Assembly: GCA_016186145.1 (NCBI GenBank)
Contig: JACPMF010000007.1
Span: 19,302-83,301 of the forward strand
DNA from: Candidatus Sungiibacteriota bacterium
GTDB taxonomy: Bacteria; Patescibacteriota; Minisyncoccia; Sungbacterales; SURF-37
Reading direction: 5' to 3'
DNA: 64,000 bases
Shown here: piece after piece, positions 1 through 64,000 of the stretch
How the letters are laid out: each line of letters opens with the position of its first letter
How positions within the stretch are numbered: the first letter of the stretch is position 1
Notes under the pieces: model-generated
Seen by the model: the letters and a program-made list of their open reading frames with translations, nothing else
The model's database searches: none
What the model was told of the DNA's origin: nothing
Position numbers and translations under genes: made by a program

Positions 1-340
1 CCATCGCCGGCATGCGGCGTCATCGGAAATTGGCGGCAAACTCTTCACGGCCACCCAATGATGGCGAGAAACGACTCCCGAATCCGGATTCGTTGAAACA
101 TTGTGAACTTCCACGACCTCGTCGGTCGGATGGTGAATCAGATGCCCAACTTCCTCAAACACTTCAGCGGCTGCCGAAATGGCAATCGTGCGATCCTTGG
201 AAGCACCGCCGCCAACGAGCTTTCGCCCGCGATCTTTTTCCTTATCGATAACAACAACAAATCGGTCTTCTGCCAAGCTTGCCGGCAGAAGAACAAAAAC
301 CGAAGTAGGAAGGTCTGGAAGGCCCAATAACTCATCCATG
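1..340 (-). CDS. hypothetical protein, 5' part only (gene continues past window start)
   Basis: I translated the reverse complement by hand. ATG at 340..338 opens a frame that stays open to position 1 (MDELLGLPDLPTSVFVLLPASLAEDRFVVVIDKEKDRGRK...). It is absent from the ORF track because it has no stop inside the window. I recognise no family. Confidence 0.35.
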
Positions 341-738
341 GCTCTGTTCCCCCTTTCTTGGGAAGGTACTGCGATGCCTACAGACTATCACAAATTGACT
401 TTTTCGTCAAGGACAACTAAAATTTATAAAGACCCCCATAGTCCCGATTCGTCCTGCGCTTTGCGTAGATGACGAATCGAGGATCCTCGATTTTCTTGCT
501 GCGGCTTCGCCGCAGAGAAAATCGGGACTCAATGGGCGAAAAGCGTTTAAATAGTCCCGCAACTTCCGCGACCAAAGGGAACGAGAAGTTGGCGAGAATC
601 CCGCACCTCCCAAACTGCTGACCTGTTAAAATATAGAGTCAGTATCGCGGAAGTACGGGATCGCGCACTCTAACCTCATCCCGCTTTCAGCGGGATTCGG
701 GATGGTGCGGTGACTTTTCACGGGATTATGGCTTTTTT
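341..738. other. ~400-nt noncoding structured region with repeated CGGGAT/ATCCCG motifs; contains one copy of the 'AATCGAGGATCCTCGATT' palindrome element (441..530)
   Basis: No convincing ORF. It contains a perfect 18-bp palindrome at 473..490 flanked by the inverted pair GTCCCGATTCG / CGAATCGGGAC, a GC hairpin GCTGCGGCTTCGCCGCAG, and a further hairpin ATCCCGCTTTCAGCGGGAT near 690..712. Confidence 0.3.
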
Positions 739-811
739 GCACCCATAGCTCAGCTGGCAGAGCAGTTGCCTCTTAAGCAAACGGTCGCAGGTTCGAATCC
801 TGCTGGGTGCA
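739..811 (+). tRNA. tRNA-Lys (anticodon CTT)
   Basis: Cloverleaf folded by hand: acceptor GCACCCA/TGGGTGC, D-arm GCTC..GAGC, anticodon stem GTTGC/GCAAC with loop CTCTTAA (anticodon CTT), T-arm GCAGG-TTCGAATC-CTGC, discriminator A. 73 nt, no encoded CCA. Confidence 0.9.
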
Positions 812-825
812 AAAAATTCATCTAA

Positions 826-885
826 TCCCCGAAAAAGCTGCAGACTCTTAATCTGTAGATGTAGGTTCGATTCCTACTGGGGGAA
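826..885 (+). other. tRNA-like fragment / pseudo-tRNA (anticodon arm with CTT loop, T-arm GTAGG-TTCGATT-CCTAC, 3' acceptor half), lacking a D-arm
   Basis: Anticodon stem GCAGA/TCTGT with loop CTCTTAA and a perfect T-arm at 861..877, followed by TGGGGGA, which pairs 6/7 with TCCCCGA at 826..832. Only 5 nt separate the acceptor and anticodon stems, so there is no D-arm. Looks like a tRNA 3'-half remnant, such as an old att site. Confidence 0.4.
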
Positions 886-917
886 TTAAATCTGGAATTA
901 TAGATATTCAACTACTA

Positions 918-1853
918 TTACAGGGATTCGATCCCTGTAGAGAAAAGGGCCAACGCATTTTTTGTCGTCATTTCTGACACTTCTTCTACCGATAAATTTT
1001 TAAGCTCAGCAAGCTTTTTGGCAACCTCAATAACATATAGCGGTTCGTTGCGTTTGCCTCTGTAGGGAATGGGCGCCACGTAAGGAGCGTCTGTTTCTAG
1101 AAGTATGCGCTCCATCGGAATGTATTTTACAACTTCGTCGTAGTCGCGCGAAAAAGTTATGACGCCGCCGAAAGAAAACGAAAACCCCAAATCAAGAAGT
1201 TCTTTTGCGTCCTCTTTGACACCGGAAAAAAAATGAATAATGCCGGGAGGAGAACTTAGAACTTGGAGCTTGGAACTTAGAATTTGAATCAGGTCGGGAA
1301 ACGCTTGACGGCAATGAATCATCAGGGGCTTTTTAACCTCGGCGGCTAACTTGATTTGTTGAAGAAAAACTCGATGCTGTTTTGCTTTTCTCTCTTCTAT
1401 AGGCAATCCGCCTTCGCCACAGGTTTCGGCGGATGCTCGTTTTTGTTGTCGCTCGCGTTGCTCGCGAACAAAAACGGCATAATCTAATCCGCATTCGCCA
1501 ATCGCAACAACTTTCGGGTTCTCTGCTAATTTTTTGTAATACTCATAATCAAAAACCTCTCCCCTACTTTCAAATCCTCCTAATTCCTTATTCGTAATTC
1601 CTAATTCCTGTTCATCGTGATATGACTTTTCCGTGTGAATCGGATGAAGCCCCACAGCCGCATACACACCCTCCGTGTATTTTTCGGTAAACCCTACCGC
1701 CCGAGCCGCCGTGTCTTTTTGCGTGCCAACATTAACCATCCACACCCCGGAATCTCTTGCGCGCTTGATTACCAAATCAGCGTCGTCCCGAAACGCCGCG
1801 AATTGAACATGGGTGTGGATATCAAAAAGTTTTGGGATTGACAGAAATTTCAT
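918..1853 (-). CDS. tatD: TatD-family metal-dependent hydrolase/DNase
   Basis: N-terminal DIHTHV motif, GLHP, ECGLD, C-terminal ETDAPY. Contains an in-frame insertion (...ILSSKLQVLSSPP...) encoded by a tandem array of AACTTRG octamers at 1250..1290. Confidence 0.85.
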   Translation of the reverse strand: MKFLSIPKLFDIHTHVQFAAFRDDADLVIKRARDSGVWMVNVGTQKDTAARAVGFTEKYTEGVYAAVGLHPIHTEKSYHDEQELGITNKELGGFESRGEVFDYEYYKKLAENPKVVAIGECGLDYAVFVREQRERQQKRASAETCGEGGLPIEERKAKQHRVFLQQIKLAAEVKKPLMIHCRQAFPDLIQILSSKLQVLSSPPGIIHFFSGVKEDAKELLDLGFSFSFGGVITFSRDYDEVVKYIPMERILLETDAPYVAPIPYRGKRNEPLYVIEVAKKLAELKNLSVEEVSEMTTKNALALFSTGIESL

Positions 1854-1924
1854 AAAAAGAGTACATTAAAAACACTCATCAACTATAGTACATTTATAAA
1901 AGGAAAAACCAAAAGGAGGTTGTA

Positions 1925-2314
1925 ATGAAGGGGATTTTCACGCTTCTGGCGATTCTGACAGTCCTAATGACTCCTATTGCCGCATTTGCCCTTGAACTCC
2001 CTGCCAACTATCAGACAAAGAGCGAGCTCGACGGCCCTTACGCATGCGACAAGGGAAAGACGACTGTTAAACAGTACATCAACGATGACGAGGAGTGGGG
2101 CGTCTTGGAGGTTTACACGGAATCAGGAGATACTTTCATCAACTTCGGAACAGCAAAGGGCCAAACCTTTGCCATTAAGAACGCATCGGAAACGAAAGAC
2201 GTATCTCACAAAGAGTGGGATGAAGCGCTGCTCAAGAGCGCACCCGTGGTCTTCCACACCCTTCATGGCACCGGCCGACCCGACTGCGTGCCGGCTCCGG
2301 CAAAAACAAATTAA
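1925..2314 (+). CDS. secreted hypothetical protein (signal peptide)
   Basis: Strong RBS AAGGAGGT 5 nt upstream of the ATG. Hydrophobic N-terminal signal peptide ending AFA. Followed by a rho-independent terminator. Confidence 0.55.
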   Translation: MKGIFTLLAILTVLMTPIAAFALELPANYQTKSELDGPYACDKGKTTVKQYINDDEEWGVLEVYTESGDTFINFGTAKGQTFAIKNASETKDVSHKEWDEALLKSAPVVFHTLHGTGRPDCVPAPAKTN

Positions 2315-2320
2315 TCCAGG

Positions 2321-2347
2321 CGGGGGAACAATACCCCCGTTTTTTCA
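2321..2347 (+). terminator. rho-independent terminator
   Basis: Hairpin CGGGGGAACAATACCCCCG followed by a T7 run. Confidence 0.6.
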
Positions 2348-2541
2348 TTGTTTGCCTGCGAGCGTAAACCGATAGCCACAACGCGAGCAGATGCAAACAA
2401 TAGAACCCCGCACTAATTTTGCAACGGCAGTAGTAAAATTAATTGCTATGCTTAATATGTTTTGCAGACGCGAGTTGCGTGCGCCGAATAGGCGCACCCG
2501 TAAATAGGCGAAGCAGCTCGCCCCGATTTTACCCGCAAAAT

Positions 2542-4062
2542 TTAATGCGGGGTCTCACCTAATCTAGGAAAAAGAGCTTTCTCTTTTCTAACAACTAATA
2601 CCGAATCTTCAATATGAATCTGCTCCTTTATTTTTTCGGCTGTTTCCGGTAAAAACGGCTCCAGTAAATTGGCGATGGTGGAAATAACATAACCGGCATT
2701 TATAACAACGGCTTTCAAATCATCTCCGGCAAGCATCCAGGGCTTCTTCTCATTGATATATCTGTCGCTAAGCGAAACAAGCTTCCAAACGCTAATCAGC
2801 GCCTCGTTCAGCCGGAACCCCTCAAGCTGGCGCTCGTACTCCAGAAAAACATTCTTACAGCCGACGCGTATTCTTTCTTCAATTTCTTTTTCTCCGCCAG
2901 AGGCGGAGAAATCAAAACGAATCGGCCCGAGCTTCGCGCCAACCGCAGCAATCCGGGCCACCAGATTACCGAGTCCGTTAGCCAAGTCTCCGTTATAACG
3001 CTCTTCAAATTTTTTATAGCTAAAGTCGCCGTCTTCATACGAAGGAAATTCGCGCAAAAAATAATATCTAACTGGATCAGCTCCATATTTATCGACAACC
3101 TCATCCGGCGATATCACATTACCTACCGTTTTAGAAATCTTTTGGCCTTCGACGTTTACAAAGCCATGAACAAAAATTGTTTTGGGCAATTCAAGCCCTG
3201 CTGACAAAAGCATCCCCGGCCAGATTGCGGCGTGAAAACGCAAATTGTCCTTACCGACAACCTGAACGTCAGCCGGCCACCACTTAGAGAATGCTGAATG
3301 CTGAATGCTGAATGCTGAATCATCGTGGCCGTAGCCGATGGCAGAAATGTAGTTTACCAGCGCGTCGCACCATACATACATGGTTTGCGTCGGATCGTCC
3401 GGCACCGGCACGCCCCATGGCAAATCTTTGCTGGGTCGGGAAAAACTCACGTCCTCAAGGCCGCTTTTTATTAACGAGAGAATCTCATTTCTTCTCGAAT
3501 CCGGCAAAACGTTCATGCGTCCGGAAACGATCGCCTGCTCTATTTGTCGGGAAAATTTTGACAACCGAAAAAACCAATTTTCTTCCTCAACGACCTCCGG
3601 CTCTTTTTGGTGATCCTGGCATTTCCCGCCGATCAAATCTTTTTCGGTTATAAACGCTTCGTGCCCCACGCAATAAAGGCCGCGGTATTTTTTCCAATAT
3701 ATATCCCCTGAATCTTTCAGCGCCCGCCACATTTTTTGAGCGCCGGGCCAGTGCCGTTTCTGGTCGGATGTTCGTATGAAATCGTCGTAAGAGATATTCA
3801 GAAGTTTTTGCATATCACGGAACTTCTCTGAATTTTCATCAACCAGCTCTTTCGGCGTTTTTCTTTCTTCTTCCGCTTTTCGAACTATCTTTGCGCCATG
3901 CTCGTCGGTGCCAACCAAAAAACGGACATCGTCGCCCTTAATCCTTCGGTAGCGCGCAAGAACATCGGCAATAAGCGGATCCAAAATATGGCCGACATGG
4001 GGCGCGGCGTTAGCATACGGGATGCTGGTTGTAATATAAAATTTATTTTTTTGATTTGACAT
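2542..4062 (-). CDS. metG: methionyl-tRNA synthetase
   Basis: Class I aaRS HIGH-type motif (PHVGH) near the N-terminus and KMSKS-type motif KISKT. The track ORF extends to a TTG at 4239. The ATG at 4062 (MSNQKNKFYITTSIPY...) is the more plausible start. A divergent gene starts at 4135. Confidence 0.9.
   Translation of the reverse strand: MSNQKNKFYITTSIPYANAAPHVGHILDPLIADVLARYRRIKGDDVRFLVGTDEHGAKIVRKAEEERKTPKELVDENSEKFRDMQKLLNISYDDFIRTSDQKRHWPGAQKMWRALKDSGDIYWKKYRGLYCVGHEAFITEKDLIGGKCQDHQKEPEVVEEENWFFRLSKFSRQIEQAIVSGRMNVLPDSRRNEILSLIKSGLEDVSFSRPSKDLPWGVPVPDDPTQTMYVWCDALVNYISAIGYGHDDSAFSIQHSAFSKWWPADVQVVGKDNLRFHAAIWPGMLLSAGLELPKTIFVHGFVNVEGQKISKTVGNVISPDEVVDKYGADPVRYYFLREFPSYEDGDFSYKKFEERYNGDLANGLGNLVARIAAVGAKLGPIRFDFSASGGEKEIEERIRVGCKNVFLEYERQLEGFRLNEALISVWKLVSLSDRYINEKKPWMLAGDDLKAVVINAGYVISTIANLLEPFLPETAEKIKEQIHIEDSVLVVRKEKALFPRLGETPH
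3291..3318. repeat. heptanucleotide tandem repeat (GAATGCT/ATGCTGA)x4 inside metG, encoding a repeated SAFSIQH-type peptide
   Basis: Four perfect 7-nt units counted directly in the sequence. A 7-nt unit is not a multiple of 3, so any single-unit slippage would frameshift metG. Confidence 0.8.
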
Positions 4063-4134
4063 GGTGTTCGCCCCCATGGTACAGATATTACTACGTTCTT
4101 TCAACAAATCAATTTCGCAATACGGAGGAAAAAA

Positions 4135-4836
4135 ATGGCCAGGAAAAGATTTCTTTACACGATTCTTGCCATTGCTGCCATTATCGCTCTTTTTACGACT
4201 ATTACTGTTTACAAACAAGAAAAAATTCAAAAGATTCAAGAAATAAAAGGGGGTTCAATTTCTACAAATACCGAAGATGCCGCAAAAGACTTACCGGAAT
4301 CCTCCACAATTAGGCAGGCGGCCCTGCTGGCAAAAAATGCGGCTGATAAACAGCGGGCTGAAGAAAAAAAGAGGTTAGACGAAGAAAAAAATATAAAAGC
4401 TGCCGAGGTAATCAGTAACGGATTAATGCTATACTATTTCAACGGTGGAAATAGCCCAACAAACCACATACCCTCCTCTGGCGTGATTAGATTAAAAACT
4501 GACAAATACGACAATTACAATCACAACAAGTTTGCCCCGGAGGTTTTCGCTCTATACCCTAAGTGTATGAATGATGAAGATAGAATGTACGTGGAACAAA
4601 CTTGTATATACACTGCATTCATTCTCGACAGAGTACCGCGCAACAAAGAACTCTTCGGGGCACTAGCGCTTGCGCGAGATGCCGGCATACAAATCGTATT
4701 AACTTATGCTGATAACAATGAACCTGGTAGCTTGTACAAAAGTACTAATACGCGGGGAACACCCCAGATATGGATTAATATTCTCACCACTGACCAAGCC
4801 ATTATAGATTATCTCACCAAAGACGCCAGTAAATAG
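4135..4836 (+). CDS. hypothetical membrane-anchored protein (N-terminal TM helix)
   Basis: A 233-aa ORF with a hydrophobic segment LYTILAIAAIIALFTTITV after a basic N-terminus. No family recognised. Confidence 0.5.
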   Translation: MARKRFLYTILAIAAIIALFTTITVYKQEKIQKIQEIKGGSISTNTEDAAKDLPESSTIRQAALLAKNAADKQRAEEKKRLDEEKNIKAAEVISNGLMLYYFNGGNSPTNHIPSSGVIRLKTDKYDNYNHNKFAPEVFALYPKCMNDEDRMYVEQTCIYTAFILDRVPRNKELFGALALARDAGIQIVLTYADNNEPGSLYKSTNTRGTPQIWINILTTDQAIIDYLTKDASK

Positions 4837-4844
4837 CCGAAAAA

Positions 4845-4868
4845 AGAGCGCTCGAAAGCGCTCTTTAA
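4845..4868. terminator. bidirectional hairpin terminator between convergent genes
   Basis: GAGCGCTCGAAAGCGCTC perfect hairpin flanked by an A-run upstream and a T-run downstream. Confidence 0.5.
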
Positions 4869-5924
4869 TTATCCGTTGCCGCCATACTGAAATACCCCCC
4901 TCTTTTTACGGTCGGTATCCGACAAAAACTCTACAAGCACGCTTGCAACCGGAACCGCCAAAAGAAGGCCGAGAACTCCGCCGAGTTTTCCCCCGATCAA
5001 AAGCGCTATGATGACCACCAGGGGATTCAATCCGATTGTTCTTCGCATAACCGTAGGGACGATCAAATGGCTTTCAATCTGCTGGATGACGAAGTAAACG
5101 GCGATAATGATAAGCCCGAGAACGGGACTTTGCACGAAAGCAACCGCCACGGCGGGTGCTGCGGCAAAAATCGGCCCGATAACCGGAATAACTTCGAAGA
5201 TAGCGGCGAGCACCGCAAAAACCAGACTGTACCGGACATCCAAAAGAGTAAGCGCGATGTAAACCATAATGCCGACAATAACCCCGAGAAGCGCCTGGGC
5301 GCGCAGCCACTGACCAAGCTTCTGCTGCGCCCTCAACCACAAGTCAACCGCATATTCCTCGTACTCAAGCGGAACAATCAGGCGGAGAAAATTCTCAATC
5401 CCTTTTTCCTGGGTCGCGAGGTAAAACGAGACGACAATGGTAATCACCGCAACGGTTACGCCGCCGAAAAAATCCACCGTCAGCGCAAGAGTATTCTCGG
5501 CAAGCTGTTGAAGCTGGCCGGGCGCTGCGGCAAAAAGTTCCTGCCGGTTCTCAACGAATAAACCCGAAAGAGGAACACCGGTAAACGATTGGATTTCCCG
5601 CAGAAGTTCGCGCTGATAAATAGGATACGAAGAAATAAAATTCTGAAGCTCGCCTACAACTGCCGGCAGGGCAAGATATATAACGCCGATAAGGAAAACG
5701 GCAGCAAGAGCGTAGATCACAATAACAGAGATAATCCGTGACACACGGTACTTTCTTCCGAACTGGACGATGGGTTCGATTGCCGATGCGAGAACCACGG
5801 CAAAAAGAAGGGCGGCCAGTATTTGCCACAGGTAGTATGCGGCAGCAACCAAAAACACGAGCCCCAAAAGACGGAGAAAGGTTCCCCAAGTAATGTCTAT
5901 TTTTTCTAGTTGTTTGGTAGGCAT
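4869..5924 (-). CDS. AI-2E family transporter (PerM/UPF0118-like permease)
   Basis: About 350 aa, multiple TM helices, with a conserved C-terminal block (...LNPLVVIIALLIGGKLGGVLGLLLAVPVASVL...) typical of AI-2E/UPF0118. Confidence 0.7.
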   Translation of the reverse strand: MPTKQLEKIDITWGTFLRLLGLVFLVAAAYYLWQILAALLFAVVLASAIEPIVQFGRKYRVSRIISVIVIYALAAVFLIGVIYLALPAVVGELQNFISSYPIYQRELLREIQSFTGVPLSGLFVENRQELFAAAPGQLQQLAENTLALTVDFFGGVTVAVITIVVSFYLATQEKGIENFLRLIVPLEYEEYAVDLWLRAQQKLGQWLRAQALLGVIVGIMVYIALTLLDVRYSLVFAVLAAIFEVIPVIGPIFAAAPAVAVAFVQSPVLGLIIIAVYFVIQQIESHLIVPTVMRRTIGLNPLVVIIALLIGGKLGGVLGLLLAVPVASVLVEFLSDTDRKKRGVFQYGGNG

Positions 5925-6125
5925 GCCAAATTTATTTAAATTTTGGAGCGAAGCGATAAAATTTAACTATAAATTTGAGCACCCCGTTAGATGCGGAAAT
6001 ATAGTAGTTTTCTACGCCTGGTAAAGTTATACGTGTTATACTTTTTGTAAATTTTTTTATGGTTTGTTCCGCTATCTAACGGGGTAAAGGTTTGGCGGCT
6101 GCGATTTTTGCGCCTGCCGCTTAAA
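5925..6125 (-). promoter_or_regulatory. conserved structured upstream element, copy U1 (family also at 18405, 34662, 56461)
   Basis: Sits directly upstream of the start codon. Shares the flanks ...TTTATAGTTA...AGCACC[hairpin]GGTAAAGGTTT with the other copies. Long-range stem CACCCCGTTAGAT / ATCTAACGGGG. Confidence 0.5.
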
Positions 6126-6142
6126 ATCGCAGGCCAAGCCCT

Positions 6143-7411
6143 TTATATTTTTAACAACTTCTCCAGCTTCTCCCTCTCATACGCCGGCCCCAGAAGCGCT
6201 AGGTTCATTGTCTCCTCCTTTATTATATCACGAGCAACGCTCTGAATGTCTTCAACACTCACCGCATCGAGCTTTTTAAAAACCTCATCAATGGTCAGCG
6301 GCTTGCCGGTAAGAATCTCTTCGCCGCCGATAAAAGTGGCGAGGTTGGAAGAAGACTCCATGCCAATCAAGCTCGTTCCTTTTACGTAATCCCTCGCTTT
6401 CTTAAGCTCCTCTTCGGGAACCTTCAAATCGCGTATTTTCCTATACTCGCCGAGAATTGTTTCGATCGCTTTATCAAGCTTTTCTACGGGAACCCCGGCA
6501 TATGTCGCGAGGTAACCATAACGGCTATAATCGTCGAAACTCGTTGAAATATGATACGCGAGGCCAAGCTCTTCCCGTACTTCCAAAAACATGCGGGAGC
6601 TCATACCGCCGCCAAGAATCGTTGCAAGAAGGGACGCGGGCCATACACGCGGATCGTCCTTGCCGAAACCGCGAAAACCAAGAATAACGTGCATCTGATC
6701 CGTTTTCTTTTCCTCGTGAAAAAACGCGGGGGAAGATTGTCCTTCTTTGACTTTTGGCTGCGTCCTTGGCTCTCCGTCACGAAGGTCCCGGAAAGTCTCT
6801 TTTATTTTCTCAACCACCGCAGCCTCATTTTTAATGTTTCCGGCAACAATCACCGCAGTGTTTTTGGCAACGTACTGGCTATGAAAATAATCGACAAAAT
6901 CATCCCGCTTGAGAGATTTGATAACGGGTTCTTCGCCAAGCGTCTCCCACCCTGCCGGCTGATCTCCATATAACAACCTCTCCCAAAGGTAACCGGCCCG
7001 CTGGGGCGGATCGTCATGCCGCATGTGCATTTCTTCAATTATTACTCCCCGCTCGCGCTCTATCTCTTCTGCGGGGAGCGTTGAATTCAAAAATATGTCC
7101 GTCACTACATCAAAGGCCTGATCAAAATACTGGTAGCCGACTTTGGCAAAGTACCCCGTATATTCATTCGAGGTGAATGCGTTATACACCGCACCAAGGC
7201 CGTCGAGCTCAACCGCGATCTGAATTTTTGAAGGCCGTTTTACGGTGCCCTTGAAAAACATGTGCTCAAGAAAATGCGAGATGCCGTTGTTCTGCCGTGT
7301 CTCATGATTTGATCCGGTTCCCACAAAAATCAAAACCGTCACGGTGTTTGTCCCGCTCATTGAGGCCGTCAATATTCTCATCCCATTTGGAAGAACTTCT
7401 TTTTTGAACAT
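6143..7411 (-). CDS. M16-family zinc peptidase (insulinase/pitrilysin-like)
   Basis: HxxEH inverted zincin motif (HFLEHMFFKGT), about 420 aa, peptidase M16 architecture. Confidence 0.85.
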   Translation of the reverse strand: MFKKEVLPNGMRILTASMSGTNTVTVLIFVGTGSNHETRQNNGISHFLEHMFFKGTVKRPSKIQIAVELDGLGAVYNAFTSNEYTGYFAKVGYQYFDQAFDVVTDIFLNSTLPAEEIERERGVIIEEMHMRHDDPPQRAGYLWERLLYGDQPAGWETLGEEPVIKSLKRDDFVDYFHSQYVAKNTAVIVAGNIKNEAAVVEKIKETFRDLRDGEPRTQPKVKEGQSSPAFFHEEKKTDQMHVILGFRGFGKDDPRVWPASLLATILGGGMSSRMFLEVREELGLAYHISTSFDDYSRYGYLATYAGVPVEKLDKAIETILGEYRKIRDLKVPEEELKKARDYVKGTSLIGMESSSNLATFIGGEEILTGKPLTIDEVFKKLDAVSVEDIQSVARDIIKEETMNLALLGPAYEREKLEKLLKI

Positions 7412-7420
7412 GCGAATTTT

Positions 7421-7645
7421 CTAAAGTTTTAAAAACTCTTTAAGAGAAAGACCGGCTTGTTTGAGGATCTTTAACAACAGGCCGCGACCGATATCTTTAC
7501 CGCCGTGCATTGGAACAGATGTCAGATGTTTCGTTACAGGATGCTGAAAGAAATAATGGCTGCCCTTTGCGTATATAAAACGAAAACCGGCGCGAACCAA
7601 TTTTCTTATAACCGTCCGGGCACCTATAATTGGTAATACGCTCAT
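7421..7645 (-). CDS. hicA: type II toxin HicA (YcfA-like mRNA interferase)
   Basis: 74 aa. ...KGSHYFFQHP...VPMHGGKDIGRGLLLKILKQAGL... matches the HicA/YcfA family. Overlaps the upstream hicB-like ORF by 4 nt. Confidence 0.8.
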   Translation of the reverse strand: MSVLPIIGARTVIRKLVRAGFRFIYAKGSHYFFQHPVTKHLTSVPMHGGKDIGRGLLLKILKQAGLSLKEFLKL

Positions 7646-7911
7646 GCAACTGGTGCAAAAGAAGAGCGCCCATGGTTCTTTATTATTTGAATTACACCCT
7701 TCCTTTCCGCGTTAACTATAGCGCTAGCTTCAATGGCGCCTTCCACAGCTTCGGCAATCATTCGCCTTGCTTCAGCAATGGTCCTTCCCCAAGAAACCGC
7801 GCCCGGGACAGTACGAGCTTCCGCGGTAAAGCCGCCCATATCTTTCTCCGGCTCAAAAACGCACTCAAAAACTCCGTACTTTGTTTTTATAGATAAAATT
7901 TTCTTTACCAT
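7642..7911 (-). CDS. hicB: HicB-family antitoxin (UPF0150 / RNase H-like fold N-domain)
   Basis: 89 aa. YGVFECVFEPEKDMGGFTAEARTVPGAVSWGRTIAEARRMIAEAVEGAIE has the HicB N-domain pattern. 4-nt overlap with hicA. Confidence 0.7.
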   Translation of the reverse strand: MVKKILSIKTKYGVFECVFEPEKDMGGFTAEARTVPGAVSWGRTIAEARRMIAEAVEGAIEASAIVNAERKGVIQIIKNHGRSSFAPVA

Positions 7912-7938
7912 AAACGTACTTTAACACGTAAGCAGTCC

Positions 7939-9324
7939 CTATTGCAACCGTTCCGCGAAATAACTTTCCAAATCTTTCGCCGCAACTCTTTCTTGTTTCA
8001 TGCTGTCCCGATCCCGCACCGTAACTGTTTCGTCTTCCAGCGTCTGAAAATCAACAGTCACACACCACGGCGTCCCTATCTCATCCTGGCTGTAGTAGCG
8101 TTTACCGATATTCCCGCGGTCGTCCCACATCACCTGAACTTGGAATTTACCTGCCCGCCGGCCAGGCAGGGAACTTGGAGCTTTGAAAAGCTGATATATC
8201 TGGCGCGCTTTCTCAACCAACTGCGGCTTATTGGCAAGCAATGGAAACACGGCAACTTTGTACGGCGCGAGCCGCGGATGTAATTTTAGAACCACCCTGC
8301 CTTCTTCTTCATGATATGCATCAAGCAGAAAATACAACAACGGACGCTCGACGCCGCAGGAGGTTTCAATCACCCACGGAATGAAACGATCTTTTACCTC
8401 CGGATCAAAATACGAAAGATCCTCGCCGCTGAATTTTGCATGTTGTGACAAGTCCCAATTACCCCGATTATGAATTCCCTCAGCCTCTTTCCACCCAAAC
8501 GGCGTTTCGTATTCGATGTCCCAGGCCGAACGCGCATAGTGCGCCCGTTCATCCGGCGCGTGCTCCCGAAAACGAAGTCTATCCTTATTCAAGCCGAGCC
8601 CAATATACCATTTCATTCTTTCCTCTTTCCAAAATTCAAAAACTTCCGCCGCCGCTTTCTCTTCCGGACGCACGTAATACTGCAATTCCATTTGCTCAAA
8701 TTCGCGGAGCCGATAGGTAAAGTTCCCTGGCGTAATTTCGTTCCTGAAGGCTTTTCCAATCTGGGCAACGCCGAATGGAATTTTCGGATGCATGGAGTCG
8801 AGGATATTCTTAAAATTCACATGAACGCCTTGCGTTATCTCCCCGCGGAGATACACGGTTGATTTAGATTCTTCAACCGCGCCAAGCCTTGCTTCAACAA
8901 GAAGATTGAACTTCCGCGGCTCAGTCCAATCAACTTTCTCTTTCTTTGCTTTATGCCCCTCCCCGTGCGCCCTTATCTCTTCGTCAAAGTCGGCGCGGAT
9001 TCTTTCGTGGCATGTTTTGCATTCAACCAAAGGGTCGGTGAAAGAAGCGGTGTGTCCCGAAGCCTCCCATACTTTGGGGCTCATCAGGATCGAGGCGTTT
9101 ATCCCGAAAACATTTTCGCGGCGCAACACCATGTACTCCCACCACTGCTGTTTGAAATTAAATTTCAACTCCGCACCCAACGGGCCATAATCCCATGTTC
9201 CGGAAAGCCCGCCGTAAATCTCGGATCCGGGATAAATAAATCCGCGCCGCTTTGCAAGGGAGACAATTTTATCCATCAGCGATTGAGTTTCCTCTTTCAT
9301 CTTTTTCTTTTTAGTCTGAACCAA
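7939..9324 (-). CDS. glyQS: glycyl-tRNA synthetase (dimeric GlyQS type)
   Basis: N-terminus ...MDKIVSLAKRRGFIYPGSEIYGGLSGTWDYGPLG... with class II motifs. The track start is a TTG. ATG at 9300 (MKEETQSL...) is more likely. Contains an in-frame palindromic insertion (APSSLPGRRAGKFQ). Confidence 0.9.
   Translation of the reverse strand: MVQTKKKKMKEETQSLMDKIVSLAKRRGFIYPGSEIYGGLSGTWDYGPLGAELKFNFKQQWWEYMVLRRENVFGINASILMSPKVWEASGHTASFTDPLVECKTCHERIRADFDEEIRAHGEGHKAKKEKVDWTEPRKFNLLVEARLGAVEESKSTVYLRGEITQGVHVNFKNILDSMHPKIPFGVAQIGKAFRNEITPGNFTYRLREFEQMELQYYVRPEEKAAAEVFEFWKEERMKWYIGLGLNKDRLRFREHAPDERAHYARSAWDIEYETPFGWKEAEGIHNRGNWDLSQHAKFSGEDLSYFDPEVKDRFIPWVIETSCGVERPLLYFLLDAYHEEEGRVVLKLHPRLAPYKVAVFPLLANKPQLVEKARQIYQLFKAPSSLPGRRAGKFQVQVMWDDRGNIGKRYYSQDEIGTPWCVTVDFQTLEDETVTVRDRDSMKQERVAAKDLESYFAERLQ
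8136..8178. repeat. in-frame GC-rich palindromic insertion element inside glyS (family also in the femAB-family, Mur ligase and tatD genes)
   Basis: GAACTTGG-AATTTAC-CTGCCCGCCGGCCAGGCAGG-GAACTTGG: hairpin CCTGCCCG/CAGGCAGG flanked by a direct GAACTTGG repeat. Near-identical core to 28583..28610. Confidence 0.5.
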
Positions 9325-9573
9325 ACGCGCGGTCGAGGCAATTTCTTACCAACGATTTTTAATTCCGCCAATCCCGCCGTACGGCAACTCTGTAGCCCCG
9401 ACAGGCTTGGTCTTTCGCGAAGCGAAAGCTGTCGGGGCGAAAGCGTAGCGAGGGCGAGCCGCTGGAGTCCAGACGCGAGAGCCCTCCGCGAAACTCGCCG
9501 CAGGCGAGTGAGTCGGAGGCTCCCGTCTCCGAGCCGGAGCGGTGCCGTTAGGCGGGATGGGCGGAATAATGCG
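9325..9573 (-). other. GC-rich (~65%) highly structured intergenic region immediately upstream of glyQS; candidate leader/ncRNA
   Basis: Nested hairpins: GCCCCGACAG...CTGTCGGGGC enclosing CTTTCGCGAAGCGAAAG, plus GAGGGC...GCCCTC and CTGGAGTCCAG. No credible ORF. The track's 272-aa + strand ORF spanning it overlaps glyS antisense and is rejected. Confidence 0.3.
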
Positions 9574-11469
9574 CTACGGTACTACCCTCCACTGGGTGCT
9601 GTCCCGAACCGTATCTTGCTGAAGTTCAATGGTAACATTTCCAACAGTAACCTTGAGCGGCTCTTTCGTAAAGTCGTCAACCCCTTCCGCGCGCACTCCG
9701 GAGACAAGAACCGGGGAAAGGCCGATTTGATCTTCGCCCGGGATAAGAGAAACGCGAAACGCAAGAGTTAATTGCGGCCGTAAAATTCCGGCGCCTGCGG
9801 CAAGACGCGGAACATTCCAGACAACCTCATTGGACGCGGCATTAAAAACTGCGGAACCCGCCACTTCGCCTACGGTTCCGAGCCAACGGACGTTTGCCGG
9901 AAGCCCCCCTCTAACTTCAAGGTTCACCGCATCGTTGGTTTGATTCGCAAGCTGCCAGAAAACCGTATAGGTCGTCTCTTCCCGCACTTTCGGCGGCAAC
10001 GGACCGGAGTTCTGGACCGAAGAGTCAAAATATGCCGCGTGCCCCTTCAGAGTAAGCATGGTGCCGATTTTAAAATCAAGCTTATCCTCATATCGAAGCT
10101 TTATGCCGCGAAACTCTTCCGGTACAACAGAAAGATCAATGATGCCGAGGGAACTTAATGTAAAATTTCTGTCCGAAGAGCTCCTCAAAGGCGGCGAGGG
10201 CCGGAGTATTACCGAAAAATTCAAAACACCTTCCTGCCCCGGGTTGACCCTTTTCAATTCGGGACGGGTTGCCCCGGCCCAACGAATTTCGTGATTCAAG
10301 GGATCGTAAACGCCATTATCAATTCGCAATGTCGTTAAATTAACGAGCCCTTCGGAAAGACGCACGGCAACAGTCATACCGTCGATCGGTTTAGAAAGAT
10401 TATTTTTATAGGACAAGGCGAAATTAAGAAGTTCTCCGCCGACAAAGGTCCCGCTCCTTCGGCTATTTACGGTCTGCCGCAAAAAAAGAAACGGGGAAGC
10501 AATTTTGGGTCCGCGCGACTCTTCAAGAAGAGTAAACCATTCGCGCGTCTCGGAACGATATTGCCCCAATGACGCATTGAATGATTTTGTTTCTTCCGGC
10601 TCGCCGCGAAGCATGCCCTTAACAATTATTTTTTTTGAAGTACCGCGCCCAAAATCTCCAAGAGCCCAAATGTTATTCTCAAAGTCCGGCTTCGGATCTG
10701 CAGAAGTAAATTCAAATCCTTCCGGATAGTCGACACGGAGCGCAAGTCCGCTGACGACAGATACCGCCTCGCTATCAACCAAAAACTCCATAGAAACGTC
10801 CTGCGCGGAGGATATTTCTTCAGGACCCGATACGGTAACAGCGAACGGAACACGCGAAATCCGAAACATCCGAGAGGCCCTCTTGGTAAAACGGCTTTCA
10901 AGATTTCCCGGCTGGTATATTGCAAGAACAACCAATTCGGCTTCATTGCCGATCTTGCCCAAACTTTTGAACGCAATGTCATGTTTCACCTCTTCATTCG
11001 GGGCTATCTTTTCAAAAGTAACCTGCTCGCGGCTTCCCGGTTTCGCCTCGCCAGTCGGAGGAAACAACACGACCGTGTGATCCGGATAATTGATCGTGAG
11101 CTCTACATTTTTAAGTTCGGATCTACCGGTGTTCTTCACAAAAATAGAAAAATCAGCCCGCTCGCCCGCCACAACGCCATCAGGCCCGGCGATAACAATT
11201 GCAACTTCTTCCCTGACAAAAAAGACCTGATACCCCACATACAAAACAACGCCCGCAAGAACCACAAATGAAAAAATAAAAACATTCAAAAACCACCGGC
11301 CCCGCTTCGGCGCCGAGGGAGCCTTCTCTCCACGCAGAGACCTGTCTGTCCAAAATGTCTTGGCTCCATCTCCCCTCTTTTGCGAACGGAAACGCTCTCT
11401 TTCAATCAACCTTTTCTCCGGCTCTTCCCGGCCGTATAGCTTTTGGCGAAGTTCTTCAAGTGATGGCAT
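9574..11469 (-). CDS. large membrane-anchored hypothetical protein, N-terminal TM plus ~550-aa extracytoplasmic region
   Basis: 631 aa. Cytoplasmic K/R/E-rich N-terminus, one TM (WFLNVFIFSFVVLAGVVLYVGY), then beta-rich repeats resembling DUF11/CARDB-like surface domains. Confidence 0.6.
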   Translation of the reverse strand: MPSLEELRQKLYGREEPEKRLIERERFRSQKRGDGAKTFWTDRSLRGEKAPSAPKRGRWFLNVFIFSFVVLAGVVLYVGYQVFFVREEVAIVIAGPDGVVAGERADFSIFVKNTGRSELKNVELTINYPDHTVVLFPPTGEAKPGSREQVTFEKIAPNEEVKHDIAFKSLGKIGNEAELVVLAIYQPGNLESRFTKRASRMFRISRVPFAVTVSGPEEISSAQDVSMEFLVDSEAVSVVSGLALRVDYPEGFEFTSADPKPDFENNIWALGDFGRGTSKKIIVKGMLRGEPEETKSFNASLGQYRSETREWFTLLEESRGPKIASPFLFLRQTVNSRRSGTFVGGELLNFALSYKNNLSKPIDGMTVAVRLSEGLVNLTTLRIDNGVYDPLNHEIRWAGATRPELKRVNPGQEGVLNFSVILRPSPPLRSSSDRNFTLSSLGIIDLSVVPEEFRGIKLRYEDKLDFKIGTMLTLKGHAAYFDSSVQNSGPLPPKVREETTYTVFWQLANQTNDAVNLEVRGGLPANVRWLGTVGEVAGSAVFNAASNEVVWNVPRLAAGAGILRPQLTLAFRVSLIPGEDQIGLSPVLVSGVRAEGVDDFTKEPLKVTVGNVTIELQQDTVRDSTQWRVVP

Positions 11470-11520
11470 AAATAAAACTGGTTGCTGATTACTAGAGGCT
11501 ATCTCAAAAACACTTTTTCT

Positions 11521-11618
11521 GCGTCTTTCCGCGCAGCATTCTGCATTTATCCGCGGAGCCTCCGCGGAATAACACGGATTGCAACGCGGATTTATGCGGA
11601 AATTGAATTTTGAAATGA
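11521..11618. repeat. intergenic repeat family R2, copy A (palindromic TCCGCGGA units; copy B at 37811..37910)
   Basis: ...ATCCGCGGAGCCTCCGCGGAATAACACGGATTGCAACGCGGATTTATGCGGAAATTGAATTTTGAAAT... aligns at about 80% identity with 37841..37910 in the same orientation. Confidence 0.5.
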
Positions 11619-11857
11619 GTTCCAGTTACTATTATAACACGGCCCATGGCAATGAATAACCGCACCGCACTTCGAGTGGTGACCTCAGTGGAACCAAGCG
11701 GTGCGGTATCTATGCAACGCTTGGCCTACTCCGCCGTAGTAGCTACGGCTACGAAGGCTGGACGGTACTGGCGGTTATTGTTTCGTCGCCGCAATTCACC
11801 CCACACATAACAAGTTATGTGTGGGGTATTCTTGCGGACGAAACAATAAACCTTGTG

Positions 11858-11885
11858 TTGCGGTTGCCAAAAAGTAGTGTATAAT
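11858..11885 (+). promoter_or_regulatory. sigma70-like promoter (-35 TTGCGG, 16-nt spacer, -10 TATAAT) for the 11929 gene
   Basis: Perfect TATAAT at 11880..11885, 43 nt upstream of the ATG. -35-like TTGCGG with a 16-nt spacer. Confidence 0.4.
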
Positions 11886-11928
11886 GAAGAACAACCAAGA
11901 TTACAAAGCATAAAAACCATAAAAAATT

Positions 11929-13968
11929 ATGGAACGAGCGCCAAGGCCACAATTCGAAAAAGACGACAACAAAGAAGTCTCTCAAGCATGGGAGGCAGGA
12001 CTTAAACGAAGGGGTATTGAGCCGCCCGCCGAGCGTGAGCTGGCAAAACAAGAAGAGAAAGGAGACCTCAAGAGCCGCTACGATATTGCAACAGAACGGG
12101 TTGCAAGAATTCCAGAAAGACCCATAGAAACTGACGAACACGGACAGATGCTGGAGCAGGATGCTGAAATAGAAGTGCCATCGGCAGAGCCGGGGTTGCT
12201 TATCGAAAAACCCTCAACACGGATAGAGCAAGGGCGATTTTCAATCAAAGACCGCCTTGACGTTCTTCGGGGAAAAGGAATGGGACGGCTTGCGCAAGTT
12301 GCGGCACTCAGCGCGCTTGCACTTCTTAGCTCAGGAGTCAAACCGCCTGAAACCCGCGGAGCTCCAGCCGGCGGACAAGGAATAAGTGCGCCAAAAGATG
12401 CAATACCCATGAGAGAGTCCGGAAAGGAAACTGAATCGCGCGCTACCAAGTGGCCGGGGTGGGTTGGCAGAATGTTTGAGGTAGACAAAAAAGGAGAGAT
12501 ACATTTCAACCCCTGGGTTATCCTTGCTCCGGTACAATTTGTGTGGAAAGGGGAAATGAAACATGCAAACGAAAAAACTTTTGCGCCTCCTTACGAATAT
12601 GCCAGGCAATTTGAGGCAGATGCGGCCGCCAAACGCCCGCTACGACCGGAAGATCACAAGAAAATTACCAATTATGTGGGTCAACAGCTAAATCGGAGAT
12701 TTGTCGACACCATAGGCACCCTGGGTGAAGGCGTTGACCGCTTTAACTACGGAGCGCCAAAAGAAAACCAGGGAGAAATCACCTCAATTCAAATAACGGG
12801 GTTTGCCTCTCCCGAAGGCCCAAGAAGCAAAGGGCCAAGCACGCTTGCGCCCGGTAAAGTTGACCAAGAAAACTTGCGCCTTGCAAAAGCAAGAGCCGAG
12901 GCGGCCTTGGGCTACACCAAGGCCGACCTTGCGAAGGTTTCAGAAGCGACCGGAATAAATATAGCTGTCCTTGAAAAAACACTACAGAACGTTAAAGCGG
13001 AGGAGGTTCAATTTTCGGATGCCGAGCTTAAAGAACTTGCGAAACTTGCCGCAGGCCACAAGGGCGCAGACGATCTTGAAAAAATCTTCAACCTTGTTGC
13101 TGACTACAATGACGATTCTGAACAAAAAGACCCAAGTAAAAAGAAAATAAAAGACGCCAAAACAGTTAGCCGCCTGCATGATATTGTCGGTTCAAAAAGA
13201 AAAGCGGAAATCCAAGTAACGTACGACGGAAAAAATGTCGAGCGCCATTCTATCCCCATTCCCTGGCTTCCGCTTTTGCTGCTCGTACCGCTTATGCGTC
13301 GCCGACGCGGAGAACCAACGCCCGAACCGCCCGTTACTCCTGAAAGCGGCGAGCCAGATTTGCACGACCGTTACCCGTTTTTAGGGAAACGCCCCGTAGA
13401 AAAGGAGTCGGAAGAAACAAAAATCGCGCCCGAAGAGGAAAAAACTCTCCCGCCAAGCGCCCAAAATATAGAACGCGCCCGCCTTCTGGAACAAATTCAC
13501 AAAGACGTAACAAGCACCCGCCTTCCGGAGAGGGGCACAAAGGAATTCGAAGAAATGGAAGAAGCAACTTATACTGACGACCTCTACCAGTTCTTCGACG
13601 ACCCCGAAAGCATCCGGCTTGGTATTGACTACCGCGCAATGGCGGATGATCTCGACCAAAAATGGGATATTTTCAAAACATCGGACGAACGAGAAAACTA
13701 TCTCGCAAACGAAATTCTTAACGCATGGAAAAAGAAAGACCGCCTCTGCCGAGTTGAAGCCGGAGTTTCGGAAGACAGTCTTGATAACGGGCTTGATTAC
13801 GAGAATCAGCCGCGCCAAATCCAATGGGCCAAAATGCATGCGCGATCTCTTCTCCGAGTGATTGACAAAAGAAAAGAATTTAGCGAAAGCGAACGAAAAC
13901 GAATTGATTACCTCGACCTCCTCTCCCCTCAAGTGAAAAAGATGATCCAACGGAGAGGCCGCCGATAA
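11929..13968 (+). CDS. large hypothetical protein, acidic/low-complexity, with an internal hydrophobic segment followed by RRRR
   Basis: 679 aa. PIPWLPLLLLVPLMRRRRGE around residue 440 resembles a PEP-CTERM-like sorting anchor but is internal. ...IQITGFASPEGPRSKG...ENLRLAKARAEAAL... is weakly OmpA-C-like. Confidence 0.55.
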   Translation: MERAPRPQFEKDDNKEVSQAWEAGLKRRGIEPPAERELAKQEEKGDLKSRYDIATERVARIPERPIETDEHGQMLEQDAEIEVPSAEPGLLIEKPSTRIEQGRFSIKDRLDVLRGKGMGRLAQVAALSALALLSSGVKPPETRGAPAGGQGISAPKDAIPMRESGKETESRATKWPGWVGRMFEVDKKGEIHFNPWVILAPVQFVWKGEMKHANEKTFAPPYEYARQFEADAAAKRPLRPEDHKKITNYVGQQLNRRFVDTIGTLGEGVDRFNYGAPKENQGEITSIQITGFASPEGPRSKGPSTLAPGKVDQENLRLAKARAEAALGYTKADLAKVSEATGINIAVLEKTLQNVKAEEVQFSDAELKELAKLAAGHKGADDLEKIFNLVADYNDDSEQKDPSKKKIKDAKTVSRLHDIVGSKRKAEIQVTYDGKNVERHSIPIPWLPLLLLVPLMRRRRGEPTPEPPVTPESGEPDLHDRYPFLGKRPVEKESEETKIAPEEEKTLPPSAQNIERARLLEQIHKDVTSTRLPERGTKEFEEMEEATYTDDLYQFFDDPESIRLGIDYRAMADDLDQKWDIFKTSDERENYLANEILNAWKKKDRLCRVEAGVSEDSLDNGLDYENQPRQIQWAKMHARSLLRVIDKRKEFSESERKRIDYLDLLSPQVKKMIQRRGRR

Positions 13969-13972
13969 CTTT

Positions 13973-14006
13973 AAAACCATCCCGCAGGAAGCGGGATGGT
14001 TTTTTA
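13973..14006. terminator. bidirectional rho-independent terminator
   Basis: AAACCATCCCGCAGGAAGCGGGATGGTTTTTT: 9-bp GC stem with A/T runs on both sides, between convergent genes. Confidence 0.7.
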
Positions 14007-15224
14007 TTAAACCCGCAACAACGGCTGAGCCACCCTAAGCGGAACGAGCGCGGTAACCAATGTCAAGAAAAGAAGGAACCCTCCGAGCACCGAAAACGCG
14101 GCTCCGAATCCGAAATAATACGCAACAACTCCGCCAATAAGCGGCCCCACGAAATAGCCAAGACTCTCCCCGAACATTTTAATTCCGGATACGTATTCTT
14201 TTTTGTGGTGCGAAGAAAGCCGGTCAAACATAGTAAAAATTGCGGGGAGAATAAGGGCGTCCCCCACGCCGGAAACCAAACCGAGGACCAGCAGTAAAGC
14301 CGGACTTGCCGTAAGCGAAAAACCGAACGCAGAAAGCGCATGCAAAAGTAGTCCGGCAACAGTAATCCCTTTTGCGCTTTTCCTGTCGAGATACCTACCG
14401 ACAATTAAACTCATAAAGAATATTGGTAAGGTAAAGCCCGCGTATATCAGGCCGATTTGAAATTCCTCAAGCCCCAAACCCTTCGTGTACAACGGCTCGG
14501 CAATGGCGATAAACCCCCAATGAAGCGCGAAAACAAAAAAGATAAAGGCAACAAACACTCCTTCAAACCCAAGACGGGCAAACTCGGAAAACCCAGTCTT
14601 AAAAAACTTATCCCGCGTTACGAGATCAAGAAGGGACCGACGAAAACCCTCGTGATTTTTTTCCATCGGCAAAGACACATATGACAAGACCATCATACAA
14701 AGAGAAACGGCAAATGTTATCAAAAATGCGTACTCGAGTTGTACGCCAATAACGACGCCGGCGGCTATCGGCCCAATAGAAAAACCAAGGTTGTGAAACC
14801 CTTCGAGAAACGAGTTGAAGCGGCCGGTGCTTCCGGCAGGAGTCAGGGCCGTTTCTTCAGCATCCCCGGGAATAATAAATGACTGGGTTGCGATTTCATA
14901 AAAAACAAGGGCTGCAACAAAAAAGAACGGGTTTCTCAAGGCGATGAAGGCAAGAGACGAAATCGCAAGCATGGCTCCCGAATAAAAAATAGTTTTGCGG
15001 CGGCCGAACCGTTTTGCAAACTCCCCGACCGGAACATCAATAACGGTTCCAAGAATCTCAGGAAGTGCAAAAACCACCCCAAGCACGGCGAGATTAACAA
15101 AAATGCTTTCCGCAAGTATCGGCAGTGTCAGGGAAAATGTTCCATAGACAATGCCAAAAAGAAACTCAAGCGCCACAAGCGCCCACAATCGCCTTTTTAT
15201 CGGCCGTCCGTGTAAATGCCGCAT
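14007..15224 (-). CDS. MFS transporter
   Basis: 405 aa, about 12 predicted TM segments, MFS-like two-fold repeat architecture. Confidence 0.75.
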   Translation of the reverse strand: MRHLHGRPIKRRLWALVALEFLFGIVYGTFSLTLPILAESIFVNLAVLGVVFALPEILGTVIDVPVGEFAKRFGRRKTIFYSGAMLAISSLAFIALRNPFFFVAALVFYEIATQSFIIPGDAEETALTPAGSTGRFNSFLEGFHNLGFSIGPIAAGVVIGVQLEYAFLITFAVSLCMMVLSYVSLPMEKNHEGFRRSLLDLVTRDKFFKTGFSEFARLGFEGVFVAFIFFVFALHWGFIAIAEPLYTKGLGLEEFQIGLIYAGFTLPIFFMSLIVGRYLDRKSAKGITVAGLLLHALSAFGFSLTASPALLLVLGLVSGVGDALILPAIFTMFDRLSSHHKKEYVSGIKMFGESLGYFVGPLIGGVVAYYFGFGAAFSVLGGFLLFLTLVTALVPLRVAQPLLRV

Positions 15225-15264
15225 AACAAAAGATCACCTTGAGATACTTCAACCCCAGCGAATT

Positions 15265-15660
15265 ATTCAACAATTTTCATACCCTCCATAGCGAGCTATC
15301 CCTAAAATTTTCTATTATGATTATGGAAGCGTGACTACATAGTATAACAACCGCTCGAGCATTCCAAACCTTTTCATCTTAATCCGAGCGAGCCATATGC
15401 CATAATTTTTCATTACGGAGATGCAACTACAAATCGACGAGGAGGGTTGAAATAAAATAACAAAAATTTGTTTTAATCACCCCAGCCAAAGCGAGGTATT
15501 GAGAAAATTTTTCATTGCGAAGGCATGAGTACAAATTAACGAGCGGGCAAAACAAAATAACGAAAATTTGCTTACTTCAAATTTTCGTTACTCATTTTGT
15601 GCAGTCCGCGAGACAAATTTGTTCATGCCGCAGCCTGAAAAATTTTCTCAATACCGAGCA
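15265..15660. repeat. degenerate direct repeats (about five copies of TTTTCATn(14-25)CGAGC units) in a 435-bp intergenic region
   Basis: Units start at about 15274, 15376, 15405, 15505 and 15580. Inverted copies GAGGTATTGAGAAAATTTTT (15494..15513) and AAAAATTTTCTCAATACCGAGC (15639..15660) are also present. On the minus strand each unit begins ATGAAAA, giving tiny ORFs of 12-30 codons. Confidence 0.45.
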
Positions 15661-16155
15661 TCAAGTATGCTTATCCGCCACCACCGACGCCCCAAACGCA
15701 TTCGGCTTTATCACGGGCTGAAACCCGAAACCCCTGACCATCCCCACCACGCGATCAATCAAATCTTTCGTCGGTCCATTCTCCCCGACATCAATATGGA
15801 TTGTAATCTTTTCGTCCCAAAGCGCATCATCGCCGAGCCGCTCCCGAAGCCTGCCGCGAAGCTCCTGCGCAAGGGTAACTGATCGTATCGTCTCCTCATA
15901 AATACGGTCCTGCAAAGTATGAAAAATCTTTTTCTCGCCGTTAAACCAAAAGTGGATCCCGCCGTTGCCAATGCGCCAAACGGTTACTGCGCTCACGACA
16001 CTCACAGGATTTGTGGAAGAAGAATCGGAACCAATAATAATTTGATACGCCCTGTCTTTCTTTGCGTTTATGTATAAGCCGATTTCGTCTATCATCCCGT
16101 CAAGCGTAAGGTCTCCTTTTGTCCAACTGTGGAATATGGCTTCTTTATTATCCAT
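15661..16155 (-). CDS. YkuK/DUF458-family RNase H-like protein
   Basis: 164 aa. ...YQIIIGSDSSS... resembles the DUF458 (YkuK) signature. Downstream member of a likely three-gene operon. Confidence 0.5.
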   Translation of the reverse strand: MDNKEAIFHSWTKGDLTLDGMIDEIGLYINAKKDRAYQIIIGSDSSSTNPVSVVSAVTVWRIGNGGIHFWFNGEKKIFHTLQDRIYEETIRSVTLAQELRGRLRERLGDDALWDEKITIHIDVGENGPTKDLIDRVVGMVRGFGFQPVIKPNAFGASVVADKHT

Positions 16156-16189
16156 ACTTGTGACTAAACCCTAATGGCTAGTGGCTATT

Positions 16190-17023
16190 TTAGAACAACG
16201 TTTGCACCGACCCCGCCGGCTCATCAAGCAACCGCGCCGCAAGGATTCTTCCGATTCTGAAATTACGAACATCCTTCCGCAGGTGGCAATACGCTTCAAT
16301 CGTATCACCGGCGACTTTCCGAACCTCTATTTTTCTCTTTTTACGATGCCCGTCTCCGGCATCTTCACGCGAAATATACTCAATCTCAAGCGCCCTATTC
16401 TTTGCTGCCGCCTCTTCGGCGCACCTCCTAACTTCTTCTTCAGAAGAAAAACTCCATTTTACCGGAACCGCGACCCGCTTGCCGTCGATGATCGAATCAA
16501 ACAACAAGTGCCCGTTCTGTTTCCCAAACTCGTAAAGATCCCTCGTCAAACGTACGTCCTGAAGACAGTACCGCTCAAGCTGTTCCCAATCCCCGGCGCG
16601 ATACCACTTCAAAGAATCAAGCCCGTGACCGAGCTTTGCAGCACCCAATGTCGCCTTAGCCAAACTATCAAGACCTATCCGATGCCCCAGCCGTGCAGTA
16701 ACATCTTCAAAAATATCCAGCGCGGGAATTTTAGAAAGATCAACCGAAACATGCGGCTGAAGTACGGGCAAATCAAATAAACGAATATTAAAACCGATGA
16801 TACAGTCCGCCTTATCAAAAATGCCGTTTAACTCGCCGAGTTCGTTCTCCCGAAAACCAAAAAACTTATCGTCGCGATACGAATAAAGGCCAATATATGA
16901 AACCCCAAGAGCGGTTAGGTTGTTCCTGCCGCCGACCTCATCAAACGAATACCTGGTTTCAAGATCAATTACATAGTCGTTACGCATGTTGTTATTTGTA
17001 TCAGAAAAACCCCAGGAAATCAA
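16190..17023 (-). CDS. DEDDy-type 3'-5' exonuclease fused to a C-terminal WYL-like domain
   Basis: Exo I YVIDLETR, Exo II IGFNIRLFD, Exo III YCLQD. The C-terminal 60 aa (...RKIEVRKVAGDTIEAYCHLRKDVRNFRIGRILAARLLDE) fit the WYL domain pattern. Confidence 0.65.
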   Translation of the reverse strand: MISWGFSDTNNNMRNDYVIDLETRYSFDEVGGRNNLTALGVSYIGLYSYRDDKFFGFRENELGELNGIFDKADCIIGFNIRLFDLPVLQPHVSVDLSKIPALDIFEDVTARLGHRIGLDSLAKATLGAAKLGHGLDSLKWYRAGDWEQLERYCLQDVRLTRDLYEFGKQNGHLLFDSIIDGKRVAVPVKWSFSSEEEVRRCAEEAAAKNRALEIEYISREDAGDGHRKKRKIEVRKVAGDTIEAYCHLRKDVRNFRIGRILAARLLDEPAGSVQTLF

Positions 17024-17052
17024 TTATATAAAAATTGCCTCCGGAGGAGGCG

Positions 17053-17433
17053 CTAGTAATGTTCATAGTCCGGGGTAAATGGTTTCCCCTCTTCGTAATT
17101 CGGACAAAACTGTTTATGTTGAAGTGTATGTTCATGGCCAGAACCCCAGCAAAGTGGACAATAATGCATACCAGAAGAACCCAGCGGTTGGTATAGGGTT
17201 CCCGGCTTTTGAAACTCAAACGTCATTCCCGAGCTTTCTGCAAGAAACTTAACTCCTTGAAGAAAACCGCTCAGCGTCTTCAACGAACTGAAGGTTACTA
17301 CGCTTTTCGTGGAAGACACCAACCCTATTTTTGTGACTGTCAGCTGAAGGTCACGCTTTTTGTCTATTTTCTCTTCACCGATAAGGGTTATTTTCGCCAC
17401 AATCTTTGCCATCACCGGCTCCTTTTTTGACAA
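17053..17433 (-). CDS. hypothetical protein with C-terminal Cys/His zinc-ribbon-like motif
   Basis: 126 aa. ...HYCPLCWGSGHEHTLQHKQFCPNYEEG... Lies 29 nt upstream of the exonuclease-WYL gene on the same strand. Confidence 0.45.
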   Translation of the reverse strand: MSKKEPVMAKIVAKITLIGEEKIDKKRDLQLTVTKIGLVSSTKSVVTFSSLKTLSGFLQGVKFLAESSGMTFEFQKPGTLYQPLGSSGMHYCPLCWGSGHEHTLQHKQFCPNYEEGKPFTPDYEHY

Positions 17434-17471
17434 ATTACCAAACTAATTGGTTGCATACCCGCAAATGAAAG

Positions 17472-17981
17472 TCAATCGTATTTTTTAATCTCAGCGGTCA
17501 TACTATCGTTAACCTCAATATGAAAGCGATCGGCAATGCCCGCATTAACTTCCAACACCATATCTGCCTCAACGGGCGGCGAATATACCTTTAACTTCGA
17601 ATCCGGAACCCCCGTCCCGGGCGGTGAAACATTCTTTGCAATATAAACGATCTTTTTATCGCGCAGCCAAATAATATCTATCGGAAAGCGCATATCTTTC
17701 ATCCAAAAAGAATAAAAACCAGGTTTATCAAAAGTAAAAAGCATGCCGGCGTCCCTCGCAAGAGAATCTCGGCCGGACAGGCCCCGGGCGCGCAGAATCG
17801 GCGTGCTTGCTACCCCAACCCTTAACAGCGCTTCGCGGATTGAAATCTCAATAATGCCGGTCTCTTGCAAATTGCTTCCCGGCAGAAATTCTAAAACGAA
17901 AAAATAAAAAAAAAGCGCCAACGGAAAAACCATCAGCAATGCCGCGACACGCCAAAAATTTCTGCGAAGCATTGAGACCAT
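17472..17981 (-). CDS. DUF192 domain protein with N-terminal TM
   Basis: The ...FPIDIIWLRDKKIVY...VLEVNAG... pattern is characteristic of DUF192. Confidence 0.65.
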   Translation of the reverse strand: MVSMLRRNFWRVAALLMVFPLALFFYFFVLEFLPGSNLQETGIIEISIREALLRVGVASTPILRARGLSGRDSLARDAGMLFTFDKPGFYSFWMKDMRFPIDIIWLRDKKIVYIAKNVSPPGTGVPDSKLKVYSPPVEADMVLEVNAGIADRFHIEVNDSMTAEIKKYD

Positions 17982-17990
17982 ACAGAGCGT

Positions 17991-18404
17991 CTAGAGGAAA
18001 AAATAAGTATCGATCCCCCACGCACCCGCACCCAAAAAAATGAGCGCTGCGGCCATCGCAAAATACGCAAGATCCAATTCCCAACCGCCTTGTACCGTAA
18101 AACCGACCTTCCCCCACTTTGCCTTCCACATGGCAACCAACATGCTTATTGCGATAAAAACCGCCGCAATTTGAGTGTAGAAACCAAGAAGAACCGCGAT
18201 GCCGCCGAAAAATTCCGCAACACCCGATACAATAATCCAAAACTTTCCCGGCCTGATGCCGATGGAGTCAAACCACCCGGCAGTTCCGGTTCGCGCTTCG
18301 CGGTTAAAAAGCTTCGGGTAGCCGTGAACGATAAAGGCCAGCCCGAGGACAAGCCGAAGAATGAGCGCGGCGAAATCGCCGTATACGAGAAGTGAATAAA
18401 ACAT
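17991..18404 (-). CDS. DoxX-family membrane protein
   Basis: 137 aa, 4 TM helices, LRLVLGLAFIVHGYPKL... matches the DoxX pattern. Confidence 0.75.
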   Translation of the reverse strand: MFYSLLVYGDFAALILRLVLGLAFIVHGYPKLFNREARTGTAGWFDSIGIRPGKFWIIVSGVAEFFGGIAVLLGFYTQIAAVFIAISMLVAMWKAKWGKVGFTVQGGWELDLAYFAMAAALIFLGAGAWGIDTYFFL

Positions 18405-18546
18405 GCCAATTTTATTTATGAGCGTTAGCGAATAACTATAAAATTGAGCACCCTGTTAAATAATTTCGCCTCTGGCGAAAATCCCTTGTCAATTAAAATC
18501 GTAGATTTTATTTGACAAGGGATTTAACAGGGTAAAGTTTTGTTCC
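18405..18546 (-). promoter_or_regulatory. conserved structured upstream element, copy U2
   Basis: Abuts the doxX start codon. Three stems: CCCTGTTAAAT/ATTTAACAGGG, ATTTCGCC/GGCGAAAAT and CCTTGTCAATTAAAA/TTTATTTGACAAGG. The last stem carries compensatory G:C to T:A changes relative to copy U3. Confidence 0.55.
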
Positions 18547-18593
18547 TGAAATCTGTTCGACCTGTCTCCAAATCTCAGACAAAAGCTCTACCT

Positions 18594-19238
18594 TTAATTT
18601 GCCGTCAGCCACTCTGCAACCTCGTCCATAAAAGCAGGTTCCTTTTCAAATATCGTTGTGCCATGCCCCGCGTTTTCAAACACTTTTACCACCTTCTCAA
18701 CGTAGACAGGCGCCATTTCTGAAAGAGTCTTAACTGTGTCTGCTGAATACGGGTCATCGAGAGACGCGACAAAATAAATGCTTTGACCATCCCGAAGCCG
18801 GCTTATCACGGGTTCCGTTTTAACGCCACGATAGTCGAGGCCCGGTGAAAGAAGCATGACTTTAGAAATCTCCAGATGTCCTGCCGCATATTCGAGCGCG
18901 AGGTTCGCCCCGATTGACGCCCCGGCGAGCGAAATCGACGAAGCTTTTTTTGATTTCAGAAATTCAACCCCTGCCCCGATATCTTTAATCGACGCCCGGT
19001 GATCTTTATCAGAAAATTTCTTATATCCGTCTGGTCCGCCTTCGGATTCGCCGTGCCCGCGTAAATCAATGGCGAGCGCCTGAAAACCGCGCTCAACAAG
19101 TTTTTCTGAAAAATCATACCAGCTTTCTTTGGTTGCCGGCATCATATGCACGAGTAAAACCCCCCGCCTGCCGGACTCCCCCGCATAGTTACCCGCAATT
19201 TTAACATTATCGCCCGTAGTTATTGTTACTCGTTCCAT
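18594..19238 (-). CDS. alpha/beta-fold hydrolase (dienelactone hydrolase-like)
   Basis: GASIGA nucleophile elbow (GxSxG) with an HG...E pattern. 214 aa. Confidence 0.8.
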   Translation of the reverse strand: MERVTITTGDNVKIAGNYAGESGRRGVLLVHMMPATKESWYDFSEKLVERGFQALAIDLRGHGESEGGPDGYKKFSDKDHRASIKDIGAGVEFLKSKKASSISLAGASIGANLALEYAAGHLEISKVMLLSPGLDYRGVKTEPVISRLRDGQSIYFVASLDDPYSADTVKTLSEMAPVYVEKVVKVFENAGHGTTIFEKEPAFMDEVAEWLTAN

Positions 19239-19340
19239 AGTGCCGGGCGGCGTCGGAATACTGACTCGTTTATATGGAGAAAAAACAAAAACGCCCCTCC
19301 TCCTTATACTATCACGCCGGCAACCGCAGCGATAATAGGT

Positions 19341-19895
19341 TTAATCACGGAAGCGATGGATCTGATAAGCGGCAATACCAAAAGCCACAGCAACATTCAA
19401 CGATTCTTTTTTTCCAGACATTGGAATTTCTACCGCCTTATCGGCCGCCTTAACAAGAGAACGCGGCAATCCTTTTACCTCATTGCCGACAACCAGCGCC
19501 ATCGGAAAGTGCGGTTTTAATTTATTAAGCGCGACGCTTTGGGGTGATTGCTCAAGCGCCACTATTTGCACCCGTTTCTTTTTTAGCTCCTTCAAAAGCT
19601 GGGAAACAGACGTTCGCTTTTCCCATGCCACCCAACGCTCCGCGCCAAGCGCGGTTTTTGAAATTTTTTCATGGGGCGGCGCAGGCGTATAACCGGTAAG
19701 GTAAATTTTCGAAACCCCGAACGCGTCACTCGTTCTAAAAACGGAGCCGACATTCTCACGGCTCCGAATGTTGTGACAAACGATATAAAAATCTTTCCGG
19801 CTGTTATTGTTTTGACGGGACACGAGTTTTCTCGATAATAGGCGGATATAGCTCCGGATCAATAACTCGGGTAAAACATGTCCGCCCGATACCAT
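19341..19895 (-). CDS. SpoU/TrmH-family RNA 2'-O-methyltransferase
   Basis: SPOUT motifs ...LEQSPQS...LVVGNEVKGLP...VEIPMSGKKESLNVAVAFGIAAY. The track ORF runs to 20093. The ATG at 19895 (MVSGGHV) leaves a 92-nt overlap with the upstream gene. The start is uncertain. Confidence 0.7.
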   Translation of the reverse strand: MVSGGHVLPELLIRSYIRLLSRKLVSRQNNNSRKDFYIVCHNIRSRENVGSVFRTSDAFGVSKIYLTGYTPAPPHEKISKTALGAERWVAWEKRTSVSQLLKELKKKRVQIVALEQSPQSVALNKLKPHFPMALVVGNEVKGLPRSLVKAADKAVEIPMSGKKESLNVAVAFGIAAYQIHRFRD

Positions 19896-20763
19896 GCGTC
19901 CAGTTTTCAGAAAGGCCTTGATACGCAGGCGTCCGAATACCAAATGGGGATTCCGCAGTTTCGGCGCCGCTGGTTTTAAAATCAGCGCAAAGTTCAAACC
20001 GCAGCCCTCCAAGAACCCTGTACTCGTAAGGCCCGCCGCTTTCCGGGTCTTGAGGTACGGCGTATCCGGAAATATCGTCGCGTAATTCTTCAAGTATTAC
20101 AGGCAATTTTTCTTTTCTCTGCCAGTAATTTACGATCTGCCACTGAACACTCTGCAAATCCTGAGCCCTTCGTTCATCAAACTTTCGCAAACGCTCGCGG
20201 AATGGGGAACCGGCAACAAAAAACCCGGCAACGGCCGAAACAACAACGATACCAACGACGACGAAAATAAACACGCGCATCCGTGGGTCTTGGGAAGCCA
20301 TTTCCTCGTGGCGAATATTCCAAAGGTAGTAACAAAAGACGGCTGTTGCAATGAATAATATCGTAATAATTTTGAGCAAAAAGCGAATAGAAAGATCTCC
20401 GCCAAGAAAATTATAAATAAGGGCAACGATATCGCCGATAATAAGCCCTGAAGCGGCAAAAAGCGTAAAATAGTAAAGCCACTTCCGGCTCTTCAGTTCC
20501 CGTTTTTCAGGATTGAAAGAAACGTCTCTGGCAAGCACCCAACTCGTCCAGACATAAACCGGAAAGACGACAACAAGCGCGGCAAGCGCCCAACGAACCG
20601 CGTCACGCGAGCCCTGCGGAAAATACGAAAGCTGGTCGGGAAAAAGAAGATCAATAAATTGAAAAACCAGTACGCCAAAACTCACGGCGGAAATGTAAAG
20701 CGCAATGATCGCAAGAAGATGCATAAAGACATCTTTTGGGGATATTTTGACGTTATGTTCCAT
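19804..20763 (-). CDS. hypothetical integral membrane protein (5-6 TM) with C-terminal soluble domain
   Basis: 319 aa. Several hydrophobic helices in the N-terminal 200 aa. No family recognised. Confidence 0.55.
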   Translation of the reverse strand: MEHNVKISPKDVFMHLLAIIALYISAVSFGVLVFQFIDLLFPDQLSYFPQGSRDAVRWALAALVVVFPVYVWTSWVLARDVSFNPEKRELKSRKWLYYFTLFAASGLIIGDIVALIYNFLGGDLSIRFLLKIITILFIATAVFCYYLWNIRHEEMASQDPRMRVFIFVVVGIVVVSAVAGFFVAGSPFRERLRKFDERRAQDLQSVQWQIVNYWQRKEKLPVILEELRDDISGYAVPQDPESGGPYEYRVLGGLRFELCADFKTSGAETAESPFGIRTPAYQGLSENWTHGIGRTCFTRVIDPELYPPIIEKTRVPSKQ

Positions 20764-20954
20764 AAATTTCCGGCTTCTTAATTTCTCTGCGCCCCGAGCA
20801 TGCCTTTACTATATTCCCTTGCAATTTTTACAACAAGCTCTTGGATTTTTGATTCGGCCTCCTTGGAATTCAAAATTTCGCGCCTGATTTGCGCTTTTTC
20901 TTTTCTCAAAAATTTACGTATTGATTTCGGCAATTTTGAAACGCGCATAGATCG

Positions 20955-21167
20955 TCAAATCCGACCCCATTCGTCAAAACCAATACCCGCCTGACGCAAA
21001 ATCTCCGCAATGAGATGTTTTGAAATATCGCCTCGGTGAGGGTTTGGGATACGAATTTTAACTTCTCCTTTTGCCATAAATAAGTGACGACCGCCTGAAT
21101 AGGGGCCGTCAAATCCGTGTTTTCTTAATTTCCGGACTAAATTTCGCCAGGAAAGATTTTTAATCAT
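20955..21167 (-). CDS. hicA: type II toxin HicA (second copy)
   Basis: 70 aa. ...GGRHLFMAKGEVKIRIPNPHRGDISKHLIAEILRQAGIGFDEW... matches the HicA/YcfA pattern. Confidence 0.8.
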   Translation of the reverse strand: MIKNLSWRNLVRKLRKHGFDGPYSGGRHLFMAKGEVKIRIPNPHRGDISKHLIAEILRQAGIGFDEWGRI

Positions 21168-21177
21168 AATGCATCCG

Positions 21178-21423
21178 CTATCGTACCCTTACCAACATAC
21201 GGCGATCAATCTTAATTTCAAAACCCGGAACTCTTTCATGATCCCTCACCTTCAATAACAACCAATCTTCAAGAACCTCGCGCAACTCCTTTCTACAACT
21301 TTCTAAATTATCTGCATCCGCCCACACCCCTCGCAAACCAACGATCTCACCGAAGTAAGTTCCGTCTTTCAGGATTTTGTATCGAGCTTTTTTCAATTGC
21401 CGGTCTATAAATTCACTAAACAT
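21178..21423 (-). CDS. hicB: HicB-like antitoxin (short form)
   Basis: 81 aa. YKILKDGTYFGEIVGLRGVWADADNLESCRKELREVLEDWL has the HicB N-domain pattern. 10-nt gap to hicA. Confidence 0.65.
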   Translation of the reverse strand: MFSEFIDRQLKKARYKILKDGTYFGEIVGLRGVWADADNLESCRKELREVLEDWLLLKVRDHERVPGFEIKIDRRMLVRVR

Positions 21424-21491
21424 ACTTTGATATTATCATACTTCATACTATACATGCAACACTACGGCTATTTTTAAATTTTTATACCCCC

Positions 21492-21531
21492 AATAACATT
21501 CTCATATTCTTAAGAATATGAGAATGTTATT
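21492..21531. promoter_or_regulatory. perfect 40-bp palindrome upstream of hicB; candidate operator
   Basis: AATAACATTCTCATATTCTT|AAGAATATGAGAATGTTATT, a perfect inverted repeat about 70 nt upstream of the hicB start. Confidence 0.6.
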
Positions 21532-21749
21532 CCCTGCAGCCTTTTTAAATTTTCCAAACAACACCCTAACATTCTCCCCAGTAGTAGAACGCTGCGCGTT
21601 AACTACGGGGCAGGCAAGTTTGTTGGTATGTTATTTTCCATTGCCCATGGCACTTCTGTTACTTCAATGGTGCCCCGTGAAGTACTTGCCTTCCTAATGC
21701 CTTTTTGCTACCTTGATTATGAAACATTTTTTACAAAGGAGGTGTCGTC

Positions 21750-21953
21750 ATGTTCTTTGTTATCTTCTTTGTTATCGGTATCGCTTTACCTGTTGCGACC
21801 ACTTTTATCATTTACGGGATAAGGTTAGTCAATCAGGGGAACTTTCTTCTTGGCAGCTTGTCATTCTTTGTTGTCCTATTTCCAATTGCAGCAATAGTGG
21901 GGAAAATCTTTGAGAACTACTCCAAGCCTTCTTCAAATGAACCCTGTCAGTAG
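21750..21953 (+). CDS. small hydrophobic membrane protein (2 TM)
   Basis: Strong RBS AAGGAGGT 5 nt upstream. 67 aa, two hydrophobic helices. Followed by a terminator. Confidence 0.5.
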   Translation: MFFVIFFVIGIALPVATTFIIYGIRLVNQGNFLLGSLSFFVVLFPIAAIVGKIFENYSKPSSNEPCQ

Positions 21954-21976
21954 CGACCATGCCGGTCGCTTTTTTC
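21953..21976 (+). terminator. rho-independent terminator
   Basis: GCGACCATGCCGGTCGC hairpin followed by TTTTTT. Confidence 0.6.
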
Positions 21977-22011
21977 TTGTCCCCACTATCCTCTGCGAAC
22001 CGTGGCAGCGT

Positions 22012-22911
22012 TTATATTTCTTTCCGTATCCCCGCCACAAACTCCTTTAACTTAGAGACAACATCCGAAACGTCAAAACCGTAAGCTGGAAAAGAAGCAA
22101 GCTCTGATCCGCCTTCAATTCGGCCGCCCCCCCCTTCATCCGTATGAAAATCAGAGCCGGCGGTTCTTAAAATGCCGTACTTGTCGGCAAGCCGGTATAA
22201 GAATTTTACCTGTTCCTCGGTCTGGGCCGGATTAAACGCTTCAAGCCCGTCGAGCCCCCATCCGATAAATTTTTTAAGCCGTTCCTCAAGTTGAACAAAA
22301 TCAAGCTTGTGGATTGCCGGATGCGACCACACCGCAACTCCGCCCGCGCGATGCAACAGGCCTATTCCGGACTCCATAGAAATACTCTCACGCTCAACAT
22401 AGGTCGGTTTCCCTAAAACAAGATATCCCTCAATTACGCTTTTAACGCTTGCCTCCTCGCCGAGGATTTTTTTATTTTCAGGATTCGCAAGCAACGCCTG
22501 CGCAATGTGCGGCCGGCCGACCGAAGAACCGGTTGCCTGCCGCAAAACATCTTCATAGGTTATCCGGAACCCTGCCGCCTGAAGCCGTCTTACAATTTCC
22601 TGCGCTCTGGTAACCCGTTCTTCCCTGATTGCAACCAGCGTAGAAGCGAGTTCTGCGTTTTTATCATCAATCCCAAAACCAAGAAGATGAAAAGACGCCT
22701 TGCCGTCATTCACGGAAAGTTCGATGCCGGAAATGATTTCCACGCCATACTCTTTCCCGGCAGAAAGCGCTTCGGCAACCCCGGAAACCGTATCGTGGTC
22801 TGTGATTGCGATTGTTTCCAGTTTCAATCCGGCAGCGCGCCTTACTAACTCTCGCGGCGCATATTTCCCGTCAGACATCGACGATTGAATTTGAAGGTCG
22901 AAAGAATTCAT
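22012..22911 (-). CDS. PHP-domain phosphoesterase
   Basis: N-terminal ...ETIAITDHDTVSG... plus further His/Asp metal ligands typical of the PHP (polymerase/histidinol phosphatase) family. Confidence 0.8.
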   Translation of the reverse strand: MNSFDLQIQSSMSDGKYAPRELVRRAAGLKLETIAITDHDTVSGVAEALSAGKEYGVEIISGIELSVNDGKASFHLLGFGIDDKNAELASTLVAIREERVTRAQEIVRRLQAAGFRITYEDVLRQATGSSVGRPHIAQALLANPENKKILGEEASVKSVIEGYLVLGKPTYVERESISMESGIGLLHRAGGVAVWSHPAIHKLDFVQLEERLKKFIGWGLDGLEAFNPAQTEEQVKFLYRLADKYGILRTAGSDFHTDEGGGGRIEGGSELASFPAYGFDVSDVVSKLKEFVAGIRKEI

Positions 22912-22974
22912 AACTTGAAAGTTCGCATCATCAGCTTAACAAAAAAGCCGCCTTTTGATAAGACGGCGCATTTT

Positions 22975-23916
22975 CTAACTTTCTCTTGAATTTTCTTCCA
23001 ACCGTAAAAGATAACTCCACCTCCTGTCCACTCGTTCCTGAAATTCGCGAAGCAACTCGGGAGAATTCATAATGGAAGCAAAACGCCGCTGATGTTTGAG
23101 AAATTCTTCAACCGGTTTTCCTCTTTTTGGTCGGGTGAGGTGCAAACAGTCATCAGCAACTTCTACCAGTGGAAAAACCCGCGTATCAACCGCAAGCGCG
23201 GCGAGCTCCGGAGCGCTCGAAGTGTCGCACTTCCAGCCCGGAGGACATACCGACAAAACATGCAAGCACCGAAATCCTTTTTGATCCGCAGCTTTCGCGA
23301 CTTTTGCATAAAAATCGTTGAGCGTTGGAACAGAAAGCGCCAATGAGGCGAAATAGGGAATTTTGTGCGAAAGCATTATCCCAAGGATATCCTTCTGGGC
23401 AACTTCCTTGCCATCAGGGCTTGTCTGAGTCCTCGCACCCTCCGGCGTTGCGCCCGATTCCTGCGCACCGGTATTACCATATGTCTGGTTGTCATTGATG
23501 ACATAAAGAACATTTGCATTCCGAATGGCCGCGCCAGAAAGCAATCCAAGCCCGATATCAAACGAGGAGCCATCACCCGCCCACACAATCGTGAGTTCGT
23601 CGTCAGCCAGCCATTTTCGCTCCGACATAATACTGATACCCTCACCTACAGTAGCGCCCGCGATAAAAGGCGTATTCACAAGATTTGTCCCGAGAAAAGA
23701 AACCCCGTTCCAGCCGCTGCCGATTGACCAGCACGAAGCCGGAACCACCACAGCACGAATCTTTTTCGTCCGCCCGGAAGGAAGCGGCTGGGAAACAATG
23801 CTCAAGATGTGCGCCATGGCAATTGCAGAGCCGCATCCGGGGCAAAGCCCGTGCCGCGAGTCAAGAAACGATGCAACCGAGATGTCCCTTGGTTTCATCC
23901 GCGCCCCCCCAGCCAA
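22975..23916 (-). CDS. porB: pyruvate (2-oxoacid):ferredoxin oxidoreductase beta subunit (TPP-binding)
   Basis: CPGCG near the N-terminus. TPP motif GDG...DIG... N(x)YGNTGAQES. 313 aa. Confidence 0.85.
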   Translation of the reverse strand: MAGGARMKPRDISVASFLDSRHGLCPGCGSAIAMAHILSIVSQPLPSGRTKKIRAVVVPASCWSIGSGWNGVSFLGTNLVNTPFIAGATVGEGISIMSERKWLADDELTIVWAGDGSSFDIGLGLLSGAAIRNANVLYVINDNQTYGNTGAQESGATPEGARTQTSPDGKEVAQKDILGIMLSHKIPYFASLALSVPTLNDFYAKVAKAADQKGFRCLHVLSVCPPGWKCDTSSAPELAALAVDTRVFPLVEVADDCLHLTRPKRGKPVEEFLKHQRRFASIMNSPELLREFQERVDRRWSYLLRLEENSRES

Positions 23917-25121
23917 TACGTCTTTTTGAGAGGTCCGATTTCTTTCCGAACGGCATCAAGCATATCAATAAAACCTCTTTCTGAAAGATCCTGCCCACCG
24001 AAACCGCCGACGAAACTATGAATATCCGCGCCGTTGTACCTGCATGCGCCGCCTGATAGGCGAAGTTCGTCGGCAATTACTCCGTTCCCGTTCGGCAAAA
24101 TGCTTCTGTCAATCACAACAACCTTGGATACGTTTCCAATGGCAGCCCGCAACTCTTCTGCGGGAAACGGCCTGAAGAAACGGAGGCCGATTACCTTTAC
24201 ATCCTCGCGGGATCCGAATGCCTCTTCAACCGTTCCCGTAACCGCGCCTGCAGAAATAACTGCAACGTCCGCGTTCACGCCTCCATTGACCCGGAAAAAC
24301 CCATTCCCATAACACCGCCCGGAAACACGCTGCCAGTCATTAGCGATTTTAGGAATAAGACTCTGTGCCGAACGCATCGCGCCGACAAGCGAACGCTTTC
24401 TTGCAGAATGTTCTTCCCAGTCGTATGGGCACTGTAAATTCATTGCCGCCGATCCATCCTCCCCGGGAAGAACGGAATCTTTTCTGCCGTGTCTCGGCGG
24501 AAGAAATTCACGCACCTGCTCTGATGTCGGAACACCAACCGCTTCGGCGGTATGGGATAACATGAACCCGTCCAAATTCACCAGAACCGGCAACGAGACG
24601 GATTGATCCTCAGACAAACGGTATGCCCACAGGATCATATCCAGCGCCTCCTGAACGCTTGCGCAGTAAATCTGCGGCATGAAAAAATCGCGAAGCAAAA
24701 GCGAATCCGTCTGATCCGGATGAATAGACCACGGAGCGCCGAGCGAACGGTTCGTGTTTGCAATAACAAGCGGCAGGCGCGCAGTCGTTGCCCAATGCAA
24801 AAGCTCGAACATAAGTGCGAGCCCCTGGGAAGAAGTTGCGGTCCCGTATCGCCCGCCAGCCGTTGCAACGCCAATACCAAGCGCCATGGAAGCGAGTTCG
24901 GAATCCATATTCCGGTATGTTGTGGAAATCACGCCCCTGCTTGCAAACGCCGCCATCTCCTCTGTTATCTCGGTTGACGGCGTGATCGGATAGCCGCCGA
25001 AAACATCAAGCTCCGCAAGCGCGAAACCATGCGCTGCGGCCCTGTTTCCGGTAAGCACCATCCGCCCGCTTCTCAACTTACCGTCCATGATCGCCGCCTC
25101 CTTGCATGACCGCGCTATCAA
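23895..25121 (-). CDS. porA: pyruvate:ferredoxin oxidoreductase alpha subunit
   Basis: ...MVLTGNRAAAHGFALAELDVFGGYPITPSTEI... is the typical PorA N-terminus. About 400 aa. Overlaps the porB start by about 20 nt (operon). Confidence 0.85.
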   Translation of the reverse strand: MIARSCKEAAIMDGKLRSGRMVLTGNRAAAHGFALAELDVFGGYPITPSTEITEEMAAFASRGVISTTYRNMDSELASMALGIGVATAGGRYGTATSSQGLALMFELLHWATTARLPLVIANTNRSLGAPWSIHPDQTDSLLLRDFFMPQIYCASVQEALDMILWAYRLSEDQSVSLPVLVNLDGFMLSHTAEAVGVPTSEQVREFLPPRHGRKDSVLPGEDGSAAMNLQCPYDWEEHSARKRSLVGAMRSAQSLIPKIANDWQRVSGRCYGNGFFRVNGGVNADVAVISAGAVTGTVEEAFGSREDVKVIGLRFFRPFPAEELRAAIGNVSKVVVIDRSILPNGNGVIADELRLSGGACRYNGADIHSFVGGFGGQDLSERGFIDMLDAVRKEIGPLKKTYWLGGRG

Positions 25122-25944
25122 GCTTTGAACTTTCTTCGAGCCGCATGATTATGGCATCCAGCGGACAAATTGCAACACAAATGGCGCAGTAATTACATTT
25201 CTCTTCATGGATGACATAACGGCCGCCTGCCGTAACCTCGATGGCTCGCTTTGGACAAAAAAGATAGCAGAGATTGCATGCCGTGCACCGTTCGTCGGGT
25301 TGGACAAGATACGGAAAGTTTCGACTCTTAATCAACAGCTGCCACACCGGCATTCCGTCGGCCATAAGCCGGACAACAGTCCTTTTGCCCTCCAAAAAAG
25401 CTTTTTGATTTTCAGAAACTTTCTGAGGCAACGCCTCACCCAAAACAGCATCCGCAAGATCGTCCGGGAACTGGGCCCCGAAGACCGATTCCAAAATACG
25501 CGCCACTCCGCCGGCCATCGCTGAATTGACCACTGTGAACGGATCTGACGGCTCGCCGATACCGCAACCAAGCGAAATGCTTCGGCAGTTCAGTGTATAA
25601 ACCAACCAATCGTGAGTCAGCCCCATAAACTGGTTCGGTGCCGAAGTGTTGATAACAACAATCCCGCCGGGCTTCAGCCCTTCGAGGGCTTTGGCCAGCT
25701 GAACTCGCTCGTGGTCGAAGACAACAACCATATCGGGCTCGCTGATGAACGAATGCGTTGAAATTTTTTTGCGGCCGCAACGAAGATACCCCGCAACCGC
25801 CGCCCCTCGCCGCTCTCCGCCAAAAAATGGAAATGCCTGCACTTGAAAACCGGAACGCAAAAGAATCGGAGCAAGCATCTCCTGGATCATGCTTTTTAAA
25901 CCCTGCCCGCCCAAACCGTGAAAGCGGATTGAAAACCTGTCCAT
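25078..25944 (-). CDS. porGD: pyruvate:ferredoxin oxidoreductase gamma subunit fused to delta (2x[4Fe-4S] ferredoxin) subunit
   Basis: N-terminal gamma-subunit motif FHGLGGQG. C-terminal CTACNLCYLFCP and CNYCAICVAICP ferredoxin motifs. Confidence 0.8.
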   Translation of the reverse strand: MDRFSIRFHGLGGQGLKSMIQEMLAPILLRSGFQVQAFPFFGGERRGAAVAGYLRCGRKKISTHSFISEPDMVVVFDHERVQLAKALEGLKPGGIVVINTSAPNQFMGLTHDWLVYTLNCRSISLGCGIGEPSDPFTVVNSAMAGGVARILESVFGAQFPDDLADAVLGEALPQKVSENQKAFLEGKRTVVRLMADGMPVWQLLIKSRNFPYLVQPDERCTACNLCYLFCPKRAIEVTAGGRYVIHEEKCNYCAICVAICPLDAIIMRLEESSKLDSAVMQGGGDHGR

Positions 25945-26098
25945 AATCTCTTCTCCTTTTTATAAAGGTATTTCGTTGTCAAAGTTCACACCTCTAGTGG
26001 TAATCCAAAAGATGACACCGGTCAAGCATTTAAATTTGACAGGCTTAGTATATGTGTTATGGTGTCGCCACGTGGACAACCCCTTTTAGGAGGTAAAA

Positions 26099-26476
26099 AT
26101 GAAACAGGGCTTAGCGTTTGCGCTCGGGATTTTTGTTGGAAACTGGCTTGCGGTCCCATTGCTCTTTGGTAAGCCAACACATGGAGACGGTTTCTTCACT
26201 GGATTGATTGCAGCGATCTTTGTGCTTTGTATAACTGCGCTTATCATACACCTGCGGAATTGCGCCGTATGCAACCGTGAAGGAGGTGAAACTATCGGTA
26301 AAAATAAACATGACCCTTACGATTCGCCACCGCCGGATCTCCTTGAAGACGACGACTGCTGTAGTTGCCCGTGCTCACCGTGTCGAACAAATCCGCCACG
26401 GCAAGATGGGATAGCTGAATCACAATGTTGTTCATGCCACGACCTCGGTGAATTTGACGAAGGCGGCAGTGGCTAA
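26099..26476 (+). CDS. small Cys-rich membrane protein
   Basis: RBS TAGGAGGT upstream. Two TM helices followed by a C-terminal Cys cluster (CAVCNREGG...CCSCPCSPC...CCSCH). Confidence 0.5.
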   Translation: MKQGLAFALGIFVGNWLAVPLLFGKPTHGDGFFTGLIAAIFVLCITALIIHLRNCAVCNREGGETIGKNKHDPYDSPPPDLLEDDDCCSCPCSPCRTNPPRQDGIAESQCCSCHDLGEFDEGGSG

Positions 26477-26501
26477 TTCGCCGCCGTCTCACAAGCCCCA
26501 G

Positions 26502-26528
26502 GGGCGAGCACTGCTCGCCCTGTTTTTA
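26502..26528. terminator. bidirectional hairpin terminator
   Basis: GGGCGAGCACTGCTCGCCC followed by TGTTTTTAT. Preceded by a second hairpin GGCGGCAGTGGCTAATTCGCCGCC. Confidence 0.6.
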
Positions 26529-27860
26529 TTTCGGCCCCATTAATTCTTCCTTGGCAGCCTGCCTGTCGTCCCACGGTATTTTTACTCCGGCAGGACCCAT
26601 GATAAACCGTTCCGCCCCCTTGCCGGTGATAACCACCGTATCGCCGGGCATTGCGAGACGCAGAGCTTCACGAATTGCTTCACGACGATCGATATAGCTT
26701 TTAGCTTTTAGCTTATAGCTTATAGGTACGCCCACCGCAACATCATCTATAATTTTTTGTGGATTTTCATCGTATGGGTCTTCGTTGGTCAAAATAACTT
26801 CGCTGCAAAACTCCGAGGCGATTTTTCCCAACTCCGGGCGTTTCCATTTATCGCGCCCGCCTCCGGCAGCACCCAAGACGCAAAGGAGCTTAAATCTTGG
26901 AGCTTGTCCGCCGAAGGCGGATCCACCTCTGGCGGAGAGCTTGGAGCGCTTACGAAGCGTTTCATAAACTTTCCGCAATGCATTTGGAGTGTGGGCGTAA
27001 TCGACAACCACGCGAAACGGTTCGTTTTGAAGAACTTCAAGCCGACCGGGAATACTCTTTATATGTTTAAGAGCGCCGGCTATATTTTCAAAAGAAACCC
27101 CAAAAGAACGCGCCGTAGCGACAGCCGCAAGGATGTTAGAGACATTAAATTGCCCGAAGAGCGCTGAATAAAAATCTATTCCGCTCACCCGAAAATATAT
27201 TTCGTTTTCGCAAGAAACATTGCTCACCGAAAACTCAACGCCGCCAACAACCAAAGACGCCGTGCTGTAAAAATTTATTTTCGCGCGTGCTCGCTTTGCA
27301 AAAAATTCCCATGCCGGATCGTCGCGATTCAAAACTGCAATTCCGTCGGAACCAAGCGCCTCAAAAAGCTTTGCTTTTGCCGCACGGTATTTCTCAAAAT
27401 CGCCGTGCGACTCAATATGCTCCGGCGTCAAATTCGTAAAGACGGCACAATCAAATGTTATAAACCGGTGCCGAAATTGCTTGATGCCCTCGGAGGTGAC
27501 CTCGATGACGGCAAACCTCGCTCCGGCTCTTCGCGCATCGGCAAGAAACCGCTGGACGGCAAACCTTCCCGGCATGGTCATTTTGAGAACATTCGGCCGC
27601 TCGCTTTCATTAATCTTGAAACGAAGAGAGGAACAGGAGGCAACCGAATAACCGCTTTTCAAAAAAATCTCGTGCAGCAAAGAAACAACGCTCGACTTTC
27701 CATCCGTTCCGGTCACCCCAATGACAACGAGACGGCGCGAAGGGAAAAGATAAAAAAACGCCGCAAAAAAAGCCAGTAAAAAATGGTAAAACGGCTGAAG
27801 CATTTTGAAAATCGGCCGCGGAATAATTTTTTTTAGCAGGGCTAAAACGGAATTTGACAT
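26526..27860 (-). CDS. Mur ligase family protein (MurE/MurF-like UDP-N-acetylmuramoyl-peptide ligase)
   Basis: P-loop VIGVTGTDGKSS. Central and C-terminal Mur ligase domains. Short TM-containing N-terminus. Contains an in-frame palindromic insertion (...LSARGGSAFGGQAPRFK...). Confidence 0.7.
   Translation of the reverse strand: MSNSVLALLKKIIPRPIFKMLQPFYHFLLAFFAAFFYLFPSRRLVVIGVTGTDGKSSVVSLLHEIFLKSGYSVASCSSLRFKINESERPNVLKMTMPGRFAVQRFLADARRAGARFAVIEVTSEGIKQFRHRFITFDCAVFTNLTPEHIESHGDFEKYRAAKAKLFEALGSDGIAVLNRDDPAWEFFAKRARAKINFYSTASLVVGGVEFSVSNVSCENEIYFRVSGIDFYSALFGQFNVSNILAAVATARSFGVSFENIAGALKHIKSIPGRLEVLQNEPFRVVVDYAHTPNALRKVYETLRKRSKLSARGGSAFGGQAPRFKLLCVLGAAGGGRDKWKRPELGKIASEFCSEVILTNEDPYDENPQKIIDDVAVGVPISYKLKAKSYIDRREAIREALRLAMPGDTVVITGKGAERFIMGPAGVKIPWDDRQAAKEELMGPK
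26884..26958. repeat. in-frame palindromic insertion element inside the Mur ligase gene
   Basis: GAGCTTAAATCTTGGAGCTTG-TCCGCCGAAGGCGGATCCACCTCTGGCGGA-GAGCTTGGAGCGCTT. Shares CTTGTCCGCCGAAGGCG(G/A)ATCC with 28556..28580 and is flanked by direct GAGCTTGG repeats. Confidence 0.45.
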
Positions 27861-27930
27861 GACAACCTATTTATAAAGCTGCGTTCTACGCGTCTCGCGC
27901 AATCCTTCAATGCTTTGACGCATTAAAGTG

Positions 27931-28914
27931 TCACCGCTTGCGTCTCAAAACGCGGAGGACGCTATAAAGAAAATACAGGCCGGGCCGATACACAACGTCC
28001 ACGGCCGAGGGGTATTCGATAACCTGCCCGCCGAAACCAATCTTGAACCGCGTCACTCCCGGCCACCGTCTTTCATCGACCCCCCAAAAATCGTAAAAGC
28101 CAAACCCGCGGTTTTTCGCTTCACGTATAATTTCCCAATGCAGAAGATGGGGGGCCATCATCTCTTTATACGCCCGGGACGAAGCTCCGTGTAGGTAAGT
28201 CGCCGTATGTGACGGCCCATAAAAATTGATAAGCGCGGCCGCCAAAATTTTATCTTCATAACGAGCAAAATAGAGTTCATTCCAAAAATTATCTGAACGG
28301 GTTTCAAAAAGAAACCGGTAGTGACGCTCGTCGTGAAGAGAAAAGCCATCCCGCTGCGACGTCTCGCAGAGAAGAGAAAAAAAGTTCCGGAATTGATCGC
28401 GTTCAACTCTTTGGACAACAACACCGTGCCGTGCCGCAAGACGAATATTGTAACGCGTCTTGGGGTGCATCTCCAAAAGCAACGCATCCTCGGTCTTTGA
28501 TAAATCGAGAATCAGCGTCTTTTGCGGCTGCAATGAATACGATTCGCGAACTTGAAACTTGTCCGCCGAAGGCGAATCCCCACCTGCCTGCCGGCCAGGC
28601 AGGGAACTTGCTTGCCCGCCGAAGCTCCAGCGTAGGCGGGGGGTTTGGAACTTTTCGATTGGTTCTACTCTTAGAAAAATACTTTTCTCCTCTTTTGCAA
28701 CTTTTTCCGCGCTTTCCAAAAATTTTTTGAGATCGCTTTTATTTTCAAAATGCGGCCGCGGAGCATACGCATAACCAAACCCGAAAGGAAGGGCGTGCTG
28801 AATCATAAGCGCGCCTTCCGCCCGCCATATTTTTCTTCCAATTCTTTGCTGAAACTGCTCCCATTCCGATGACTGTAAAAAAGAAATTTCCCGTTCTACT
28901 GAATATGCCATCAT
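27931..28914 (-). CDS. FemAB-family aminoacyl-tRNA-dependent peptidoglycan peptidyltransferase (FemX-like)
   Basis: About 327 aa, FemAB/GNAT-like fold signature (...YLHGASS...). Next to the Mur ligase gene. Carries the longest in-frame palindromic insertion (RWSFGGQASSLPGRQAGGDSPSADKFQV). Confidence 0.75.
   Translation of the reverse strand: MMAYSVEREISFLQSSEWEQFQQRIGRKIWRAEGALMIQHALPFGFGYAYAPRPHFENKSDLKKFLESAEKVAKEEKSIFLRVEPIEKFQTPRLRWSFGGQASSLPGRQAGGDSPSADKFQVRESYSLQPQKTLILDLSKTEDALLLEMHPKTRYNIRLAARHGVVVQRVERDQFRNFFSLLCETSQRDGFSLHDERHYRFLFETRSDNFWNELYFARYEDKILAAALINFYGPSHTATYLHGASSRAYKEMMAPHLLHWEIIREAKNRGFGFYDFWGVDERRWPGVTRFKIGFGGQVIEYPSAVDVVYRPGLYFLYSVLRVLRRKR
28535..28660. repeat. in-frame palindromic insertion element inside the FemAB-family gene (longest copy)
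   Basis: GAACTTGAAACTTG-TCCGCCGAAGGCGAATCCCCACC-TGCCTGCCGGCCAGGCAGG-GAACTTG-CTTGCCCGCCGAAGC-TCCAGCGTAGGCGGGGGGTTTG-GAACTT: central hairpin CCTGCCTG/CAGGCAGG, repeated CCGCCGAAG modules and GAACTTG direct repeats. Confidence 0.5.
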
Positions 28915-29552
28915 TTTGCGGCTCCGCCGAGGTTTCTCAGCGCCTCCTTGATTCTTTTTTCCGGGCTGATTACTTCATTCGGCACCCGCCGAAGCGCTTC
29001 ACGAGCCTCGCTTTGTGAGTAGCCGAGCGAAACAAGCGCTTCGAGCGCATCTGCTTCTTCTTTTAACTCCGGTGCTTCTACTAAAACCCCCTTTCCGGCC
29101 ATTTTTTCTCTAAGCTCTAAAACAATTTTTTCCGCGGTTTTTCTGCCGATACCGGAAACTCGAGTAAGATATGAAGTATCGCCCGCGGCAATCGCCCTTT
29201 TAAGCGTGTCGAGCGGCGCGATATTCATAATGCCAAGTCCGCTTTTCGGCCCGATGCCGGAAATATTAATAAGCATCTCAAAAAACTCAAGCTCCGGATG
29301 GTGTAAAAATCCATAAAGCTCAAGCGCGTCTTCCCGCACATACAGGTGCACCCATAACTTTACCCTGAGCGAAGTCGAAGGGTTGGAACTCTCGTCTTTT
29401 TCTGGTATTTTTTTGAGCGTTTCGGGCGCAACGAATACGCGGTAACCAATGCCGCCGGCATTAATGACAACGTAGCGCTGGCCCTTAAAAACTGCTGCAC
29501 CGTCAAGATATGCAATCATCTCATTTTCAGCATAACACGATTCCGCAAACAA
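28911..29552 (-). CDS. ruvA: Holliday junction DNA helicase RuvA
   Basis: MIAYLDG...VINAGGIGYRVF... has the RuvA OB-fold N-terminus, then HhH motifs (GIGPKSG...GIGRKTA) and a C-terminal domain. The likely start is the ATG at 29519. Confidence 0.9.
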   Translation of the reverse strand: MFAESCYAENEMIAYLDGAAVFKGQRYVVINAGGIGYRVFVAPETLKKIPEKDESSNPSTSLRVKLWVHLYVREDALELYGFLHHPELEFFEMLINISGIGPKSGLGIMNIAPLDTLKRAIAAGDTSYLTRVSGIGRKTAEKIVLELREKMAGKGVLVEAPELKEEADALEALVSLGYSQSEAREALRRVPNEVISPEKRIKEALRNLGGAAK

Positions 29553-29599
29553 AAAAGCGGATTATTCCAACCCGCCCATCTAAAGGACATCGATCACAA

Positions 29600-29887
29600 C
29601 TACCGCTTCTTTAGCGTAATCGCTTTCAGTTGACACTTGGGATTACTACACTCCTGGCGCCGTTCCCCGCTTTCGCCTACTATATCTTCCGAAAGTTCTT
29701 CGCTACACCATGGACATGGAGACCGAAACACAGGATTCCACCCGCGGATCCAATAATACAGAAGAAGAAAGACAGCAACCAACACGCCCCCCGCAATTGC
29801 AAGTACGCCAACACCCCAAAGCTGATGCCACATGCTCCCAGCGTCCATTTCGGCTAACCCCTTTTTAATCTCAAAATTAAGGTGCAC
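29600..29887 (-). CDS. hypothetical small membrane protein with C-terminal Cys motif
   Basis: 95 aa, one TM (VLAIAGGVLVAVFLLLYYWI), then CPWC...C..C. Confidence 0.45.
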   Translation of the reverse strand: MHLNFEIKKGLAEMDAGSMWHQLWGVGVLAIAGGVLVAVFLLLYYWIRGWNPVFRSPCPWCSEELSEDIVGESGERRQECSNPKCQLKAITLKKR

Positions 29888-29914
29888 TATGGTAATAACA
29901 AATAGCGCTCTATA

Positions 29915-31957
29915 ATGTCAAACTTCAAACTTTTTTCAAATTTCAAACCAACCGGAGATCAACCGGGCGCCATTAGCCGACTAACGGCAAATCTGCACGC
30001 CGGCATTAAACATCAAACCCTCTTAGGGGTAACCGGTTCCGGGAAAACATTCACGATGGCAAACGTTATTGAGCGCGTGCAGAAACCAACGCTTGTAATC
30101 TCGCACAACAAAACGCTCGCCGGACAGCTTTACCAGGAATTCAAAGAGTTTTTTCCGAAGAATTCGGTCCATTATTTCGTGTCGTACTACGACTACTACC
30201 AACCGGAAGCATACATTCCCCGAACGGATACCTATATAGAAAAGGATGCAAAAATCAACGATATAATAGACGCCCTCCGGCACGCCGCAACCGCATCCCT
30301 CCTGACGCGCAACGACGTCATTATCGTCGCATCCGTATCGTGCATCTACGGCATCGGCGACCCGGAGGAATACGAAAAAATCACTCTTGATTTAGAAATC
30401 GGCAAAAAAATCGCGCGTCGCGATCTTTTACACTACCTTGTTCTTTTGCAATACGCCAAAAATGAATTTGATCCGCGCCAAGGACATTTCCGCGCGCGAG
30501 GAGACATGATAGAGATTTACCTTCCGTCCGGAGAAGAAATAATCGACGTGGAACTTGAAAACAATATAGTCGTATCGCTGAAGAAACGCCGGCAGCAAAA
30601 CCAAATTCACGATTCTGAATTCCAAACGCTTAATTCCGCGAAAATCTTTCCGGCGAAACACTTTGTCACGCCGCGCCAGAAACTTGAACTGGCCATAAAA
30701 AATATCCGCCAGGAACTGAAAGAACGCCTCTCGGCGCTCAAGAAAAACGGACGGCCGCTCGAAGCCGAGCGGCTGGAGCAACGAACCCATTTTGACCTGG
30801 AAATGTTGAAAGAAACCGGATATACGAACGGGATTGAGAATTATTCCCGCCACCTATCATTTCGCGAACCCGGTTCTCCGCCATCCACCCTTATCGACTA
30901 CTACCGCCACCGTTTTGGCAATCAGTTTCTTGTATTTATCGACGAATCGCATGTGTCTATTCCACAACTTCGCGGCATGTATCACGGCGACTATGCGCGA
31001 AAGCAAACCCTTGTTGATTACGGCTTCCGCTTGCCGTCTGCCATAGACAACAGACCGCTGAAGTTCACGGAGTTTGATAAAAAAATTAACCAACGAATTT
31101 ATGTTTCAGCAACACCGTCTGAGTATGAACTTAATCTGAGCCGCAGTTCGCATTCAGGCGTTCTAAGTTCTCCGCCAGAGGCGGATAAGCTCAAAGTCCC
31201 AAATTCATACGTCGTAGAGCAGTTCATCCGTCCGACCGGAGTTCTTGACCCGGAAACCGAAATCCGACCGACAAAGGGTCAAATCAAAAATGTCATCGCT
31301 GAAATTAAAAAACGCGTAGCCAAAAAAGAACGCTCTCTCGTCCTCGCTCTGACAAAACGCCTCGCAGAAGATATCGCCGAATACCTGCAGGAAGCGGGCA
31401 TCAAAGCCGAATACCTCCACTCCGAAGTAAAAACACTGGAACGCTCTGATATCCTCAAAAATTTGAGAACGGGAAAACATGACGTAATCGTCGGCATCAA
31501 TCTTTTGCGGGAAGGCCTTGATCTGCCGGAGGTTTCTCTTATCGCCATCCTGGACGCCGACAAGGAAGGATTTTTGAGAAACGAAACAACTCTCCTTCAA
31601 ATCATGGGGCGCGCCGCGCGGCATGTTGACGGCAAGGTGGTTCTCTACGCGGACACCATAACCGATTCGATGCGGCGGGCAATCGGCGAAACGAAGCGCC
31701 GGAGAAAAATTCAAGCGGAATACAACAAAAACAACGGCATTACCCCAAAAAAAATTGAAAAGGCAATACGAAAATCTCTCCTTGAAGAAATCGCTCCCGC
31801 CAAAAAGGAAGAAGAAATTTTTACGCCTTTAAACGCGCCCTCTCGAGAGGCTGTATCCGCCTTAGAGCGCGAGATGCGTAAAGCGGCAAAGGAGATGAAC
31901 TTCGAATTGGCCGCGAGAATTAGAGATCGTATTAAAATGTATAAACAGCAAAAATGA
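29915..31957 (+). CDS. uvrB: excinuclease ABC subunit B
   Basis: GVTGSGKTF Walker A, helicase motifs, UvrB interaction domain and C-terminal UvrB/UvrC domain (...EMNFELAARIRDRI...). 680 aa. Confidence 0.95.
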   Translation: MSNFKLFSNFKPTGDQPGAISRLTANLHAGIKHQTLLGVTGSGKTFTMANVIERVQKPTLVISHNKTLAGQLYQEFKEFFPKNSVHYFVSYYDYYQPEAYIPRTDTYIEKDAKINDIIDALRHAATASLLTRNDVIIVASVSCIYGIGDPEEYEKITLDLEIGKKIARRDLLHYLVLLQYAKNEFDPRQGHFRARGDMIEIYLPSGEEIIDVELENNIVVSLKKRRQQNQIHDSEFQTLNSAKIFPAKHFVTPRQKLELAIKNIRQELKERLSALKKNGRPLEAERLEQRTHFDLEMLKETGYTNGIENYSRHLSFREPGSPPSTLIDYYRHRFGNQFLVFIDESHVSIPQLRGMYHGDYARKQTLVDYGFRLPSAIDNRPLKFTEFDKKINQRIYVSATPSEYELNLSRSSHSGVLSSPPEADKLKVPNSYVVEQFIRPTGVLDPETEIRPTKGQIKNVIAEIKKRVAKKERSLVLALTKRLAEDIAEYLQEAGIKAEYLHSEVKTLERSDILKNLRTGKHDVIVGINLLREGLDLPEVSLIAILDADKEGFLRNETTLLQIMGRAARHVDGKVVLYADTITDSMRRAIGETKRRRKIQAEYNKNNGITPKKIEKAIRKSLLEEIAPAKKEEEIFTPLNAPSREAVSALEREMRKAAKEMNFELAARIRDRIKMYKQQK

Positions 31958-32360
31958 AAAAGTCCCGATTTTGTCAAAATTTTAATCGCTCATGTTCTAC
32001 ACATATATACTAAAATCGACCAGAACTGGTGAATACTACATTGGCTATACTGGCGATCTCTACCAACGCTTGTACGAACACAATAAAAACCGAGTTAAAG
32101 CTACACGCGGAAAGGGTCCTTGGAAAGTATTCAATCGGGAAAAATTTCTCACCGAGTATGAGGCTATTAGAAGAGAACGGCAAATAAAAAGCTGGAAAAG
32201 CCGGCGGATGATTGAACGATTAAAATTTTGATACAAAATCGAGGATCCTCGATTCGCCAGCCGCACTTGGCGCGGGGCGAATCGGGACAGCAAAGGAAAT
32301 GAATTTTGAACTCGCCGCAAAAATCCGCGACCGAATAAAGACCTATCGGAAAAATGGTTG
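31958..32360 (+). mobile_element. putative GIY-YIG insertion cassette at the uvrB 3' end, bounded downstream by a diverged ghost duplicate of the uvrB terminus
   Basis: 32291..32360 (CAAAGGAAATGAATTTTGAACTCGCCGCAAAAATCCGCGACCGAATAAAGACCTATCGGAAAAATGGTTGA) re-encodes AKEMNFELAAKIRDRIKTYRKNG* and aligns at about 75% nt identity with the current uvrB 3' end (31887..31957). It also contains the 18-bp palindrome AATCGAGGATCCTCGATT (32237..32254). Confidence 0.45.
31992..32231 (+). CDS. GIY-YIG nuclease family protein (single-domain, UPF0213/YhbQ-like)
   Basis: 79 aa. YTYILKS...YYIGYTGDLYQRLYEHN has the GIY-YIG motif with conserved Arg and Glu. Confidence 0.85.
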   Translation: MFYTYILKSTRTGEYYIGYTGDLYQRLYEHNKNRVKATRGKGPWKVFNREKFLTEYEAIRRERQIKSWKSRRMIERLKF

Positions 32361-32433
32361 ACGGGCGCAGACTTTCTAAGTATCATTTCAGAGCACTTTC
32401 ACAACAAACAGGAAGGTCGATTGGAGGCCCAAC

Positions 32434-32868
32434 ATGATAAATCTCGGATCGTCGTGCCGAACAAACCCGATACGAGCCATAGACGCACGGGAAGAAACTT
32501 TCGATATTCTCAGAATTGCGGAGTATCTTGGATGGGAAAAACTGGAAGCAGAAAGTGACGACATCGTATCAGGCAAACGCTGCCCCCGCTTTAAATTGAT
32601 GGTAATGCAAAAGGGAATACACGGCCAAAAAAACGTAATCGCAATAACGGAAGAAAGATCCGAGGCCTCTTACGGACCAACAATCGTTCTTAAAAAACCG
32701 GAAATGACAAGATTTTTATATTTTTTTGTCGACACTGAAGACGGCGGGGAGCAAGAAGTAAAAATGGTCACCATAACAAACTCTTCCGGCTCGCAGATAA
32801 TAATTCGAAAAGAATTCGGGCTCCAAAAACAAAACGAGCCAACCTATAACTTCCTCGCGATAATCTAG
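32434..32868 (+). CDS. hypothetical protein
   Basis: 144 aa. GGAGG 6 nt upstream of the ATG. Followed by a terminator. No family recognised. Confidence 0.45.
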   Translation: MINLGSSCRTNPIRAIDAREETFDILRIAEYLGWEKLEAESDDIVSGKRCPRFKLMVMQKGIHGQKNVIAITEERSEASYGPTIVLKKPEMTRFLYFFVDTEDGGEQEVKMVTITNSSGSQIIIRKEFGLQKQNEPTYNFLAII

Positions 32869-32890
32869 AACAACACCGCTTAAGCCACAT

Positions 32891-32918
32891 ACGTTACGTG
32901 GCTTTTTTCTTAACCAGC
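32891..32918 (+). terminator. rho-independent terminator
   Basis: AAGCCACATACGTTACGTGGCTT hairpin followed by TTTTTT. Confidence 0.55.
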
Positions 32919-32973
32919 ACAACGCACAACGTTAATGTTGACAAAAAACTCTCCTTTGATAAACTAATATCAT

Positions 32974-33180
32974 ATGGCAAATACTGTCCAGATACCAAAA
33001 CCCGTCCTTAGTGAATTTCTCGAGGCTGGAAGAAGATTTAACGCAGCCGAAGACGCGCTAGAAAATTTTTTGCTGGCCGCCGATAAGGACTTTATAAAAA
33101 AAATGCGTGATTTAAGAAACTTGCACAAGGCCGGAAAGCTTTCCGATTGGTCAAAACTCAAAACGAAATATGGCTTATGA
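32974..33180 (+). CDS. putative antitoxin of the RelE/ParE module
   Basis: 68 aa. Overlaps the downstream RelE/ParE toxin gene by 11 nt (typical TA arrangement). Helical and charged. The assignment rests on genomic context. Confidence 0.55.
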   Translation: MANTVQIPKPVLSEFLEAGRRFNAAEDALENFLLAADKDFIKKMRDLRNLHKAGKLSDWSKLKTKYGL

Positions 33181-33451
33181 TATCCGGCCGCACAATTCTT
33201 TCGAGCGGCCGTTTTCTAAACTCACAACAGGCGATAAAAAACGAGTTATTGAAAAGCTAGAACTTATAGCGCAGCACCCGGAAAAGACCGGAGCACCCAT
33301 GGGCAACCTGCCAGCAGATCTGCGAGGACTTCATAAAATAAGAGTCGGCGATCGGCGTTTGTTCTTTTGGGTAGACAATGAAAAGAAAGAAATTGTTCCG
33401 TATACTATAGATAAACACGATAAAGCGTACAAAAATTTGTACAAAAGCTAA
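33170..33451 (+). CDS. RelE/ParE-family type II toxin
   Basis: 93 aa. ...LRGLHKIRVGDRRLFFWVDNEKKEIVPYTIDKHDKAY is the classic RelE/ParE C-terminal pattern. Confidence 0.8.
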   Translation: MAYDIRPHNSFERPFSKLTTGDKKRVIEKLELIAQHPEKTGAPMGNLPADLRGLHKIRVGDRRLFFWVDNEKKEIVPYTIDKHDKAYKNLYKS

Positions 33452-33457
33452 ATAAGT

Positions 33458-33724
33458 ATGCCGATAACTAAATCAGCAAAAAAAGCACTGCGCCAATCGA
33501 TAAAAAGGCGCGCCAGAAACCTCAAACGAAAAGAGGAATTCAAACAAGCCGTAAAAGAGGTAAAAAAGCTTGTTGCCGCCGGGAAAACTAAGGAGGCCCA
33601 ATTACTGATACCGAAAGTTTATAAGGCCCTTGATAAAGCGGCGAAAACCGGCGCAATTAAAAAAAACGCGGCCGCAAGAAGAAAATCGCGCATCGCGAAG
33701 TTGATAGCAAAAAATAAGCAGTGA
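33458..33724 (+). CDS. rpsT: 30S ribosomal protein S20
   Basis: 88 aa, very basic. MPITKSAKKALRQSIKRRARN...LDKAAKTGAIKKNAAARRKSR matches S20. Confidence 0.9.
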   Translation: MPITKSAKKALRQSIKRRARNLKRKEEFKQAVKEVKKLVAAGKTKEAQLLIPKVYKALDKAAKTGAIKKNAAARRKSRIAKLIAKNKQ

Positions 33725-33734
33725 GCCGGCCAAA

Positions 33735-34661
33735 CTATCCTGTCTGCCGCCCCCCCACAAACAACTCCAGAAACGCAACCGGACCCGAAAGGCGTCCGGT
33801 TTTTATGTTTTCGTCCACGCGGAGAAGCCGCCGATAGTCGAAAATGATTTTTTTCAAAGACAGCCCGGCCGCGGTCTGATAAGTTTTTTTCGCAACAAAC
33901 TCATGAAGACCGAGCGCCCGGCCAACTGCCGACGGTGCTGTGTTTTTCTCGATGGCCGCGCGAAAAGAAATCAACGAACGAAGCGTTTTCGCGAGCGCGC
34001 CAAGAAGGTACAATTCATGCTCGCCGGCAAAAAGAAGCCGCAGAGCCGCCCCCAAAGAACGCCCTCTTTTACCGACAAATGAATCCGTAAAATCCCAAAT
34101 TTTTGCTTCCCGGAGACCCTCGCCATTTTCAAAAAGAAACCCTGCCTCAACTTTTGAAAGTTCACTGGTTAGTTTCCAAAGATCGCCGCCGGAAGAATCA
34201 AGAAGCAGTCGTTTGGCTTCTGACCGGAGAGTCGCCCCCCTACGGAGAAGTTCTTTCTCAAACCAGGAAGCGAGTTTTACTCCCGACAACAACCGGAATT
34301 CTTGAGTCTTTACGGCACTCTCTCGAACAGTAGAAAGTATCTCGCTTTCCTCAACCATAACCGGATCCCAAAAAACGAACGTACAATCTTTTGATGCGGC
34401 CCACTCCTTAAGAAGCGGCCTCACCAAAGAAAACTGTTTTTCTCCCGCCCCAGAAATTCTTTCGATAATAAAAAGCCGCCTTGGCGCCAAAAAAGACGGC
34501 GTGCGGCTCTCGTACCCAACCACTTCGATATTTTCCTCCTCGGCGTCAACGCGCTTTACAAAAGCAGCAGCCCCGCCGGCCTTCTTTCTAAATTCTCCGA
34601 CTATGCCGCGGAGAGTCATGCGGCTGCGGTAGGTATCGGGACCGGAAAGAAGATAGATCAT
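33735..34661 (-). CDS. holA: DNA polymerase III delta subunit
   Basis: 308 aa. N-terminus MIYLLSGPDTYRS..., AAA+-like clamp-loader delta architecture. Confidence 0.7.
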   Translation of the reverse strand: MIYLLSGPDTYRSRMTLRGIVGEFRKKAGGAAAFVKRVDAEEENIEVVGYESRTPSFLAPRRLFIIERISGAGEKQFSLVRPLLKEWAASKDCTFVFWDPVMVEESEILSTVRESAVKTQEFRLLSGVKLASWFEKELLRRGATLRSEAKRLLLDSSGGDLWKLTSELSKVEAGFLFENGEGLREAKIWDFTDSFVGKRGRSLGAALRLLFAGEHELYLLGALAKTLRSLISFRAAIEKNTAPSAVGRALGLHEFVAKKTYQTAAGLSLKKIIFDYRRLLRVDENIKTGRLSGPVAFLELFVGGRQTG

Positions 34662-34803
34662 GCGAATTTTATTTACGAGCGTTAGCGAGTAACTATAAAA
34701 TTCAGCACCCTGTTAAATAATTTCGCCTCTAGCGAAATTCCCTTGGCAAATAAAATCGAGGGTTTATTTGCCAAGAGATTTAACAGGGTAAAGGTTTTGT
34801 AGC
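34662..34803 (-). promoter_or_regulatory. conserved structured upstream element, copy U3
   Basis: Directly abuts the holA ATG. Stems CCCTGTTAAAT/ATTTAACAGGG, ATTTCGCC/GGCGAAAT (loop TCTA) and CTTGGCAAATAAA/TTTATTTGCCAAG. About 90% identical to U2 outside the covarying positions. Confidence 0.55.
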
Positions 34804-34846
34804 TATTTTTGCTTCGCCTCCGGCTCATAAAAATAGACAAAGCCCT

Positions 34847-35251
34847 TTATAGGTACTCGCTCCGTATAATCGTCTGAACTTTTTCGATAATTTCGCCCGG
34901 CGTAAAATAGGCCTTAACCAAGTAATCTTTCACTCCGAAACTTTTCGCGCGCCTTACATCTTCTTCCTGGCCGAGGTTCGAGAGAACCACAACGGGAATT
35001 TTTTTCAAATCCGGATCGTCCTGCATTGTCCGTAACACCTCAAACCCGTCAAGGATCGGGGGCAGAAGATCGAGAAGGATGATGTGCGGCCGCGGCTCAC
35101 CTTTCATTTTTACCAGCGCTTCTTGACCATTCTCCGCGCTTATTACTAATAAGCCCTCGCGCTTCAACTTTTCTGCAAGAAGCGTCAGCAAAAATTTATC
35201 GTCCTCAACGACCAAAATGACAAATTTGTTAAGCGCAATTCCGTTAGGCAT
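34847..35251 (-). CDS. single-domain response regulator (CheY-like receiver)
   Basis: VLVVEDD...D(54-equivalent)LLPPILDGFEV...K. 134 aa. Lies downstream of the histidine kinase gene. Confidence 0.85.
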   Translation of the reverse strand: MPNGIALNKFVILVVEDDKFLLTLLAEKLKREGLLVISAENGQEALVKMKGEPRPHIILLDLLPPILDGFEVLRTMQDDPDLKKIPVVVLSNLGQEEDVRRAKSFGVKDYLVKAYFTPGEIIEKVQTIIRSEYL

Positions 35252-35321
35252 GTTTTAACAAGTTTATTGCTCTCATGTTCCAACTATACCACAATGCTAA
35301 ACCGAATCCAGAACCCAAGGC

Positions 35322-37145
35322 TTATAACCCTTCTACTTTCCCTCGCGGCATATCGCGGGGGTCTAACGGAAAATTGAGTGAAAATGAGCTTCCTTTATTC
35401 TCCGCGCTTTCAACGGTTACGATTCCCTTGTGCCTCTCCATAACTTCATTCGCAATCCAGAGGCCCAATCCCGATCCTTCCGTTTGCACACGGATCGCGT
35501 TTCTCGCCCGAAAGAATTTTTGAAAAATGAATTTCTGCTGGTCGCGCGGTATCCCAATGCCCGTGTCTTTAACAATGCAACTGAGGGTTTTTCCAGAAAC
35601 CCGAAAAGAGATTTGAACGGACCCTTTAGGGGTGTACTTTACGGCATTATCCAAAATGTTAAAAATAGCGATCCGCAGTTTGCTTGCATCTGCGGAAATC
35701 GGCGGTAGCGCCCTATCCGGCTTCTCTAAAACGAAAGACAGCTGCCGCCGACGCCCACCGGCAGGATGCGAAATCTCTTCAAAAACTTCCCGTACCGCAT
35801 CATAAAGCTGGACGCGTTTAAAAACATACCCGAATCTTCCCTCCTCAATGCGCGAAACGTCAAGAAGATCGCTCACCAAACGAATAAGATAGTCGTTCGT
35901 AGTATGGGTTTTCCCAAGAATATTTTTCTGCTCCTCATTCAATGGACCGACATCTTGGTTTAAAACCGTTGCGAGAGCCCACTTGATCTCCGAGAGCGGC
36001 GTTCTCAACTGGTGGGACGCGACCGAAACAAAGTTTAACTTCATCTCTTCAGACTCTTTCTCCCGGGTTATATCATGAAGCACCGCGACATGGCCAAGAT
36101 TTTCATTTCCGACCCCTCGCACCGGAAGCTTGGCGACTTGAAAAGAAATTTTTTGGGGAGCGGCGATGGAAAACTCCTTCGTTTCAAAATCGTTAACCGG
36201 CAGTGTTGAAATACTTATGATGTTTTCCAAAAAAGCAGTTTCTTTCGGACGGCGCTTCTGCTGGAGGCGGATATCCGCGAGGTTCCGCCCCTCAACAAGC
36301 TTCCGCGGAACCCAAAGCAATTCCTCGGCTCTTGGATTGAAAAAAGTTACTCTTCCTTCCGGATCATACATGATAATCCCGTCAGCCAAGCTATTCACGA
36401 TAGCGATAGTTTTATTGCGCTCGGCAGCAAGGTCGGAAAAAATTTGCGCGTTGGTGATCGCCGTTGCTGCCTGATTCGCCGCAACCGTCGCAAGACGCAT
36501 CTCAAAATCGGTGAACGGGTGAACTCCCGGGAAATAGAGACACATTCCGCCAACAACTCCCCGTTTGCTTACGGTAGGAAGACAAAGAAGCGCGCGGTAA
36601 TCCTGTCTTCGTATAGCAGTTCTCCATTTCGGCCCCAAATCTTTTATGAGATTCGGGTCCGTTAAGATATCGCTCGTACCCCACGCTTTTCCGCTTTTTA
36701 CCGTCCTCCCAATCCACGCAGTTCCGAGGCGAATGGGGTATTTACGCGAATGTTCCATATACGCATTGGTCATCCCGTAATGGGCAGAAATAAAAACAGC
36801 CTTTTTGTCGGGGGTAAGTTCCCAAAAATTAACCCATTTCGCGCCAACCGCCTTGGCAATGATTTTTGCCATGTCTTCCAGAATTTTGTGCAAATCAACC
36901 TCTACCGTTAAGGTTTTTGAAACCTGCTCAAGGGCAACGAGAAGCTTCTGCTGCTTGCGGTGTTCTTTTTCAGAATGAATCGCGCTTATTCCTTTCGGCT
37001 TCGCGGCTATCGCGATGGTACGCCCTATTTTGCGATTGTTTGTCTTCGAATTTTTTTTGAAATTTCTCTCTCCCATTGAGTTCTGTGGATATCTTTTGAG
37101 CGGTCTCTTAAAAAATGATATACTAGGCGCGTAAAAGGTCAACAA
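35322..37145 (-). CDS. sensor histidine kinase with GAF/PAS sensory domains
   Basis: HisKA H-box SHQLRTPL. HATPase_c N/G1/G2 boxes (...DNAVKYT...DTGIGIP...GSGLGLWIA...). About 600 aa with N-terminal sensory domains. The true start is possibly internal. Confidence 0.85.
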   Translation of the reverse strand: MLTFYAPSISFFKRPLKRYPQNSMGERNFKKNSKTNNRKIGRTIAIAAKPKGISAIHSEKEHRKQQKLLVALEQVSKTLTVEVDLHKILEDMAKIIAKAVGAKWVNFWELTPDKKAVFISAHYGMTNAYMEHSRKYPIRLGTAWIGRTVKSGKAWGTSDILTDPNLIKDLGPKWRTAIRRQDYRALLCLPTVSKRGVVGGMCLYFPGVHPFTDFEMRLATVAANQAATAITNAQIFSDLAAERNKTIAIVNSLADGIIMYDPEGRVTFFNPRAEELLWVPRKLVEGRNLADIRLQQKRRPKETAFLENIISISTLPVNDFETKEFSIAAPQKISFQVAKLPVRGVGNENLGHVAVLHDITREKESEEMKLNFVSVASHQLRTPLSEIKWALATVLNQDVGPLNEEQKNILGKTHTTNDYLIRLVSDLLDVSRIEEGRFGYVFKRVQLYDAVREVFEEISHPAGGRRRQLSFVLEKPDRALPPISADASKLRIAIFNILDNAVKYTPKGSVQISFRVSGKTLSCIVKDTGIGIPRDQQKFIFQKFFRARNAIRVQTEGSGLGLWIANEVMERHKGIVTVESAENKGSSFSLNFPLDPRDMPRGKVEGL

Positions 37146-37168
37146 CTAAACTAGCAACAATCAACATA

Positions 37169-37717
37169 ATGACTCTATCAAAATTCTTGCCAGTCGCGGC
37201 AATAGTCGGCATTCTTGCCGCATTATGGATCATCGTCGGCGTAAAGTTCGGGCTTGTCCTCTGGGTTCCCTTTTTAAGCTGGGCGCTCTTCTTTGGGGCG
37301 GGAGCCGGCAAATTCAGCCGCGTCCCTAAAGAAGTCATCGGACTTCTCGGAGGAACCATTGCGGCAATATTAGTAGTTTGGCTTCTCCCTGTCTTTACCC
37401 AATACCTGGGAAGTTTCTGGGCGCTCCCAGCACTTGTCTTTCTTGCGGGCTTTACTATCGTGATGCTTGAACTTACCAACTGGTTTGAACTCGCCCCTGC
37501 CTATTTCTACAGTTTTGCAGGATTTTTTGCGTACCTCTTCGGTGGATTTGCGAGCACAACAACGGTGAACTCGCAAATGGTCACCATGTTCGTATTACTC
37601 CTTCTTGCCGGTACGGCGCTGGGAGTAATAAGCGGGTTTCTCCGCAAAACAGTTCTTAATGCGCTGGGTGTTCCTCCGGAACAGCAAAAAACAATTTTTG
37701 ATAAAGAAACGATTTAA
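37169..37717 (+). CDS. DUF1097-like inner membrane protein
   Basis: 182 aa, 5-6 TM helices, Gly/Phe-rich (FGGFAST), reminiscent of YcdZ/DUF1097. Confidence 0.55.
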   Translation: MTLSKFLPVAAIVGILAALWIIVGVKFGLVLWVPFLSWALFFGAGAGKFSRVPKEVIGLLGGTIAAILVVWLLPVFTQYLGSFWALPALVFLAGFTIVMLELTNWFELAPAYFYSFAGFFAYLFGGFASTTTVNSQMVTMFVLLLLAGTALGVISGFLRKTVLNALGVPPEQQKTIFDKETI

Positions 37718-37753
37718 GAACAAAACACCTCTTTTACAATACCAGTATACTCC

Positions 37754-37790
37754 GCGCTACAACTTCGTTGTAGCGCGTTTATTTTATTTT
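37754..37790 (+). terminator. rho-independent terminator
   Basis: GCGCTACAACTTCGTTGTAGCGC hairpin followed by GTTTATTTTATTTT. Confidence 0.55.
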
Positions 37791-37810
37791 AAAAGTCATC
37801 TCAAAACTTA

Positions 37811-37910
37811 CATCCGCGCTTTCCGCGTAACAATCCGCATCGATCCGCGGGGACTCCGCGGAAATATGCGGATAGCGACGCAGATTTATACGGAAGTCGA
37901 TTTTGAAATT
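37811..37910. repeat. intergenic repeat family R2, copy B
   Basis: CATCCGCGCTTTCCGCG...ATCCGCGGGGACTCCGCGGAAATATGCGGATAGCGACGCAGATTTATACGGAAGTCGATTTTGAAATTGAT is homologous to 11521..11618. Confidence 0.5.
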
Positions 37911-37914
37911 GATC

Positions 37915-40548
37915 CTAACTTAACTCGCCCCAATTTTTCCCTTTCTTGACGTCAACGCCGAGACGCACTCTTCCGCGCCAAACTCCCTCCATTGCGGATT
38001 TAATTTCCAAAAGAACCTCGTCGGCGCTATCCTCTTTTAGCTCGCAGAGCAGCTCGTCATGGATCTGCAAAAGCATGCTGGCTTTCCCCAAAAAACGTTC
38101 CCGGATCAAACCATGAACCTTTATCATGGCTTTTTTCACAACATCCGCGGCCGTACCCTGAATCGGCGTATTGACCGCCATGCGCTCTGCCTCGGATCGA
38201 ATCATCGGATGCGGTGAAACGATTCCCGGCAGCGTGCGCTTCCTGCCGAAGGCTGTTTTGACGAATCCGTGTTCGCGCGCGAACTCTCGGGTGTCCTCGA
38301 TAAATTCAGCAATACCCCGAAAGTCGTTGAAGTATTCCGCAATAAACGTTTCAGCCTCCTCAACAGTAATGCCAGCGGCCTCGGCAAATCCTCTGGCACC
38401 CATGCCATAGAGCACTCCAAAATTCAGCGCCTTGGCTTTCCGGCGCAATTCCGGCGTTACCTTTTCAAGCGGCACATTGTTAACTTCGGCGGCAGTCAAA
38501 GAGTGAATGTCAAAGCCGTTTTCGAACGCCTCGATCATCTTCCTATCATTGGCAAGGTCGGCGGCAATGCGAAGTTCTATCTGCGAATAGTCAAAAGAAA
38601 CAAGCGTCCAGCCCGATTCCGCCGTAAACGCTTTGCGGATTTCCCGGCCAAATTCCGTTTTCACAGGGATATTTTGTAAGTTAGGGTTCTCCGAAGCAAG
38701 GCGTCCGGTTTCGGTTCGTGTTTGGTTAAACGTAGTATGCAAACGACCGTCTTTGCCGACAAACTCGGGCAAAGGGTCAATGTAAGTGGTCTTCAACTTT
38801 GAAAGCTCGCGGTGTCGGATAATCTTTTCAACAATCGGGTGGCGCCCAACGAGTTTCGACAGCTCAGAAAACTTTGTCGAAATCTTACCGCCGCCGGTTT
38901 TCCGGATACCCTTCGTGGTTATGCCCATTTTTTCAAACAGGACTTCCGAAACTTGCTGAGGCGAACTGAGATTAAACTCTACTCCCGCCTCTTTATAAAC
39001 CGCTCCGGTGAGAGATTTGAGTTCTTTGCCAACCTTCATGCCAAGCCCTTTAAGCGGCTCAATGCGGAATCGAATTCCGCGCATTTCCATCTCGGCCAAA
39101 ATAGGAGCAAGCGGAATTTCAATGGCTTCAAAAACATCCCAGAGCCCTTCTTCTTTAAGGCGAACCTCAACTTTCGGCCCGAGTTTCAACAAAGTTTGCA
39201 GTGTTGCCGATACGTCGCCGGAGGGCGGCACACTCCCAAGCTCAGCGCCAGCCAAGCCCTCAAAAGAGTACTCACTTTTCCCGGGATCAAGAAGATGCGC
39301 GGCAAGCACAAAATCAAAAAGTTCTCTTCCTTGAATTCCCTCTGGGAGTAACACTTTGTAAACCGGCTTTGCGCCAAATACATATTTCCGCGTATCGGAT
39401 TCAAAAAATTCTTTTAGCGTTTCGTCAGAAAAATCCCTCCATGAAAACGAAAAAATTTTTCCGTTGGGAAGCATCATGACTATTTTTGACTCTTTTTCCG
39501 CAAACGAGATCGCCGCCGAGGAAACTTTTTTCTGCAACGCCCTTCGAAACGCCGAAACCCCGGGGAACCCCATCGAACTGAAAAGCGCGCCCTGATTTCC
39601 GGCCGGGACTTCATTTTTCTTCGAAACAGGTGCTGCCGCAACTTCTTTCAAGCGTTTCACCAGACTGAAAAACCCGAGATCGCGAAAAAGTTTTTCAACC
39701 GCATCGTCGCGGCGTTCTGCTACTCGAGAAATTTTTTCGAGTCCAAAATCAACCGGTGCGTCTTTTTTGATAGTTGCAAGCTCCCGCGAGAAAAAAGCGT
39801 CTTTTTTGCCCTGAACCAGTTTTTCTTTTACCGCTTCTCTGGCAACCAGCTTTCCGCTCTCAAGCGCCTGATAAAGCTTCTCGAGAGTTTCATAAGGAGC
39901 CAGAAGATCCGATGCGGTTTTCTCGCCAATACCCTTGACGCCGGGAATATTATCGGACGGATCGCCGCGAAGACCTTTATAATCAGGAAGGAATTTCGGC
40001 CCAATGCCGAACCTTGATCGCACCGCTTTCTCATCGTAAAGAACGGTATCGGAAACGCCTTTTCTCATGGTCCACACTTTTGTCTTCGGACCAACCAGCT
40101 GTAAAGTATCCATGTCGCCGGTAACAATAATAATTTCAACCTCCGGGTGTTTTTTTTGAGTCCTCTCGACGGCAGTTCCGATAACGTCATCGGCCTCAAA
40201 CCCTTCATTCTCGAAAACCGAAACGCCAAAAGCGGCGAGAACCTCTTTCACCCTTGGAATTTGCGCGTAAAGCTCGTCAGGGGCTTTTACCCGTGTCGCT
40301 TTATACTCTTTATATGCCTCGTGCCTGAAAGTCGGCTTGGGAGTATCAAACGCCGCAACAACATAGTCCGGCCTCTCCTCGCGAAGAATCCGGAGAAGGA
40401 TGGTTGTAAACCCATACACGGCATTCGTCGGCTCGCCCAAAGGCGATGTCAACGGCGGCAAAGCATGAAAAGCGCGATGGATGATAGCGTTGGCGTCAAT
40501 AAGAACTAATTTCTTTTTCGTCTTTTTGATTTTAAATTGTTTTGCCAT
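37915..40548 (-). CDS. polA: DNA polymerase I
   Basis: 877 aa. N-terminal 5'-3' exonuclease (LVLIDANAIIHRAFHA...) and C-terminal family A polymerase motifs (...RRKAKALNFGVLYGMG..., QIHDELL). Confidence 0.95.
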   Translation of the reverse strand: MAKQFKIKKTKKKLVLIDANAIIHRAFHALPPLTSPLGEPTNAVYGFTTILLRILREERPDYVVAAFDTPKPTFRHEAYKEYKATRVKAPDELYAQIPRVKEVLAAFGVSVFENEGFEADDVIGTAVERTQKKHPEVEIIIVTGDMDTLQLVGPKTKVWTMRKGVSDTVLYDEKAVRSRFGIGPKFLPDYKGLRGDPSDNIPGVKGIGEKTASDLLAPYETLEKLYQALESGKLVAREAVKEKLVQGKKDAFFSRELATIKKDAPVDFGLEKISRVAERRDDAVEKLFRDLGFFSLVKRLKEVAAAPVSKKNEVPAGNQGALFSSMGFPGVSAFRRALQKKVSSAAISFAEKESKIVMMLPNGKIFSFSWRDFSDETLKEFFESDTRKYVFGAKPVYKVLLPEGIQGRELFDFVLAAHLLDPGKSEYSFEGLAGAELGSVPPSGDVSATLQTLLKLGPKVEVRLKEEGLWDVFEAIEIPLAPILAEMEMRGIRFRIEPLKGLGMKVGKELKSLTGAVYKEAGVEFNLSSPQQVSEVLFEKMGITTKGIRKTGGGKISTKFSELSKLVGRHPIVEKIIRHRELSKLKTTYIDPLPEFVGKDGRLHTTFNQTRTETGRLASENPNLQNIPVKTEFGREIRKAFTAESGWTLVSFDYSQIELRIAADLANDRKMIEAFENGFDIHSLTAAEVNNVPLEKVTPELRRKAKALNFGVLYGMGARGFAEAAGITVEEAETFIAEYFNDFRGIAEFIEDTREFAREHGFVKTAFGRKRTLPGIVSPHPMIRSEAERMAVNTPIQGTAADVVKKAMIKVHGLIRERFLGKASMLLQIHDELLCELKEDSADEVLLEIKSAMEGVWRGRVRLGVDVKKGKNWGELS

Positions 40549-40602
40549 GCCAAACTAAAAAGTAAAAATGAAAAAGGAAAAATCAAAATGTAAAACTAAA
40601 AA

Positions 40603-40974
40603 CTACCGTCGGCCCTTGATAGTGAGAATGCTGGCACCAAGAATGTTGGCTATCTCAATAAGCTCGTTGAGCAGGAATTCTATTTCTTGTCTGTTGCCGC
40701 GGCCAGTATCACGGAGAACAGCCAACCAAAATCTGGATTCATTGGCCGACTTTAGCGCATGATGCAAGAAATTTGCGAAATCTTTTTTAGAGCTTGCTGC
40801 TTGGGCTTCTATATAGTTTGCTCCCACACTCCCGCCGCTACGAAATAATTGATCAACAATTCTCTGTGTAATAGTGTCTTTAGGAGCTGAATCAAGAAAT
40901 TTGATTAGACGTAGTACCCAAATATAAATGCGGCGCTTAAATTCAGTTTTGAATTTTTCCTTGTCGTTTTTCAT
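40603..40974 (-). CDS. four-helix-bundle protein (TIGR02436-like; 23S rRNA intervening-sequence protein family)
   Basis: 123 aa. ...RSGGSVGANYIEAQAASSKKDFANFLHHALKSANESRFWLAV... matches the characteristic motif. Confidence 0.75.
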   Translation of the reverse strand: MKNDKEKFKTEFKRRIYIWVLRLIKFLDSAPKDTITQRIVDQLFRSGGSVGANYIEAQAASSKKDFANFLHHALKSANESRFWLAVLRDTGRGNRQEIEFLLNELIEIANILGASILTIKGRR

Positions 40975-40991
40975 TTTTAATTTTTACCTTT

Positions 40992-41471
40992 TCATTTAAT
41001 AATGATGTGCCTATGTCCTCTTCCCTTATGCTTCAACTCTACCCACAGCGCATCTTTTGGAATATGCTTTTTTATCTTCTCCGGCCACTCAACCGCAACA
41101 AAGTTTTGCGCATCGTCGAAAACCCCATTAAACCAGGATGCCGCCGGCTCTTTTTTGCCGCCAAGACGGTACGCGTCAATATGAACCAGAACGCGCCAGG
41201 GCATACCGCGTTTTTTCACCTTGTATTTTTTCGCGATAACGAAAGTCGGACTCTGAACTTTTTCTGAAACGCCGAGCGCCTTCCCGAGACCCTGAACAAG
41301 CGTGGTCTTTCCTGTTCCAAGCTCGCCGGAAAGAGCAACGACTGCTGCCGTTCCGATTTTTGAAAAATCTTTTTTAAGTTTTTTAATGACAAAACGAGCG
41401 ACCCTTTTGGTTTCAACGGGATTTTTGGTGCGATACCTCATCGGCTTAAGCGTAACAAAAATTGAGGGCAA
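40992..41471 (-). CDS. tsaE: tRNA threonylcarbamoyladenosine biosynthesis ATPase TsaE
   Basis: P-loop ALSGELGTGKTTLVQGL. About 159 aa, YjeE family. Confidence 0.85.
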   Translation of the reverse strand: MPSIFVTLKPMRYRTKNPVETKRVARFVIKKLKKDFSKIGTAAVVALSGELGTGKTTLVQGLGKALGVSEKVQSPTFVIAKKYKVKKRGMPWRVLVHIDAYRLGGKKEPAASWFNGVFDDAQNFVAVEWPEKIKKHIPKDALWVELKHKGRGHRHIIIK

Positions 41472-41536
41472 ACCCCAACGCCAATAAAAAATCCCGACCG
41501 CGCGCGGCCGGGAACGAAAACCAAAACGTTGCCTCG

Positions 41537-42472
41537 TTACTCTCCCTTTTTCAACTCCTCGTCAGTAAGGTCATGGAACGAATCGGGGTGTTCAAGGTCG
41601 AATTTTGTCACATGCTGAAGATGATGCGGATCGAATCCCGCTTGACGGATTTCTTGGATCAGCGCGCGAAACTCCGCCCTGTCCTTAACTGCCGTTGCCC
41701 CGGCCCGGCGCGGAAGCTGGCGATCAAATACGATTTTTGATCCCCTCTTGACCTCTGCCCCGTTTCCCCGCCCATCGCTGTAAAACTGCGAGAGAACAAG
41801 GATGCGAGTGCCAACGTACACGGCCTCTTCAAGGTCGTGCGTGACAAAAAAAATCGTCATCTCGAACCGTTCCCAGAGTTCCAGCAAAAACACCTGAAGG
41901 TGTTCCCGCACTCCGGGGTCCAGCGCGCCAAACGGCTCGTCCATCAAAAGGATCTTCGGCTTCATGATCAGGGCTTGCGCCAGCGCTACCCGCTGCTGCA
42001 TGCCGCCGGAAAGCTCGTGAGGAAACTTATCTTTGTGTTCCGCAAGTTTGACTGCCTCGATGTAGAACATCGCTTCATCGTGAAATTCTCTACTCTTCCC
42101 AAGCGACCCCAGAATCCCATGCCCTAACCGCCTTCCAAAAACTACATTGTCAAACACCGTCAGAAACGGATAGAGCGAGTATTGCTGGTACACGATACCC
42201 CGGTCAACACTTGGGAAACCAACCGGCTTTCCACCGACCGAGACCTCGCCCGAAGTCGGGCGCTCTTCACCGAGAACCAATCGGAAAAGCGTTGACTTTC
42301 CGCACCCCGAGGGGCCGACCAAAGAACAAAGTTCTCCGCCGCGGACGGCGAGATCAACATTGTCAAGAACAACTTTCGGGCCATACGCCTTGTATACATC
42401 CTTGAGAAAAAGCACGCTCGCCCTTCGAAGCTCGTCGGCCGTTTTGATCATCCTCATCCCCCTATGACTCAC
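41537..42472 (-). CDS. ABC transporter ATP-binding protein (NitT/TauT family)
   Basis: Walker [10 protein letters not shown], signature LSGGMQQR, Walker [13 protein letters not shown]-loop, plus a roughly 60-aa C-terminal extension. Confidence 0.9.
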
Positions 42473-43334
42473 GAACCACGAAATACCAGGGATACTTCCA
42501 ACGCATATAAGTCCTTAACAGCCAATCTGCTGCAAAACCGAGAAATGTGATAAGCAAGACATACGGGATGATCACATCCATTGCCTGATAGCGGCGTACG
42601 AGATAAATGCGGTATCCCAGCCCCTCGCTTGCCGCAAACGCTTCGGCGGCAAGGAGAAAAAGCCATGCCGGCCCTAAAGAGAGCCGGACAGATTCGATCA
42701 GCCGAGGCATTACTTGCGGAAAAACAACCCTATACACAACACCAAGCGGCGATGCCCCAAGAGTTAACGCCTTCGTAATGTGTTCTTTCGGAAGTTTGCA
42801 TGCGGCAAGATGCACATCAAGCGACATCACCCACGCCGTGCCGATGAAAATCAAAACAACTTTCACCGTCTCGTGAACGCCGAATGCAACCAAAAGAATC
42901 GGGAGAATGGCAAGCGGCGGAACGATTGACAAAAATTTCGTAAACGGCAGAAGAAGCGCGCGAAACCCGGGGAAACATCCCTGATTCAACCCCAGGAAAA
43001 GAGCGCTAAGCGCGGCAAGCGCCATGCCCATGCCGAGGCGCCTCAAGCTTGAAAGAGTATCCTGAAGAAGAATGTAGTGCCCAGTGCGTAAATCTTCGGT
43101 TGCTACTAACTCCTTAACCGCTTCTGCCATTTTCATAACAGAGGGAAGATATTTATAGTCAGGATTCTCCTTAAGACGAATGTCAGATGCGATAAGATAA
43201 ACGCTTACCAAAACAGCAAACGGTACCAAAGCGAGAAACCAGTTCAAATACCTCCCTGGTCCGGCATGAAGCCCCCAAAAGCACGGGTTTCTCCTGCGGC
43301 GTTCCCAGAAATTCATTAGCTTTTCTCGCATCAA
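42462..43334 (-). CDS. ABC transporter permease (NitT/TauT family)
   Basis: 6-TM permease with the EAA-like loop (...ALTLGASPLGVVYRVVFPQVMP...). Confidence 0.85.
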   Translation of the reverse strand: MMREKLMNFWERRRRNPCFWGLHAGPGRYLNWFLALVPFAVLVSVYLIASDIRLKENPDYKYLPSVMKMAEAVKELVATEDLRTGHYILLQDTLSSLRRLGMGMALAALSALFLGLNQGCFPGFRALLLPFTKFLSIVPPLAILPILLVAFGVHETVKVVLIFIGTAWVMSLDVHLAACKLPKEHITKALTLGASPLGVVYRVVFPQVMPRLIESVRLSLGPAWLFLLAAEAFAASEGLGYRIYLVRRYQAMDVIIPYVLLITFLGFAADWLLRTYMRWKYPWYFVVRES

Positions 43335-43501
43335 TGCCTCCTGTTTTTCTTGTAAAGGTGCTTTTTCACTTTCGCGAGCATAACATAGAATTTAACAAGC
43401 GTCAAATTGACTTTAATAAACAGCTGTGGTACATATTACATATAGTTCCCTTTGTGTCGTGTCGGCGAAGGCGCAGACCCTAAAAACCCTGGAGGGTAGA
43501 C

Positions 43502-43759
43502 GTGAAAAGAGTTAACGTTACCGAAACCTTTGTTATCTTAATCGCCCTTGCGCTTGCTGGCTGCCACGGAGAAGAAGACTGGACAGGAGAAGTGCGGCTC
43601 ACCAACGGCACGACCCTTTCCTGTCCTGCAAGTGTTGACTTCAGCGGGGACCCAATTTCTTGTTATCAAAGCTCAACCACTGAAAATCATACGCCGATTA
43701 CCGTCCCTCGCAACCAGGTTTCTGAAATCCTTGTACGAAATAAAAAGACCTTGAAATAG
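43502..43759 (+). CDS. small lipoprotein (hypothetical)
   Basis: GTG start with GGAGGG RBS. Signal peptide with lipobox LAGC. 85 aa. Confidence 0.5.
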   Translation: MKRVNVTETFVILIALALAGCHGEEDWTGEVRLTNGTTLSCPASVDFSGDPISCYQSSTTENHTPITVPRNQVSEILVRNKKTLK

Positions 43760-43768
43760 ATCAGCCGC

Positions 43769-43795
43769 GGTCCTCCAAAAAAGGACCGTTTTTTT
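43769..43795 (+). terminator. rho-independent terminator
   Basis: GGTCCTCCAAAAAAGGACC hairpin followed by GTTTTTTTAT. Confidence 0.6.
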
Positions 43796-43847
43796 ATAAA
43801 AAAGCCCCGCTATCAAAGCGGAGCGTAATCGTATCTAAAGAACTTCT

Positions 43848-44915
43848 TTACAGCTTCCCTTCAGCGGCAAGCTGTACGTATGTTGAATTGAACCGAAGCT
43901 TCACATTCTTGGAGTTGCCCATGACCGAGCCGTCAGGGAACTGAATCCCGACATGATCAGGCGACTTCCCCTTGTAAAGCCCCTTCTTGTGGGAGAACGT
44001 GCGCACGAGATCCATCGTGCGCTTCAGTTCCGGGCTCTTGGTGAAAGCCGCGGCATCAGCCGCCCGATAAAACATGGCAGTAGTCGCAAGCTGCGCTTCG
44101 AACTCTGCCGGCGTCGCACCGGCCTGCTTGGCCATGAATTCCCGAGCCTTCTTCGCCTCGGGACCCCGACCGGACATCACCGCCATGGTTTCGTACCATG
44201 CCCCAACGAGCGCTCGCTTCACATTGTCAGGAGTATCAGTACGGACCACGAGCATGTCGATGATCTCGCCGGGAATCTTCGAAGAATCGAACACCATCTT
44301 CACCTTCGAATCGTTCCGCACCAGCATGAGGTGCGGGTTCCAGGTGACAATCGCCGCGTTCGGAGCGGAATCGTTTCGAAACGCAGCAACGATATCGGCC
44401 TCATCCGTATTCAGGAGAGTAACATCGCGCGGAGAAACACCGCCGCCGACAATCTCGAGCCCCCGGTAAAGGAGATACGTCGAGACAGAATCGTCGACGA
44501 TGTATGCCCGACGACCCTTCAGGTCGGCAAGCGTAGCGCCGTTACGAAGCACCACGCCGTCATTGCCATTTGAGAAGTCACCAACGATGAGAGCCGTCGA
44601 GTCGACGCCTCCAAGCGCAGGACCGATCAAAACGTCCATGTTTGTGATAGCGATGCCGCAGGCGTTCCCCGAAGCGTAACTGTCAATCGTTGCGCCATAG
44701 CTCGCGAAATGAAGTTCGACATTCGCCTTGTGCTTTTGGGCATGCTTCTTCAGTATGCCCGAAGCCTCCATATAGCCCCAAGGTTCCCAACCGGTATACC
44801 GTGACCATTCAACGCGGCACGGCTTCCCTTGAGCAGATACCCCCGAATTCATGAAAACCGCCGCAAGGAAAATCACGAGAATCACTCCGAGAGAAATCGC
44901 CGTCGTCTTCTTCAT
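43848..44915 (-). CDS. ABC transporter substrate-binding protein (NMT1/SsuA/TauA-like)
   Basis: Signal peptide MKKTTAISLGVILVIFLAAVFM. About 330-aa periplasmic-binding fold. Same cluster as the permease and ATPase. Confidence 0.7.
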   Translation of the reverse strand: MKKTTAISLGVILVIFLAAVFMNSGVSAQGKPCRVEWSRYTGWEPWGYMEASGILKKHAQKHKANVELHFASYGATIDSYASGNACGIAITNMDVLIGPALGGVDSTALIVGDFSNGNDGVVLRNGATLADLKGRRAYIVDDSVSTYLLYRGLEIVGGGVSPRDVTLLNTDEADIVAAFRNDSAPNAAIVTWNPHLMLVRNDSKVKMVFDSSKIPGEIIDMLVVRTDTPDNVKRALVGAWYETMAVMSGRGPEAKKAREFMAKQAGATPAEFEAQLATTAMFYRAADAAAFTKSPELKRTMDLVRTFSHKKGLYKGKSPDHVGIQFPDGSVMGNSKNVKLRFNSTYVQLAAEGKL

Positions 44916-44969
44916 CCCTGTTCCCTCCTTTTTGGGTTTGGGTGGTTTTTATATGTAAGCAATCAAAGA

Positions 44970-46211
44970 CTACTCAAGATCGATGTTAATCCGCGGCCGT
45001 GCAGCTTTCCCCTTCTCCATGTCTTGGATCGCGTGTTCTGCATCGGTAGTAAGCTGGTCAAGATCCTTAATGCTCTGCGCCATCTTCGGCAGAGACTCGA
45101 CGCGGAATCGCTGGATATCTTCAAGCGCTCCACGGATATCGGCAAACGCCGTCTTCATGACTTCAACCGGAATCATCTCGCCGGATGCAACCTTCTGAAT
45201 TTCAACGCCCTGCTTCCGAAGCCGTGCCGCAGTCCTCTTGATGAGTTCCGCGGTCGATTGGTTCACCGCAAGTAGCTTGTCGAGCTGCACCTGCTGATGG
45301 GCAAGGGCGATAGTCAGCGTCGTTGCCACCGTCAAACCGCTAATGGTCGAGGTGAGCGCAAGATCAATGCCGCGAATGAGTTCATGGTTCGTATCGACAA
45401 TCGTCTCATAAGCGATCACGCCCATCTGGTTGATACCGAGCTGCGTCTGAAGCGCCATCACTCGCTGACGAAGCGGGAACAAAAGCTCTTTCTGAATGAA
45501 AACGCGCTGCGAGTCGCTCTCGCCAAGCGTCCCGATCTTTGCTTCAAAATGCTTATCCATGAGCATGCCGACCTTGACGAGCTTTTGCAGCTTCAGAGTA
45601 AGCTCGCGCATTTCAATCTGATCCGCGCGAAGAATTTCGCAATCGCGCGCAAGCTGGCCTTTGCCGGTCCGGAGAGAACGCGCGATATCGTCGATGACCG
45701 TACGCGCCTCTTCAAACTGGATGAAATACGCCTTCACCCTGTCGCCAAGAACAGGAGTTCGGCCAAGCATCCGGCTAAACCATCCGCCCTCAAAATCCCA
45801 TTGGTTCGGATCGTGCTCTTCAACCTGGATCTTCAGGTCCGTCAGGACCTTAGCAACGTCGACAACGGCGTCTCCATCCTTCACGGTACGATCCAGCCTC
45901 GCCAAACGCTTGATCGGCTCGCGCAGCATCTCGGACTTGCGAGCAGAAGCGTTGACCACCTCAAGACCCATATTGTCTACCGCTTCCCGATTCGCGGCTT
46001 GCGCCTTGAAATCTTCCGCCTTGATACTCATCAGTTCAGTGGCATATTTCTCCGCAAGAGCAACGAGTTTCGGGTCTTCCTCGAGCCCGACATGAAGCTC
46101 CTTCGGGTCAACGAGACCGAGATCCTTCTTTAGCTGACTCTGATCCACGGCCTTTAGGGACTGAACGGACGGGTCTTCCGTAACAACGGTTTGCTGAACC
46201 TGTGCTGGCAC
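44970..46211 (-). CDS. TelA-like toxic anion resistance family protein
   Basis: 413 aa, highly helical/coiled-coil. Composition and length fit TelA/KlaB (pfam05816). I recognised it by pattern, without a profile search. Confidence 0.55.
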   Translation of the reverse strand: MPAQVQQTVVTEDPSVQSLKAVDQSQLKKDLGLVDPKELHVGLEEDPKLVALAEKYATELMSIKAEDFKAQAANREAVDNMGLEVVNASARKSEMLREPIKRLARLDRTVKDGDAVVDVAKVLTDLKIQVEEHDPNQWDFEGGWFSRMLGRTPVLGDRVKAYFIQFEEARTVIDDIARSLRTGKGQLARDCEILRADQIEMRELTLKLQKLVKVGMLMDKHFEAKIGTLGESDSQRVFIQKELLFPLRQRVMALQTQLGINQMGVIAYETIVDTNHELIRGIDLALTSTISGLTVATTLTIALAHQQVQLDKLLAVNQSTAELIKRTAARLRKQGVEIQKVASGEMIPVEVMKTAFADIRGALEDIQRFRVESLPKMAQSIKDLDQLTTDAEHAIQDMEKGKAARPRINIDLE

Positions 46212-46236
46212 GGCCTCCTCCTTCTTTTTCCTTTTT

Positions 46237-47157
46237 CTACTTTTTCACGCCGCTCTTTTCGTCATCAGCGTCTGCACGAATAAAAGAATCTCCGGTACTG
46301 CCTCGTGCGCGGCGGATAAGCGACTCCAGCTCTTCGCGCGCGGTCTCAACATCAAGGGTTGCCTCTCCACCCGTTCTCATCTGGGCAACCGCAAAGCGCG
46401 TTCGGTCAAGCTGTGTGAGCGCTTCTTCATTCCTCGTAAGGAGGACATTAATCTTCTCAAGCTGTTCCTCATGCACAAGCTTGCTTACCTTCAATGTTTC
46501 AACTTCTTCCTGATCGGCCTTTTGCAAAACCTTCATCCGCTCGAGTTTCTTCAAACGGTCGGTGATATACCTCATGTCGGTCGCATCAATGCTTTTCAGG
46601 AGATTCGCGATTTCGCGAAGATTGTCAAGAATCGCAAGATACAGCTGCTCGGCTGTTCCTAAGAAACGGCCGAACATCAGCTCTCCCTGGCTCAACTTAT
46701 CCGAAAGAATTTCGTGAAGGGCGTTAAACCCTCGCTCTGCAAGAGCAAACTGCTGAACACCTTGTTCCGCGTATTCGCTCCCAGCCCCTTCCGACTTGCT
46801 GAATGCGGCCAGTTCTCTCGTGAGCCGCTCCAGAACACCTTTCCGCTCGGCAATCATCTGCTCGCGGAGCTTCCGGATGTAATGGTTCGCAATCGAATCT
46901 TTCCTGAAGTAGTTAAACACCCAGCTGGAAAGACCGAGGCCGGTGCCACCCGCAGCGATGACGACAAACAAAAGCGACGGCTCAAGCACTGCCAAAGCCA
47001 ACGCGCCTATCAAACCGAGCGGAATCGTCACCATGGCAAAACCGTTCTCAAAAATCTTCTTCCGAACTGCCTTTGCTACCGACCCGCTTGAAAAATCGAC
47101 GGGTCCCGCCCGGGGCGCATCAACAGCTGGTATGTTTTTCTTCGCCACGCATATCAC
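46237..47157 (-). CDS. hypothetical membrane protein (2 TM plus coiled-coil; XpaC-like)
   Basis: 306 aa. Two N-terminal TM helices then a long coiled coil. The position directly upstream of telA resembles the xpaC-telA pairing in Firmicutes. Confidence 0.45.
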   Translation of the reverse strand: MICVAKKNIPAVDAPRAGPVDFSSGSVAKAVRKKIFENGFAMVTIPLGLIGALALAVLEPSLLFVVIAAGGTGLGLSSWVFNYFRKDSIANHYIRKLREQMIAERKGVLERLTRELAAFSKSEGAGSEYAEQGVQQFALAERGFNALHEILSDKLSQGELMFGRFLGTAEQLYLAILDNLREIANLLKSIDATDMRYITDRLKKLERMKVLQKADQEEVETLKVSKLVHEEQLEKINVLLTRNEEALTQLDRTRFAVAQMRTGGEATLDVETAREELESLIRRARGSTGDSFIRADADDEKSGVKK

Positions 47158-47166
47158 CCCCTTCTT

Positions 47167-48525
47167 TTAGTACGTCTCGGACATCAACAGCAGTTCCACG
47201 CGCGGGAGCCGATAACTGTACGCCCGGTCATTCGGTGACTCACCGGGCAGCAACGGCAGAGGCTCGTCAGAGCCCATACCAACCGCCTTAATCCGGTTCG
47301 TATCAATGGAGTAAGTTACCATAAGATACCGAGCAACGCTTTCTGCCCGTTCATGCGAGAGCTTCTTGTTCTCTGCCGGGTCTCCGGCAAGAGCAGTATG
47401 CCCTTTCACCAAGACGCGGAACTTCGGATAGTGACGAAGCTTTTCCACCGAGGCGTCAATCTTCTCTTTTTCCTGAAGATGAAGTTCGCCGCGGCCTGTT
47501 TGGAATACAACCGGCTCGATCTTCAAAGCGCCAACCGGCTTCAACGAAGCCCAGCCGGCATCGTTAAGCGGAGAAAACGCGGCTTTCAGAGAATCTTCGG
47601 AGGGAACGGGCGATTTCGCGCCGACGTCCATGAATCCGGACGCGCTTGAAAGAAGAAGGTCCTCGATGGGCTTCTTGTAGGTAAGGCGATACGGATCTTT
47701 GTCGGGAATCGGATTCGACGAAAAATCTTTGCTTGCGACGAGAATCTTTACCGTAGCTTCAATCGCCGTAATCAGTCCCGCGTCCGCTCCCCCTCCGACG
47801 CCAAACCATTTCTGGCCGTTATCGGTGAGCGACGCCCACTGGACGCCCTTCAGCATTGCTTTCACGGCGTCCGAAGAGAGTTTAGTCTCTTTCGCGACTT
47901 CCTGCTCAAGAAGAGCGGGGTTATCGCGATAATTCTTCAGCACCCGGAAATACGTCCCCAGTAAAAGGTTTATCGCCTCAGGATTGTTCGCCGCGAATTT
48001 CCGGCCAACCAAAAGAATGTCAACAATCAATCGCTCGGTATTCTCCGTGCCAAGAAGTTTAACCACGCCCTTTTGAGAAAGCGCCTTGGAAACGTCCGGC
48101 TCCCAGAGCACTGCGACTTCGACCTTGCGGCCGGAGAGCTTTTGCAACGCATCGGAAGATCCGTCGGTCTCAACCCGCCGCGCGCCGGTCACCAGAAGCT
48201 GCGGCACGTCAAAATGTTCTGCCGTTGCTTTTATCAAATGGTGGCTCGGAGAGTTCGGGGTAAATCCGACCTTGAAATCATTCCGCTTCTTGAGGGCCTC
48301 AAGATTCGACGCAACATCCTGCCACGCAAGAATGGCGTCACCGCCCTTTGATTCGTCGACAACGGCGATTATCGCGCCGGGAAACTTCCGGGGCGCGGCA
48401 TTCAGGATGTATGAATCGACCGTCGCCACCGCAAAATCAATCTCGCCCTTATCAAGACGTTCAACCCGCTTTGCATAGTCGGCCTTATCATCTTCGCACT
48501 GGAGCAACCATCCTGCGGAACGCAC
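47167..48525 (-). CDS. periplasmic binding (NMT1-like) domain fused to C-terminal OmpA-like domain; the N-terminal signal-peptide segment appears to sit in a different frame
   Basis: C-terminal ...RVLVKGHTALAGDPAENKKLSHERAESVARYL...GMGSDEPL is OmpA_C-like. The N-terminal part is similar to the SBP at 43848..44915. GTG start with a stop 6 codons upstream. Confidence 0.6.
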   Translation of the reverse strand: MRSAGWLLQCEDDKADYAKRVERLDKGEIDFAVATVDSYILNAAPRKFPGAIIAVVDESKGGDAILAWQDVASNLEALKKRNDFKVGFTPNSPSHHLIKATAEHFDVPQLLVTGARRVETDGSSDALQKLSGRKVEVAVLWEPDVSKALSQKGVVKLLGTENTERLIVDILLVGRKFAANNPEAINLLLGTYFRVLKNYRDNPALLEQEVAKETKLSSDAVKAMLKGVQWASLTDNGQKWFGVGGGADAGLITAIEATVKILVASKDFSSNPIPDKDPYRLTYKKPIEDLLLSSASGFMDVGAKSPVPSEDSLKAAFSPLNDAGWASLKPVGALKIEPVVFQTGRGELHLQEKEKIDASVEKLRHYPKFRVLVKGHTALAGDPAENKKLSHERAESVARYLMVTYSIDTNRIKAVGMGSDEPLPLLPGESPNDRAYSYRLPRVELLLMSETY

Positions 48526-48647
48526 TTCGTAGCACTTGCGTCACTCGTCGCCAGATGCTGGCGTTCCTGCCAGATCGGCTTTCCGAAACGAACCCCGACA
48601 ACGATCAAAACACCCAACACGAAAATCAGTATCGCAACCTTCCGCAT
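48402..48647 (-). pseudogene. signal-peptide ORF fragment (MRKVAILIFVLGVLIVVGV...) out of frame with the SBP-OmpA gene; likely frameshift or sequencing error
   Basis: 81-aa ORF with a canonical signal peptide, overlapping the 5' end of the 47167..48525 frame. The two frames are both open over about 48400..48540. Confidence 0.35.
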
Positions 48648-48755
48648 GTGCGAACCCCCTCATTCCTTATTTCCCTTATTAAATTGACAAAATTACTGCA
48701 TTAATCTGTAGCATAAACTCTACATTCTGTCAAGAAAAAAGAGGGCTTTGCCCTC

Positions 48756-49646
48756 TTACCTTTTTTCGCTTTTCAGCGCCTGCTTTGCAGCAAGCATATC
48801 GCGCATTTGCCCCTCGTCTAAAATCGGATAGTGCGGACTCAATTGCTTCAGACGAGCCGCAACAATTTCGGCAACCGTTGTGCGCGCGGACCACTTTTTG
48901 TCAGCCGGGATGACATACCACGGCGCGCGGGCTGTTGCCGTATTATTGATCGCGTCCTCGTATGCGCGCATGTATTCTTCCCAGTGTGCGCGCTCGCGGA
49001 TATCTCCCAAAGAAAATTTCCAATGCTTCTCCGGCCTTCTGATGCGCCGCAAGAAACGCTGTTTCTGTTCGGCTCGCGATATGTGCAGAAAGAACTTCAG
49101 AACCACAATACCGTTCCGAGTCAGATACTGTTCCCAGTTTCTGATGTCTTCGAAGCGCTGCTTCCAGATGTCCTCGCCGGAACATTCGCGAGGGAGGCGC
49201 TGCCTCAAGAGAAGTTCGGGGTGAACCCGTACCACAAGAACTTCTTCATAGTGCGAACGGTTGAAGACCCCGATTCGTCCCCGTTCAGGAAGGGCCCGCG
49301 CCGCGCGCCACAAAAAATCGTGATCAAGCTCCTCGTCGGAGGGCGCACGGAAGTTGGTCGTCTGAAAAGCGGTCGGTTTGATTCCGGAAAGCACATGTTT
49401 GATGACGCCGTCCTTCCCGGCCGTATCCATGCCCTGCAACACAAGCAAGACTCCATAGCTATTCTGCGCCCAAAGAATTTCCTGAAGCTTCCTTAACTGT
49501 TCAACTGCCTTTTCCAAACGTCCGAGCGCTTGCGGTTTATTTTGCAAAGAACCGGTCGAGGCCGAATTATAATCCTGAAGGCGAATCGGTCGTTCTCCCG
49601 TCACGATAAAATCTTCAAATTCCATTACAACGCCTCCGGTGTTCAA
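48756..49646 (-). CDS. ppk2: polyphosphate kinase 2 (PPK2)
   Basis: Walker A GMDTAGKDG, Walker B and lid motifs. About 296 aa, one-domain PPK2. Confidence 0.9.
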   Translation of the reverse strand: MNTGGVVMEFEDFIVTGERPIRLQDYNSASTGSLQNKPQALGRLEKAVEQLRKLQEILWAQNSYGVLLVLQGMDTAGKDGVIKHVLSGIKPTAFQTTNFRAPSDEELDHDFLWRAARALPERGRIGVFNRSHYEEVLVVRVHPELLLRQRLPRECSGEDIWKQRFEDIRNWEQYLTRNGIVVLKFFLHISRAEQKQRFLRRIRRPEKHWKFSLGDIRERAHWEEYMRAYEDAINNTATARAPWYVIPADKKWSARTTVAEIVAARLKQLSPHYPILDEGQMRDMLAAKQALKSEKR

Positions 49647-49745
49647 TTAAGTCGTGACGTTTCGCTTTATCGTAGATTACCTAAAAAACAAAATTTGTCA
49701 AGAAAAAAGAGGAGCGATGCTCCTCTTGGTGTTGTTATTTCTCGA

Positions 49746-50555
49746 CTACTGCTGCACAAACGCTTTCACGTCGAATACGGGTGATTCGGCAAGCACTGCT
49801 GCGAGCAGCGCCTCGCGAAGCGACTCCGGACTGCTTGCTTCCCGATAGTTGGTGCGCCCGACCTGGTTTAACGAATGCTTTAACCCAATACAGAATCCCG
49901 CGACGTCGACAACCACTGGCGATGTTGCAATAATTTCGTTAACGGCATCGGTAGGGTCGTAACCAAAATTTGCTTCTCCATCAGTCACGACAACAAGATG
50001 ATATTCGCCATAACCACGCTGGCGCCGCGCCTGAATCATAAGCTTTTCATACCCCGCCTTGATTGCGGTCGAAAGCGGCGTACCGCCATCGGCACGCAGA
50101 GCCCCAACCGCACCCTTGAACGCACGCCGGTGTTCCTGCCCGACGCCAAGCGGCACAAGCTCCTTAACGCCATGGTCGCTATTAAACACAAGTAGTCCGA
50201 GGTTCGCCCCGACGGGAACCTCTGCGGCAACCTCGCTCAAAACTCGCTTAGCGACATCTGCCTTTGGCTCTCTACTGTTGCATGCATTCTCTCTCATGCT
50301 CCCGGAGAAATCAGCAATGAAGTAATAATTATTGGCCAAAAGGTTTTCAACCAACAGAACCTCCTCACCCTTTGCGGGCGAAGGCGGCCAATTGGCTCGA
50401 ACGGCAAATCCGGGAATACTTTGCGCCGTGCCGTTGCTTTGAGAACCAGCGGCGTTCGTCGATCCCGACGATAAAGGAGCGCTGCCGTCACACGCACTAA
50501 GCGCGACGACGGAAAGAAGGGAAAGGCCGACCACGAAAATCGTTGGTCGCTTCAT
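49746..50555 (-). CDS. VWA-domain lipoprotein
   Basis: Lipobox LSAC. MIDAS DxSxS (ADFSGSM) and TDGEAN motifs of the von Willebrand A domain. Confidence 0.8.
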   Translation of the reverse strand: MKRPTIFVVGLSLLSVVALSACDGSAPLSSGSTNAAGSQSNGTAQSIPGFAVRANWPPSPAKGEEVLLVENLLANNYYFIADFSGSMRENACNSREPKADVAKRVLSEVAAEVPVGANLGLLVFNSDHGVKELVPLGVGQEHRRAFKGAVGALRADGGTPLSTAIKAGYEKLMIQARRQRGYGEYHLVVVTDGEANFGYDPTDAVNEIIATSPVVVDVAGFCIGLKHSLNQVGRTNYREASSPESLREALLAAVLAESPVFDVKAFVQQ

Positions 50556-50567
50556 AGCTTCCCCTCC

Positions 50568-52346
50568 TTACTGAAGCGGCTTGAAGACCGAGGCCTCGGC
50601 CTCGACCTGAATGATACGGAACTCAACCCGCATATTGTTTCTCCACTCCTGCTCGGTCTTCGGAGCGCACGGGTCAACCCCGCACATACCGGTCTTCGCC
50701 TTGACGATCCCGTGTCCGACCGTTGCAAACTGGCTCGGATCGAGACGCACGCTCTTGCCCTTCGCGTATGCAATGATGCTATCGCGAACGGCGTTCGCGC
50801 GCGTAAGACTCAAGTTTTTTGCCGCCTGCTCTACCTGCCGAAGGGCCGCTTCCGGAATACCCTGCTTCTTCTGCCGGAGGTACCCAAGCGGATCGCTATG
50901 GCCCTCGACGGTAATCACCGCTCCGCCGTAGGTAGAAACGAGTTCAACGACTTTCGCGAATGAGTCCCGATACAAGTCAGCAGGAAAAGCATTCTGATTC
51001 GGCTCGAAGTAGACTTCGAGAGAGAAAAGCTCGCCTTCGGCAAGCGTGCCCTGTTGCTGCTTCCTCGTAACAACCTTGGCAACCTCGCCAGTGTCGAACT
51101 TCGGCGCTTCAACTCCCTGAACATCGCGAAGACCCTGCGCAAGAACTTTGTAGTCCCAGCGAGCGTGATCAAGCGCGACGCGACCGGACAAAAGCCCGAG
51201 CGGAATAAAGGATGTCTGGATCTCGCCCGTCAGCTTATCGAGGTTCCTTGGATACGCCGGGTCCCCGAAAAACTTCACATTACCGCGGTACCCGACGAAC
51301 TCCGCATCTCCGTACATCCCCTCGGTATCGGCAACAGCGCTCGGACTGTCCATCAGAATGGTGGCGGCAGCTGAAATCATCTGCCGGTACTCGGCCTGAC
51401 GAGCAGTCTTGTTCTTCACCAGGTCACGAAGCATCTCTTCAGCGCGCATGAGAGCGCGGGTGAACTTCTGAACTTCGGCGCGATGCGCCTGCAGATAGTC
51501 AACACGCACCGCATAGACGTCCGCGATGACGCGGTTTGCCGTCTTTGTGGAAAGCATGATGCGCGCGCCCTTTACCGAATCCTCTGCGCCGCTCCCGGTG
51601 TTTCCGCCGGAAGTAAGCGCCAGGGCGTCAGGAATAATAACGAGCGCGGCATGCACCGACGGATCAGTGCGAAGAGCCGCGGCCGGCGTATTGTCATTGC
51701 CGGTAAGATCCTTCGTCCATTTAATGTTCACATCCTTAATGGAAAGCCCTGCGTCAGCAAGGATCTTCGCCAGATAATCAACATGCGGCCCGTATGCCTG
51801 AACGGCGATGGTCTTCCCGCGAAGTTCCTTCGGCGTCTTGATTCCGGACTTTACTACGAGAGCATCTCCGCCGTTCGACCACGTAAGTTGATAAACGACA
51901 ACCGGCTTGGTTTTCGGATCGCGAGAAGCGGCCCCGATGCACATATTGATCATTCCCAGCGTTCCGCGAAGGTATGGCGTCTCGCCGCGAATATACATTT
52001 CACACTGCTTCCTGAAATCATCTTCACGGAAAAGAACAAAATTCAAGCCCTCCTGGTCGAAAAAGCTTCCTCGCTGCGTACTCTTCTGATTGCCGTTTGC
52101 ATAAACCGTTGCGATATCGCCCCCCCACGTGATCAGAGGAACCTTAACCGAACCTGAACCGACATCGCCCGCCTTTGCAGTCACGACCTGGCTCAAGGGC
52201 GGCGATTGAATGTACTGCGGGACCGCTTCGCTAACCCCAGAAGAGACGACAACAAGTAGAACAGCAACGAACAGCGTGCTCATTCTTCGCATCTCGTGGT
52301 CCTCCTTTTCTCCGTTTTTGTTTTTCTTGTGTTTCTTGGAATCCAT
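50568..52346 (-). CDS. periplasmic binding (NMT1-like) domain fused to C-terminal OmpA-like domain (paralogue of 47167..48525)
   Basis: Signal peptide MRRMSTLFVAVLLVVVSSGVSEA. C-terminal ...ITVEGHSDPLGYL...LSLTRANAVRDSI... is OmpA_C-like. 592 aa. Confidence 0.7.
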   Translation of the reverse strand: MDSKKHKKNKNGEKEDHEMRRMSTLFVAVLLVVVSSGVSEAVPQYIQSPPLSQVVTAKAGDVGSGSVKVPLITWGGDIATVYANGNQKSTQRGSFFDQEGLNFVLFREDDFRKQCEMYIRGETPYLRGTLGMINMCIGAASRDPKTKPVVVYQLTWSNGGDALVVKSGIKTPKELRGKTIAVQAYGPHVDYLAKILADAGLSIKDVNIKWTKDLTGNDNTPAAALRTDPSVHAALVIIPDALALTSGGNTGSGAEDSVKGARIMLSTKTANRVIADVYAVRVDYLQAHRAEVQKFTRALMRAEEMLRDLVKNKTARQAEYRQMISAAATILMDSPSAVADTEGMYGDAEFVGYRGNVKFFGDPAYPRNLDKLTGEIQTSFIPLGLLSGRVALDHARWDYKVLAQGLRDVQGVEAPKFDTGEVAKVVTRKQQQGTLAEGELFSLEVYFEPNQNAFPADLYRDSFAKVVELVSTYGGAVITVEGHSDPLGYLRQKKQGIPEAALRQVEQAAKNLSLTRANAVRDSIIAYAKGKSVRLDPSQFATVGHGIVKAKTGMCGVDPCAPKTEQEWRNNMRVEFRIIQVEAEASVFKPLQ

Positions 52347-52520
52347 TATCGGCCAAAAGTTCTCTATCCACCTCCTTTTTGGCTTCCTCTAAAAAAGAAA
52401 AATGTTAATGTACACAATATACACTAGTACACTATTTTTAACTATTTGTAAAGGGCTCGGTGGACAATAAAATATTTTAATGTTATAATTTTTAAGCTCG
52501 TTGCCAAACAGAAAACGCAC

Positions 52521-53585
52521 TTGGACCAGGAGGATTCCGTGTTTGATGAAAACACCGTCGCCAGGCAGATTGCCAGCGGGCATAAGACCGGCCGCAAAAC
52601 ATTCGCATTTGACGAAAACCACGATCCGACAGAACCGATTACGATGTGGTTCCAGGATACAGGAGAAGGGTTGGGCTTGTTCGTAATTTTCTATACGCAA
52701 GCGTGCCGCTGGTCTCGATGCCTCGGCTGCAACCTTCCATCACTCTGCTCCCAATTCCCGGTCGGTTTCAAAAATGTCTTGACGCAGGTCGACCGCGTTT
52801 TTGCAAACCCCGCGGTCCAAAAGAGGCGCAGTGAAATCCGCCGGCTTATCGTGAGCAATAATGGTTCGGTGCTCGACCAAATCACATTCCCTTCAACCGC
52901 CTTAATGCATCTGGTGCTCCAAGCGCAACTGAATTTCTCCAATCTTTCCGTCCTGTGCCTTGAAACGCGCGCCGAGTATGTCGAACCGGCGGAACTGGAG
53001 TTTCTTGCGCGCGCAATCAAAGAGGGCGAGACCCCGACGGAACTTGAGCTCGCGATCGGTTTTGAGGCATTTGACGACAAGATCCGAAATAATCTGATGA
53101 AAAAAGGGCTGACGAAGAAAGTTTTCGAAGAGCTCATCGGCGATATGGCCGAACACCGCTTTCGCCTCAAGTGCTATCTGATGCAAAAGCCGATGCCAGG
53201 CATGACGGACGAAGAAGGAATCCGCGATATTCAGAATGCCATCGCCTACTTCGGAACCCTCTCCGCAGCACACGGCGGCAAAGACGCAGGACCCCGCGTG
53301 CAAATCAACGTACACTTGAACCCGACGTATGTCGCTAAGGGGACGATCTTGGAAAAAGCATTTTTGGAGGGCGGCTATACACCGCCGAACCTGCGCGATG
53401 TCGCCCGCGCGGCGCTCTTTGCAGAAAATCTTCCGCTGACCGTTTTCATTGGATTAAACGACGAGGGGCTGGCTGTCCCTGGCGGGTCGTTCATTCGTGA
53501 AGGCGATGACCCGCTTGTTGAGCGGCTTGAAAAATTCAACCAGCGGCAGGACTACAACATTCTTCATTCATTTGTCTCGTTATAA
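52521..53585 (+). CDS. radical SAM-like Fe-S enzyme with atypical CX4CX2C motif
   Basis: CRWSRCLGC cluster at about residue 63. Later ...IGFEAFDDKIRNNLMKKGLT... resembles the radical SAM TIM-barrel core. 354 aa. Confidence 0.45.
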   Translation: MDQEDSVFDENTVARQIASGHKTGRKTFAFDENHDPTEPITMWFQDTGEGLGLFVIFYTQACRWSRCLGCNLPSLCSQFPVGFKNVLTQVDRVFANPAVQKRRSEIRRLIVSNNGSVLDQITFPSTALMHLVLQAQLNFSNLSVLCLETRAEYVEPAELEFLARAIKEGETPTELELAIGFEAFDDKIRNNLMKKGLTKKVFEELIGDMAEHRFRLKCYLMQKPMPGMTDEEGIRDIQNAIAYFGTLSAAHGGKDAGPRVQINVHLNPTYVAKGTILEKAFLEGGYTPPNLRDVARAALFAENLPLTVFIGLNDEGLAVPGGSFIREGDDPLVERLEKFNQRQDYNILHSFVSL

Positions 53586-53711
53586 AGACAGGCAGCTTCC
53601 CCGGAAAGGAAGCTTTTTACTTATTATTGGGAAACAAGCAATTGACATTTTATAGAAAACATAGTAAAGTCATTTAAATGTTTCGGTACCTTAAAAACCC
53701 GAGGTGAAGCC

Positions 53712-55298
53712 ATGGCCGATGACATAGAAGGCCGCTGGGGGTCTGATAACTTCCTTGACGCGCTTGGGTTGTCGCACCTCAAATCAGTTCTCGGGCGCAG
53801 GCGAGGGCAAGCTTCCGAAATGAATCCTGCAACATCGAGGGGCTACGAAGAAGCGCTCGAAGCGGCAAGAAAAAAAATCCGCGAGCAGGGAATAGAGCTG
53901 CAACGGCTCTCTTCGCACCCATTCGACTACGCAACAGTTATCACCGTAAACCCGGGAGAACTGTCGGCAGTTATTATCCATGAAGGACGCGTACGCGAAG
54001 TAGCTTTACCAACCGGCAAAAACATTTTGCCCGGTGACACGGTTAAAATTTCAAGCGCCACAATGCAAATCATCGCCCAGGCCGCGCAGATTCCCGCCGG
54101 TAATGTGGGAATTTTACGGCGCGTGGGAACCGAGGCAAGTGAAATCGATTATCAGGGTGTCACCAAAGTTGTTCTCAATGGAAAATGCGCCGGCTCTCTT
54201 GAGACCGGCGACCGAGTACGACTCGACCAGCACGGATTCGTCATCACCGCAAAACTCGAAAGAGAAGAAGAGCGCTACCGCTTTTCCGAGGAAACCCACG
54301 TGCAGTGGAGCGACATCGGCGGATGCGACGACGCAAAAGAACTGCTTATCGAGGCAATCGAGCTTCCTCACGAGTTCCCGGAGCTTTTCAGCGCATACAA
54401 CAAGAAGCCCCCGAAAGGAATTCTTCTCTACGGGCCTCCGGGTTGCGGAAAAACAATGCTTGCCAAAGCGGCCGCAACGGCGCTTGCCGAAACCCACCGG
54501 AAGAAAGACGGCCCGGCCGGGAATATTCCTTCCGGATTCTTCTTTATCAAGGGGCCTGAACTTCTTGATAAATACGTGGGTGCCACCGAAGCAAAAATAA
54601 GAGAGGTGTTCGACCTCGCGCGCCGGCATGAAGCAAAGTACGGCTACCAGCCGGTTATCTTTTTTGACGAAGCCGACGCGCTTCTTTCAAAGCGCGGCTC
54701 CGGCATAAGCTCGGATATGGAACGAACCATCGTACCGATGTTCCTTTCCGAAATGGACGGCTTGCAAAAAGCCGGCGCCATCGTGCTTCTTGCGACGAAC
54801 CGGCCTGACGTTCTGGATCCCGCGGTCATCCGGGAGGGACGGATCGACCGAAAAGTGAAAATCCCGAGGCCAACCAAAGAAGTCTCGGTTGTCATCTTCG
54901 AACTGCATCTGAAAGGCGTGCCGTTTGCGAACAAAGACATCACGCACGAACTCGTCTCGCAATTCGCCGCAGACGCGCTCTTCTCCGACGAACGAGTGCT
55001 CTACGACCTTCTGCTCAATCCGGCGGACCAAGAGAAAAAAGCCGTTTTCGCGCTTCGCGAGCTGGTAAACGGCGCAATGATTAAAGGAGCCGTCGACAAG
55101 GCAACTTCTATTGCGCTCAACCGCGACAGAAAAGCCGGCAACAAGACGGCAACGGGCATTACGAAAGAAGATATTACAGCCGCTATTGATTCCGCATTCC
55201 GTGAAAACTTCGACATGAACCACGACGACGAACTTGAAGAATTCCGGCGCGAGCATGGCGGAGGAATCCCGCTGAAACGCGTGCAAGCGCGCGTGTAA
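53712..55298 (+). CDS. ARC/Mpa-like AAA+ ATPase (coiled-coil, tandem OB-fold interdomain, AAA module)
   Basis: Walker A GPPGCGKT. ...FFFIKGPELLDKYVGATEAKIREVF...IFFDEADALLSKRGSGISSDMERTIVPMFLSEMDG... closely matches the proteasome-associated ATPase (ARC/Mpa) family. No C-terminal GQYL. Confidence 0.7.
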   Translation: MADDIEGRWGSDNFLDALGLSHLKSVLGRRRGQASEMNPATSRGYEEALEAARKKIREQGIELQRLSSHPFDYATVITVNPGELSAVIIHEGRVREVALPTGKNILPGDTVKISSATMQIIAQAAQIPAGNVGILRRVGTEASEIDYQGVTKVVLNGKCAGSLETGDRVRLDQHGFVITAKLEREEERYRFSEETHVQWSDIGGCDDAKELLIEAIELPHEFPELFSAYNKKPPKGILLYGPPGCGKTMLAKAAATALAETHRKKDGPAGNIPSGFFFIKGPELLDKYVGATEAKIREVFDLARRHEAKYGYQPVIFFDEADALLSKRGSGISSDMERTIVPMFLSEMDGLQKAGAIVLLATNRPDVLDPAVIREGRIDRKVKIPRPTKEVSVVIFELHLKGVPFANKDITHELVSQFAADALFSDERVLYDLLLNPADQEKKAVFALRELVNGAMIKGAVDKATSIALNRDRKAGNKTATGITKEDITAAIDSAFRENFDMNHDDELEEFRREHGGGIPLKRVQARV

Positions 55299-55348
55299 AC
55301 CAAAAAATCAAAAACCTCATCGTACTGATGAGGTGTTTTCTTTTTGTG

Positions 55349-56329
55349 CTACTCCTTTACGTCGATGTCGAACCCGAAAATACTTCGCTTGCCGTATGTC
55401 GGAGGCGTTTTTGGGTCATCTTGAACCGACGTCACGTCATGCCAAAGAGGAGAATTGCGATCTTGCTGGAAAAGCCCTTGCCCGGGCTGTAAACATGCCC
55501 GCAGGTATTCTGTTTTTTTATCAGGCCCGTACACAATGCTCTCACCGCCAATAACTCCGTCGCGTTCAACGACCAAGGCGGAAATGATATAGTCCGCACC
55601 GTCCTGGTGAATGCCTTCAGGCGCATTCGTACCTTCGCCATCGGCGTCTGCAAAAATGCTTACCTGGTGAACTGCGGCCGAAAGCGTCTTAACTGCAGGT
55701 CGCACTTCCCGAATCATTTCCGCAACGCATCCGAGAAGGTGCTGGAAGTCAGGGTGGCCCGTAACCATTTCCGAAATCTCCTTAAAAGCGCGGGTGAAAG
55801 ACCGCGCGTCGCCGCTCTCCACATTTTGAGAAAAACTGTCTGCCGGACGCCGCGTAATTCTCCAACCCGCCGGCATAGACGGCTCGCGGTCGAAAAGAAG
55901 CCTGGCGATAGCGCGCTTTCTCCGCGGACGAATGCGCTCCAAAACCCACCGCTCTCCTTGTGAAAGCCGAACAATGAGATCGCCGACGTCCTCTAGCCCT
56001 TTTCTACCGGCATAATATTCGGGAAGAAGCGCATCGAGTCGGGACTTCTCATGGAAGAAGCGCTGTGTGAGATACGCCACCTGATCTCTTTTTACATCAT
56101 ACTCATCCCATGACAACAAGCTGAATGTTGGAGCGAGTTCACTGATGAACCGCTCCCGGTTAACCCCCAGACCTCCCAGATCAAACATGCGCACGGGATG
56201 TCCAATGGGGCTGCCCAATTTCGCCGAAAGAGCCGCCTCGTCAGCAAGATAACCGAAAAAGGGCTTTGTCATTGCTGTCCTCCGCTTTGAAAGAACACCA
56301 CAAACGATTTGCCCATTACTATACAACAA
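55349..56329 (-). CDS. hypothetical protein, possible 2OG-Fe dioxygenase-like (PF10014-like)
   Basis: ...APEGIHQDGADYIISALVVERDGVIGGESIVYGP... resembles the 2OG-Fe_Oxy_2 core. 326 aa. Confidence 0.4.
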   Translation of the reverse strand: MLYSNGQIVCGVLSKRRTAMTKPFFGYLADEAALSAKLGSPIGHPVRMFDLGGLGVNRERFISELAPTFSLLSWDEYDVKRDQVAYLTQRFFHEKSRLDALLPEYYAGRKGLEDVGDLIVRLSQGERWVLERIRPRRKRAIARLLFDREPSMPAGWRITRRPADSFSQNVESGDARSFTRAFKEISEMVTGHPDFQHLLGCVAEMIREVRPAVKTLSAAVHQVSIFADADGEGTNAPEGIHQDGADYIISALVVERDGVIGGESIVYGPDKKTEYLRACLQPGQGLFQQDRNSPLWHDVTSVQDDPKTPPTYGKRSIFGFDIDVKE

Positions 56330-56460
56330 AAAATAAAAATTGCAATATGGCGTGGCGGTTTACCAAACTGGAGCCGCATAAAAGTTTGGACAAATAAACA
56401 AAAGTGCGCTACCAATTAAAGGGCTTTATCCAAAATTTAGAGCCGGTGGCGAACAAATTT

Positions 56461-56637
56461 TGGTTACAAAACATTACCCTGTTAAATAATTTTGCCGCAG
56501 GCAAAATTCCCCTGTTAAATCTTTTGCCTTCGGCAAAAGAAAACCAAGGGTTTTATTTAACAGGGGATTTAACAGGGTGCTGAATTTTACAGTCGCTCGC
56601 GCTGCGCAAAATACTTACGCTCGCGAGTAAAATTTGC
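56461..56637 (+). promoter_or_regulatory. conserved structured upstream element, copy U4 (inverted in window coordinates but same orientation relative to its gene)
   Basis: TTACCCTGTTAAAT ... ATTTAACAGGGTGCTGAATTTTACAGT... ends at the ATG of 56638. Internal stems TTTTGCC(GCAG)GGCAAAA, CCCCTGTTAAAT...ATTTAACAGGGG and TTTTGCC(TTCG)GGCAAAA. Confidence 0.55.
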
Positions 56638-57762
56638 ATGTCCCCAAATGATCAAGCGCTTGCGCTTATAAAAAAGAGTAATGCGGTTGCCGTAGCGCTT
56701 CCGGAAAAAGCCGGAGTGGATGAAATTTGTTCCGCTGCGGCCGCGCTAAAAATTCTCACAAAACTCGGGAAAAACACCGGCATTTTTTTCTCGGGAACCG
56801 TCCCTGTAGTTTTTGAAAAACTCTTTCCCGCCAACACCCTCCTGCAAAACGGAGCAGACGTCCTTTCGGATTTCGTTATTGAAATAAACAAAACCTCGTC
56901 GCCGATCGGAGAACTCCGTTATCAAAAGACAGAATCAACGCTTTCGATAATTATCTCGCCAAAAGACCGGCCAATAAAAAAGGAGGACATCGTTTTGAAG
57001 TCGGGAAAAAAGAAATGCGATCTTCTCATCGCCTTCGGAGTGAACGAGCTTTCTGAAATCGGGCCGGCTTTTGAAAACTCGCCGGAACTTTTCTATGAAA
57101 AGCCGCTCATCGCATTCAGTTTATCTCCCGAGACAGAAACAGTGAGTGAAGTCAGCCTTGCCGATCCTGCCCGCAGTTCAATCTCGGAAATTTCAGGCGA
57201 ATTCTTTTTTGAGGCCTTCCCGGAACAAATCGACAAAGACGCCGCAACCCTTTTTCTTCTTGGAATCGTCTATAAAACAAAAAACTTCAGGAGCGGGCGC
57301 GTACGACCGAAAACCTTTGCCGCCGCCGCGCGGCTCATTGAGCGCGGCGCTCTGCTCGACGAAATTGTCAGAATCCTTTGGAAAACAAAGCCGCTGCCGC
57401 TCCTTCAACTTTGGGGCAGAGCCGCAGTCCGTTCGCGATACGACGAAGGAAAAAAATCCCTTATCGCCGTCCTCACCAAAGACGATTTTCTAAAAACGAA
57501 CACGACGCCGGAGAACGGCCTGCCGTTTGTCCTTGAACACCTTGAGGAACACTTTCTCCTTCCGAAAAACTTCGCGCTTCTTTGGCAAAACCCGCGCGAT
57601 GAAACAGTTAACTGCTTAATTAAAAATCCCCTCCACGACCACGAGAAAAAAGGGCTTACCCGATCACCGGCAAAAGAAGGATACCTTGAATTCTTAAAAA
57701 CTTTTGCCTCGTTCCAAGAAGCCGAAAAAACTGTTACGGCGCTCTTTGCTTACAACGTCTAA
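56638..57762 (+). CDS. DHH-family-like protein (NrnA-like architecture, catalytic DHH motif not evident)
   Basis: 374 aa. N-terminal ...AVAVALPEKAGVDEICSAAAALKIL... parallels the NrnA DHH region but lacks DHH. Confidence 0.45.
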   Translation: MSPNDQALALIKKSNAVAVALPEKAGVDEICSAAAALKILTKLGKNTGIFFSGTVPVVFEKLFPANTLLQNGADVLSDFVIEINKTSSPIGELRYQKTESTLSIIISPKDRPIKKEDIVLKSGKKKCDLLIAFGVNELSEIGPAFENSPELFYEKPLIAFSLSPETETVSEVSLADPARSSISEISGEFFFEAFPEQIDKDAATLFLLGIVYKTKNFRSGRVRPKTFAAAARLIERGALLDEIVRILWKTKPLPLLQLWGRAAVRSRYDEGKKSLIAVLTKDDFLKTNTTPENGLPFVLEHLEEHFLLPKNFALLWQNPRDETVNCLIKNPLHDHEKKGLTRSPAKEGYLEFLKTFASFQEAEKTVTALFAYNV

Positions 57763-57792
57763 TGTTTTACCGCGCCATCTGCTTTGGTTGGC

Positions 57793-58050
57793 TCAGCGAT
57801 AAATTGAGTGGTCGCCTACTGAATGAAACCAAACTATGCTTTTCCTTTCAAACTCAAAAACAATCCTGTGTTTAGCATCAATAGAAAAAGCCCAATACTC
57901 TTTGAGTCGGCCTTGTAATTTGTGAGTATTGAGCATCGGATGAAAAGGGTTCTTTCTGAACGCCTTTTCTTTTTCTTCGGCCAGCATCTTAATTCCCTTT
58001 GAAAGCCTCCTATATTCGCGTTCAAACTTTGAGGAATAGTAAATCTGCAT
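57793..58050 (-). CDS. RelE/ParE-family type II toxin
   Basis: 85 aa. ...LQGRLKEYWAFSIDAKHRIVFEFERKSIVWFHSVGDHSIY has the RelE/ParE fold pattern. Confidence 0.8.
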   Translation of the reverse strand: MQIYYSSKFEREYRRLSKGIKMLAEEKEKAFRKNPFHPMLNTHKLQGRLKEYWAFSIDAKHRIVFEFERKSIVWFHSVGDHSIYR

Positions 58051-58058
58051 CTAACAAG

Positions 58059-58274
58059 TCATCTTAGGTTTCTAAGCGACTTCAATAGTTTCCCATCGCC
58101 CCTTCTTAGTTCTTTACGGCTTTCTTCAAGCTCTTCGGCAAGCTTACCCTCCATCCAGAGGCGGATGAGCATGCGAAAGAACTCACTTTTACTGGAAAAA
58201 TTGCCGCTTTTAACGTTTTCTTCTACCGCCTTCACCATTTTTTCAGGCAAAGAAAGATTTATGATATTTCTCAT
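58059..58274 (-). CDS. ribbon-helix-helix antitoxin (ParD/CopG-like)
   Basis: 71 aa. LSLPEKMVKAVEENVKSGNFSSKSEFFRMLIRLW has the RHH pattern. 8 nt upstream of the toxin gene. Confidence 0.65.
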   Translation of the reverse strand: MRNIINLSLPEKMVKAVEENVKSGNFSSKSEFFRMLIRLWMEGKLAEELEESRKELRRGDGKLLKSLRNLR

Positions 58275-58403
58275 ATTTTTAGTTTATTAACTGTAATAAT
58301 TTATATTACAATTATAAGCGCTACGCAACCTGTGTCAAATCAACAACCGTACTAATATAAATGCGGCACGGGCAGTGTCGCACTGAGAACCAAATCGCTT
58401 CTT

Positions 58404-58745
58404 CTATGCGTCTCCTACAGAAAAAGCCAGCTTTGTCTCGGAGAAATGTATTCCGCAATCATGCATAACGCGCGCCAACCCGCGAAGTGCTTCAGCAATT
58501 TTTCTCTTTTCGCCAGTAGTCGGCTCTTTGTTTCCATAAAAACTTACCTCAACCACGGGGAAGATAAAACTTCCTGTGTTGAATTCATACTTCTTTAGGG
58601 CTGCGGCAATTCCCTGCTTTCTTTCGGATGGCACATCTTTACTAAGCCACGCCGTAACCTCGCCAGGAAGGCCGAAACCAAAAGTTACTATCTCCGAGAA
58701 GCCCTCGCGGACTTTGAAAACACCCGCTGTGTCTATGTGGGACAT
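58404..58745 (-). CDS. hypothetical protein
   Basis: 113-aa ORF. No family recognised. Confidence 0.4.
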   Translation of the reverse strand: MSHIDTAGVFKVREGFSEIVTFGFGLPGEVTAWLSKDVPSERKQGIAAALKKYEFNTGSFIFPVVEVSFYGNKEPTTGEKRKIAEALRGLARVMHDCGIHFSETKLAFSVGDA

Positions 58746-58865
58746 AAAGCCCTCCTGTATTCAGTTTATTTTCAAACAACGGTAAGTATAAACAAAAATA
58801 CTATACAAATAGTTTAGAAACAACCGCCCGTTCATATTTTTGCCGCAAGGCCGTATAATAAGCCT

Positions 58866-60533
58866 ATGCCTATTTTTGAAGAGGAAAAACAAAAAAAGAA
58901 AATTGCGGGCCTCTGGCGCCAAGAGGAAGAGGAAACAACAAAACTGCTTTCTGAAAAATATAAAGTCTCCTATTTGAACCTCGCAATAACGCCCATAAAC
59001 ACCGAAGCATTGAAAATCGTGCCTGAAGAAGAGTCGCGCCGGGCAGGACTTGCGGTCTTCCAAAAAATCGGGAAACGGCTTGAGATTGCCGTCGGCGGAC
59101 CAGACAGATCGGAAACTGTCGCCGCCCTCAAAAAACTCGCCAACGACGGATATGCCTATACCCTCCATCTTGTCTCAAAAACCAGTCTTGAGCACGCGTG
59201 GGGTTTTTTTAAACAGATCGCGGAACGCGGGGATGCCATTACCGGCCACATCCAAATCTCTGACGCTCGCCTCGAAGAATTTCAAAAAAGCCTTGCAACG
59301 CTCAAAGACCTTCAGGGGCTCCTCCACGAAATTGGGACAAAACGCACCACCGACACCCTGGAATTGATCATCGCGGGCGCCCTGAAAACAGACGCCTCGG
59401 ACATACACATAGAGCCGCAAGAAGAAATTGCCAGGATTCGATACCGCCTGGACGGAGTGTTGCATGACGCGGCAGACATCCCTACCGCCGTTTACAAACC
59501 GCTTCGCTCCCGAATCAAACTCATCTCCGAACTAAAACTCAACATAACCGCCAAAGGACAAGACGGGAGATTTACCATAAAAAGCGCCGGAACAGAAACA
59601 GAAGTCAGAACCTCCACCCTCCCGGGTCCCTACGGAGAAAACATTGTAATGCGAATCCTCTCCCCAAAAGCGATCGCGATGAAATTTGAAGATCTCGGCA
59701 TGCAATCGTGGGCAAGAGAACAAATGGAGCGCGAGCTGAAAAAACCAAACGGTATGATCCTTGCAACGGGGCCGACCGGATCGGGGAAAACAACAACACT
59801 CTACGGCTTTCTGAAAAAAATCCACTCACCGGACATCAAAATCGTCACGATTGAAGACCCTATCGAATACCATTTAACCGGCATTGAACAAACACAGGTA
59901 GAACCGGAACACGGATACGATTTTGCTTCAGGGCTTCGCTCCATCATCCGCCAGGATCCCGATGTCATCCTTGTCGGCGAGATTCGCGACCTGGAAACAG
60001 CAGAAACGGCAATGCACGCCTCCCTCACCGGCCATCTTGTCTTCTCCACCCTGCATACCAACAGTGCCGCAGGGACAATCCCGCGCCTTTTAGACATCGG
60101 CGTCAAACCGACCATCATTGCCCCGGCCGTAAATATCGCCATGGCGCAACGGCTTCTCCGCCGGCTCTGCACGGCATGCAGCGTAAAAGGGCCGGCAACC
60201 GCAGAAGAACGCAAAACAATAGCAGCGGAATTTGCTCTGTTTCCTCCTAAAATTAAAAAACCGGACATCCGCGAACTGGAACTTTCCCGAGCCACAGGGT
60301 GCCAGGCATGCAATCTCACCGGTTACAAAGGCAGAACCGGCGTTTACGAAATAATCCTCATCGACGATGCCATGGAAGCCCTCATCTTCAAGGACCCGTC
60401 TGAAGCAACAATAAAAAAAGCCGCCTTTGAACAGGGGCAGATCACTATGCGCCAAGACGGAATACTAAAAATCGTAGCCGGCGTCACAGACCTCGCTGAG
60501 CTAGAACGAGTAGTCGGCGGTGCAACAATGTAA
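58866..60533 (+). CDS. pilB: type II/IV secretion system ATPase (PilB/GspE family)
   Basis: N-terminal GspII-like domain, Walker A ATGPTGSGKTTTL, Asp and His boxes, and a C-terminal tetracysteine (CTAC...CQAC). Confidence 0.9.
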   Translation: MPIFEEEKQKKKIAGLWRQEEEETTKLLSEKYKVSYLNLAITPINTEALKIVPEEESRRAGLAVFQKIGKRLEIAVGGPDRSETVAALKKLANDGYAYTLHLVSKTSLEHAWGFFKQIAERGDAITGHIQISDARLEEFQKSLATLKDLQGLLHEIGTKRTTDTLELIIAGALKTDASDIHIEPQEEIARIRYRLDGVLHDAADIPTAVYKPLRSRIKLISELKLNITAKGQDGRFTIKSAGTETEVRTSTLPGPYGENIVMRILSPKAIAMKFEDLGMQSWAREQMERELKKPNGMILATGPTGSGKTTTLYGFLKKIHSPDIKIVTIEDPIEYHLTGIEQTQVEPEHGYDFASGLRSIIRQDPDVILVGEIRDLETAETAMHASLTGHLVFSTLHTNSAAGTIPRLLDIGVKPTIIAPAVNIAMAQRLLRRLCTACSVKGPATAEERKTIAAEFALFPPKIKKPDIRELELSRATGCQACNLTGYKGRTGVYEIILIDDAMEALIFKDPSEATIKKAAFEQGQITMRQDGILKIVAGVTDLAELERVVGGATM

Positions 60534-60715
60534 CTCACAACCGACAACTTACAACCAACGACACGATGTGCATTGTTATAAGTTGTATGTTGTTCGTTGT
60601 CAGCCAACGAGATAGCGAGTCCTGTTAGAAAATTTACATTCGCCGAATTACAACAACCATTGCCATTGCAACTACTATTGGTTTACTTTTCACCGCACTA
60701 TATAAATTTTCTAAC

Positions 60716-60890
60716 GGGGCGGGCGCCACTCACCTCTGGGCAATACTCCGGTTTGGGAACACGGAGGCCAGGATTTCCTCGTGGTATACCTCAGTACGCC
60801 ACAAGGACAACCAAAGTACCCTGACGGTAAAAAATCCCCATTAAGGCCCTTCGAGAACCTTAATTGCCCAGAGATGGCTGGCGCCCTACC
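60716..60890 (+). ncRNA. candidate structured ncRNA (6S-like closing-stem architecture) with -10-like TATATAAAT immediately upstream
   Basis: 5' arm GGGCGCCACTCACCTCTGGGCAAT (60721..60744) pairs with 3' arm ATTGCCCAGAGATGGCTGGCGCCC (60863..60886). About 175 nt. No ORF. -10-like box at 60701..60709. Confidence 0.35.
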
Positions 60891-60972
60891 GCGCAAGAAC
60901 TAAAAAGTATACATTATCAAAAGGAGGAACGCCCTCCTTTCATTGGTCTTATTATAGCAGATGATGTAAAAA

Positions 60973-61980
60973 ATGTCAACTGACCCCCAAAAGATAAAAA
61001 AAGAAGACGGATCTCTCGACGCCTCATTACGGCCCCAGCGCTGGGATGAATACATCGGCCAGGAACGAACCAAAGAAAATTTGAAAATACTGCTCGGAGC
61101 CGCCAAAAAACGCGGGGATCCCGTGGAGCACGTTCTTCTCTACGGTCCCGCCGGGCTCGGCAAAACCAGTTTATCTCACCTTATCGCACGGGAAATGAAC
61201 ACGAATATCCGCGTTACATCGGGTCCGGCAATTGAGCGAGTCGGCGACCTTGCGTCAATTCTTACAAACCTCCTCCCGCACGACATCCTTTTTATCGACG
61301 AAGCCCATCGGTTGAATAAGCTCATTGAGGAAGTCCTTTACCCGGCGATGGAAACAAGAACCATAGACATCATCATCGGCAAGGGCCCTTCTGCAAGAAC
61401 GATCCAAATAGAGCTCCCCCCGTTCACCCTTATTGCCGCAACAACCAGAATCGGCCTTCTTTCTTCGCCCCTCCGCTCGCGCTTCGGCGTCACTTTCCGA
61501 CTGGATTTTTATAGTAAAGAAGAAATAAATAAAATTCTCCGCCGATCGGCAAACCTTTTAAAAACAGAGATCAACGAGCCGGCCCTCCAAATAATCGCCG
61601 CTGCCTCCCGCTCAACACCAAGAGTTGCAAACCGGCTCTTAAAACGAGTCCGCGACTATGCGGAAGTGCACGCAAACGGCATTATCACAGAAAAAGAGGC
61701 CGCAGCCGCCCTAAAACTCCTGCAAATAGACGAGCTCGGCCTCGAACCGGCAGACCGGCGGATCCTCGAAACCATCATCAACAAATTTAGCGGCGGGCCC
61801 GTCGGGATCCAAACACTCGCCGCCGCAACGTTTGAAGAAGAAGAAACAATCGAGGAAGTATACGAACCATACCTCATGCAGCTTGGTTTCATTGAACGGA
61901 CTCCGCGCGGCAGAGTTGCAGCCGCTCGCGCTTATGAACATCTGGGAGTTAGTTTACCAAGGCAAAACAACCTAATCTAA
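60973..61980 (+). CDS. ruvB: Holliday junction DNA helicase RuvB
   Basis: Walker [10 protein letters not shown], Walker B DEAHRL, sensor motifs, C-terminal winged helix. 335 aa. Confidence 0.95.
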
Positions 61981-62088
61981 GGCAGTAATCAACGAAATAC
62001 AAATCTGTTGCGAATATACGAATCGCGCGCGATAAATTATTCGTAAATTCGTAATAAATTCGTTATTCGCTGATAGAGCGGAGCGAAC

Positions 62089-62289
62089 ATGATTTTAATT
62101 CTCGCCTCAATTTTTTCTCTCTTCGCGCTTGTTTACGCACTCATTGCCGGCGCAGTCCTTTATCATCTATGGCACTACACCCTCCCTGGCTGGACCGCGG
62201 CAAGATTTGTTGTTCCGACATTCCTGGTTATTTCGACATTTTTCTTTATCCTCGCCGCATATTTCCTTTTCAGTACGTCAGCGGGATAG
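62089..62289 (+). CDS. small membrane protein (2 TM)
   Basis: 66 aa, two hydrophobic helices. Immediately upstream of the bPH_2 protein gene. Confidence 0.45.
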   Translation: MILILASIFSLFALVYALIAGAVLYHLWHYTLPGWTAARFVVPTFLVISTFFFILAAYFLFSTSAG

Positions 62290-62316
62290 AATCAGCATCT
62301 ATCCGCTTCTAGATTT

Positions 62317-62850
62317 ATGCTAACTCTAGAACCAAACGAACAAATTCTCATGGTTATCCGCAGGCATTGGTACGCGCTTTTTCGGCACGCCGCGGTAATC
62401 ACTACCCTGGCCGTACTGCCGGCAATATTCTATATTCTGAACGGAGAAGCTGATACGCTTTCCAGAATCTCCGACCGTGATTTGGGACCGGCCATAAATT
62501 TCTTTTTCAGTCTGTACGCGCTCGGCCTGACCCTTTACGCATTTACGGTGTGGGCAGACTATTACCTCGATGTCTGGATCATAACCAACAGGCGGCTTAT
62601 CGATGTTGAACAGCACGGCCTTTTTTCAAGAACCATATCGGAACTGCCGATGGAAAAAATACAAAATGTGACGCTGGAAATTCACGGCCTTATGGCAACA
62701 ATCCTTCATTTCGGTAACTTGAAGGTTGAAACCGCATCGCGATCAACATTCGTCATCCGTGACGCCCCGCATATGTATAAAGCAAAAGGGCTGATTCTGA
62801 AATATGCGCATCAAAGCAGTGAACAAGCGGAACTAAGAACCAGGAGCTAA
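62317..62850 (+). CDS. bacterial PH-domain membrane protein (DUF304/bPH_2, YdbS/YdbT-like)
   Basis: 2 N-terminal TM helices then ...ITNRRLIDVEQHGLFSRTISELPMEKIQNVTLE..., typical of membrane-flanked bPH_2. Confidence 0.65.
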   Translation: MLTLEPNEQILMVIRRHWYALFRHAAVITTLAVLPAIFYILNGEADTLSRISDRDLGPAINFFFSLYALGLTLYAFTVWADYYLDVWIITNRRLIDVEQHGLFSRTISELPMEKIQNVTLEIHGLMATILHFGNLKVETASRSTFVIRDAPHMYKAKGLILKYAHQSSEQAELRTRS

Positions 62851-62933
62851 AAACGAGGACAGGCTATGGCACTAAAAAAGCCGGTATCTACCGGCCTTAT
62901 TTTTAGAACTATTCGTATATTCGCGATTACTGC

Positions 62934-63974
62934 TTAAAAAGGATTTCTAGCCCCTCTTACTTCAAAGTGCACATGGCACCCGGTCGAATTTCCGGTAGAA
63001 CCTATAGTGCCAATCTGCAAACCCTGGCTAACCGCCTGACCAACACTCACCGAAACGTCTTTAAGGTGAGAATAGAGCGTCTGTGTTCCGTTTGGATGGC
63101 TAATCACGATATACCTCCCATACCCCCCATTCCACCCATCGGACCGCGCAAGAATTACCGTACCGCCGGCCGATGCGAAAACCGGAAGACCGCATGAATT
63201 TGCCAAGTCAACGCCATTCAATCCGTGTATCCCGCGGCTCTTTCTTCCTCCGGAGATTGGACGAATATAATAACTGTCATACGAGGGATACCGGCTGATT
63301 TCCGAAGTAAAACGCGATGGCCCGCTTGTCTCAACCGGCCGCCAATCAAATTCGCCATCAGGAATAACGAGAGTCGATCCGATCTCCAACAGCCCGTCAA
63401 AAGAAAGACCATTATAACTAAGAATATCCCCGATGTTTCCTCTGTATTTTTTCGCTATTGAGTCAATTGTGTCTCCCTTTTTCACTTCGATTTGGACGCC
63501 GGAAATCGGCAAAATGACCAACTGATCGCCGGGCTGTATGGCGCGCGGGTTAGTAAGATTATTCGCCCAGAGAAGAGTATTTAAACTGATACCAAAAGAC
63601 TTTGCGATGACCGACGGATTGTCCCCGCGCTTAACCGTGTAGATAAAAATCTGCCCCGCGGAATTCTCCCACGAAACAGTACCAAGAGGATTCAACGGAG
63701 CCACCACGGCACTATCCTGCACAAAGGTAAGACCGGAATCATCCGCCGCCTTCAGCTGCCTGCCGGACAAACCGGCAAGAGTCGACTCAAGAGCCGGAAC
63801 CGCAGCAGAGCCGATGGATGCCTGAGTCTCTCTTATAAAGAAACCGGAAGACTGCTCCTCGACAACCTGCTGCCGAGACGAGTACCCAAAGAACCCAAGG
63901 AAGTCAGAAAAAAAACCGGCGTTTGCCTTAACCGGGTAGCTGAAAAACATAACAAAACCAACAAGAACCGCCAC
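62934..63974 (-). CDS. M23 peptidase with two LysM domains
   Basis: LysM repeats (...YTVKRGDNPSVIAKSFGISLNTLLWANNL... and ...VKKGDTIDSIAKKY...). M23 motifs H..D and HxH (GCHVHFEV) in the C-terminal part. Confidence 0.85.
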   Translation of the reverse strand: MAVLVGFVMFFSYPVKANAGFFSDFLGFFGYSSRQQVVEEQSSGFFIRETQASIGSAAVPALESTLAGLSGRQLKAADDSGLTFVQDSAVVAPLNPLGTVSWENSAGQIFIYTVKRGDNPSVIAKSFGISLNTLLWANNLTNPRAIQPGDQLVILPISGVQIEVKKGDTIDSIAKKYRGNIGDILSYNGLSFDGLLEIGSTLVIPDGEFDWRPVETSGPSRFTSEISRYPSYDSYYIRPISGGRKSRGIHGLNGVDLANSCGLPVFASAGGTVILARSDGWNGGYGRYIVISHPNGTQTLYSHLKDVSVSVGQAVSQGLQIGTIGSTGNSTGCHVHFEVRGARNPF

Positions 63975-64000
63975 CGCCGCGGCCTTATAATCCCATCGTT

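Follow-up and report, generated by a model that had tools for sequence, protein, structure and literature searches.

Multi-hairpin elements between genes of a Patescibacteria genome as probable ORF-less derivatives of an IS-like GIY-YIG nuclease cassette

What kind of element sets the same covarying hairpins directly before four unrelated genes? In the 64-kb stretch of DNA analysed here (the window), a first-pass annotation had described a family of ~150-nt multi-hairpin elements and had proposed that they are structured 5' leaders, sRNAs, global regulators or promoter-delivering MITEs. We asked how far the elements extend, whether their pairing is under constraint and what related sequences say about their origin. 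The MITE proves to be the closest of the options offered, shorn of its promoter or regulatory role: with a probability of about 0.7, in our estimate, the window elements are ORF-less, MITE-like, non-autonomous derivatives of an IS-like GIY-YIG cassette of Patescibacteria (CPR).

Extent, parts and base pairing of the window copies

The family is present as four copies in the window (U1 to U4), each co-oriented with its downstream gene and abutting the ATG of that gene at its 3' end. These placements, reported at first pass, are confirmed by the sequence and by the 21-nt core GGGTGCTSAATTTTATAGTTA, which occurs four times in the window against 0.00 expected; for a 14-nt arm the count is 12, where 4.9 would be expected, and 0 of 100 shuffles reach 12. 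While the 3' ends assigned earlier hold, the 5' ends had been placed too short, as a covarying hairpin (HP-A) runs on to a TAA, and the true element length is 185-221 nt. In U1-U3 the element spans from the stop TAA of the preceding gene to the ATG of the downstream gene, occupying the spacer fully.

Read in gene orientation, all four copies have the order TAA, HP-A, HP-B, HP-C, ATG. HP-A, the 5' module, is a AGGGCTTTGT/ACAAAACCTTT clamp enclosing a variable hairpin, with GAGC..GCGAA at its apex. HP-B, the middle module, has a 12-bp outer stem, ACCCYGTTARAT/ATYTAACRGGGT, with one to three small hairpins inside; the 3' module, HP-C, in which SAATTTTAT pairs with ATAAAATTS', had been missed at first pass. 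HP-C has the form GCT-SAATTTTAT..ATAAAATTS'-GC, carries TTCGC..GCTC at its apex and pairs at its base the nucleotides immediately 5' of the ATG. The copies lie 12-22 kb apart, with these parts:

5925-6142, minus strand: U1, whole element, arm type 2 (ACCCCGTTAGAT/ATCTAACGGGGT); neighbours on the minus strand are an M16 peptidase gene (stop TAA 6143-6145) and an AI-2E transporter gene (ATG 5922-5924)
6086-6142, minus strand: U1 HP-A, clamp AGGGCTTGG..CCAAACCTTT around hairpin CTGCGATTTT..AAAATCGCAG
5981-6085, minus strand: U1 HP-B, left arm 6074-6085, right arm 5981-5992; interior of 81 nt, A-rich, closed by AGCGGAA/TTCCGC
5925-5980, minus strand: U1 HP-C, GCTCAAATTTAT..ATAAATTTGGC, followed at once by the ATG
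18405-18593, minus strand: U2, whole element, arm type 1; neighbours on the minus strand are an alpha/beta-hydrolase gene (stop TAA 18594-18596) and doxX (ATG 18402-18404)
18534-18593, minus strand: U2 HP-A
18450-18533, minus strand: U2 HP-B, left arm 18522-18533, right arm 18450-18461; two inner hairpins, 60 nt
18405-18449, minus strand: U2 HP-C, GCTCAATTTTAT..ATAAAATTGGC
34662-34846, minus strand: U3, whole element, the copy flagged at first pass; neighbours on the minus strand are a response-regulator gene (stop TAA 34847-34849) and holA (ATG 34659-34661)
34790-34846, minus strand: U3 HP-A, clamp AGGGCTTTGT..ACAAAACCTTT, upper stem CTATTTTT/AAAAATAG, apical GAGCCGGAGGCGAA
34707-34789, minus strand: U3 HP-B, left arm 34778-34789, right arm 34707-34718; inner hairpins CTCTTGGCAAATAAA/TTTATTTGCCAAGGG and AATTTCGC/GCGAAATT
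34662-34706, minus strand: U3 HP-C, GCTGAATTTTAT..ATAAAATTCGC, apical CTCGCTAACGCTCG, the reverse complement of the HP-A apical motif
56420-56637, plus strand: U4, whole element, in a divergent intergenic region; its TAA (56417-56419) terminates no gene, and a 374-aa gene without annotation begins with the ATG at 56638
56420-56475, plus strand: U4 HP-A
56476-56578, plus strand: U4 HP-B, left arm 56476-56487, right arm 56567-56578; mini hairpin AATTTTGCC/GGCAAAATT and a nested second palindrome, CCCCTGTTAAAT..ATTTAACAGGGG, at 56509-56566
56579-56637, plus strand: U4 HP-C, GCTGAATTTTAC..GTAAAATTTGC

An exact match to the HP-A 5' motif at 56258-56270 is a chance occurrence within coding sequence (ATG ACA AAG CCC TTT). 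Pfam identifies the genes downstream of U1, U2 and U3 as encoding an AI-2E transporter, a DoxX protein and a DNA polymerase III delta C-terminal domain, in keeping with the names they had been given (AI-2E, doxX, holA), but the gene following U4 (56638-57762), previously called DHH-like, has no Pfam match even at E<=1, leaving that name unconfirmed. The window holA has no exact protein match on record. Many window genes lack a Shine-Dalgarno sequence.

Two compensatory differences had been quoted at first pass, and both are correct: an inner hairpin changes from GGC/GCC in U3 to GTC/GAC in U2, which also has one uncompensated A>T, and the outer stem CCCTGTTAAAT/ATTTAACAGGG of the other copies becomes CCCCGTTAGAT/ATCTAACGGGG in U1. 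The base stem of HP-A likewise covaries between U1 and other copies (CTTGG/CCAAA in U1, TTTGT/ACAAA in others), and within the window so does the S position of HP-C (C..G in U1 and U2, G..C in U3 and U4). We then compared 23 copies from many genomes, aligned with MAFFT with no fitting to structure: the paired share of cells across HP-A, HP-B and HP-C is 97.0%, whereas shuffles give 83.0% (0/500), double-change cells number 116 against 30 (0/500), 21 pairs in the three helices carry double changes, and slid controls pair in only 34-52% of cells. The shuffle check thus bears out the earlier view that the covariation reflects selection on pairing. Among 145 copies the outer arms come in two matched types (T-A/A-T in 89, C-G/G-C in 43), with 1708 of 1740 pairs Watson-Crick. 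For the HP-C base helix, 40 distinct variants pair at 8.4 of 9 positions with their own partner and at 5.6 with permuted partners, a comparison in which variant selection is partly circular and for which the 23-copy test gives independent confirmation. The paired substitutions are a real constraint on base pairing. Moreover, the apices of HP-A and HP-C are mutually reverse complementary (GAGC..GCGAA and TTCGC..GCTC), and the cassette described below therefore has hairpin-shaped terminal inverted repeats.

Full-length cassettes, intermediates and empty sites

Further copies lie beyond the window. A scan of one genome per species yielded 13 true copies in seven Patescibacteria (CPR) MAGs, with labels including Saccharibacteria and Jorgensenbacteria, and a metagenome scan with the left arm yielded at least 120 loci; the cassette is widespread across Patescibacteria. 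The MAG copies precede unrelated genes, several of which read from their first codons as rpsL, rpsM, rplC, ssb and lepA. One MAG, CAZDKA01, whose proteins are 65-80% identical to those of the window, has at least nine copies in the parts fetched, and up to three copies lie within 3.4 kb at locus L050. A search of the viral contig collection found no copies.

Full-length relatives in Patescibacteria metagenomes carry, between the HP-B arms, a gene for a single-domain GIY-YIG nuclease of 84-90 aa. The cassette begins with [TAA]AGGGCTTTGTC, the HP-A hairpin, ACAAAACCTTT, the left arm ACCCYGTTARAT, a short 5' UTR and the nuclease ORF, and it ends with the right arm ATYTAACRGGGT and HP-C, the 3' strand of which stops ~3 nt short of the next ATG. 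In L016 and L022, for example, HP-A and the left arm are followed by a 20-26-nt UTR, an intact ORF, the right arm and HP-C, at 35-50 nt from the ATG of the next gene; these two loci share HP-A, both arms and the 3' leader with the window copies. Both arms, HP-A and HP-C flank the ORF in seven loci (L016, L022, L037, L062, L080, L081, L084). Among the matches listed, seven are full-length by interior length, with the ORF intact in five.

The nuclease gene is woven into the structure that surrounds it. One stem joins AATTTTAAATTTTC of the UTR to GAAAATTTAAAATT, which spans the codons ENLKL, and another, inside the ORF, joins AAGATTTGAGG at codons RFEE to CCTCAAATCTT at codons RLKS; given these two long-range stems in UTR and ORF, the gene therefore occupies the loops of a three-way junction, which the short forms retain as mini-hairpins. 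Arms and both inner stems are also kept in the P0032 copy (Bacteroidetes according to one source), with changes compensated.

In subfamily 1, the right arm codes for Y-L-T-G of the nuclease, and the right arm together with GCTSAATTTTATAG supplies the codons of its C-terminus (Y-L-T-G-C-S-I-L-stop). The full-length ORF ends ..KSYLTGC(SIL)*, encoded by TCT TAT TTA ACA GGG TGC TCA ATT TTA TAG, and its stop codon sits within the HP-C 5' strand. As the full-length ORF ends in right arm and box, the conserved box of the window copies is a relic stop-codon region, TAT TTA ACA GGG TGC TCA ATT TTA TAG: relic codons Y-L-T-G-C-S-I-L-stop are found in the right arm and next bases of U2, and Y-L-T-G-C-stop in U3. 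A peptide search from the ORF of L013 returned 381 proteins of 84-90 aa with PF01541 only and with C-termini ..SYLTG, ..SYLTGC or ..SYLTGCSIL. The family profile finds its best structures in UPF0213 (1zg2, 2e-11, and 1ywl), then SLX1; the sole NCBIfam match, below threshold, is to a group I intron endonuclease, and a tblastn search of plasmids with the nuclease gave two weak matches of no use. Among the matches listed, all five intact type-1 copies that were translated encode YLTG-type ORFs, while both type-2 copies (L081, L084) encode ORFs ending ..KND(T)ID* or ..KNDI*. Arm type 2, that of U1, is thus linked to another nuclease subfamily, in which the stop codon falls within the right arm; this rules out that the two arm types are synonymous changes in the YLTG codons.

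Between these cassettes and the short elements lies a graded series. Two full-length copies (L048, L107) have broken ORFs; L013 has the same arms around a 5'-truncated GIY-YIG ORF with 58 C-terminal codons left, ending ..KSYLTGC*; L115 keeps a shorter run of recognisable ORF codons (~26, read by eye); in L030, L066 and L090 stem S1 is kept, collapsed to a 4-nt loop, with degenerate filler; and the remaining metagenome copies among the matches listed mostly have interiors of 9-141 nt, most commonly 32-34 nt. Because copies with intact ORFs share the flanks of the window elements and are linked to them by intermediates, the short forms derive from the cassette. An intact cognate (YLTGC-type) nuclease gene was not found in the 64-kb window, a point against mobilisation in trans within this genome. 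The window also contains another intact single-domain GIY-YIG gene, with inverted repeats of its own.

In 73 of 112 copies (65%), an ORF of 50 codons or more terminates at the 5' TAA, against a background of 6.5% for TAAA in general; in 71 of 75 copies, an ORF of 60 codons or more begins at the 3' ATG, the other four reaching the contig end. U4 and L016 have the TAA too, although no gene terminates there, and it is therefore part of the element. Copies are found between successive co-directional genes, on the same strand and 0.4-1.9 kb apart, and in other genomes between consecutive genes of ribosomal-protein-like clusters (N-termini read by eye).

Orthologous sites are polymorphic for the element. 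In L061 a short copy separates the stop of an infA-like gene from the ATG of rpmJ (names from translated flanks, by eye); the orthologous site in L040, from a different metagenome and on a contig with one end probably chimeric, is empty (..TAA AAT ATG..), with flanks 96% and 99.8% identical. L062 has a full-length copy, with a 15-bp direct duplication, ATGGCAAAAATAAAG, at the filled site, where L071 is empty; L111, which shares this duplication, carries two copies there in tandem. L050 and L044 are filled at two sites that are empty in L043, the element having replaced native spacers of 46 and 27 nt. Replacement of the whole native spacer, seen in three of four comparisons of filled and empty sites, is unlike a simple insertion. 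When 68 copies were scored for target-site duplication, only L111 stood out (tandem; 16- and 19-nt matches), the others having matches of at most 8 nt. The window spacer 61980-62089, filled at its ortholog in L013, yielded no convincing element remnant. Terminal inverted repeats, ORF-less copies, a coding parent and presence/absence polymorphism all agree with the definition of a MITE; regular target-site duplication is the feature that does not.

Mobile DNA or a serviceable structure

Could the pairing instead have been kept for a role in the transcript? Whatever their origin, the elements might be domesticated cis-acting mRNA structures with pairing selected at the RNA level, the three hairpins juxtaposing upstream stop and downstream start for termination-reinitiation or translational coupling, or serving as processing or stabilising structures. 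Their arrangement is what such a role would call for: co-orientation with the downstream gene is constant, HP-C ends ~3 nt before a real start in 71 of 75 copies, the 5' TAA is an upstream stop in 65%, and many window genes have no Shine-Dalgarno sequence. With the nuclease stop in the HP-C 5' strand, a terminating ribosome would open the downstream start region. Orientation tracks gene direction and not replication strand, U4 following its gene on the other strand while GC skew is uniform across the window, and this fits transcript-level selection as well as or better than it fits an ssDNA mechanism at the replication fork. The sense RNA of U3 folds at -66.9 kcal/mol (z = -6.8), although its antisense DNA reaches z = -10.7.

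The composition of the stems speaks against selection on RNA. Structure in mRNA usually gives an excess of G:U pairs on the sense strand, yet HP-A and HP-B have no such excess and are strand-symmetric in stability, while HP-C is more stable as antisense in 58 of 65 copies, the mismatches in its base helix being A.C over G.T by 9 to 1. With no sense-strand asymmetry, and that of HP-C reversed, there is no signature of selection on a sense transcript. In addition, the genes that follow the copies are unrelated, the element is missing from near-identical strains and the conserved box is relic coding sequence. Rfam returned two tRNAs only for the whole window at the gathering threshold, and nothing on the element in three full-length loci at E<=5; a scan of the U3 gene strand found no intrinsic terminator. 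We consider a domesticated mRNA structure unlikely, and the structured 5' leader and sRNA proposed at first pass are not supported.

A second alternative takes the hairpins to be cleavage sites of a resident ssDNA nuclease of the Ssn type, kept because they modulate natural transformation and thus serve the host. Such a function has a precedent in the NTS proposal for Neisseria (PMC11893778), natural competence has been reported in Saccharibacteria (PMC10187176), and the other intact single-domain GIY-YIG gene of the window, with its own inverted repeats, points the same way; against this, decaying ORF remnants and broken ORFs are typical of declining selfish elements, and the published SRM motif does not match, so that a host-serving role seems to us quite improbable. 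Least credible is a promoter module in which TATAGT acts as a -10 box to drive the downstream gene: U4 lies in a divergent intergenic region where its gene needs a promoter of its own and the -10-hexamer-like TATAAAGG begins many copies, but the supposed 'TTTATAGT -10 box' of the first-pass annotation is the 3' end of the relic GIY-YIG ORF with TATAG in its stop-codon region, TATAG varies freely where HP-C covaries (for example TGTTGTAG, TTTGTAAC), a consensus scan of the U3 gene strand (minus, 34600-34900) found no sigma-70-type -35/-10 pair at 16-18 nt spacing, and copies stand between successive co-directional genes, 0.4-1.9 kb apart on one strand, leaving the promoter reading, too, without support.

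If the elements are non-autonomous derivatives of the nuclease cassette, as we favour, their history can be sketched, the mechanism of mobility being inferred by analogy with Ssn/SRM, REP/RAYT and IS200/IS605; the reason for the stop-to-start fit, too, is an inference. Internal deletions would strip the coding loops and spare the stems, giving the short multi-hairpin elements of the window. The hairpins may form in single-stranded DNA, where they would be recognised, and perhaps cut, by the cassette's nuclease, acting in trans from intact copies; such an interaction between nuclease and hairpin would account both for the spread of the element and for its retained pairing. The strict co-orientation and the exact fit from stop to start are probably the outcome of insertion preference plus selection: a copy would be lost unless both genes beside it stayed expressed.

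More tentatively, and at less than even odds, the cassette may represent an undescribed class of IS-like element in CPR, with a nuclease of ~86 aa as its sole protein and a coding sequence woven into a three-way junction, inserted or retained exactly from stop to start, supplying the TAA and abutting the ATG so that operon expression survives, and spawning large families of ORF-less copies mobilised in trans through recognition of ssDNA hairpins. Our literature searches found no account of such elements in CPR/Patescibacteria. The derivation from a nuclease cassette would account for a conspicuous conserved intergenic structure of Patescibacteria genomes that would, without it, be taken wrongly for riboswitch-like leaders, sRNAs or promoters. 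The design is unusual, with a nuclease gene inside covarying long-range stems and an element that runs exactly from stop codon to start codon; it leads to predictions, open to test, on the recognition of ssDNA and on the way in which insertions inside operons are tolerated by a streamlined genome. In their two arm types, the pairs of nuclease and hairpin are candidates for new site-specific ssDNA nucleases.

Relation to known systems

Integron attC sites were considered and rejected: in attC (RYYYAAC..GTTRRRY) AAC/GTT are innermost, whereas here the polarity is reversed, with GTTAAAT first, ATTTAAC second and GTT/AAC outermost; the copies are also 12-22 kb apart, and there is no integrase among the ORFs examined. 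The free-standing GIY-YIG homing endonucleases of phages (Seg, I-TevI family) offer a closer parallel, in that their genes lie between conserved co-oriented genes, long-range hairpins at the start codon could limit translation and flanking differences cluster at the junction. By contrast, the protein here, at 84-90 aa, lacks a DNA-binding domain, the element occupies many unrelated sites per genome instead of one cognate site, ORF-less derivatives are abundant, and the element is absent from the viral contig collection.

Classical MITEs (Correia/NEMIS, RUP, BOX) are similarly short, ORF-less, intergenic and highly structured, with terminal inverted repeats, arise by internal deletion from a longer coding element and are co-transcribed with neighbouring genes; the present elements differ in having no DDE transposase parent and no regular target-site duplication, and in boundaries that coincide with stop and start codons. 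REP/REPIN-RAYT and IS200/IS605 systems share with them palindromes scattered outside genes, with stems that covary and that the small nuclease of a related element is believed to recognise in the form of ssDNA hairpins, and non-autonomous copies that far outnumber the coding copy. Here, however, the enzyme is a GIY-YIG protein and not an HUH (Y1) tyrosine transposase, the conserved GTAG/CGTC tag of REP/RAYT is lacking (the HP-A foot varies between CTAC, GAAC, TTAC and CTAG, by eye and uncounted), and the elements are 185-221 nt long, with three modules and a strict gene-relative orientation.

Judged by sequence features, the closest known system appears to be Ssn/SRM, in which hairpin repeats are bound and cut by single-domain GIY-YIG nucleases exclusively in ssDNA form (PMC11893778, Chenal et al., Nat Commun 2025), and SRM/NTS repeats, present in hundreds of copies, flank the nuclease gene in IS-like fashion (PMC11893778). 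The two have in common a single-domain GIY-YIG protein (~90-100 aa in Ssn, 84-90 aa here), a gene flanked 5' and 3' by inverted-repeat hairpins, dispersal of the same hairpins in many, mostly intergenic copies (four in 64 kb here) and distinct nuclease clades with distinct matched repeats. They differ in that the window elements are deletion derivatives with the last codons of the ORF retained, in that the ORF here lies within conserved long-range stems, in that copies occupy the stop-to-start gap in the orientation of the genes and in host range, which here is Patescibacteria, a group unmentioned in the Ssn/SRM paper (PMC11893778). The published SRM motif, HGTCWYN(0-2)YYVSBRHN(0-5)WNVSBRGN(0-2)RNCYNB, has one match in the window, at 17290-17318, outside the elements, against an average of 0.37 in shuffles. 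The comparison would carry the pairing of tiny GIY-YIG nucleases and hairpin repeats, itself a recent find, into a large uncultured radiation with very small genomes, and the copies speak clearly for such nuclease-repeat pairs being mobile, decaying cassettes.

A second nuclease cassette behind uvrB

Directly 3' of the uvrB stop codon lies a second GIY-YIG cassette, intact and encoding a 79-aa protein that matches PF01541 (1.3e-15) and shares 35% identity with the YLTGC family, the single-domain nucleases of the full-length cassettes. Nested inverted repeats surround this ORF, comprising the pair GTCCCGATT/AATCGGGAC and a further pair formed by 31969-31992 with 32213-32236.

31960-32361, ORF on + strand: second, intact GIY-YIG cassette
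31992-32231, + strand: ORF of this cassette, 79 aa, PF01541
441-494: ORF-less copy of its right-end hairpins, 81% complementary to 32235-32288

After the cassette comes a second, relic copy of the uvrB C-terminus (EMNFELAAKIRDRIKTYRKNG*), and it looks as if the cassette had been brought in together with a replacement gene end. The ORF-less copy at 441-494, which has two tRNA genes downstream, suggests that the second cassette family leaves miniature relics too.

Insertion sites at other loci

Outside the window, the element at L015 occupies an intergenic site upstream of an apparent lepA, while the matching site at L126 (380-900) holds a different ORF of ~120 aa between ACAAATA-type repeats; this site appears to take different selfish inserts. 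At L016, a cluster of TGTGGATAA repeats resembling DnaA boxes (2700-2910) stands directly upstream of a full-length cassette, which may be an origin-proximal insertion. The locus encoding P0032 (L146, 1470-1860), a protein named as Bacteroidetes by one source, has a GIY-YIG gene belonging to this family, in which the arms read CCCTGTTAAATA/TATTTAACAGGG and the changes in the inner stems are compensated; the gene appears to break a four-helix-bundle (23S IVS-like) gene, and a solo hairpin, ACCCTGTGAAATAA..TTATTTCACAGGGT, adjoins it.

Start codons and in-frame repeats in the window

Many window genes have no Shine-Dalgarno sequence. Within 58851-58868, the ATG at 58866 is preceded by a TATAAT hexamer 6 nt away; within 29891-29917, an AT-rich stretch ending in TATA directly abuts the uvrB ATG at 29915. 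Each of the two contexts suggests a leaderless or very-short-leader mRNA.

Several protein-coding genes contain, in frame, GC-rich mini-hairpin repeats of one family, such as GTCCGCCGAAGGCGGATCC and CCTGCCTGCCGGCCAGGCAGG; one copy (..SSHSGVLSSPPEADKLKVPNS..) is in uvrB:

8148-8173: in-frame mini-hairpin repeat
26896-26949: in-frame mini-hairpin repeat
28551-28606: in-frame mini-hairpin repeat
31158-31186: in-frame mini-hairpin repeat
63753-63778: in-frame mini-hairpin repeat

These repeats recall the Rickettsia palindromic elements.

Follow-up and report, generated by a model that had tools for sequence, protein, structure and literature searches.

The minus-strand genes between positions 41537 and 52346 of the window, the 64,000-nucleotide stretch of Candidatus Sungiibacteriota DNA analysed here, are real, and eight of them form a widely conserved and horizontally mobile cell-envelope module of putative function. 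In minus-strand order, the nine genes of this run encode a first solute-binding/OmpA fusion (SO1), a VWA protein, polyphosphate kinase 2 (PPK2), a second fusion (SO2), a protein with two transmembrane segments (2-TM), TelA, and the solute-binding protein (SBP), permease and ATPase of a NitT/TauT-type ABC importer. We define the module as these genes with PPK2 left out. Synteny of the core, SO1-VWA-SO2-2TM(-TelA) with the ABC genes, extends over about 77 species representatives from Desulfobacterota, Gamma- and Betaproteobacteria, Myxococcota and Parcubacteria-labelled MAGs; complete eight-gene sets, also present in Entotheonella, are cyclic permutations of one order across these lineages. The VWA gene directly follows SO1 in every locus examined, and SO1-VWA-SO2-2TM is the invariant core, with TelA outside it. 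The module also resides on seven Vibrio plasmids (e.g. pSEA2). Because of this synteny among species representatives and plasmids, we consider the eight genes to be one selected unit. The suggestion of an earlier note that these genes belong together in an envelope- or stress-related island is thus sustained, and the co-directional run that it described is present, although one small plus-strand lipoprotein ORF (43502-43759) interrupts it.

Could the grouping be coincidental, an ordinary nutrient-uptake operon beside unrelated genes? The block is indeed split by terminator-like hairpins 3' of the VWA, PPK2, SBP and ATPase genes, and for this reason it probably comprises, judging from these signals, several transcription units. 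Two of the hairpins, after VWA (49707-49727) and after PPK2 (48739-48757), flank PPK2 and are each followed by an identical TTTTTTCTTGACA; another lies after the SBP gene (43804-43824; all three on the minus strand). In addition, two genes have clearly been inserted: PPK2 and the small lipoprotein gene on the opposite strand. However, the eight module genes stand side by side in dozens of species representatives of different phyla, as well as on plasmids; this synteny contradicts coincidence, which we regard as extremely unlikely. The hairpins also count against the modular reading that we prefer, as they point to more than one transcript in this window.

PPK2 itself (48756-49646, minus strand) was correctly recognised as a single-domain enzyme of this family (PF03976, 213 bits; TIGR03709, 365.7 bits, exceeding the cut-off of 247), but its proposed membership in the system did not hold. 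None of the 77 related loci carries PPK2 at the SO1/VWA-SO2 position, where it occurs in this lineage alone, and the gene occurs among them only in L019, about 1.5 kb downstream of the cluster. PPK2 is an inserted cassette specific to this lineage and does not belong to the core.

SO1 (50568-52292, minus strand) consists of a signal peptide, a TauA/SsuA/NMT1-type solute-binding domain and an OmpA-like peptidoglycan-binding domain. Its longest ORF reaches 52346 (50568-52346); the start is most likely Met19 (52292), giving 574 amino acids as in the identical protein P0001. Profile searches supported the SBP fold and OmpA_C domain in both fusions, and each is a single gene whose full length is conserved across hundreds of genomes; this excludes the mis-joining of separate genes that had been raised as a possibility. 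The same note had called the architecture unusual and the two fusions paralogues, and neither description survived. SO1 has at least 2,199 homologues (57-70% identity), and PGAP holds a standing name for the SO2 type ('phosphate ABC transporter substrate-binding/OmpA family protein'). SO1 and SO2 are not close or recent paralogues (BLASTP E=0.31): their likeness was seen by hhalign only, with 92% probability over the SBP core. The identity of SO1 across phyla exceeds that of the ABC ATPase and is above that typical of SBPs; such conservation is as compatible with a structural protein or an enzyme as with a receptor.

SO2 (47167-48647, minus strand) comprises, in its intact form of 517 amino acids, an uncleaved N-terminal TM anchor, a divergent SBP-like domain with weak matches to the SsuA family and TIGR03427, and an OmpA-like domain (52.6 bits in a profile search). 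We found that its frame is shifted in the window: 73 nt are absent between 48525 and 48524, such that ORF 47167-48525 is an N-terminally truncated remnant and the signal-anchor is held by a separate 81-aa ORF (48402-48647, minus strand). Three independent assemblies (L083, L084 and L085) keep the 73 nt and encode the intact 517-aa protein with its N-terminal TM anchor; orthologues measure about 510-525 amino acids. Either the 73-nt deletion has inactivated the window copy or it is an error of assembly, and, given the frameshift, the module may be non-functional in this strain.

The VWA protein (49746-50555, minus strand; VWA domain 47.4 bits) is a lipoprotein with the lipobox LSAC, as the earlier note had proposed. 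Its MIDAS site is intact, and the motif DxSGS..GT..TDG is at least 95% conserved among 79 orthologues, which are tethered by a lipobox in some cases and by an uncleaved TM anchor in others. These signals place the protein on the extracytoplasmic side of the membrane, across from TelA, and we rejected its assignment to the cytoplasmic TerY/TerF type since it is exported or membrane-tethered. This location bears on the Ter-type framing initially given to the locus: a tellurite, xenobiotic or phage stress-response system in which a barrier beneath the membrane would consist of TelA and a TerY/TerF-like VWA protein, the other genes being accessories. Like terZABCDE and TerY-P systems, the locus combines a bona fide TelA family member with a VWA protein, which weakly matches the PADLOC TerY model (16 bits, E=0.0016), and has a mobile distribution, on plasmids and in a GC3-rich island; both TelA and the TerF VWA protein have been described as sub-membrane Ter components (Iyer et al. 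2021; PMC7824862). However, the cluster and its conserved neighbours contain no TerB, TerC, TerD/TerZ, PRTase, HAD, kinase or phosphatase; the VWA protein lies across the membrane from TelA; and TelA, unlike the invariant core, is dispensable in four complete loci and is replaced by a PspA-like protein in a variant described below. We therefore abandoned this framing as very unlikely to be correct.

TelA (44970-46211, minus strand; 413 amino acids, no signal peptide) matches PF05816 with 173.8 bits across profile positions 4-331 of 332, confirming the original call; it has no solved structure. Its gene is kept after the 2-TM gene in most loci and is absent from four otherwise complete ones. 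The 2-TM protein (46237-47157, minus strand), the presumed membrane partner of TelA, has a membrane hairpin and a cytoplasmic, all-helical domain of about 200 amino acids; its AF2 model is likewise all helices (pLDDT 73.8), an alignment of 40 orthologues (A2) revealed the motifs GELTYGRYLGxAEQVYLxxLDNL and NExAMTQ, and the family includes 1,107 representative clusters. The reported resemblance to XpaC proved to be one of architecture, with two TM segments and a helical domain beside TelA, but not of homology: PF10112 matched none of the 40 orthologues, even at E<=10. A match to Snf7 was sought in the 2-TM protein and was not found either. The Firmicutes xpaC-telA (yaaN) pair has the same arrangement, a telA gene directly after a 2-TM gene with a helical cytoplasmic domain; to our knowledge, it stands alone, without ABC, VWA or SBP+OmpA genes. 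In Firmicutes, TelA and its 2-TM partner XpaC have a role in envelope stress, and the pair is tied to envelope and membrane stress (daptomycin, nisin, bacteriocins) in E. faecium and Listeria (PMC6811118, PMC12791056). A B. subtilis sigma-W regulon study lists the pair (PMC3498285).

A divergent, Planctomycetota-type variant (L092-L099) encodes a 2-TM protein homologous to that of the window (hhalign 96.7%), with a protein in the TelA slot that is unrelated to TelA (hhalign 0.2%). The latter matches Vipp1/PspA structures (E about 0.01), and its homologues are named 'PspA/IM30 family protein' or 'phage shock protein A'. TelA is replaced in the variant by this PspA/IM30-like protein. The variant was also found in large IMG/VR contigs (130-490 kb); these are probably cellular DNA, because homologues of the PspA-like gene are mostly from Planctomycetota.

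The proposed NitT/TauT-type importer was borne out for each of its components. The free periplasmic SBP (43848-44915, minus strand) has a signal peptide and matches TIGR03427, the 'putative urea ABC transporter SBP' family, with 391.6 bits, above the cut-off of 333.9; the permease (42462-43334, minus strand; BPD_transp_1, 65 bits) has TauC, SaoP, NtrB and SsuC as its best NCBIfam matches; and the ATPase (41537-42472, minus strand; ABC_tran, 110 bits) shares 54-68% identity with orthologues in syntenic clusters. Urea-carboxylase-associated importers resemble this one in having a free SBP above the trusted cut-off with a permease and ATPase of matching type, whereas no urea carboxylase or allophanate hydrolase genes lie near the window's importer. 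A riboswitch was looked for in the window and six related loci, and none was found.

The importer may be separable from the rest. SO2, SO1 and the MIDAS-VWA protein could form a structural tether or sensor that links membrane to peptidoglycan, with the SBP folds as scaffolds or wall-state sensors instead of receptors for transport, and the ABC genes as a co-selected, separable unit. The C-terminal domains of SO1 and SO2 share the fold of the Pal, MotB and YfiB anchors, and SO2, with its uncleaved anchor and OmpA-like domain, has the topology of MotB; the window proteins differ in holding a complete SBP fold of about 300 amino acids between anchor and OmpA-like domain and in lacking Tol, Mot or Yfi partners. 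The unusual conservation of SO1 favours such a tether, as do several cable-bacteria loci with SO1-VWA-SO2-2TM-TelA and no ABC genes nearby, and a gene order that varies across loci as if assembled from two sub-blocks. Nevertheless, ABC genes adjoin in most complete loci, of both TelA-type and PspA-type variants, and SO1, SO2 and the free SBP all belong to one NMT1/TauA superfamily, which argues for a shared ligand logic. We consider a primarily structural tether or sensor unlikely.

In this genome, the block is a horizontally acquired, GC3-rich island of about 15 kb (GC3 0.52-0.66, versus about 0.40-0.55 in the flanks) in a Sungbacteria-labelled MAG. A gene for a 2OG-Fe(II) oxygenase (PF10014, 92.2 bits; 55349-56329, minus strand; GC3 0.54) marks its edge, and a homologue (62% identity) lies upstream of the cluster in L047. 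Divergent from SO1 is a RaSEA-like (radical-SAM-like) accessory neighbour with a Cx5Cx2C motif (52521-53585, plus strand; TIGR01210, 103.5 bits, under the cut-off of 212), homologues of which adjoin the cluster in L003, L005, L028, L036, L039, L041, L044 and L045. Beyond it lies a divergently placed ARC/Mpa-like AAA+ ATPase (53712-55298, plus strand; TIGR03689, 323.7 bits, under the cut-off of 504) with full-length PDB matches to Mpa/ARC (E about 4e-59). Full-length homologues sit inside the cluster in L003 and L047, making it an accessory partner in Parcubacteria-type loci; in other lineages, at least 26 loci have a different AAA, about 490 amino acids long, beside the cluster.

Mobility and a frequent AAA+ partner would also suit a membrane-acting defence, directed against phages or plasmids, that detects a perturbed envelope: the cluster occurs on Vibrio plasmids, in a compositional island and in IMG/VR contigs, and TelA genes of jumbo phages have been proposed to act in superinfection exclusion (PMC7824862). 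Yet none of seven proteins tested gave a significant PADLOC match, the cluster encodes no nuclease, protease, NADase or pore-forming effector, and the contigs are probably cellular, as noted above. The high conservation of SO1 and a dedicated nutrient-type importer are furthermore atypical of defence genes. A defence function is decidedly improbable.

The closest published description is instead, rather than ter loci, the PspA/Snf7-AAA+-ABC-PBPB+OmpA operon class of Ravi et al. 2024 (mSystems; PMC11237479), with the order PspA, PBPB+OmpA, permease, ABC-ATPase, TM+Snf7, inactive-AAA+AAA, exemplified by OGG56892.1 from Handelsmanbacteria. Both share an SBP fold fused to an OmpA-like domain, an ABC permease and ATPase, a membrane-anchored helical protein beside a soluble membrane-stress helical protein and, often nearby, a classical-clade AAA+ ATPase; the variant L092-L099 likewise has a PspA/IM30-like protein, in the TelA slot. 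The window differs in having TelA, with no detectable homology to PspA (hhalign 0.2%), two distinct SBP+OmpA proteins rather than one, a tethered MIDAS-VWA protein and a separate free SBP, and a 2-TM protein in which Snf7 homology was not detected. Ravi et al. make no mention of TelA or VWA in the PspA/Snf7 operon context (PMC11237479).

We propose, at about an even chance of being right, that the locus belongs, as a TelA-type representative, to a class of conserved modules that span the envelope and join three kinds of part. Domain identities, strict synteny and mobility were shown; the parts were located by prediction, using their signal peptide, TM and lipobox sequences. The first part would be a helical 'stress or remodelling' protein of the cytoplasm that associates with the membrane (TelA or PspA/IM30-like), with its 2-TM helical membrane partner; the second, an ABC importer of the NitT/TauT type and the free binding protein that serves it; and the third, SBP domains fixed to peptidoglycan through OmpA-like domains (SO1 soluble, SO2 also membrane-anchored), together with the tethered MIDAS-VWA protein. 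Against this proposal stand the unusually high conservation of SO1, the undetected Snf7 and XpaC homology of the 2-TM protein, the absence of TelA from some complete loci and the frameshift of SO2 in the window. If it is correct, SO1 and SO2 would hold SBP-fold domains in the wall zone, where a small solute would be captured or sensed, and the free SBP and ABC importer would then take it up. Given the relationship of the free SBP to TIGR03427, this solute could be a nitrogen compound resembling urea or guanidine. On the cytoplasmic side, TelA, recruited by the 2-TM protein, would stabilise or remodel the membrane under envelope stress, with an AAA+ ATPase as a frequent helper. Such a module would follow the logic proposed by Ravi et al. 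2024 (PMC11237479), in which membrane remodelling is linked to solute transport.

To establish the identities of the genes in the minus-strand block, we combined an ORF listing with profile scans. The gene order reported in an earlier note was recovered in full, with every gene on the minus strand. SO1, a fusion of a substrate-binding protein (SBP) domain to an OmpA-like domain (50568-52292; the longest ORF extends to 52346), carries a signal peptide, an NMT1/SsuA-type binding-protein domain (29.9 bits for Pfam NMT1, which exceeds the gathering score) and an OmpA-like domain scoring 22.9 bits, slightly below the gathering score of 27.2. It is followed by a VWA lipoprotein with lipobox LSAC (49746-50555), whose MIDAS site is complete (DxSGS, GT and TDG at least 95% conserved across 79 orthologues); by a polyphosphate kinase 2, PPK2 (48756-49646; TIGR03709, 365.7 bits, above cut-off; PF03976, 213.4 bits); and by SO2, the second fusion (47167-48525), whose OmpA domain scores 52.6 bits and whose N-terminal part is weakly similar to SsuA and TIGR03427. 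The remaining genes encode 2TM, a 306-aa protein with no family match (46237-47157); TelA (44970-46211), full-length against PF05816 (173.8 bits, gathering score 30; profile positions 4-331 of 332); a free SBP (43848-44915; TIGR03427, 391.6 bits, above the cut-off of 333.9); a TauC/SsuC/NtrB-like permease (42462-43334); and an ABC ATPase (41537-42472).

We assigned an OmpA_C-like peptidoglycan-binding domain on a profile score above threshold, or on a fold match together with the GH..D / N..LS..RA motif, and an NMT1/SsuA/TauA-type periplasmic binding protein fold on a profile or fold match; both assignments could be made. Profile scores also supported the earlier TelA, OmpA_C and PPK2 calls. 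Neither TelA nor the free SBP matched a solved structure, and the association with urea carboxylase that is typical of TIGR03427 was not found for the free SBP in the window. The observation is real and beyond chance, and the interpretation first placed on it is right in part.

SO1 and SO2, described in that note as paralogues, are not close ones: BLASTP between them gave E=0.31, and they were connected by profile-profile comparison only, which linked the SBP cores of SO1, SO2 and the free SBP (hhalign 92-96%). The three are old branches of one superfamily, each conserved separately. The SO2 gene of the window is also broken. Its ORF encodes 452 aa and no signal sequence, and the transmembrane (TM) anchor is encoded in a different frame, by an 81-aa ORF of its own (48402-48647); SO2 orthologues are about 510-525 aa long. 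In three independent Logan assemblies of sister samples (L083, L084 and L085), which are 99.2-99.96% identical to the window, 73 extra nt between window positions 48525 and 48524 yield an intact 517-aa SO2. Within the SBP domain, the segment that the window lacks encodes the first strand and the DNWxGY motif. The deletion (48524/48525, minus strand) shifts the frame, is not flanked by a repeat, and has two SNPs within 10 nt downstream; it marks either a pseudogene specific to this strain or an error of assembly.

Terminator-like hairpins lie 3' of the VWA, PPK2, SBP and ATPase genes, and the minus-strand block is therefore probably more than one transcript. PPK2 is bracketed by two similar hairpins of this kind (AAGAGG...CCTCTT; 48739-48757 and 49707-49727, minus strand), each followed by an identical TTTTTTCTTGACA, which comprises a T-run and a -35-like TTGACA; the arrangement resembles a terminator/promoter module that was duplicated on either side of an inserted PPK2 cassette. 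PPK2 occupies this position in the window lineage only, and thus we regard it as a passenger. The SBP and permease genes are separated by 513 nt; on the opposite strand, this gap holds an 85-aa ORF for a small lipoprotein (43502-43759, plus strand), which has lipobox LALAGC, a ribosome-binding site of GGAGG-like sequence and a terminator-like hairpin of its own (43767-43789). In L003, the locus of the closest relative, the same gap holds the radical-SAM-like gene. A search for riboswitches and RNA regulators with Rfam, covering the window and six related loci, returned tRNAs only. The window has a tRNA-Lys(CTT) at 738-812 (plus strand) and, 14 nt on, a second tRNA-like match at 826-885, which is weak (Rfam 35.5 bits) and was not called by ARAGORN.

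We then assessed the conservation of the cluster. For SO1 we counted at least 2,199 homologues; identity across phyla is 57-70%, with many invariant positions over the whole length of the protein. When one genome was scanned for each species, 270 relatives emerged, and 80 loci were analysed by tblastn synteny. VWA adjoins SO1 in every one of these loci, and SO1-VWA-SO2-2TM is intact nearly always, contig permitting. Eighteen complete loci have the order SO1-VWA-SO2-2TM-TelA-SBP-perm-ATP (perm and ATP being the permease and ATPase), ten have perm-ATP-SO1-...-SBP, and others have SBP-perm-ATP-SO1-... or TelA-SBP-perm-ATP-SO1-.... These complete sets (among L003-L082) follow a single 8-gene order up to cyclic permutation, broken before SO1, perm, SBP or TelA, and could have arisen from two reshuffled sub-operons or through a circular intermediate. 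TelA is absent from four complete loci, and in a few loci SBP is missing or the vicinity contains no ABC genes. Because the conservation of SO1 is unusually high and some loci lack nearby ABC genes, the proposal that SO1 and SO2 serve mainly as a structural tether or sensor is still a serious alternative.

Among the hosts are cable bacteria and other Desulfobacterota, Gamma- and Betaproteobacteria, Myxococcota, Entotheonella and several Parcubacteria-labelled MAGs. The cluster is also present on large Vibrio plasmids, in seven records; three of these, of pSEA type, are predicted to be mobilizable, and pSEA2 is typed MOBH. On pSEA2 of Vibrio alfacsensis (L088; NZ_AP019851.1) the cluster lies at 234-244 kb and is followed by three small hypothetical genes. 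There, PGAP names its products 'nitrate ABC transporter SBP', 'VWA domain-containing protein', 'phosphate ABC transporter substrate-binding/OmpA family protein', hypothetical, 'toxic anion resistance protein', 'putative urea ABC transporter SBP' and permease. A different plasmid locus, from Sphaerotilus sulfidivorans (L089; NZ_CP035710.1), encodes a PhoX phosphatase, a hypothetical protein, TelA, a 551-aa vWA protein, a further hypothetical protein and an ExeM/NucH extracellular nuclease, a context that hints that TelA-VWA pairs may be connected with phosphate scavenging.

In the window, GC3 is 0.52-0.66 for the genes from the ABC ATPase to a 2OG oxygenase (41537-56329) and about 0.40-0.55 for flanking housekeeping genes (TsaE, PilB, PolA and others). 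The raised GC3 over 41.5-56.3 kb relative to the flanks fits horizontal acquisition of the cluster. GC3 falls to its regional minimum (0.40) in a '23S rRNA intervening sequence protein' gene between PolA and TsaE (40603-40974, minus strand; PF05635, 64.6 bits), which is far from any rRNA gene of the window.

The earlier note had framed the island as a Ter-type stress-response system, on the strength of TelA, an XpaC-like protein and the VWA protein. Our results do not support this reading. Domains of TerD/TerZ, TerB and TerC were absent from the 19 proteins scanned (33.7-57.8 kb), and no such family was recurrent in 77 related loci. Moreover, the VWA protein is extracytoplasmic, with a lipobox or signal anchor, and is not of the cytoplasmic TerY/TerF type (PADLOC TerY just 16 bits, E=0.0016), and the invariant part of the cluster is not TelA. 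A role in anti-phage defence is possible; against it stand the absence of an effector and of database support. The PADLOC-DB v2 defence models gave no significant component match, the only hits being TerY and ZorB/MotB, the latter through the OmpA-like domain (E=5e-5).

The 2TM gene lies directly upstream of the TelA gene. An alignment of 40 orthologues (A2) and an AF2 model show a cytoplasmic N-terminus followed by a 2-TM hairpin and a domain of about 200 aa that is helical throughout; a record from a 'Candidatus Sungbacteria' MAG contains an identical protein. Its description as XpaC-like stood as regards architecture and adjacency to TelA and failed as regards homology: PF10112 matched neither the window protein (E<=0.01) nor the 40 orthologues (E<=10), and NCBIfam gave no XpaC match to the window protein. 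A search for annotated XpaC adjoining TelA on plasmids found none. The likeness is one of architecture only. Firmicutes xpaC-telA pairs have been tied to envelope stress (PMC6811118, PMC12791056). Nor was homology of 2TM to Snf7/ESCRT-III detected, the top match of a PDB profile search being LemA (E=0.15).

A divergent variant of the cluster bears on the slot beside 2TM. Eight IMG/VR loci (L092-L099), in which SO1 is 33-35% identical, have the order SO1-VWA-SO2-2TM'-X-SBP-perm-ATP. We found that 2TM' is homologous to 2TM (hhalign 96.7%), and that X is unrelated to TelA (hhalign 0.2% for TelA against A4, the alignment of X proteins); 2TM against the same PspA-like alignment gave 0.3%. X gave colinear matches to many Vipp1/PspA/IM30 structures (E about 0.01-0.02), and its homologues, mostly from Planctomycetota, are named 'PspA/IM30 family protein' (one, NCBI) or 'phage shock protein A' (several, JGI). 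As X is PspA-like and unrelated to TelA, the slot beside 2TM takes either of two unrelated membrane-stress proteins. The 'viral' contigs carrying this variant span 14.8-494 kb; five measure 107-494 kb, and the larger ones are probably cellular DNA and not phage.

A related class of operons has been described, with the order PspA, PBPB+OmpA, permease, ABC-ATPase, TM-anchored divergent Snf7 and inactive-AAA+AAA; TelA and VWA are unmentioned in that context (Ravi et al. 2024, PMC11237479). The window shares with this class an SBP+OmpA fusion and an ABC permease and ATPase in one neighbourhood but has TelA in place of a PspA/Snf7 family protein; the L092-L099 variant does have a PspA/IM30-like protein. 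Clustering of all flanking ORFs yielded one further recurrent family, an AAA ATPase of about 490 aa whose C-terminal AAA domain is classical; for its N-terminal 228 aa, the possible counterpart of the inactive AAA in the published operons, no sequence match was found. It occurs in at least 26 loci, where it either diverges from SO1 or follows the ABC genes. The window has instead an ARC/Mpa-like AAA+ protein (53712-55298, plus strand; proteasome-ATPase-like, below the family cut-off), and the window showed neither proteasome nor Pup genes. This protein accompanies the cluster only in Parcubacteria-labelled loci: the window, L003 (12899-14428) and L047 (5776-7338), and in the latter two its gene separates VWA from SO2 within the cluster and is on the opposite strand. 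Another neighbour, a RaSEA-like radical-SAM-like protein (52521-53585, plus strand; TIGR01210, 103 bits, below cut-off), has the motif Cx5Cx2C and not the usual CxxxCxxC; its homologues adjoin the cluster in L003, L005 and Electrothrix/Desulfobulbaceae loci. We judge the chances about even that the cluster is a TelA-type variant of the published class. A full-text literature search found no published description of its gene combination.

TelA proteins form a large family with envelope-stress phenotypes involving nisin, daptomycin and tellurite. To our knowledge, no mechanism has been established for the family. The exchange of TelA for a PspA-like protein beside a homologous 2-TM partner argues for a PspA-like job for TelA at the inner face of the membrane. 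Domain identities, predicted topology, synteny and mobility are established by the data, and we can only infer the ligand, physical contacts and physiological role of the cluster. Its parts are predicted to fall into three zones: outside the membrane, wall-fixed SBP-fold proteins and a tethered MIDAS-VWA protein; across it, an ABC importer that has its own SBP; and 2TM and TelA, often with an AAA+ ATPase, at the cytoplasmic face. One conjecture, which we consider unlikely, is that TelA is a functional analogue of PspA/ESCRT-III and the whole cluster a device spanning the envelope. The SO1 and SO2 receptors and the MIDAS-VWA protein would then read a solute of the wall zone or the state of the wall; the SO2 TM anchor and 2TM would pass on the signal, switching on TelA-mediated membrane repair or remodelling with the assistance of the AAA+ ATPase; and the signalling solute would be removed or taken up by the ABC importer.

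The general operon class is already in the literature, and the value of the cluster would lie in being a well-defined candidate system. It offers a testable case of peptidoglycan-tethered solute-binding folds, and one that is mobile, with a range that includes Vibrio plasmids and extends to Parcubacteria-labelled genomes. The most useful new point is the exchange of TelA and PspA-like proteins in the slot adjoining a homologous 2-TM partner, which names 2TM as a candidate interaction partner of TelA. If the cluster does act as a device across the envelope, this interchange would give TelA a defined role.

Follow-up and report, generated by a model that had tools for sequence, protein, structure and literature searches.

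An ARC/Mpa-like AAA+ ATPase encoded beside a mobile envelope module in Candidatus Sungbacteria: a possible proteasome-independent unfoldase

Introduction

What might an ATPase of the proteasome-associated type do where no proteasome genes are in view? The question is raised by a 528-residue AAA+ protein of Candidatus Sungbacteria, which was analyzed within a 64-kb stretch of DNA (hereafter the window) of a 133.6-kb contig, one part of a metagenome-assembled genome (MAG). A preliminary description had placed its gene between those of a radical-SAM-like enzyme and a 2OG-Fe dioxygenase-like protein; the three open reading frames (52521-53585 and 53712-55298 on the plus strand, 55349-56329 on the minus strand) were checked and their coordinates are correct.

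Architecture of the ATPase

The ATPase (53712..55298, plus strand) has the full ARC/Mpa plan of a coiled coil, two OB domains and one AAA module, as judged from TIGR03689, an AF2 model and Foldseek. TIGR03689 (pup_AAA) was the best NCBIfam model, with 323.7 bits against an equivalog cut-off of 504.75 bits, and aligned over the full length (residues 46-516 against model positions 21-499 of 512, the OB region matching from position 21 onward), while the PAN, Cdc48 and FtsH models gave 186, 181 and 152 bits, respectively. The AF2 model (pLDDT 89.4) comprises a helix, two beta domains, the AAA module and a C-terminal lid, and its top 30 Foldseek matches in the PDB were without exception Mycobacterium tuberculosis Mpa (E 4e-34 to 4e-28, alignments spanning ~485 columns), followed by Rpt subunits at ~1e-24. 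The ARC/Mpa-like architecture claimed in the preliminary description is thus borne out, and the motif blocks quoted there were all located in the protein.

On the plus strand, the N-terminal coiled-coil helix (residues 39-67; 53826..53912, AF2 secondary structure) is followed by two OB-like beta domains (residues 72-123 and 132-182; 53925..54257, from AF2 and aligned with the Mpa interdomain), the AAA module (54294..54971, from Pfam, alignment and motif positions; PF00004 match at residues 237-385), and the lid and C-terminal helices (54972..55298). The AAA module carries Walker A (GPPGCGKT, residues 241-248), the pore loop KYVG (287-290), Walker B (FFDEAD, 317-322), the ARC-type GSGISSD (at 329), sensor-1 ATNR (at 361) and the arginine fingers REGRIDR (at 374); the catalytic and pore-loop residues showed no variation among 80 relatives. 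An alignment of relatives also revealed an N-terminal motif specific to subfamily A (residues 11-25, SDNFLDALGLSHLKS; 53742..53786, plus strand) with the consensus DDFLDxLGLSHLKP, which is kept in P0001-P0008, P0049, P0078, P0361, P0362 and P0372. Its likeness to the Pup helix DDLLDEID lacks statistical significance.

Mpa/ARC of Actinobacteria and Nitrospirae (TIGR03689), the best fold match, share with the window ATPase the coiled coil, tandem OB domains, single classic AAA module, C-terminal lid, the GSGISSD...VPMFLSEMDG block and an aromatic-hydrophobic-Gly pore loop, with 32-37% identity over residues 48-516. In contrast to them, the window protein has a shorter coiled coil (~29 residues), the additional N-terminal motif and no GQYL/GxYx tail, scores below the equivalog cut-off, falls in a separate clade, and is encoded in an envelope module instead of beside dop-pup-prcBA-pafA. 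PAN/Rpt of archaeal and eukaryotic proteasomes, the second-best fold, also combine a coiled coil, OB and AAA domains, but they have a single OB domain and an HbYX tail and match the window ATPase only from residue 158 on.

Linkage to a mobile envelope module

Twelve genes at 41537-56329, all with raised GC content (mean 0.538, compared with 0.483 in the flanks), form one GC-rich island. On its minus strand lie genes for SBP-OmpA1 (50568..52346), a secreted NMT1/SsuA-like binding domain fused to an OmpA_C peptidoglycan-binding domain, with 60-70% identity across phyla; a vWA-domain lipoprotein with the lipobox LSAC (49746..50555, Pfam and signal analysis); a PPK2 polyphosphate kinase (48756..49646, Pfam), an accessory in three lineages; a membrane-anchored SBP-OmpA2 (47167..48647), disrupted here, with its N-terminal anchor in another frame and ~26 codons missing; a 2-TM protein with a long cytoplasmic coiled coil and no family match (46237..47157); cytoplasmic TelA (PF05816, 44970..46211); and an ABC importer of the nitrate/sulfonate/taurine type (41537..44915; binding protein 43848-44915, permease 42462-43334, ATPase 41537-42472). 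TelA, the 2-TM coiled-coil protein, the ABC importer, two peptidoglycan-anchored SBP-like proteins and the secreted vWA protein constitute a widespread, horizontally mobile module; the radical-SAM enzyme, PPK2 and the 2OG dioxygenase are facultative additions. No literature on this module was found.

The ARC-like ATPase adjoins the full module in six CPR lineages of subfamily A (the window, L001, L002-4/L092, L008-10/L093-94, L095 and L102). Identity between the ATPases of module-linked lineages is only 43-58%, the order of module and ATPase genes takes at least four forms, and every lineage has its own, unrelated genes on either side. Two more distant ATPases outside subfamily A each lie beside part of the module: in L014, a B-like ATPase gene follows the ABC ATPase gene of the module after 22 bp in the same direction, and the partial module comprises the coiled-coil protein, TelA, binding protein, permease and that ABC ATPase; in L015, the partial module consists of ABC ATPase, permease and an SBP-OmpA protein. 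The invariant neighbors of the ATPase are the envelope module genes, which the preliminary description had missed. These observations make it about an even prospect that the ATPase is a proteasome-independent unfoldase or disassemblase serving the module.

The ATPase gene has its own signals, namely a promoter-like site (TTGACA-17-TAAAGT, 53642..53670, plus strand, sequence scan) and a ribosome-binding site (GAGGTG, 53702-53707, plus strand), and lies between a terminator-like hairpin after the radical-SAM gene (53594..53614, plus strand, sequence scan) and a bidirectional one before the convergent 2OG gene (55314..55334); judged from these elements, it looks monocistronic. In addition, Vibrio pSEA2 and pIFO15640-type plasmids carry the module with no AAA gene, which shows that it does not require the ATPase. 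Both observations weigh against service to the module, and the linkage could also stem from co-transfer on one island, not common function. Together with the occurrence of sister subfamily-B ATPases in unrelated mobile or phage-like contexts, they favor a possible but somewhat unlikely alternative, in which the protein acts generally in the cytoplasm as an unfoldase or chaperone, or is the ATPase that works with a non-proteasomal peptidase whose gene lies elsewhere, and hitch-hikes on the module's mobile island. Against this stand the lasting adjacency to the full module in six divergent lineages and to part of it in two more, even though the genes were rearranged at least four times and the chromosomal sites differ; the tight arrangement in L014; and the finding that in no locus was a peptidase gene a conserved neighbor.

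Radical-SAM enzyme and 2OG dioxygenase

The product of the gene at 52521..53585 (plus strand) was assigned by NCBIfam, AF2 and fold search as a RaSEA-like (TIGR01210-family) radical-SAM enzyme, with a family E-value of 1.2e-29, below the cut-off. The fold suggested earlier was confirmed: the AF2 model (pLDDT 93.2) best matched the radical-SAM enzymes Elp3, MgmA, PFL-AE and MoaA. The CX4CX2C cluster (CRWSRCxxC) occurred in 119 of 120 homologs and is a trait of the family. The gene at 55349..56329 (minus strand) encodes a PF10014 (2OG-Fe_Oxy_2) 2OG-Fe(II) dioxygenase of the BsmA/IDO type (92 bits, Pfam cut-off 23.1; HxD at residue 241), as the preliminary description had supposed; it is a sporadic accessory, found in only two of the six subfamily-A lineages, the other being L002-4 (seen in L002/L003).

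From this neighborhood an unfoldase coupled to Fe-S and oxygenase chemistry had been proposed. The radical-SAM gene indeed lies 126 bp upstream of the ATPase gene on the same strand, with the 2OG gene convergent; both recur within the L002-4 island, and the radical-SAM gene adjoins the ATPase region in L095. However, a terminator and a promoter-like site separate the radical-SAM and ATPase genes, and the bidirectional hairpin splits off the 2OG gene. The radical-SAM gene is not adjacent to the ATPase in L002-4, is absent near it in L008-10 and L102, and was not seen in L001, where the contig stops just past the module's binding-protein gene. The family is widespread (55-59% identity across phyla): in Desulfobacteraceae it again accompanies the envelope module, in a spirochaete it adjoins only ABC genes, and two other genomes have it in unrelated surroundings; its breadth, conservation and recurrence by the module point to a module accessory, not an ATPase-specific partner. 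The PF10014 family includes small-molecule hydroxylases, and its members with solved structures are BsmA-type enzymes. The coupling is accordingly not upheld, and a protein-modification or quality-control pathway formed by the three proteins appears improbable.

Relatives and distribution

By sequence comparison, the ATPase appears to belong to subfamily A of an ARC-like CPR/phage clade that is sister to canonical ARC in a neighbor-joining tree without bootstrap support. Members with a named source are from Patescibacteria/CPR MAGs; the others come from metagenome and viral contigs. The top 120 related clusters (90% identity) are 41-77% identical to the ATPase, with names such as Sungbacteria, Kerfeldbacteria and Paceibacterota besides generic JGI "proteasome-associated ATPase" labels, and ~17 full-length relatives were found on viral contigs. 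Canonical ARC loci also come from Poribacteria, Rokubacteria, Methylomirabilales, Acidobacteria and others. The notion that ARC homologs are rare outside Actinobacteria and Nitrospirae is therefore not supported.

Within the clade, subfamily-B ATPases (Patescibacteria/CPR MAGs, metagenome and huge-phage contigs; 45-54% identity) likewise have no proteasome genes and end in ...RLRQxxx. Compared with the window protein, they have a longer N-terminus and reside in mobile or phage-like arrays. After their genes comes an ORF of 55-98 aa whose product has a Pup-like acidic helix and almost always a Cys-rich C-terminus; no such ORF accompanies the window ATPase, whose own N-terminus bears a similar short motif.

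Close relatives occur within phage-like gene arrays, beside restriction-modification and recombinase genes, and on viral contigs as long as 532 kb. A link to phage resistance has been drawn for TelA and Ter genes. These contexts, the atypical GC content of the island and the plasmid-borne module in Vibrio would fit a gene domesticated from a phage or mobile element and serving in conflict (such as anti-phage defence or counter-defence), not in envelope physiology. Yet PADLOC returned only generic AAA matches (IetA, TRIP13), with none for the module proteins, and cluster-embedded forms are basal and mobile forms derived in the tree without bootstraps, so that such a role appears improbable.

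Docking tail and Pup-proteasome genes

The GxYx tail contacts the 20S core (PMC6466877). Sixty-two of 75 canonical ARC loci encode proteins ending in G[QHTP][YF][LV], whereas the window ATPase ends in ...LKRVQARV, none of 120 clade members ends in GQYL, and only six have a penultimate Tyr. HMMs for Dop, Pup, PrcB, PrcA and PafA, built from canonical ARC loci, recovered the respective genes in 68, 62, 55, 53 and 68 of the 75 loci, at distances from ARC of no more than 10 kb. The same HMMs gave no match at E<=10 in the 64-kb window and none in loci L001-L016; no partner gene was detected within 10 kb of the ATPase in CPR-type loci, and Pup-proteasome genes were likewise not found in viral loci of its relatives. 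Pfam scans of 39 window ORFs showed housekeeping and module genes only. The missing docking motif and the lack of partner genes within 64 kb, both noted previously, thus hold. In the MAG itself the search covered these 64 kb of the 133.6-kb contig, which leaves some chance of Pup-proteasome genes elsewhere and so counts against the proteasome-independent role.

An ordinary Pup-proteasome system with its remaining genes elsewhere is very improbable: full-length homology to Mpa/ARC, the partial view of the genome and the Pup-like "UBact" systems reportedly present in a few candidate phyla speak for it, but the tail is missing across the clade, partner genes usual within 10 kb are absent from 64 kb, and the ATPase scores under the equivalog cut-off and branches apart from canonical ARC.

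Proposed role and comparison with known systems

ATPase genes also neighbor vWA genes in the envelope-associated MoxR-vWA, BatA-E and Mg-chelatase ChlI/ChlD operons, but those ATPases are MoxR- or ChlI-type AAA+ proteins and not classic-clade ARC; since the vWA protein here is a secreted lipoprotein, direct contact with the ATPase is unlikely. TelA/Ter stress-response neighborhoods, reportedly described by Anantharaman, Iyer and Aravind in 2012, are similar in that TelA occurs there with membrane and vWA proteins and with enzymes that hint at a chemistry of nucleoside-like metabolites. Their counterparts here are the RaSEA-like radical-SAM protein, the 2OG dioxygenase, PPK2 and, in L102, a HAD hydrolase. 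By contrast, the present module lacks TerB, TerC, TerD and TerZ and has a core of ABC importer and SBP-OmpA fusions. We know of no ARC-like ATPase described in TelA/Ter systems.

The closest analogy for the proposed service to the module is ARC of Corynebacterium glutamicum. This species has no proteasome but applies its pupylation machinery to ferritin, and its ARC, an unfoldase working without a 20S core, is thought to disassemble the ferritin oligomer and not to degrade it (PMC8223512). Corynebacterium differs in having Pup, PafA and Dop beside arc; no ligase, deamidase or Pup is found in the window.

By homology, the window ATPase would assemble as a hexamer. This would use its coiled coils and double-OB ring to take hold of a partner protein, which its KYVG pore loops would then thread in an ATP-driven manner. 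Given the missing GxYx tail and the lack of nearby 20S, Pup, PafA and Dop genes, the ATPase most probably unfolds, extracts or disassembles its partner instead of delivering it to a proteasome, and such independence may hold genome-wide. Extracytoplasmic module parts lie beyond the reach of a cytoplasmic ATPase. The most plausible candidate clients are cytoplasmic or membrane-proximal parts, namely TelA, the 2-TM coiled-coil membrane protein or the transporter. In this Sungbacteria lineage, the ATPase would thus be an accessory cytoplasmic component of a mobile envelope module.

Architecture and Family Affiliation of the ATPase

The three ORFs named in the preliminary description were found at exactly the positions it reported: the ATPase gene at 53712-55298 (+; 528 aa), a radical-SAM gene upstream (52521-53585, +) and a 2OG-Fe dioxygenase-like gene downstream (55349-56329, -). 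The architecture proposed there for the ATPase, a coiled coil followed by two OB domains and an AAA module, was borne out by an AF2 model, by alignment to TIGR03689 and by Foldseek. In the AF2 model (pLDDT 89.4; 80 relatives as input), a helix at aa 39-67 precedes two beta domains (aa 72-123 and 132-182), the AAA module and a lid with a beta hairpin, and the coiled coil and both OB domains align to Mpa and, from model position 21, to TIGR03689. Pfam detected one PF00004 AAA domain (122 bits), a single classic AAA module with intact Walker A, Walker B, KYVG pore loop, sensor-1 and arginine fingers, all of which are invariant or nearly so across the 80 relatives.

The best NCBIfam match was TIGR03689 (proteasome-ATPase; 323.7 bits), which ran end to end (aa 46-516 versus model positions 21-499 of 512), compared with 186 bits for PAN, 181 for Cdc48 and 152 for FtsH. 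The equivalog cut-off of TIGR03689 (504.75 bits) was not reached, and a Parcubacteria relative in locus L102 scored 262 bits. Similarly, all 30 top Foldseek matches in PDB were M. tuberculosis Mpa (E 4e-34 to 4e-28, about 485 aligned columns), followed by proteasomal Rpt subunits at about 1e-24. The C-terminus (...LKRVQARV) has no GQYL/GxYx motif for 20S docking, in agreement with what had been read from the sequence earlier; PMC6466877 describes what coiled coil and GxYx tail do. Thus, the motor and the arrangement of the substrate-entry apparatus resemble those of Mpa, but three features that define the Mpa equivalog are lacking, i.e., cut-off score, docking tail and locus context, and the protein is therefore named ARC-like rather than Mpa.

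Distribution and Subfamilies of the ARC-like Clade

In NCBI, a protein identical to the window ATPase is assigned to a Candidatus Sungbacteria MAG (contig of 133.6 kb). Among the best 120 database clusters, identity to the window ATPase ranged from 41% to 77%, and the source names were Sungbacteria, Kerfeldbacteria and Paceibacterota, plus generic JGI labels; canonical ARCs (the ATPases of Pup-proteasome loci) were only 32-37% identical among the matches listed. None of the 120 ended in GQYL and only six had a penultimate Tyr, the typical tail being ...RLRQATA, whereas GQYL or a close variant ended the ARC in 62 of the 75 canonical loci listed. The window-type clade was placed as sister to canonical ARC in a crude neighbour-joining tree without bootstraps.

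A search with the N-terminal 199 residues against 1.84 billion cluster representatives retrieved only 164 relatives at E<=1e-3. Subfamily A, to which the window ATPase belongs, comprises proteins of about 515-540 aa with a conserved N-terminal DDFLDxLGLSHLKP; in subfamily B, the N-terminus is mostly longer and different, although some members are shorter (P0072, 484 aa). A single-protein scan of GTDB genomes found no relatives, C-terminal alignment against metagenomes yielded only four loci, and INPHARED phages gave AAA-module matches but no full-length relative. Two other cases were also observed: a Nanoarchaeota MAG (L016, a DPANN contig, 4971-6596) encodes an ARC-like ATPase of 35% identity with the tail ...QEVK, which clusters with canonical ARC in the neighbour-joining tree, and the ATPase of viral contig L116 retains a canonical ...GGQYL tail.

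Search for Pup-Proteasome Genes

Custom HMMs for Dop, Pup, PrcB, PrcA and PafA were built from canonical ARC loci of GTDB genomes, which also served as positive control; these loci came from an alignment-based GTDB scan and were mostly actinobacterial among the matches listed. Within 10 kb of ARC, the HMMs recovered Dop in 68, Pup in 62, PrcB in 55, PrcA in 53 and PafA in 68 of the 75 canonical loci listed. In the 64-kb window, none of the five had a match at E<=10, so the earlier statement that no Pup or proteasome gene is in view holds over its whole length. The 16 CPR-type loci (L001-L016) were likewise empty at E<=10 except for one marginal match of the Pup HMM in L013, and two HMMs run against the window and the subfamily-A loci to find a Pup-like ORF returned only noise. 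A literature search on CPR proteasomes, CPR pupylation and UBact found nothing relevant.

The remaining content of the window is that of an ordinary small-genome chromosome, including genes for aminoacyl-tRNA synthetases, PolA, UvrB, RuvAB, a Mur ligase, PFOR and PilB (Pfam, 39 ORFs). A second, weak tRNA match (826-885, +; Rfam, 35.5 bits; no ARAGORN call) immediately follows tRNA-Lys(CTT) at 738-812.

A Conserved Envelope Module Adjoins the ATPase

In every subfamily-A member with enough contig (L001, L002-L004/L092, L008-L010/L093-L094, L095, L102 and the window), one gene set recurs next to the ATPase. It encodes an ABC ATPase and permease, an NMT1/SsuA-like binding protein, TelA, a two-TM protein with a long coiled coil, a secreted (SBP-OmpA1) and a membrane-anchored (SBP-OmpA2) fusion of such a binding domain to OmpA_C, and a vWA lipoprotein. 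The ATPases of these module-linked lineages are only about 45-58% identical to each other, the flanking genes are unrelated from lineage to lineage, and gene order varies: the ATPase lies between SBP-OmpA2 and vWA in most loci, upstream of PPK2 and SBP-OmpA1 in L102, and downstream of the radical-SAM gene in the window. Outside strict subfamily A, the B-like ATPase of L014 begins 22 bp past the module ABC ATPase on the same strand, and the ATPase of L015 is located 2 kb from the ABC ATPase, permease and SBP-OmpA genes. The preliminary interpretation of a stand-alone unfoldase coupled to Fe-S and oxygenase chemistry is partly supported: no proteasome gene lies within the 64 kb, but the constant neighbour of the ATPase is this module, to which the two enzymes are accessories.

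The window carries a twelve-gene island (41537-56329) with a mean GC of 0.538 versus 0.483 in the flanks (per gene, 0.50-0.56 versus 0.45-0.52); the change is sharp at both ends, where TsaE and an unannotated 374-aa ORF lie. Such raised GC fits a single island in which the whole module and the ATPase, radical-SAM, PPK2 and 2OG genes were acquired horizontally. The SBP-OmpA2 gene of the window (47167-48647, -) is disrupted: its N-terminal membrane anchor (MRKVAILIFVLGVLIVVGVRFGKPIW...TSDA) and the main ORF are in different frames, and a stretch of about 26 codons that homologues have (GKIKIAFDNWxGYxPLCSxEMKK) is lacking, which reflects either a pseudogene or an assembly error. Sequence searches of PDB with TelA and the two-TM coiled-coil protein gave nothing significant. 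Some CPR islands additionally contain a secreted SBP_bac_11-vWA fusion (L095, 3991-5949, -; L102, 18072-18916, +), and L102 also has a HAD-type hydrolase (YjjG-like).

Beyond CPR, protein searches detected SBP-OmpA fusions of 60-70% identity in Desulfobacterota, Myxococcota, Beta- and Gammaproteobacteria and others; for the Vibrio plasmid copies, identity is 44-46%. The core consists of eight genes (ABC ATPase, SBP-OmpA, vWA, SBP-OmpA2, two-TM coiled-coil protein, TelA, binding protein and permease), all of which are carried by large Vibrio plasmids (V. penaeicida pIFO15640, L103, 10982-19766; V. alfacsensis pSEA2, L184). In a Desulfobacteraceae MAG (L098), the genes for vWA, OmpA2, the two-TM protein, TelA, binding protein, permease, ABC ATPase and a radical-SAM protein follow one another in this order and are all co-directional. 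The modules of pIFO15640 and pSEA2 have neither an AAA nor a radical-SAM gene; a hypothetical gene (506 aa) lying divergently to the Vibrio module gave no match in Pfam, and thus nothing marks it as AAA. As no ARC-like ATPase is present in the three non-CPR contexts examined, the ATPase is a lineage-specific add-on to a mobile module. In a Sinimarinibacterium MAG, another classic AAA ATPase (L101, 8389-9861, -; 490 aa) lies divergently upstream of the same module; it was rejected as ARC-like, having an unrelated N-domain and 26% identity, confined to the AAA core, with the window ATPase, and this single case could be a non-orthologous replacement or a coincidence. No publication on the TelA/vWA/OmpA/ABC module was found.

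Accessory Enzymes and Transcription Signals

The upstream protein had been described as radical-SAM-like with an unusual CX4CX2C cluster, and both points were confirmed. Its AF2 model (pLDDT 93.2) has a partial TIM-barrel radical-SAM fold with a three-Cys motif near the N-terminus, the top Foldseek neighbours being Elp3, MgmA, PFL-AE and MoaA, and CRWSRCxxC, spaced CX4CX2C instead of the canonical CX3CX2C, occurs in 119 of 120 homologues. This 354-aa protein matches TIGR01210 (RaSEA; E 1e-29), but 103.5 bits against an equivalog level of 212 led us to reject RaSEA identity and to consider it a bacterial paralogue. The gene is found in three CPR lineages and the Desulfobacteraceae MAG, adjoins ABC genes in a spirochaete and lies in unrelated contexts in two further genomes; the enzyme is a recurrent accessory of the module. 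The dioxygenase-like nature of the downstream protein was also upheld by PF10014 (92.2 bits versus a cut-off of 23.1), by an HxD...H iron triad (HQD at aa 241-243; distal His in LWHDV, aa 297) and by BsmA-type relatives in PDB (E 5e-7). PPK2 accompanies the module in three lineages; for the 2OG gene, the number is two. Together with the NMT1/ThiY-like binding proteins, these accessories (PPK2, the HAD hydrolase of L102, the RaSEA-like radical-SAM protein and the 2OG protein) hint that the module might take up or process a nucleobase-like small molecule.

Around the ATPase gene, a terminator-like hairpin (53594-53614) and a promoter-like site (53642-53670) with a GAGGTG ribosome-binding site are located on the 5' side and a bidirectional hairpin (55314-55334) on the 3' side. 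These signals, all of them consensus matches only, suggest that the gene may be transcribed on its own.

Pup-like Helices in Small ORFs and a Motif at the ATPase N-terminus

A 55-98-aa ORF directly follows the ATPase in all six non-redundant subfamily-B loci (L014 being B-like) from genome and metagenome searches, i.e., in CPR or mobile contigs L005 (9746-9925), L006 (9705-9893), L011 (9471-9671), L012 (5619-5885), L013 (11342-11533) and L014 (6722-6889). The same holds for most viral-contig loci: L104 (5509-5721), L106 (5462-5716), L107 (5782-6075), L110 (3569-3838), L113 (4954-5250), L115 (5759-5980) and L117 (5703-5900). The N-terminus of these small proteins is basic and Gly-rich, and their acidic helix (e.g., IDDVLAEVDKAL; also LIDEIDELL) resembles the Mpa-binding helix of Pup (DDLLDEIDGVLE). 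Where Pup has GGQ/GGE, the C-terminus is Cys-rich in nearly all cases (CRC, CTCW, CGCW, CTCCC), with the exception of L014 (...APEEE). The canonical Pup HMM matched them only marginally (E 0.085 in L013, 0.021 in L107 and 0.023 in L110), and no PafA, Dop or proteasome gene was found beside them in these loci. The subfamily-B small ORF may encode an adaptor or an analogue of Pup that needs no ligase.

Such an ORF is absent from the window. In subfamily A, the conserved DDFLDxLGLSHLKP peptide (window 53742-53786; aa 11-25 of the ATPase) has in P0003, another relative, the version SIDDLLDEIGMPHLKP, which has DDLLDEI in common with Pup. Because the similarity by HMM is not significant (E 15-22), this likeness is only a lead, and the peptide might represent the helix of the small proteins in cis.

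Possible Function and Implications

The best-supported reading is that the ATPase acts as a proteasome-independent unfoldase or disassemblase serving the TelA/ABC envelope module. We regard proteasome independence as very probable and a functional tie to the module as somewhat more probable than its absence. The cytoplasmic TelA and the coiled-coil membrane protein would be the most accessible candidate clients, and it is doubtful that either is the actual one. PADLOC found no defined anti-phage system, with only generic AAA matches (IetA, TRIP13) and none for the module proteins. The closest functional precedent is Corynebacterium, in which, without a proteasome, pupylation machinery and ARC act on ferritin (PMC8223512).

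A more far-reaching scheme can be proposed for the whole CPR/huge-phage clade. In subfamily B, the small protein, with its Pup-like coiled-coil-binding helix and a C-terminal CxC replacing GGQ/GGE, could act as a tag or adaptor; in subfamily A, the related helix motif DDFLDxLGLSHLKP would have moved to the N-terminus of the ATPase itself, which would then be a dedicated cytoplasmic motor remodelling or extracting components of the envelope module. That all these steps hold jointly, making the clade an equivalent of the Pup system that works without proteasome and ligase, is a speculation we consider unlikely.

To our knowledge, ARC/Mpa has been studied almost exclusively as the gateway of the actinobacterial proteasome. 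The ATPase is a motor of the ARC family whose genomic context is an envelope module, not a proteasome locus. That ultra-small CPR bacteria and huge phages harbour a sister clade of considerable size, without docking tail, proteasome or Pup ligase, implies that the coiled-coil/double-OB unfoldase has a wider life, probably independent of the proteasome. Its tight linkage to the module offers a handle on what ARC-type motors do without a proteasome and also on what the TelA/ABC/peptidoglycan-anchored module does.
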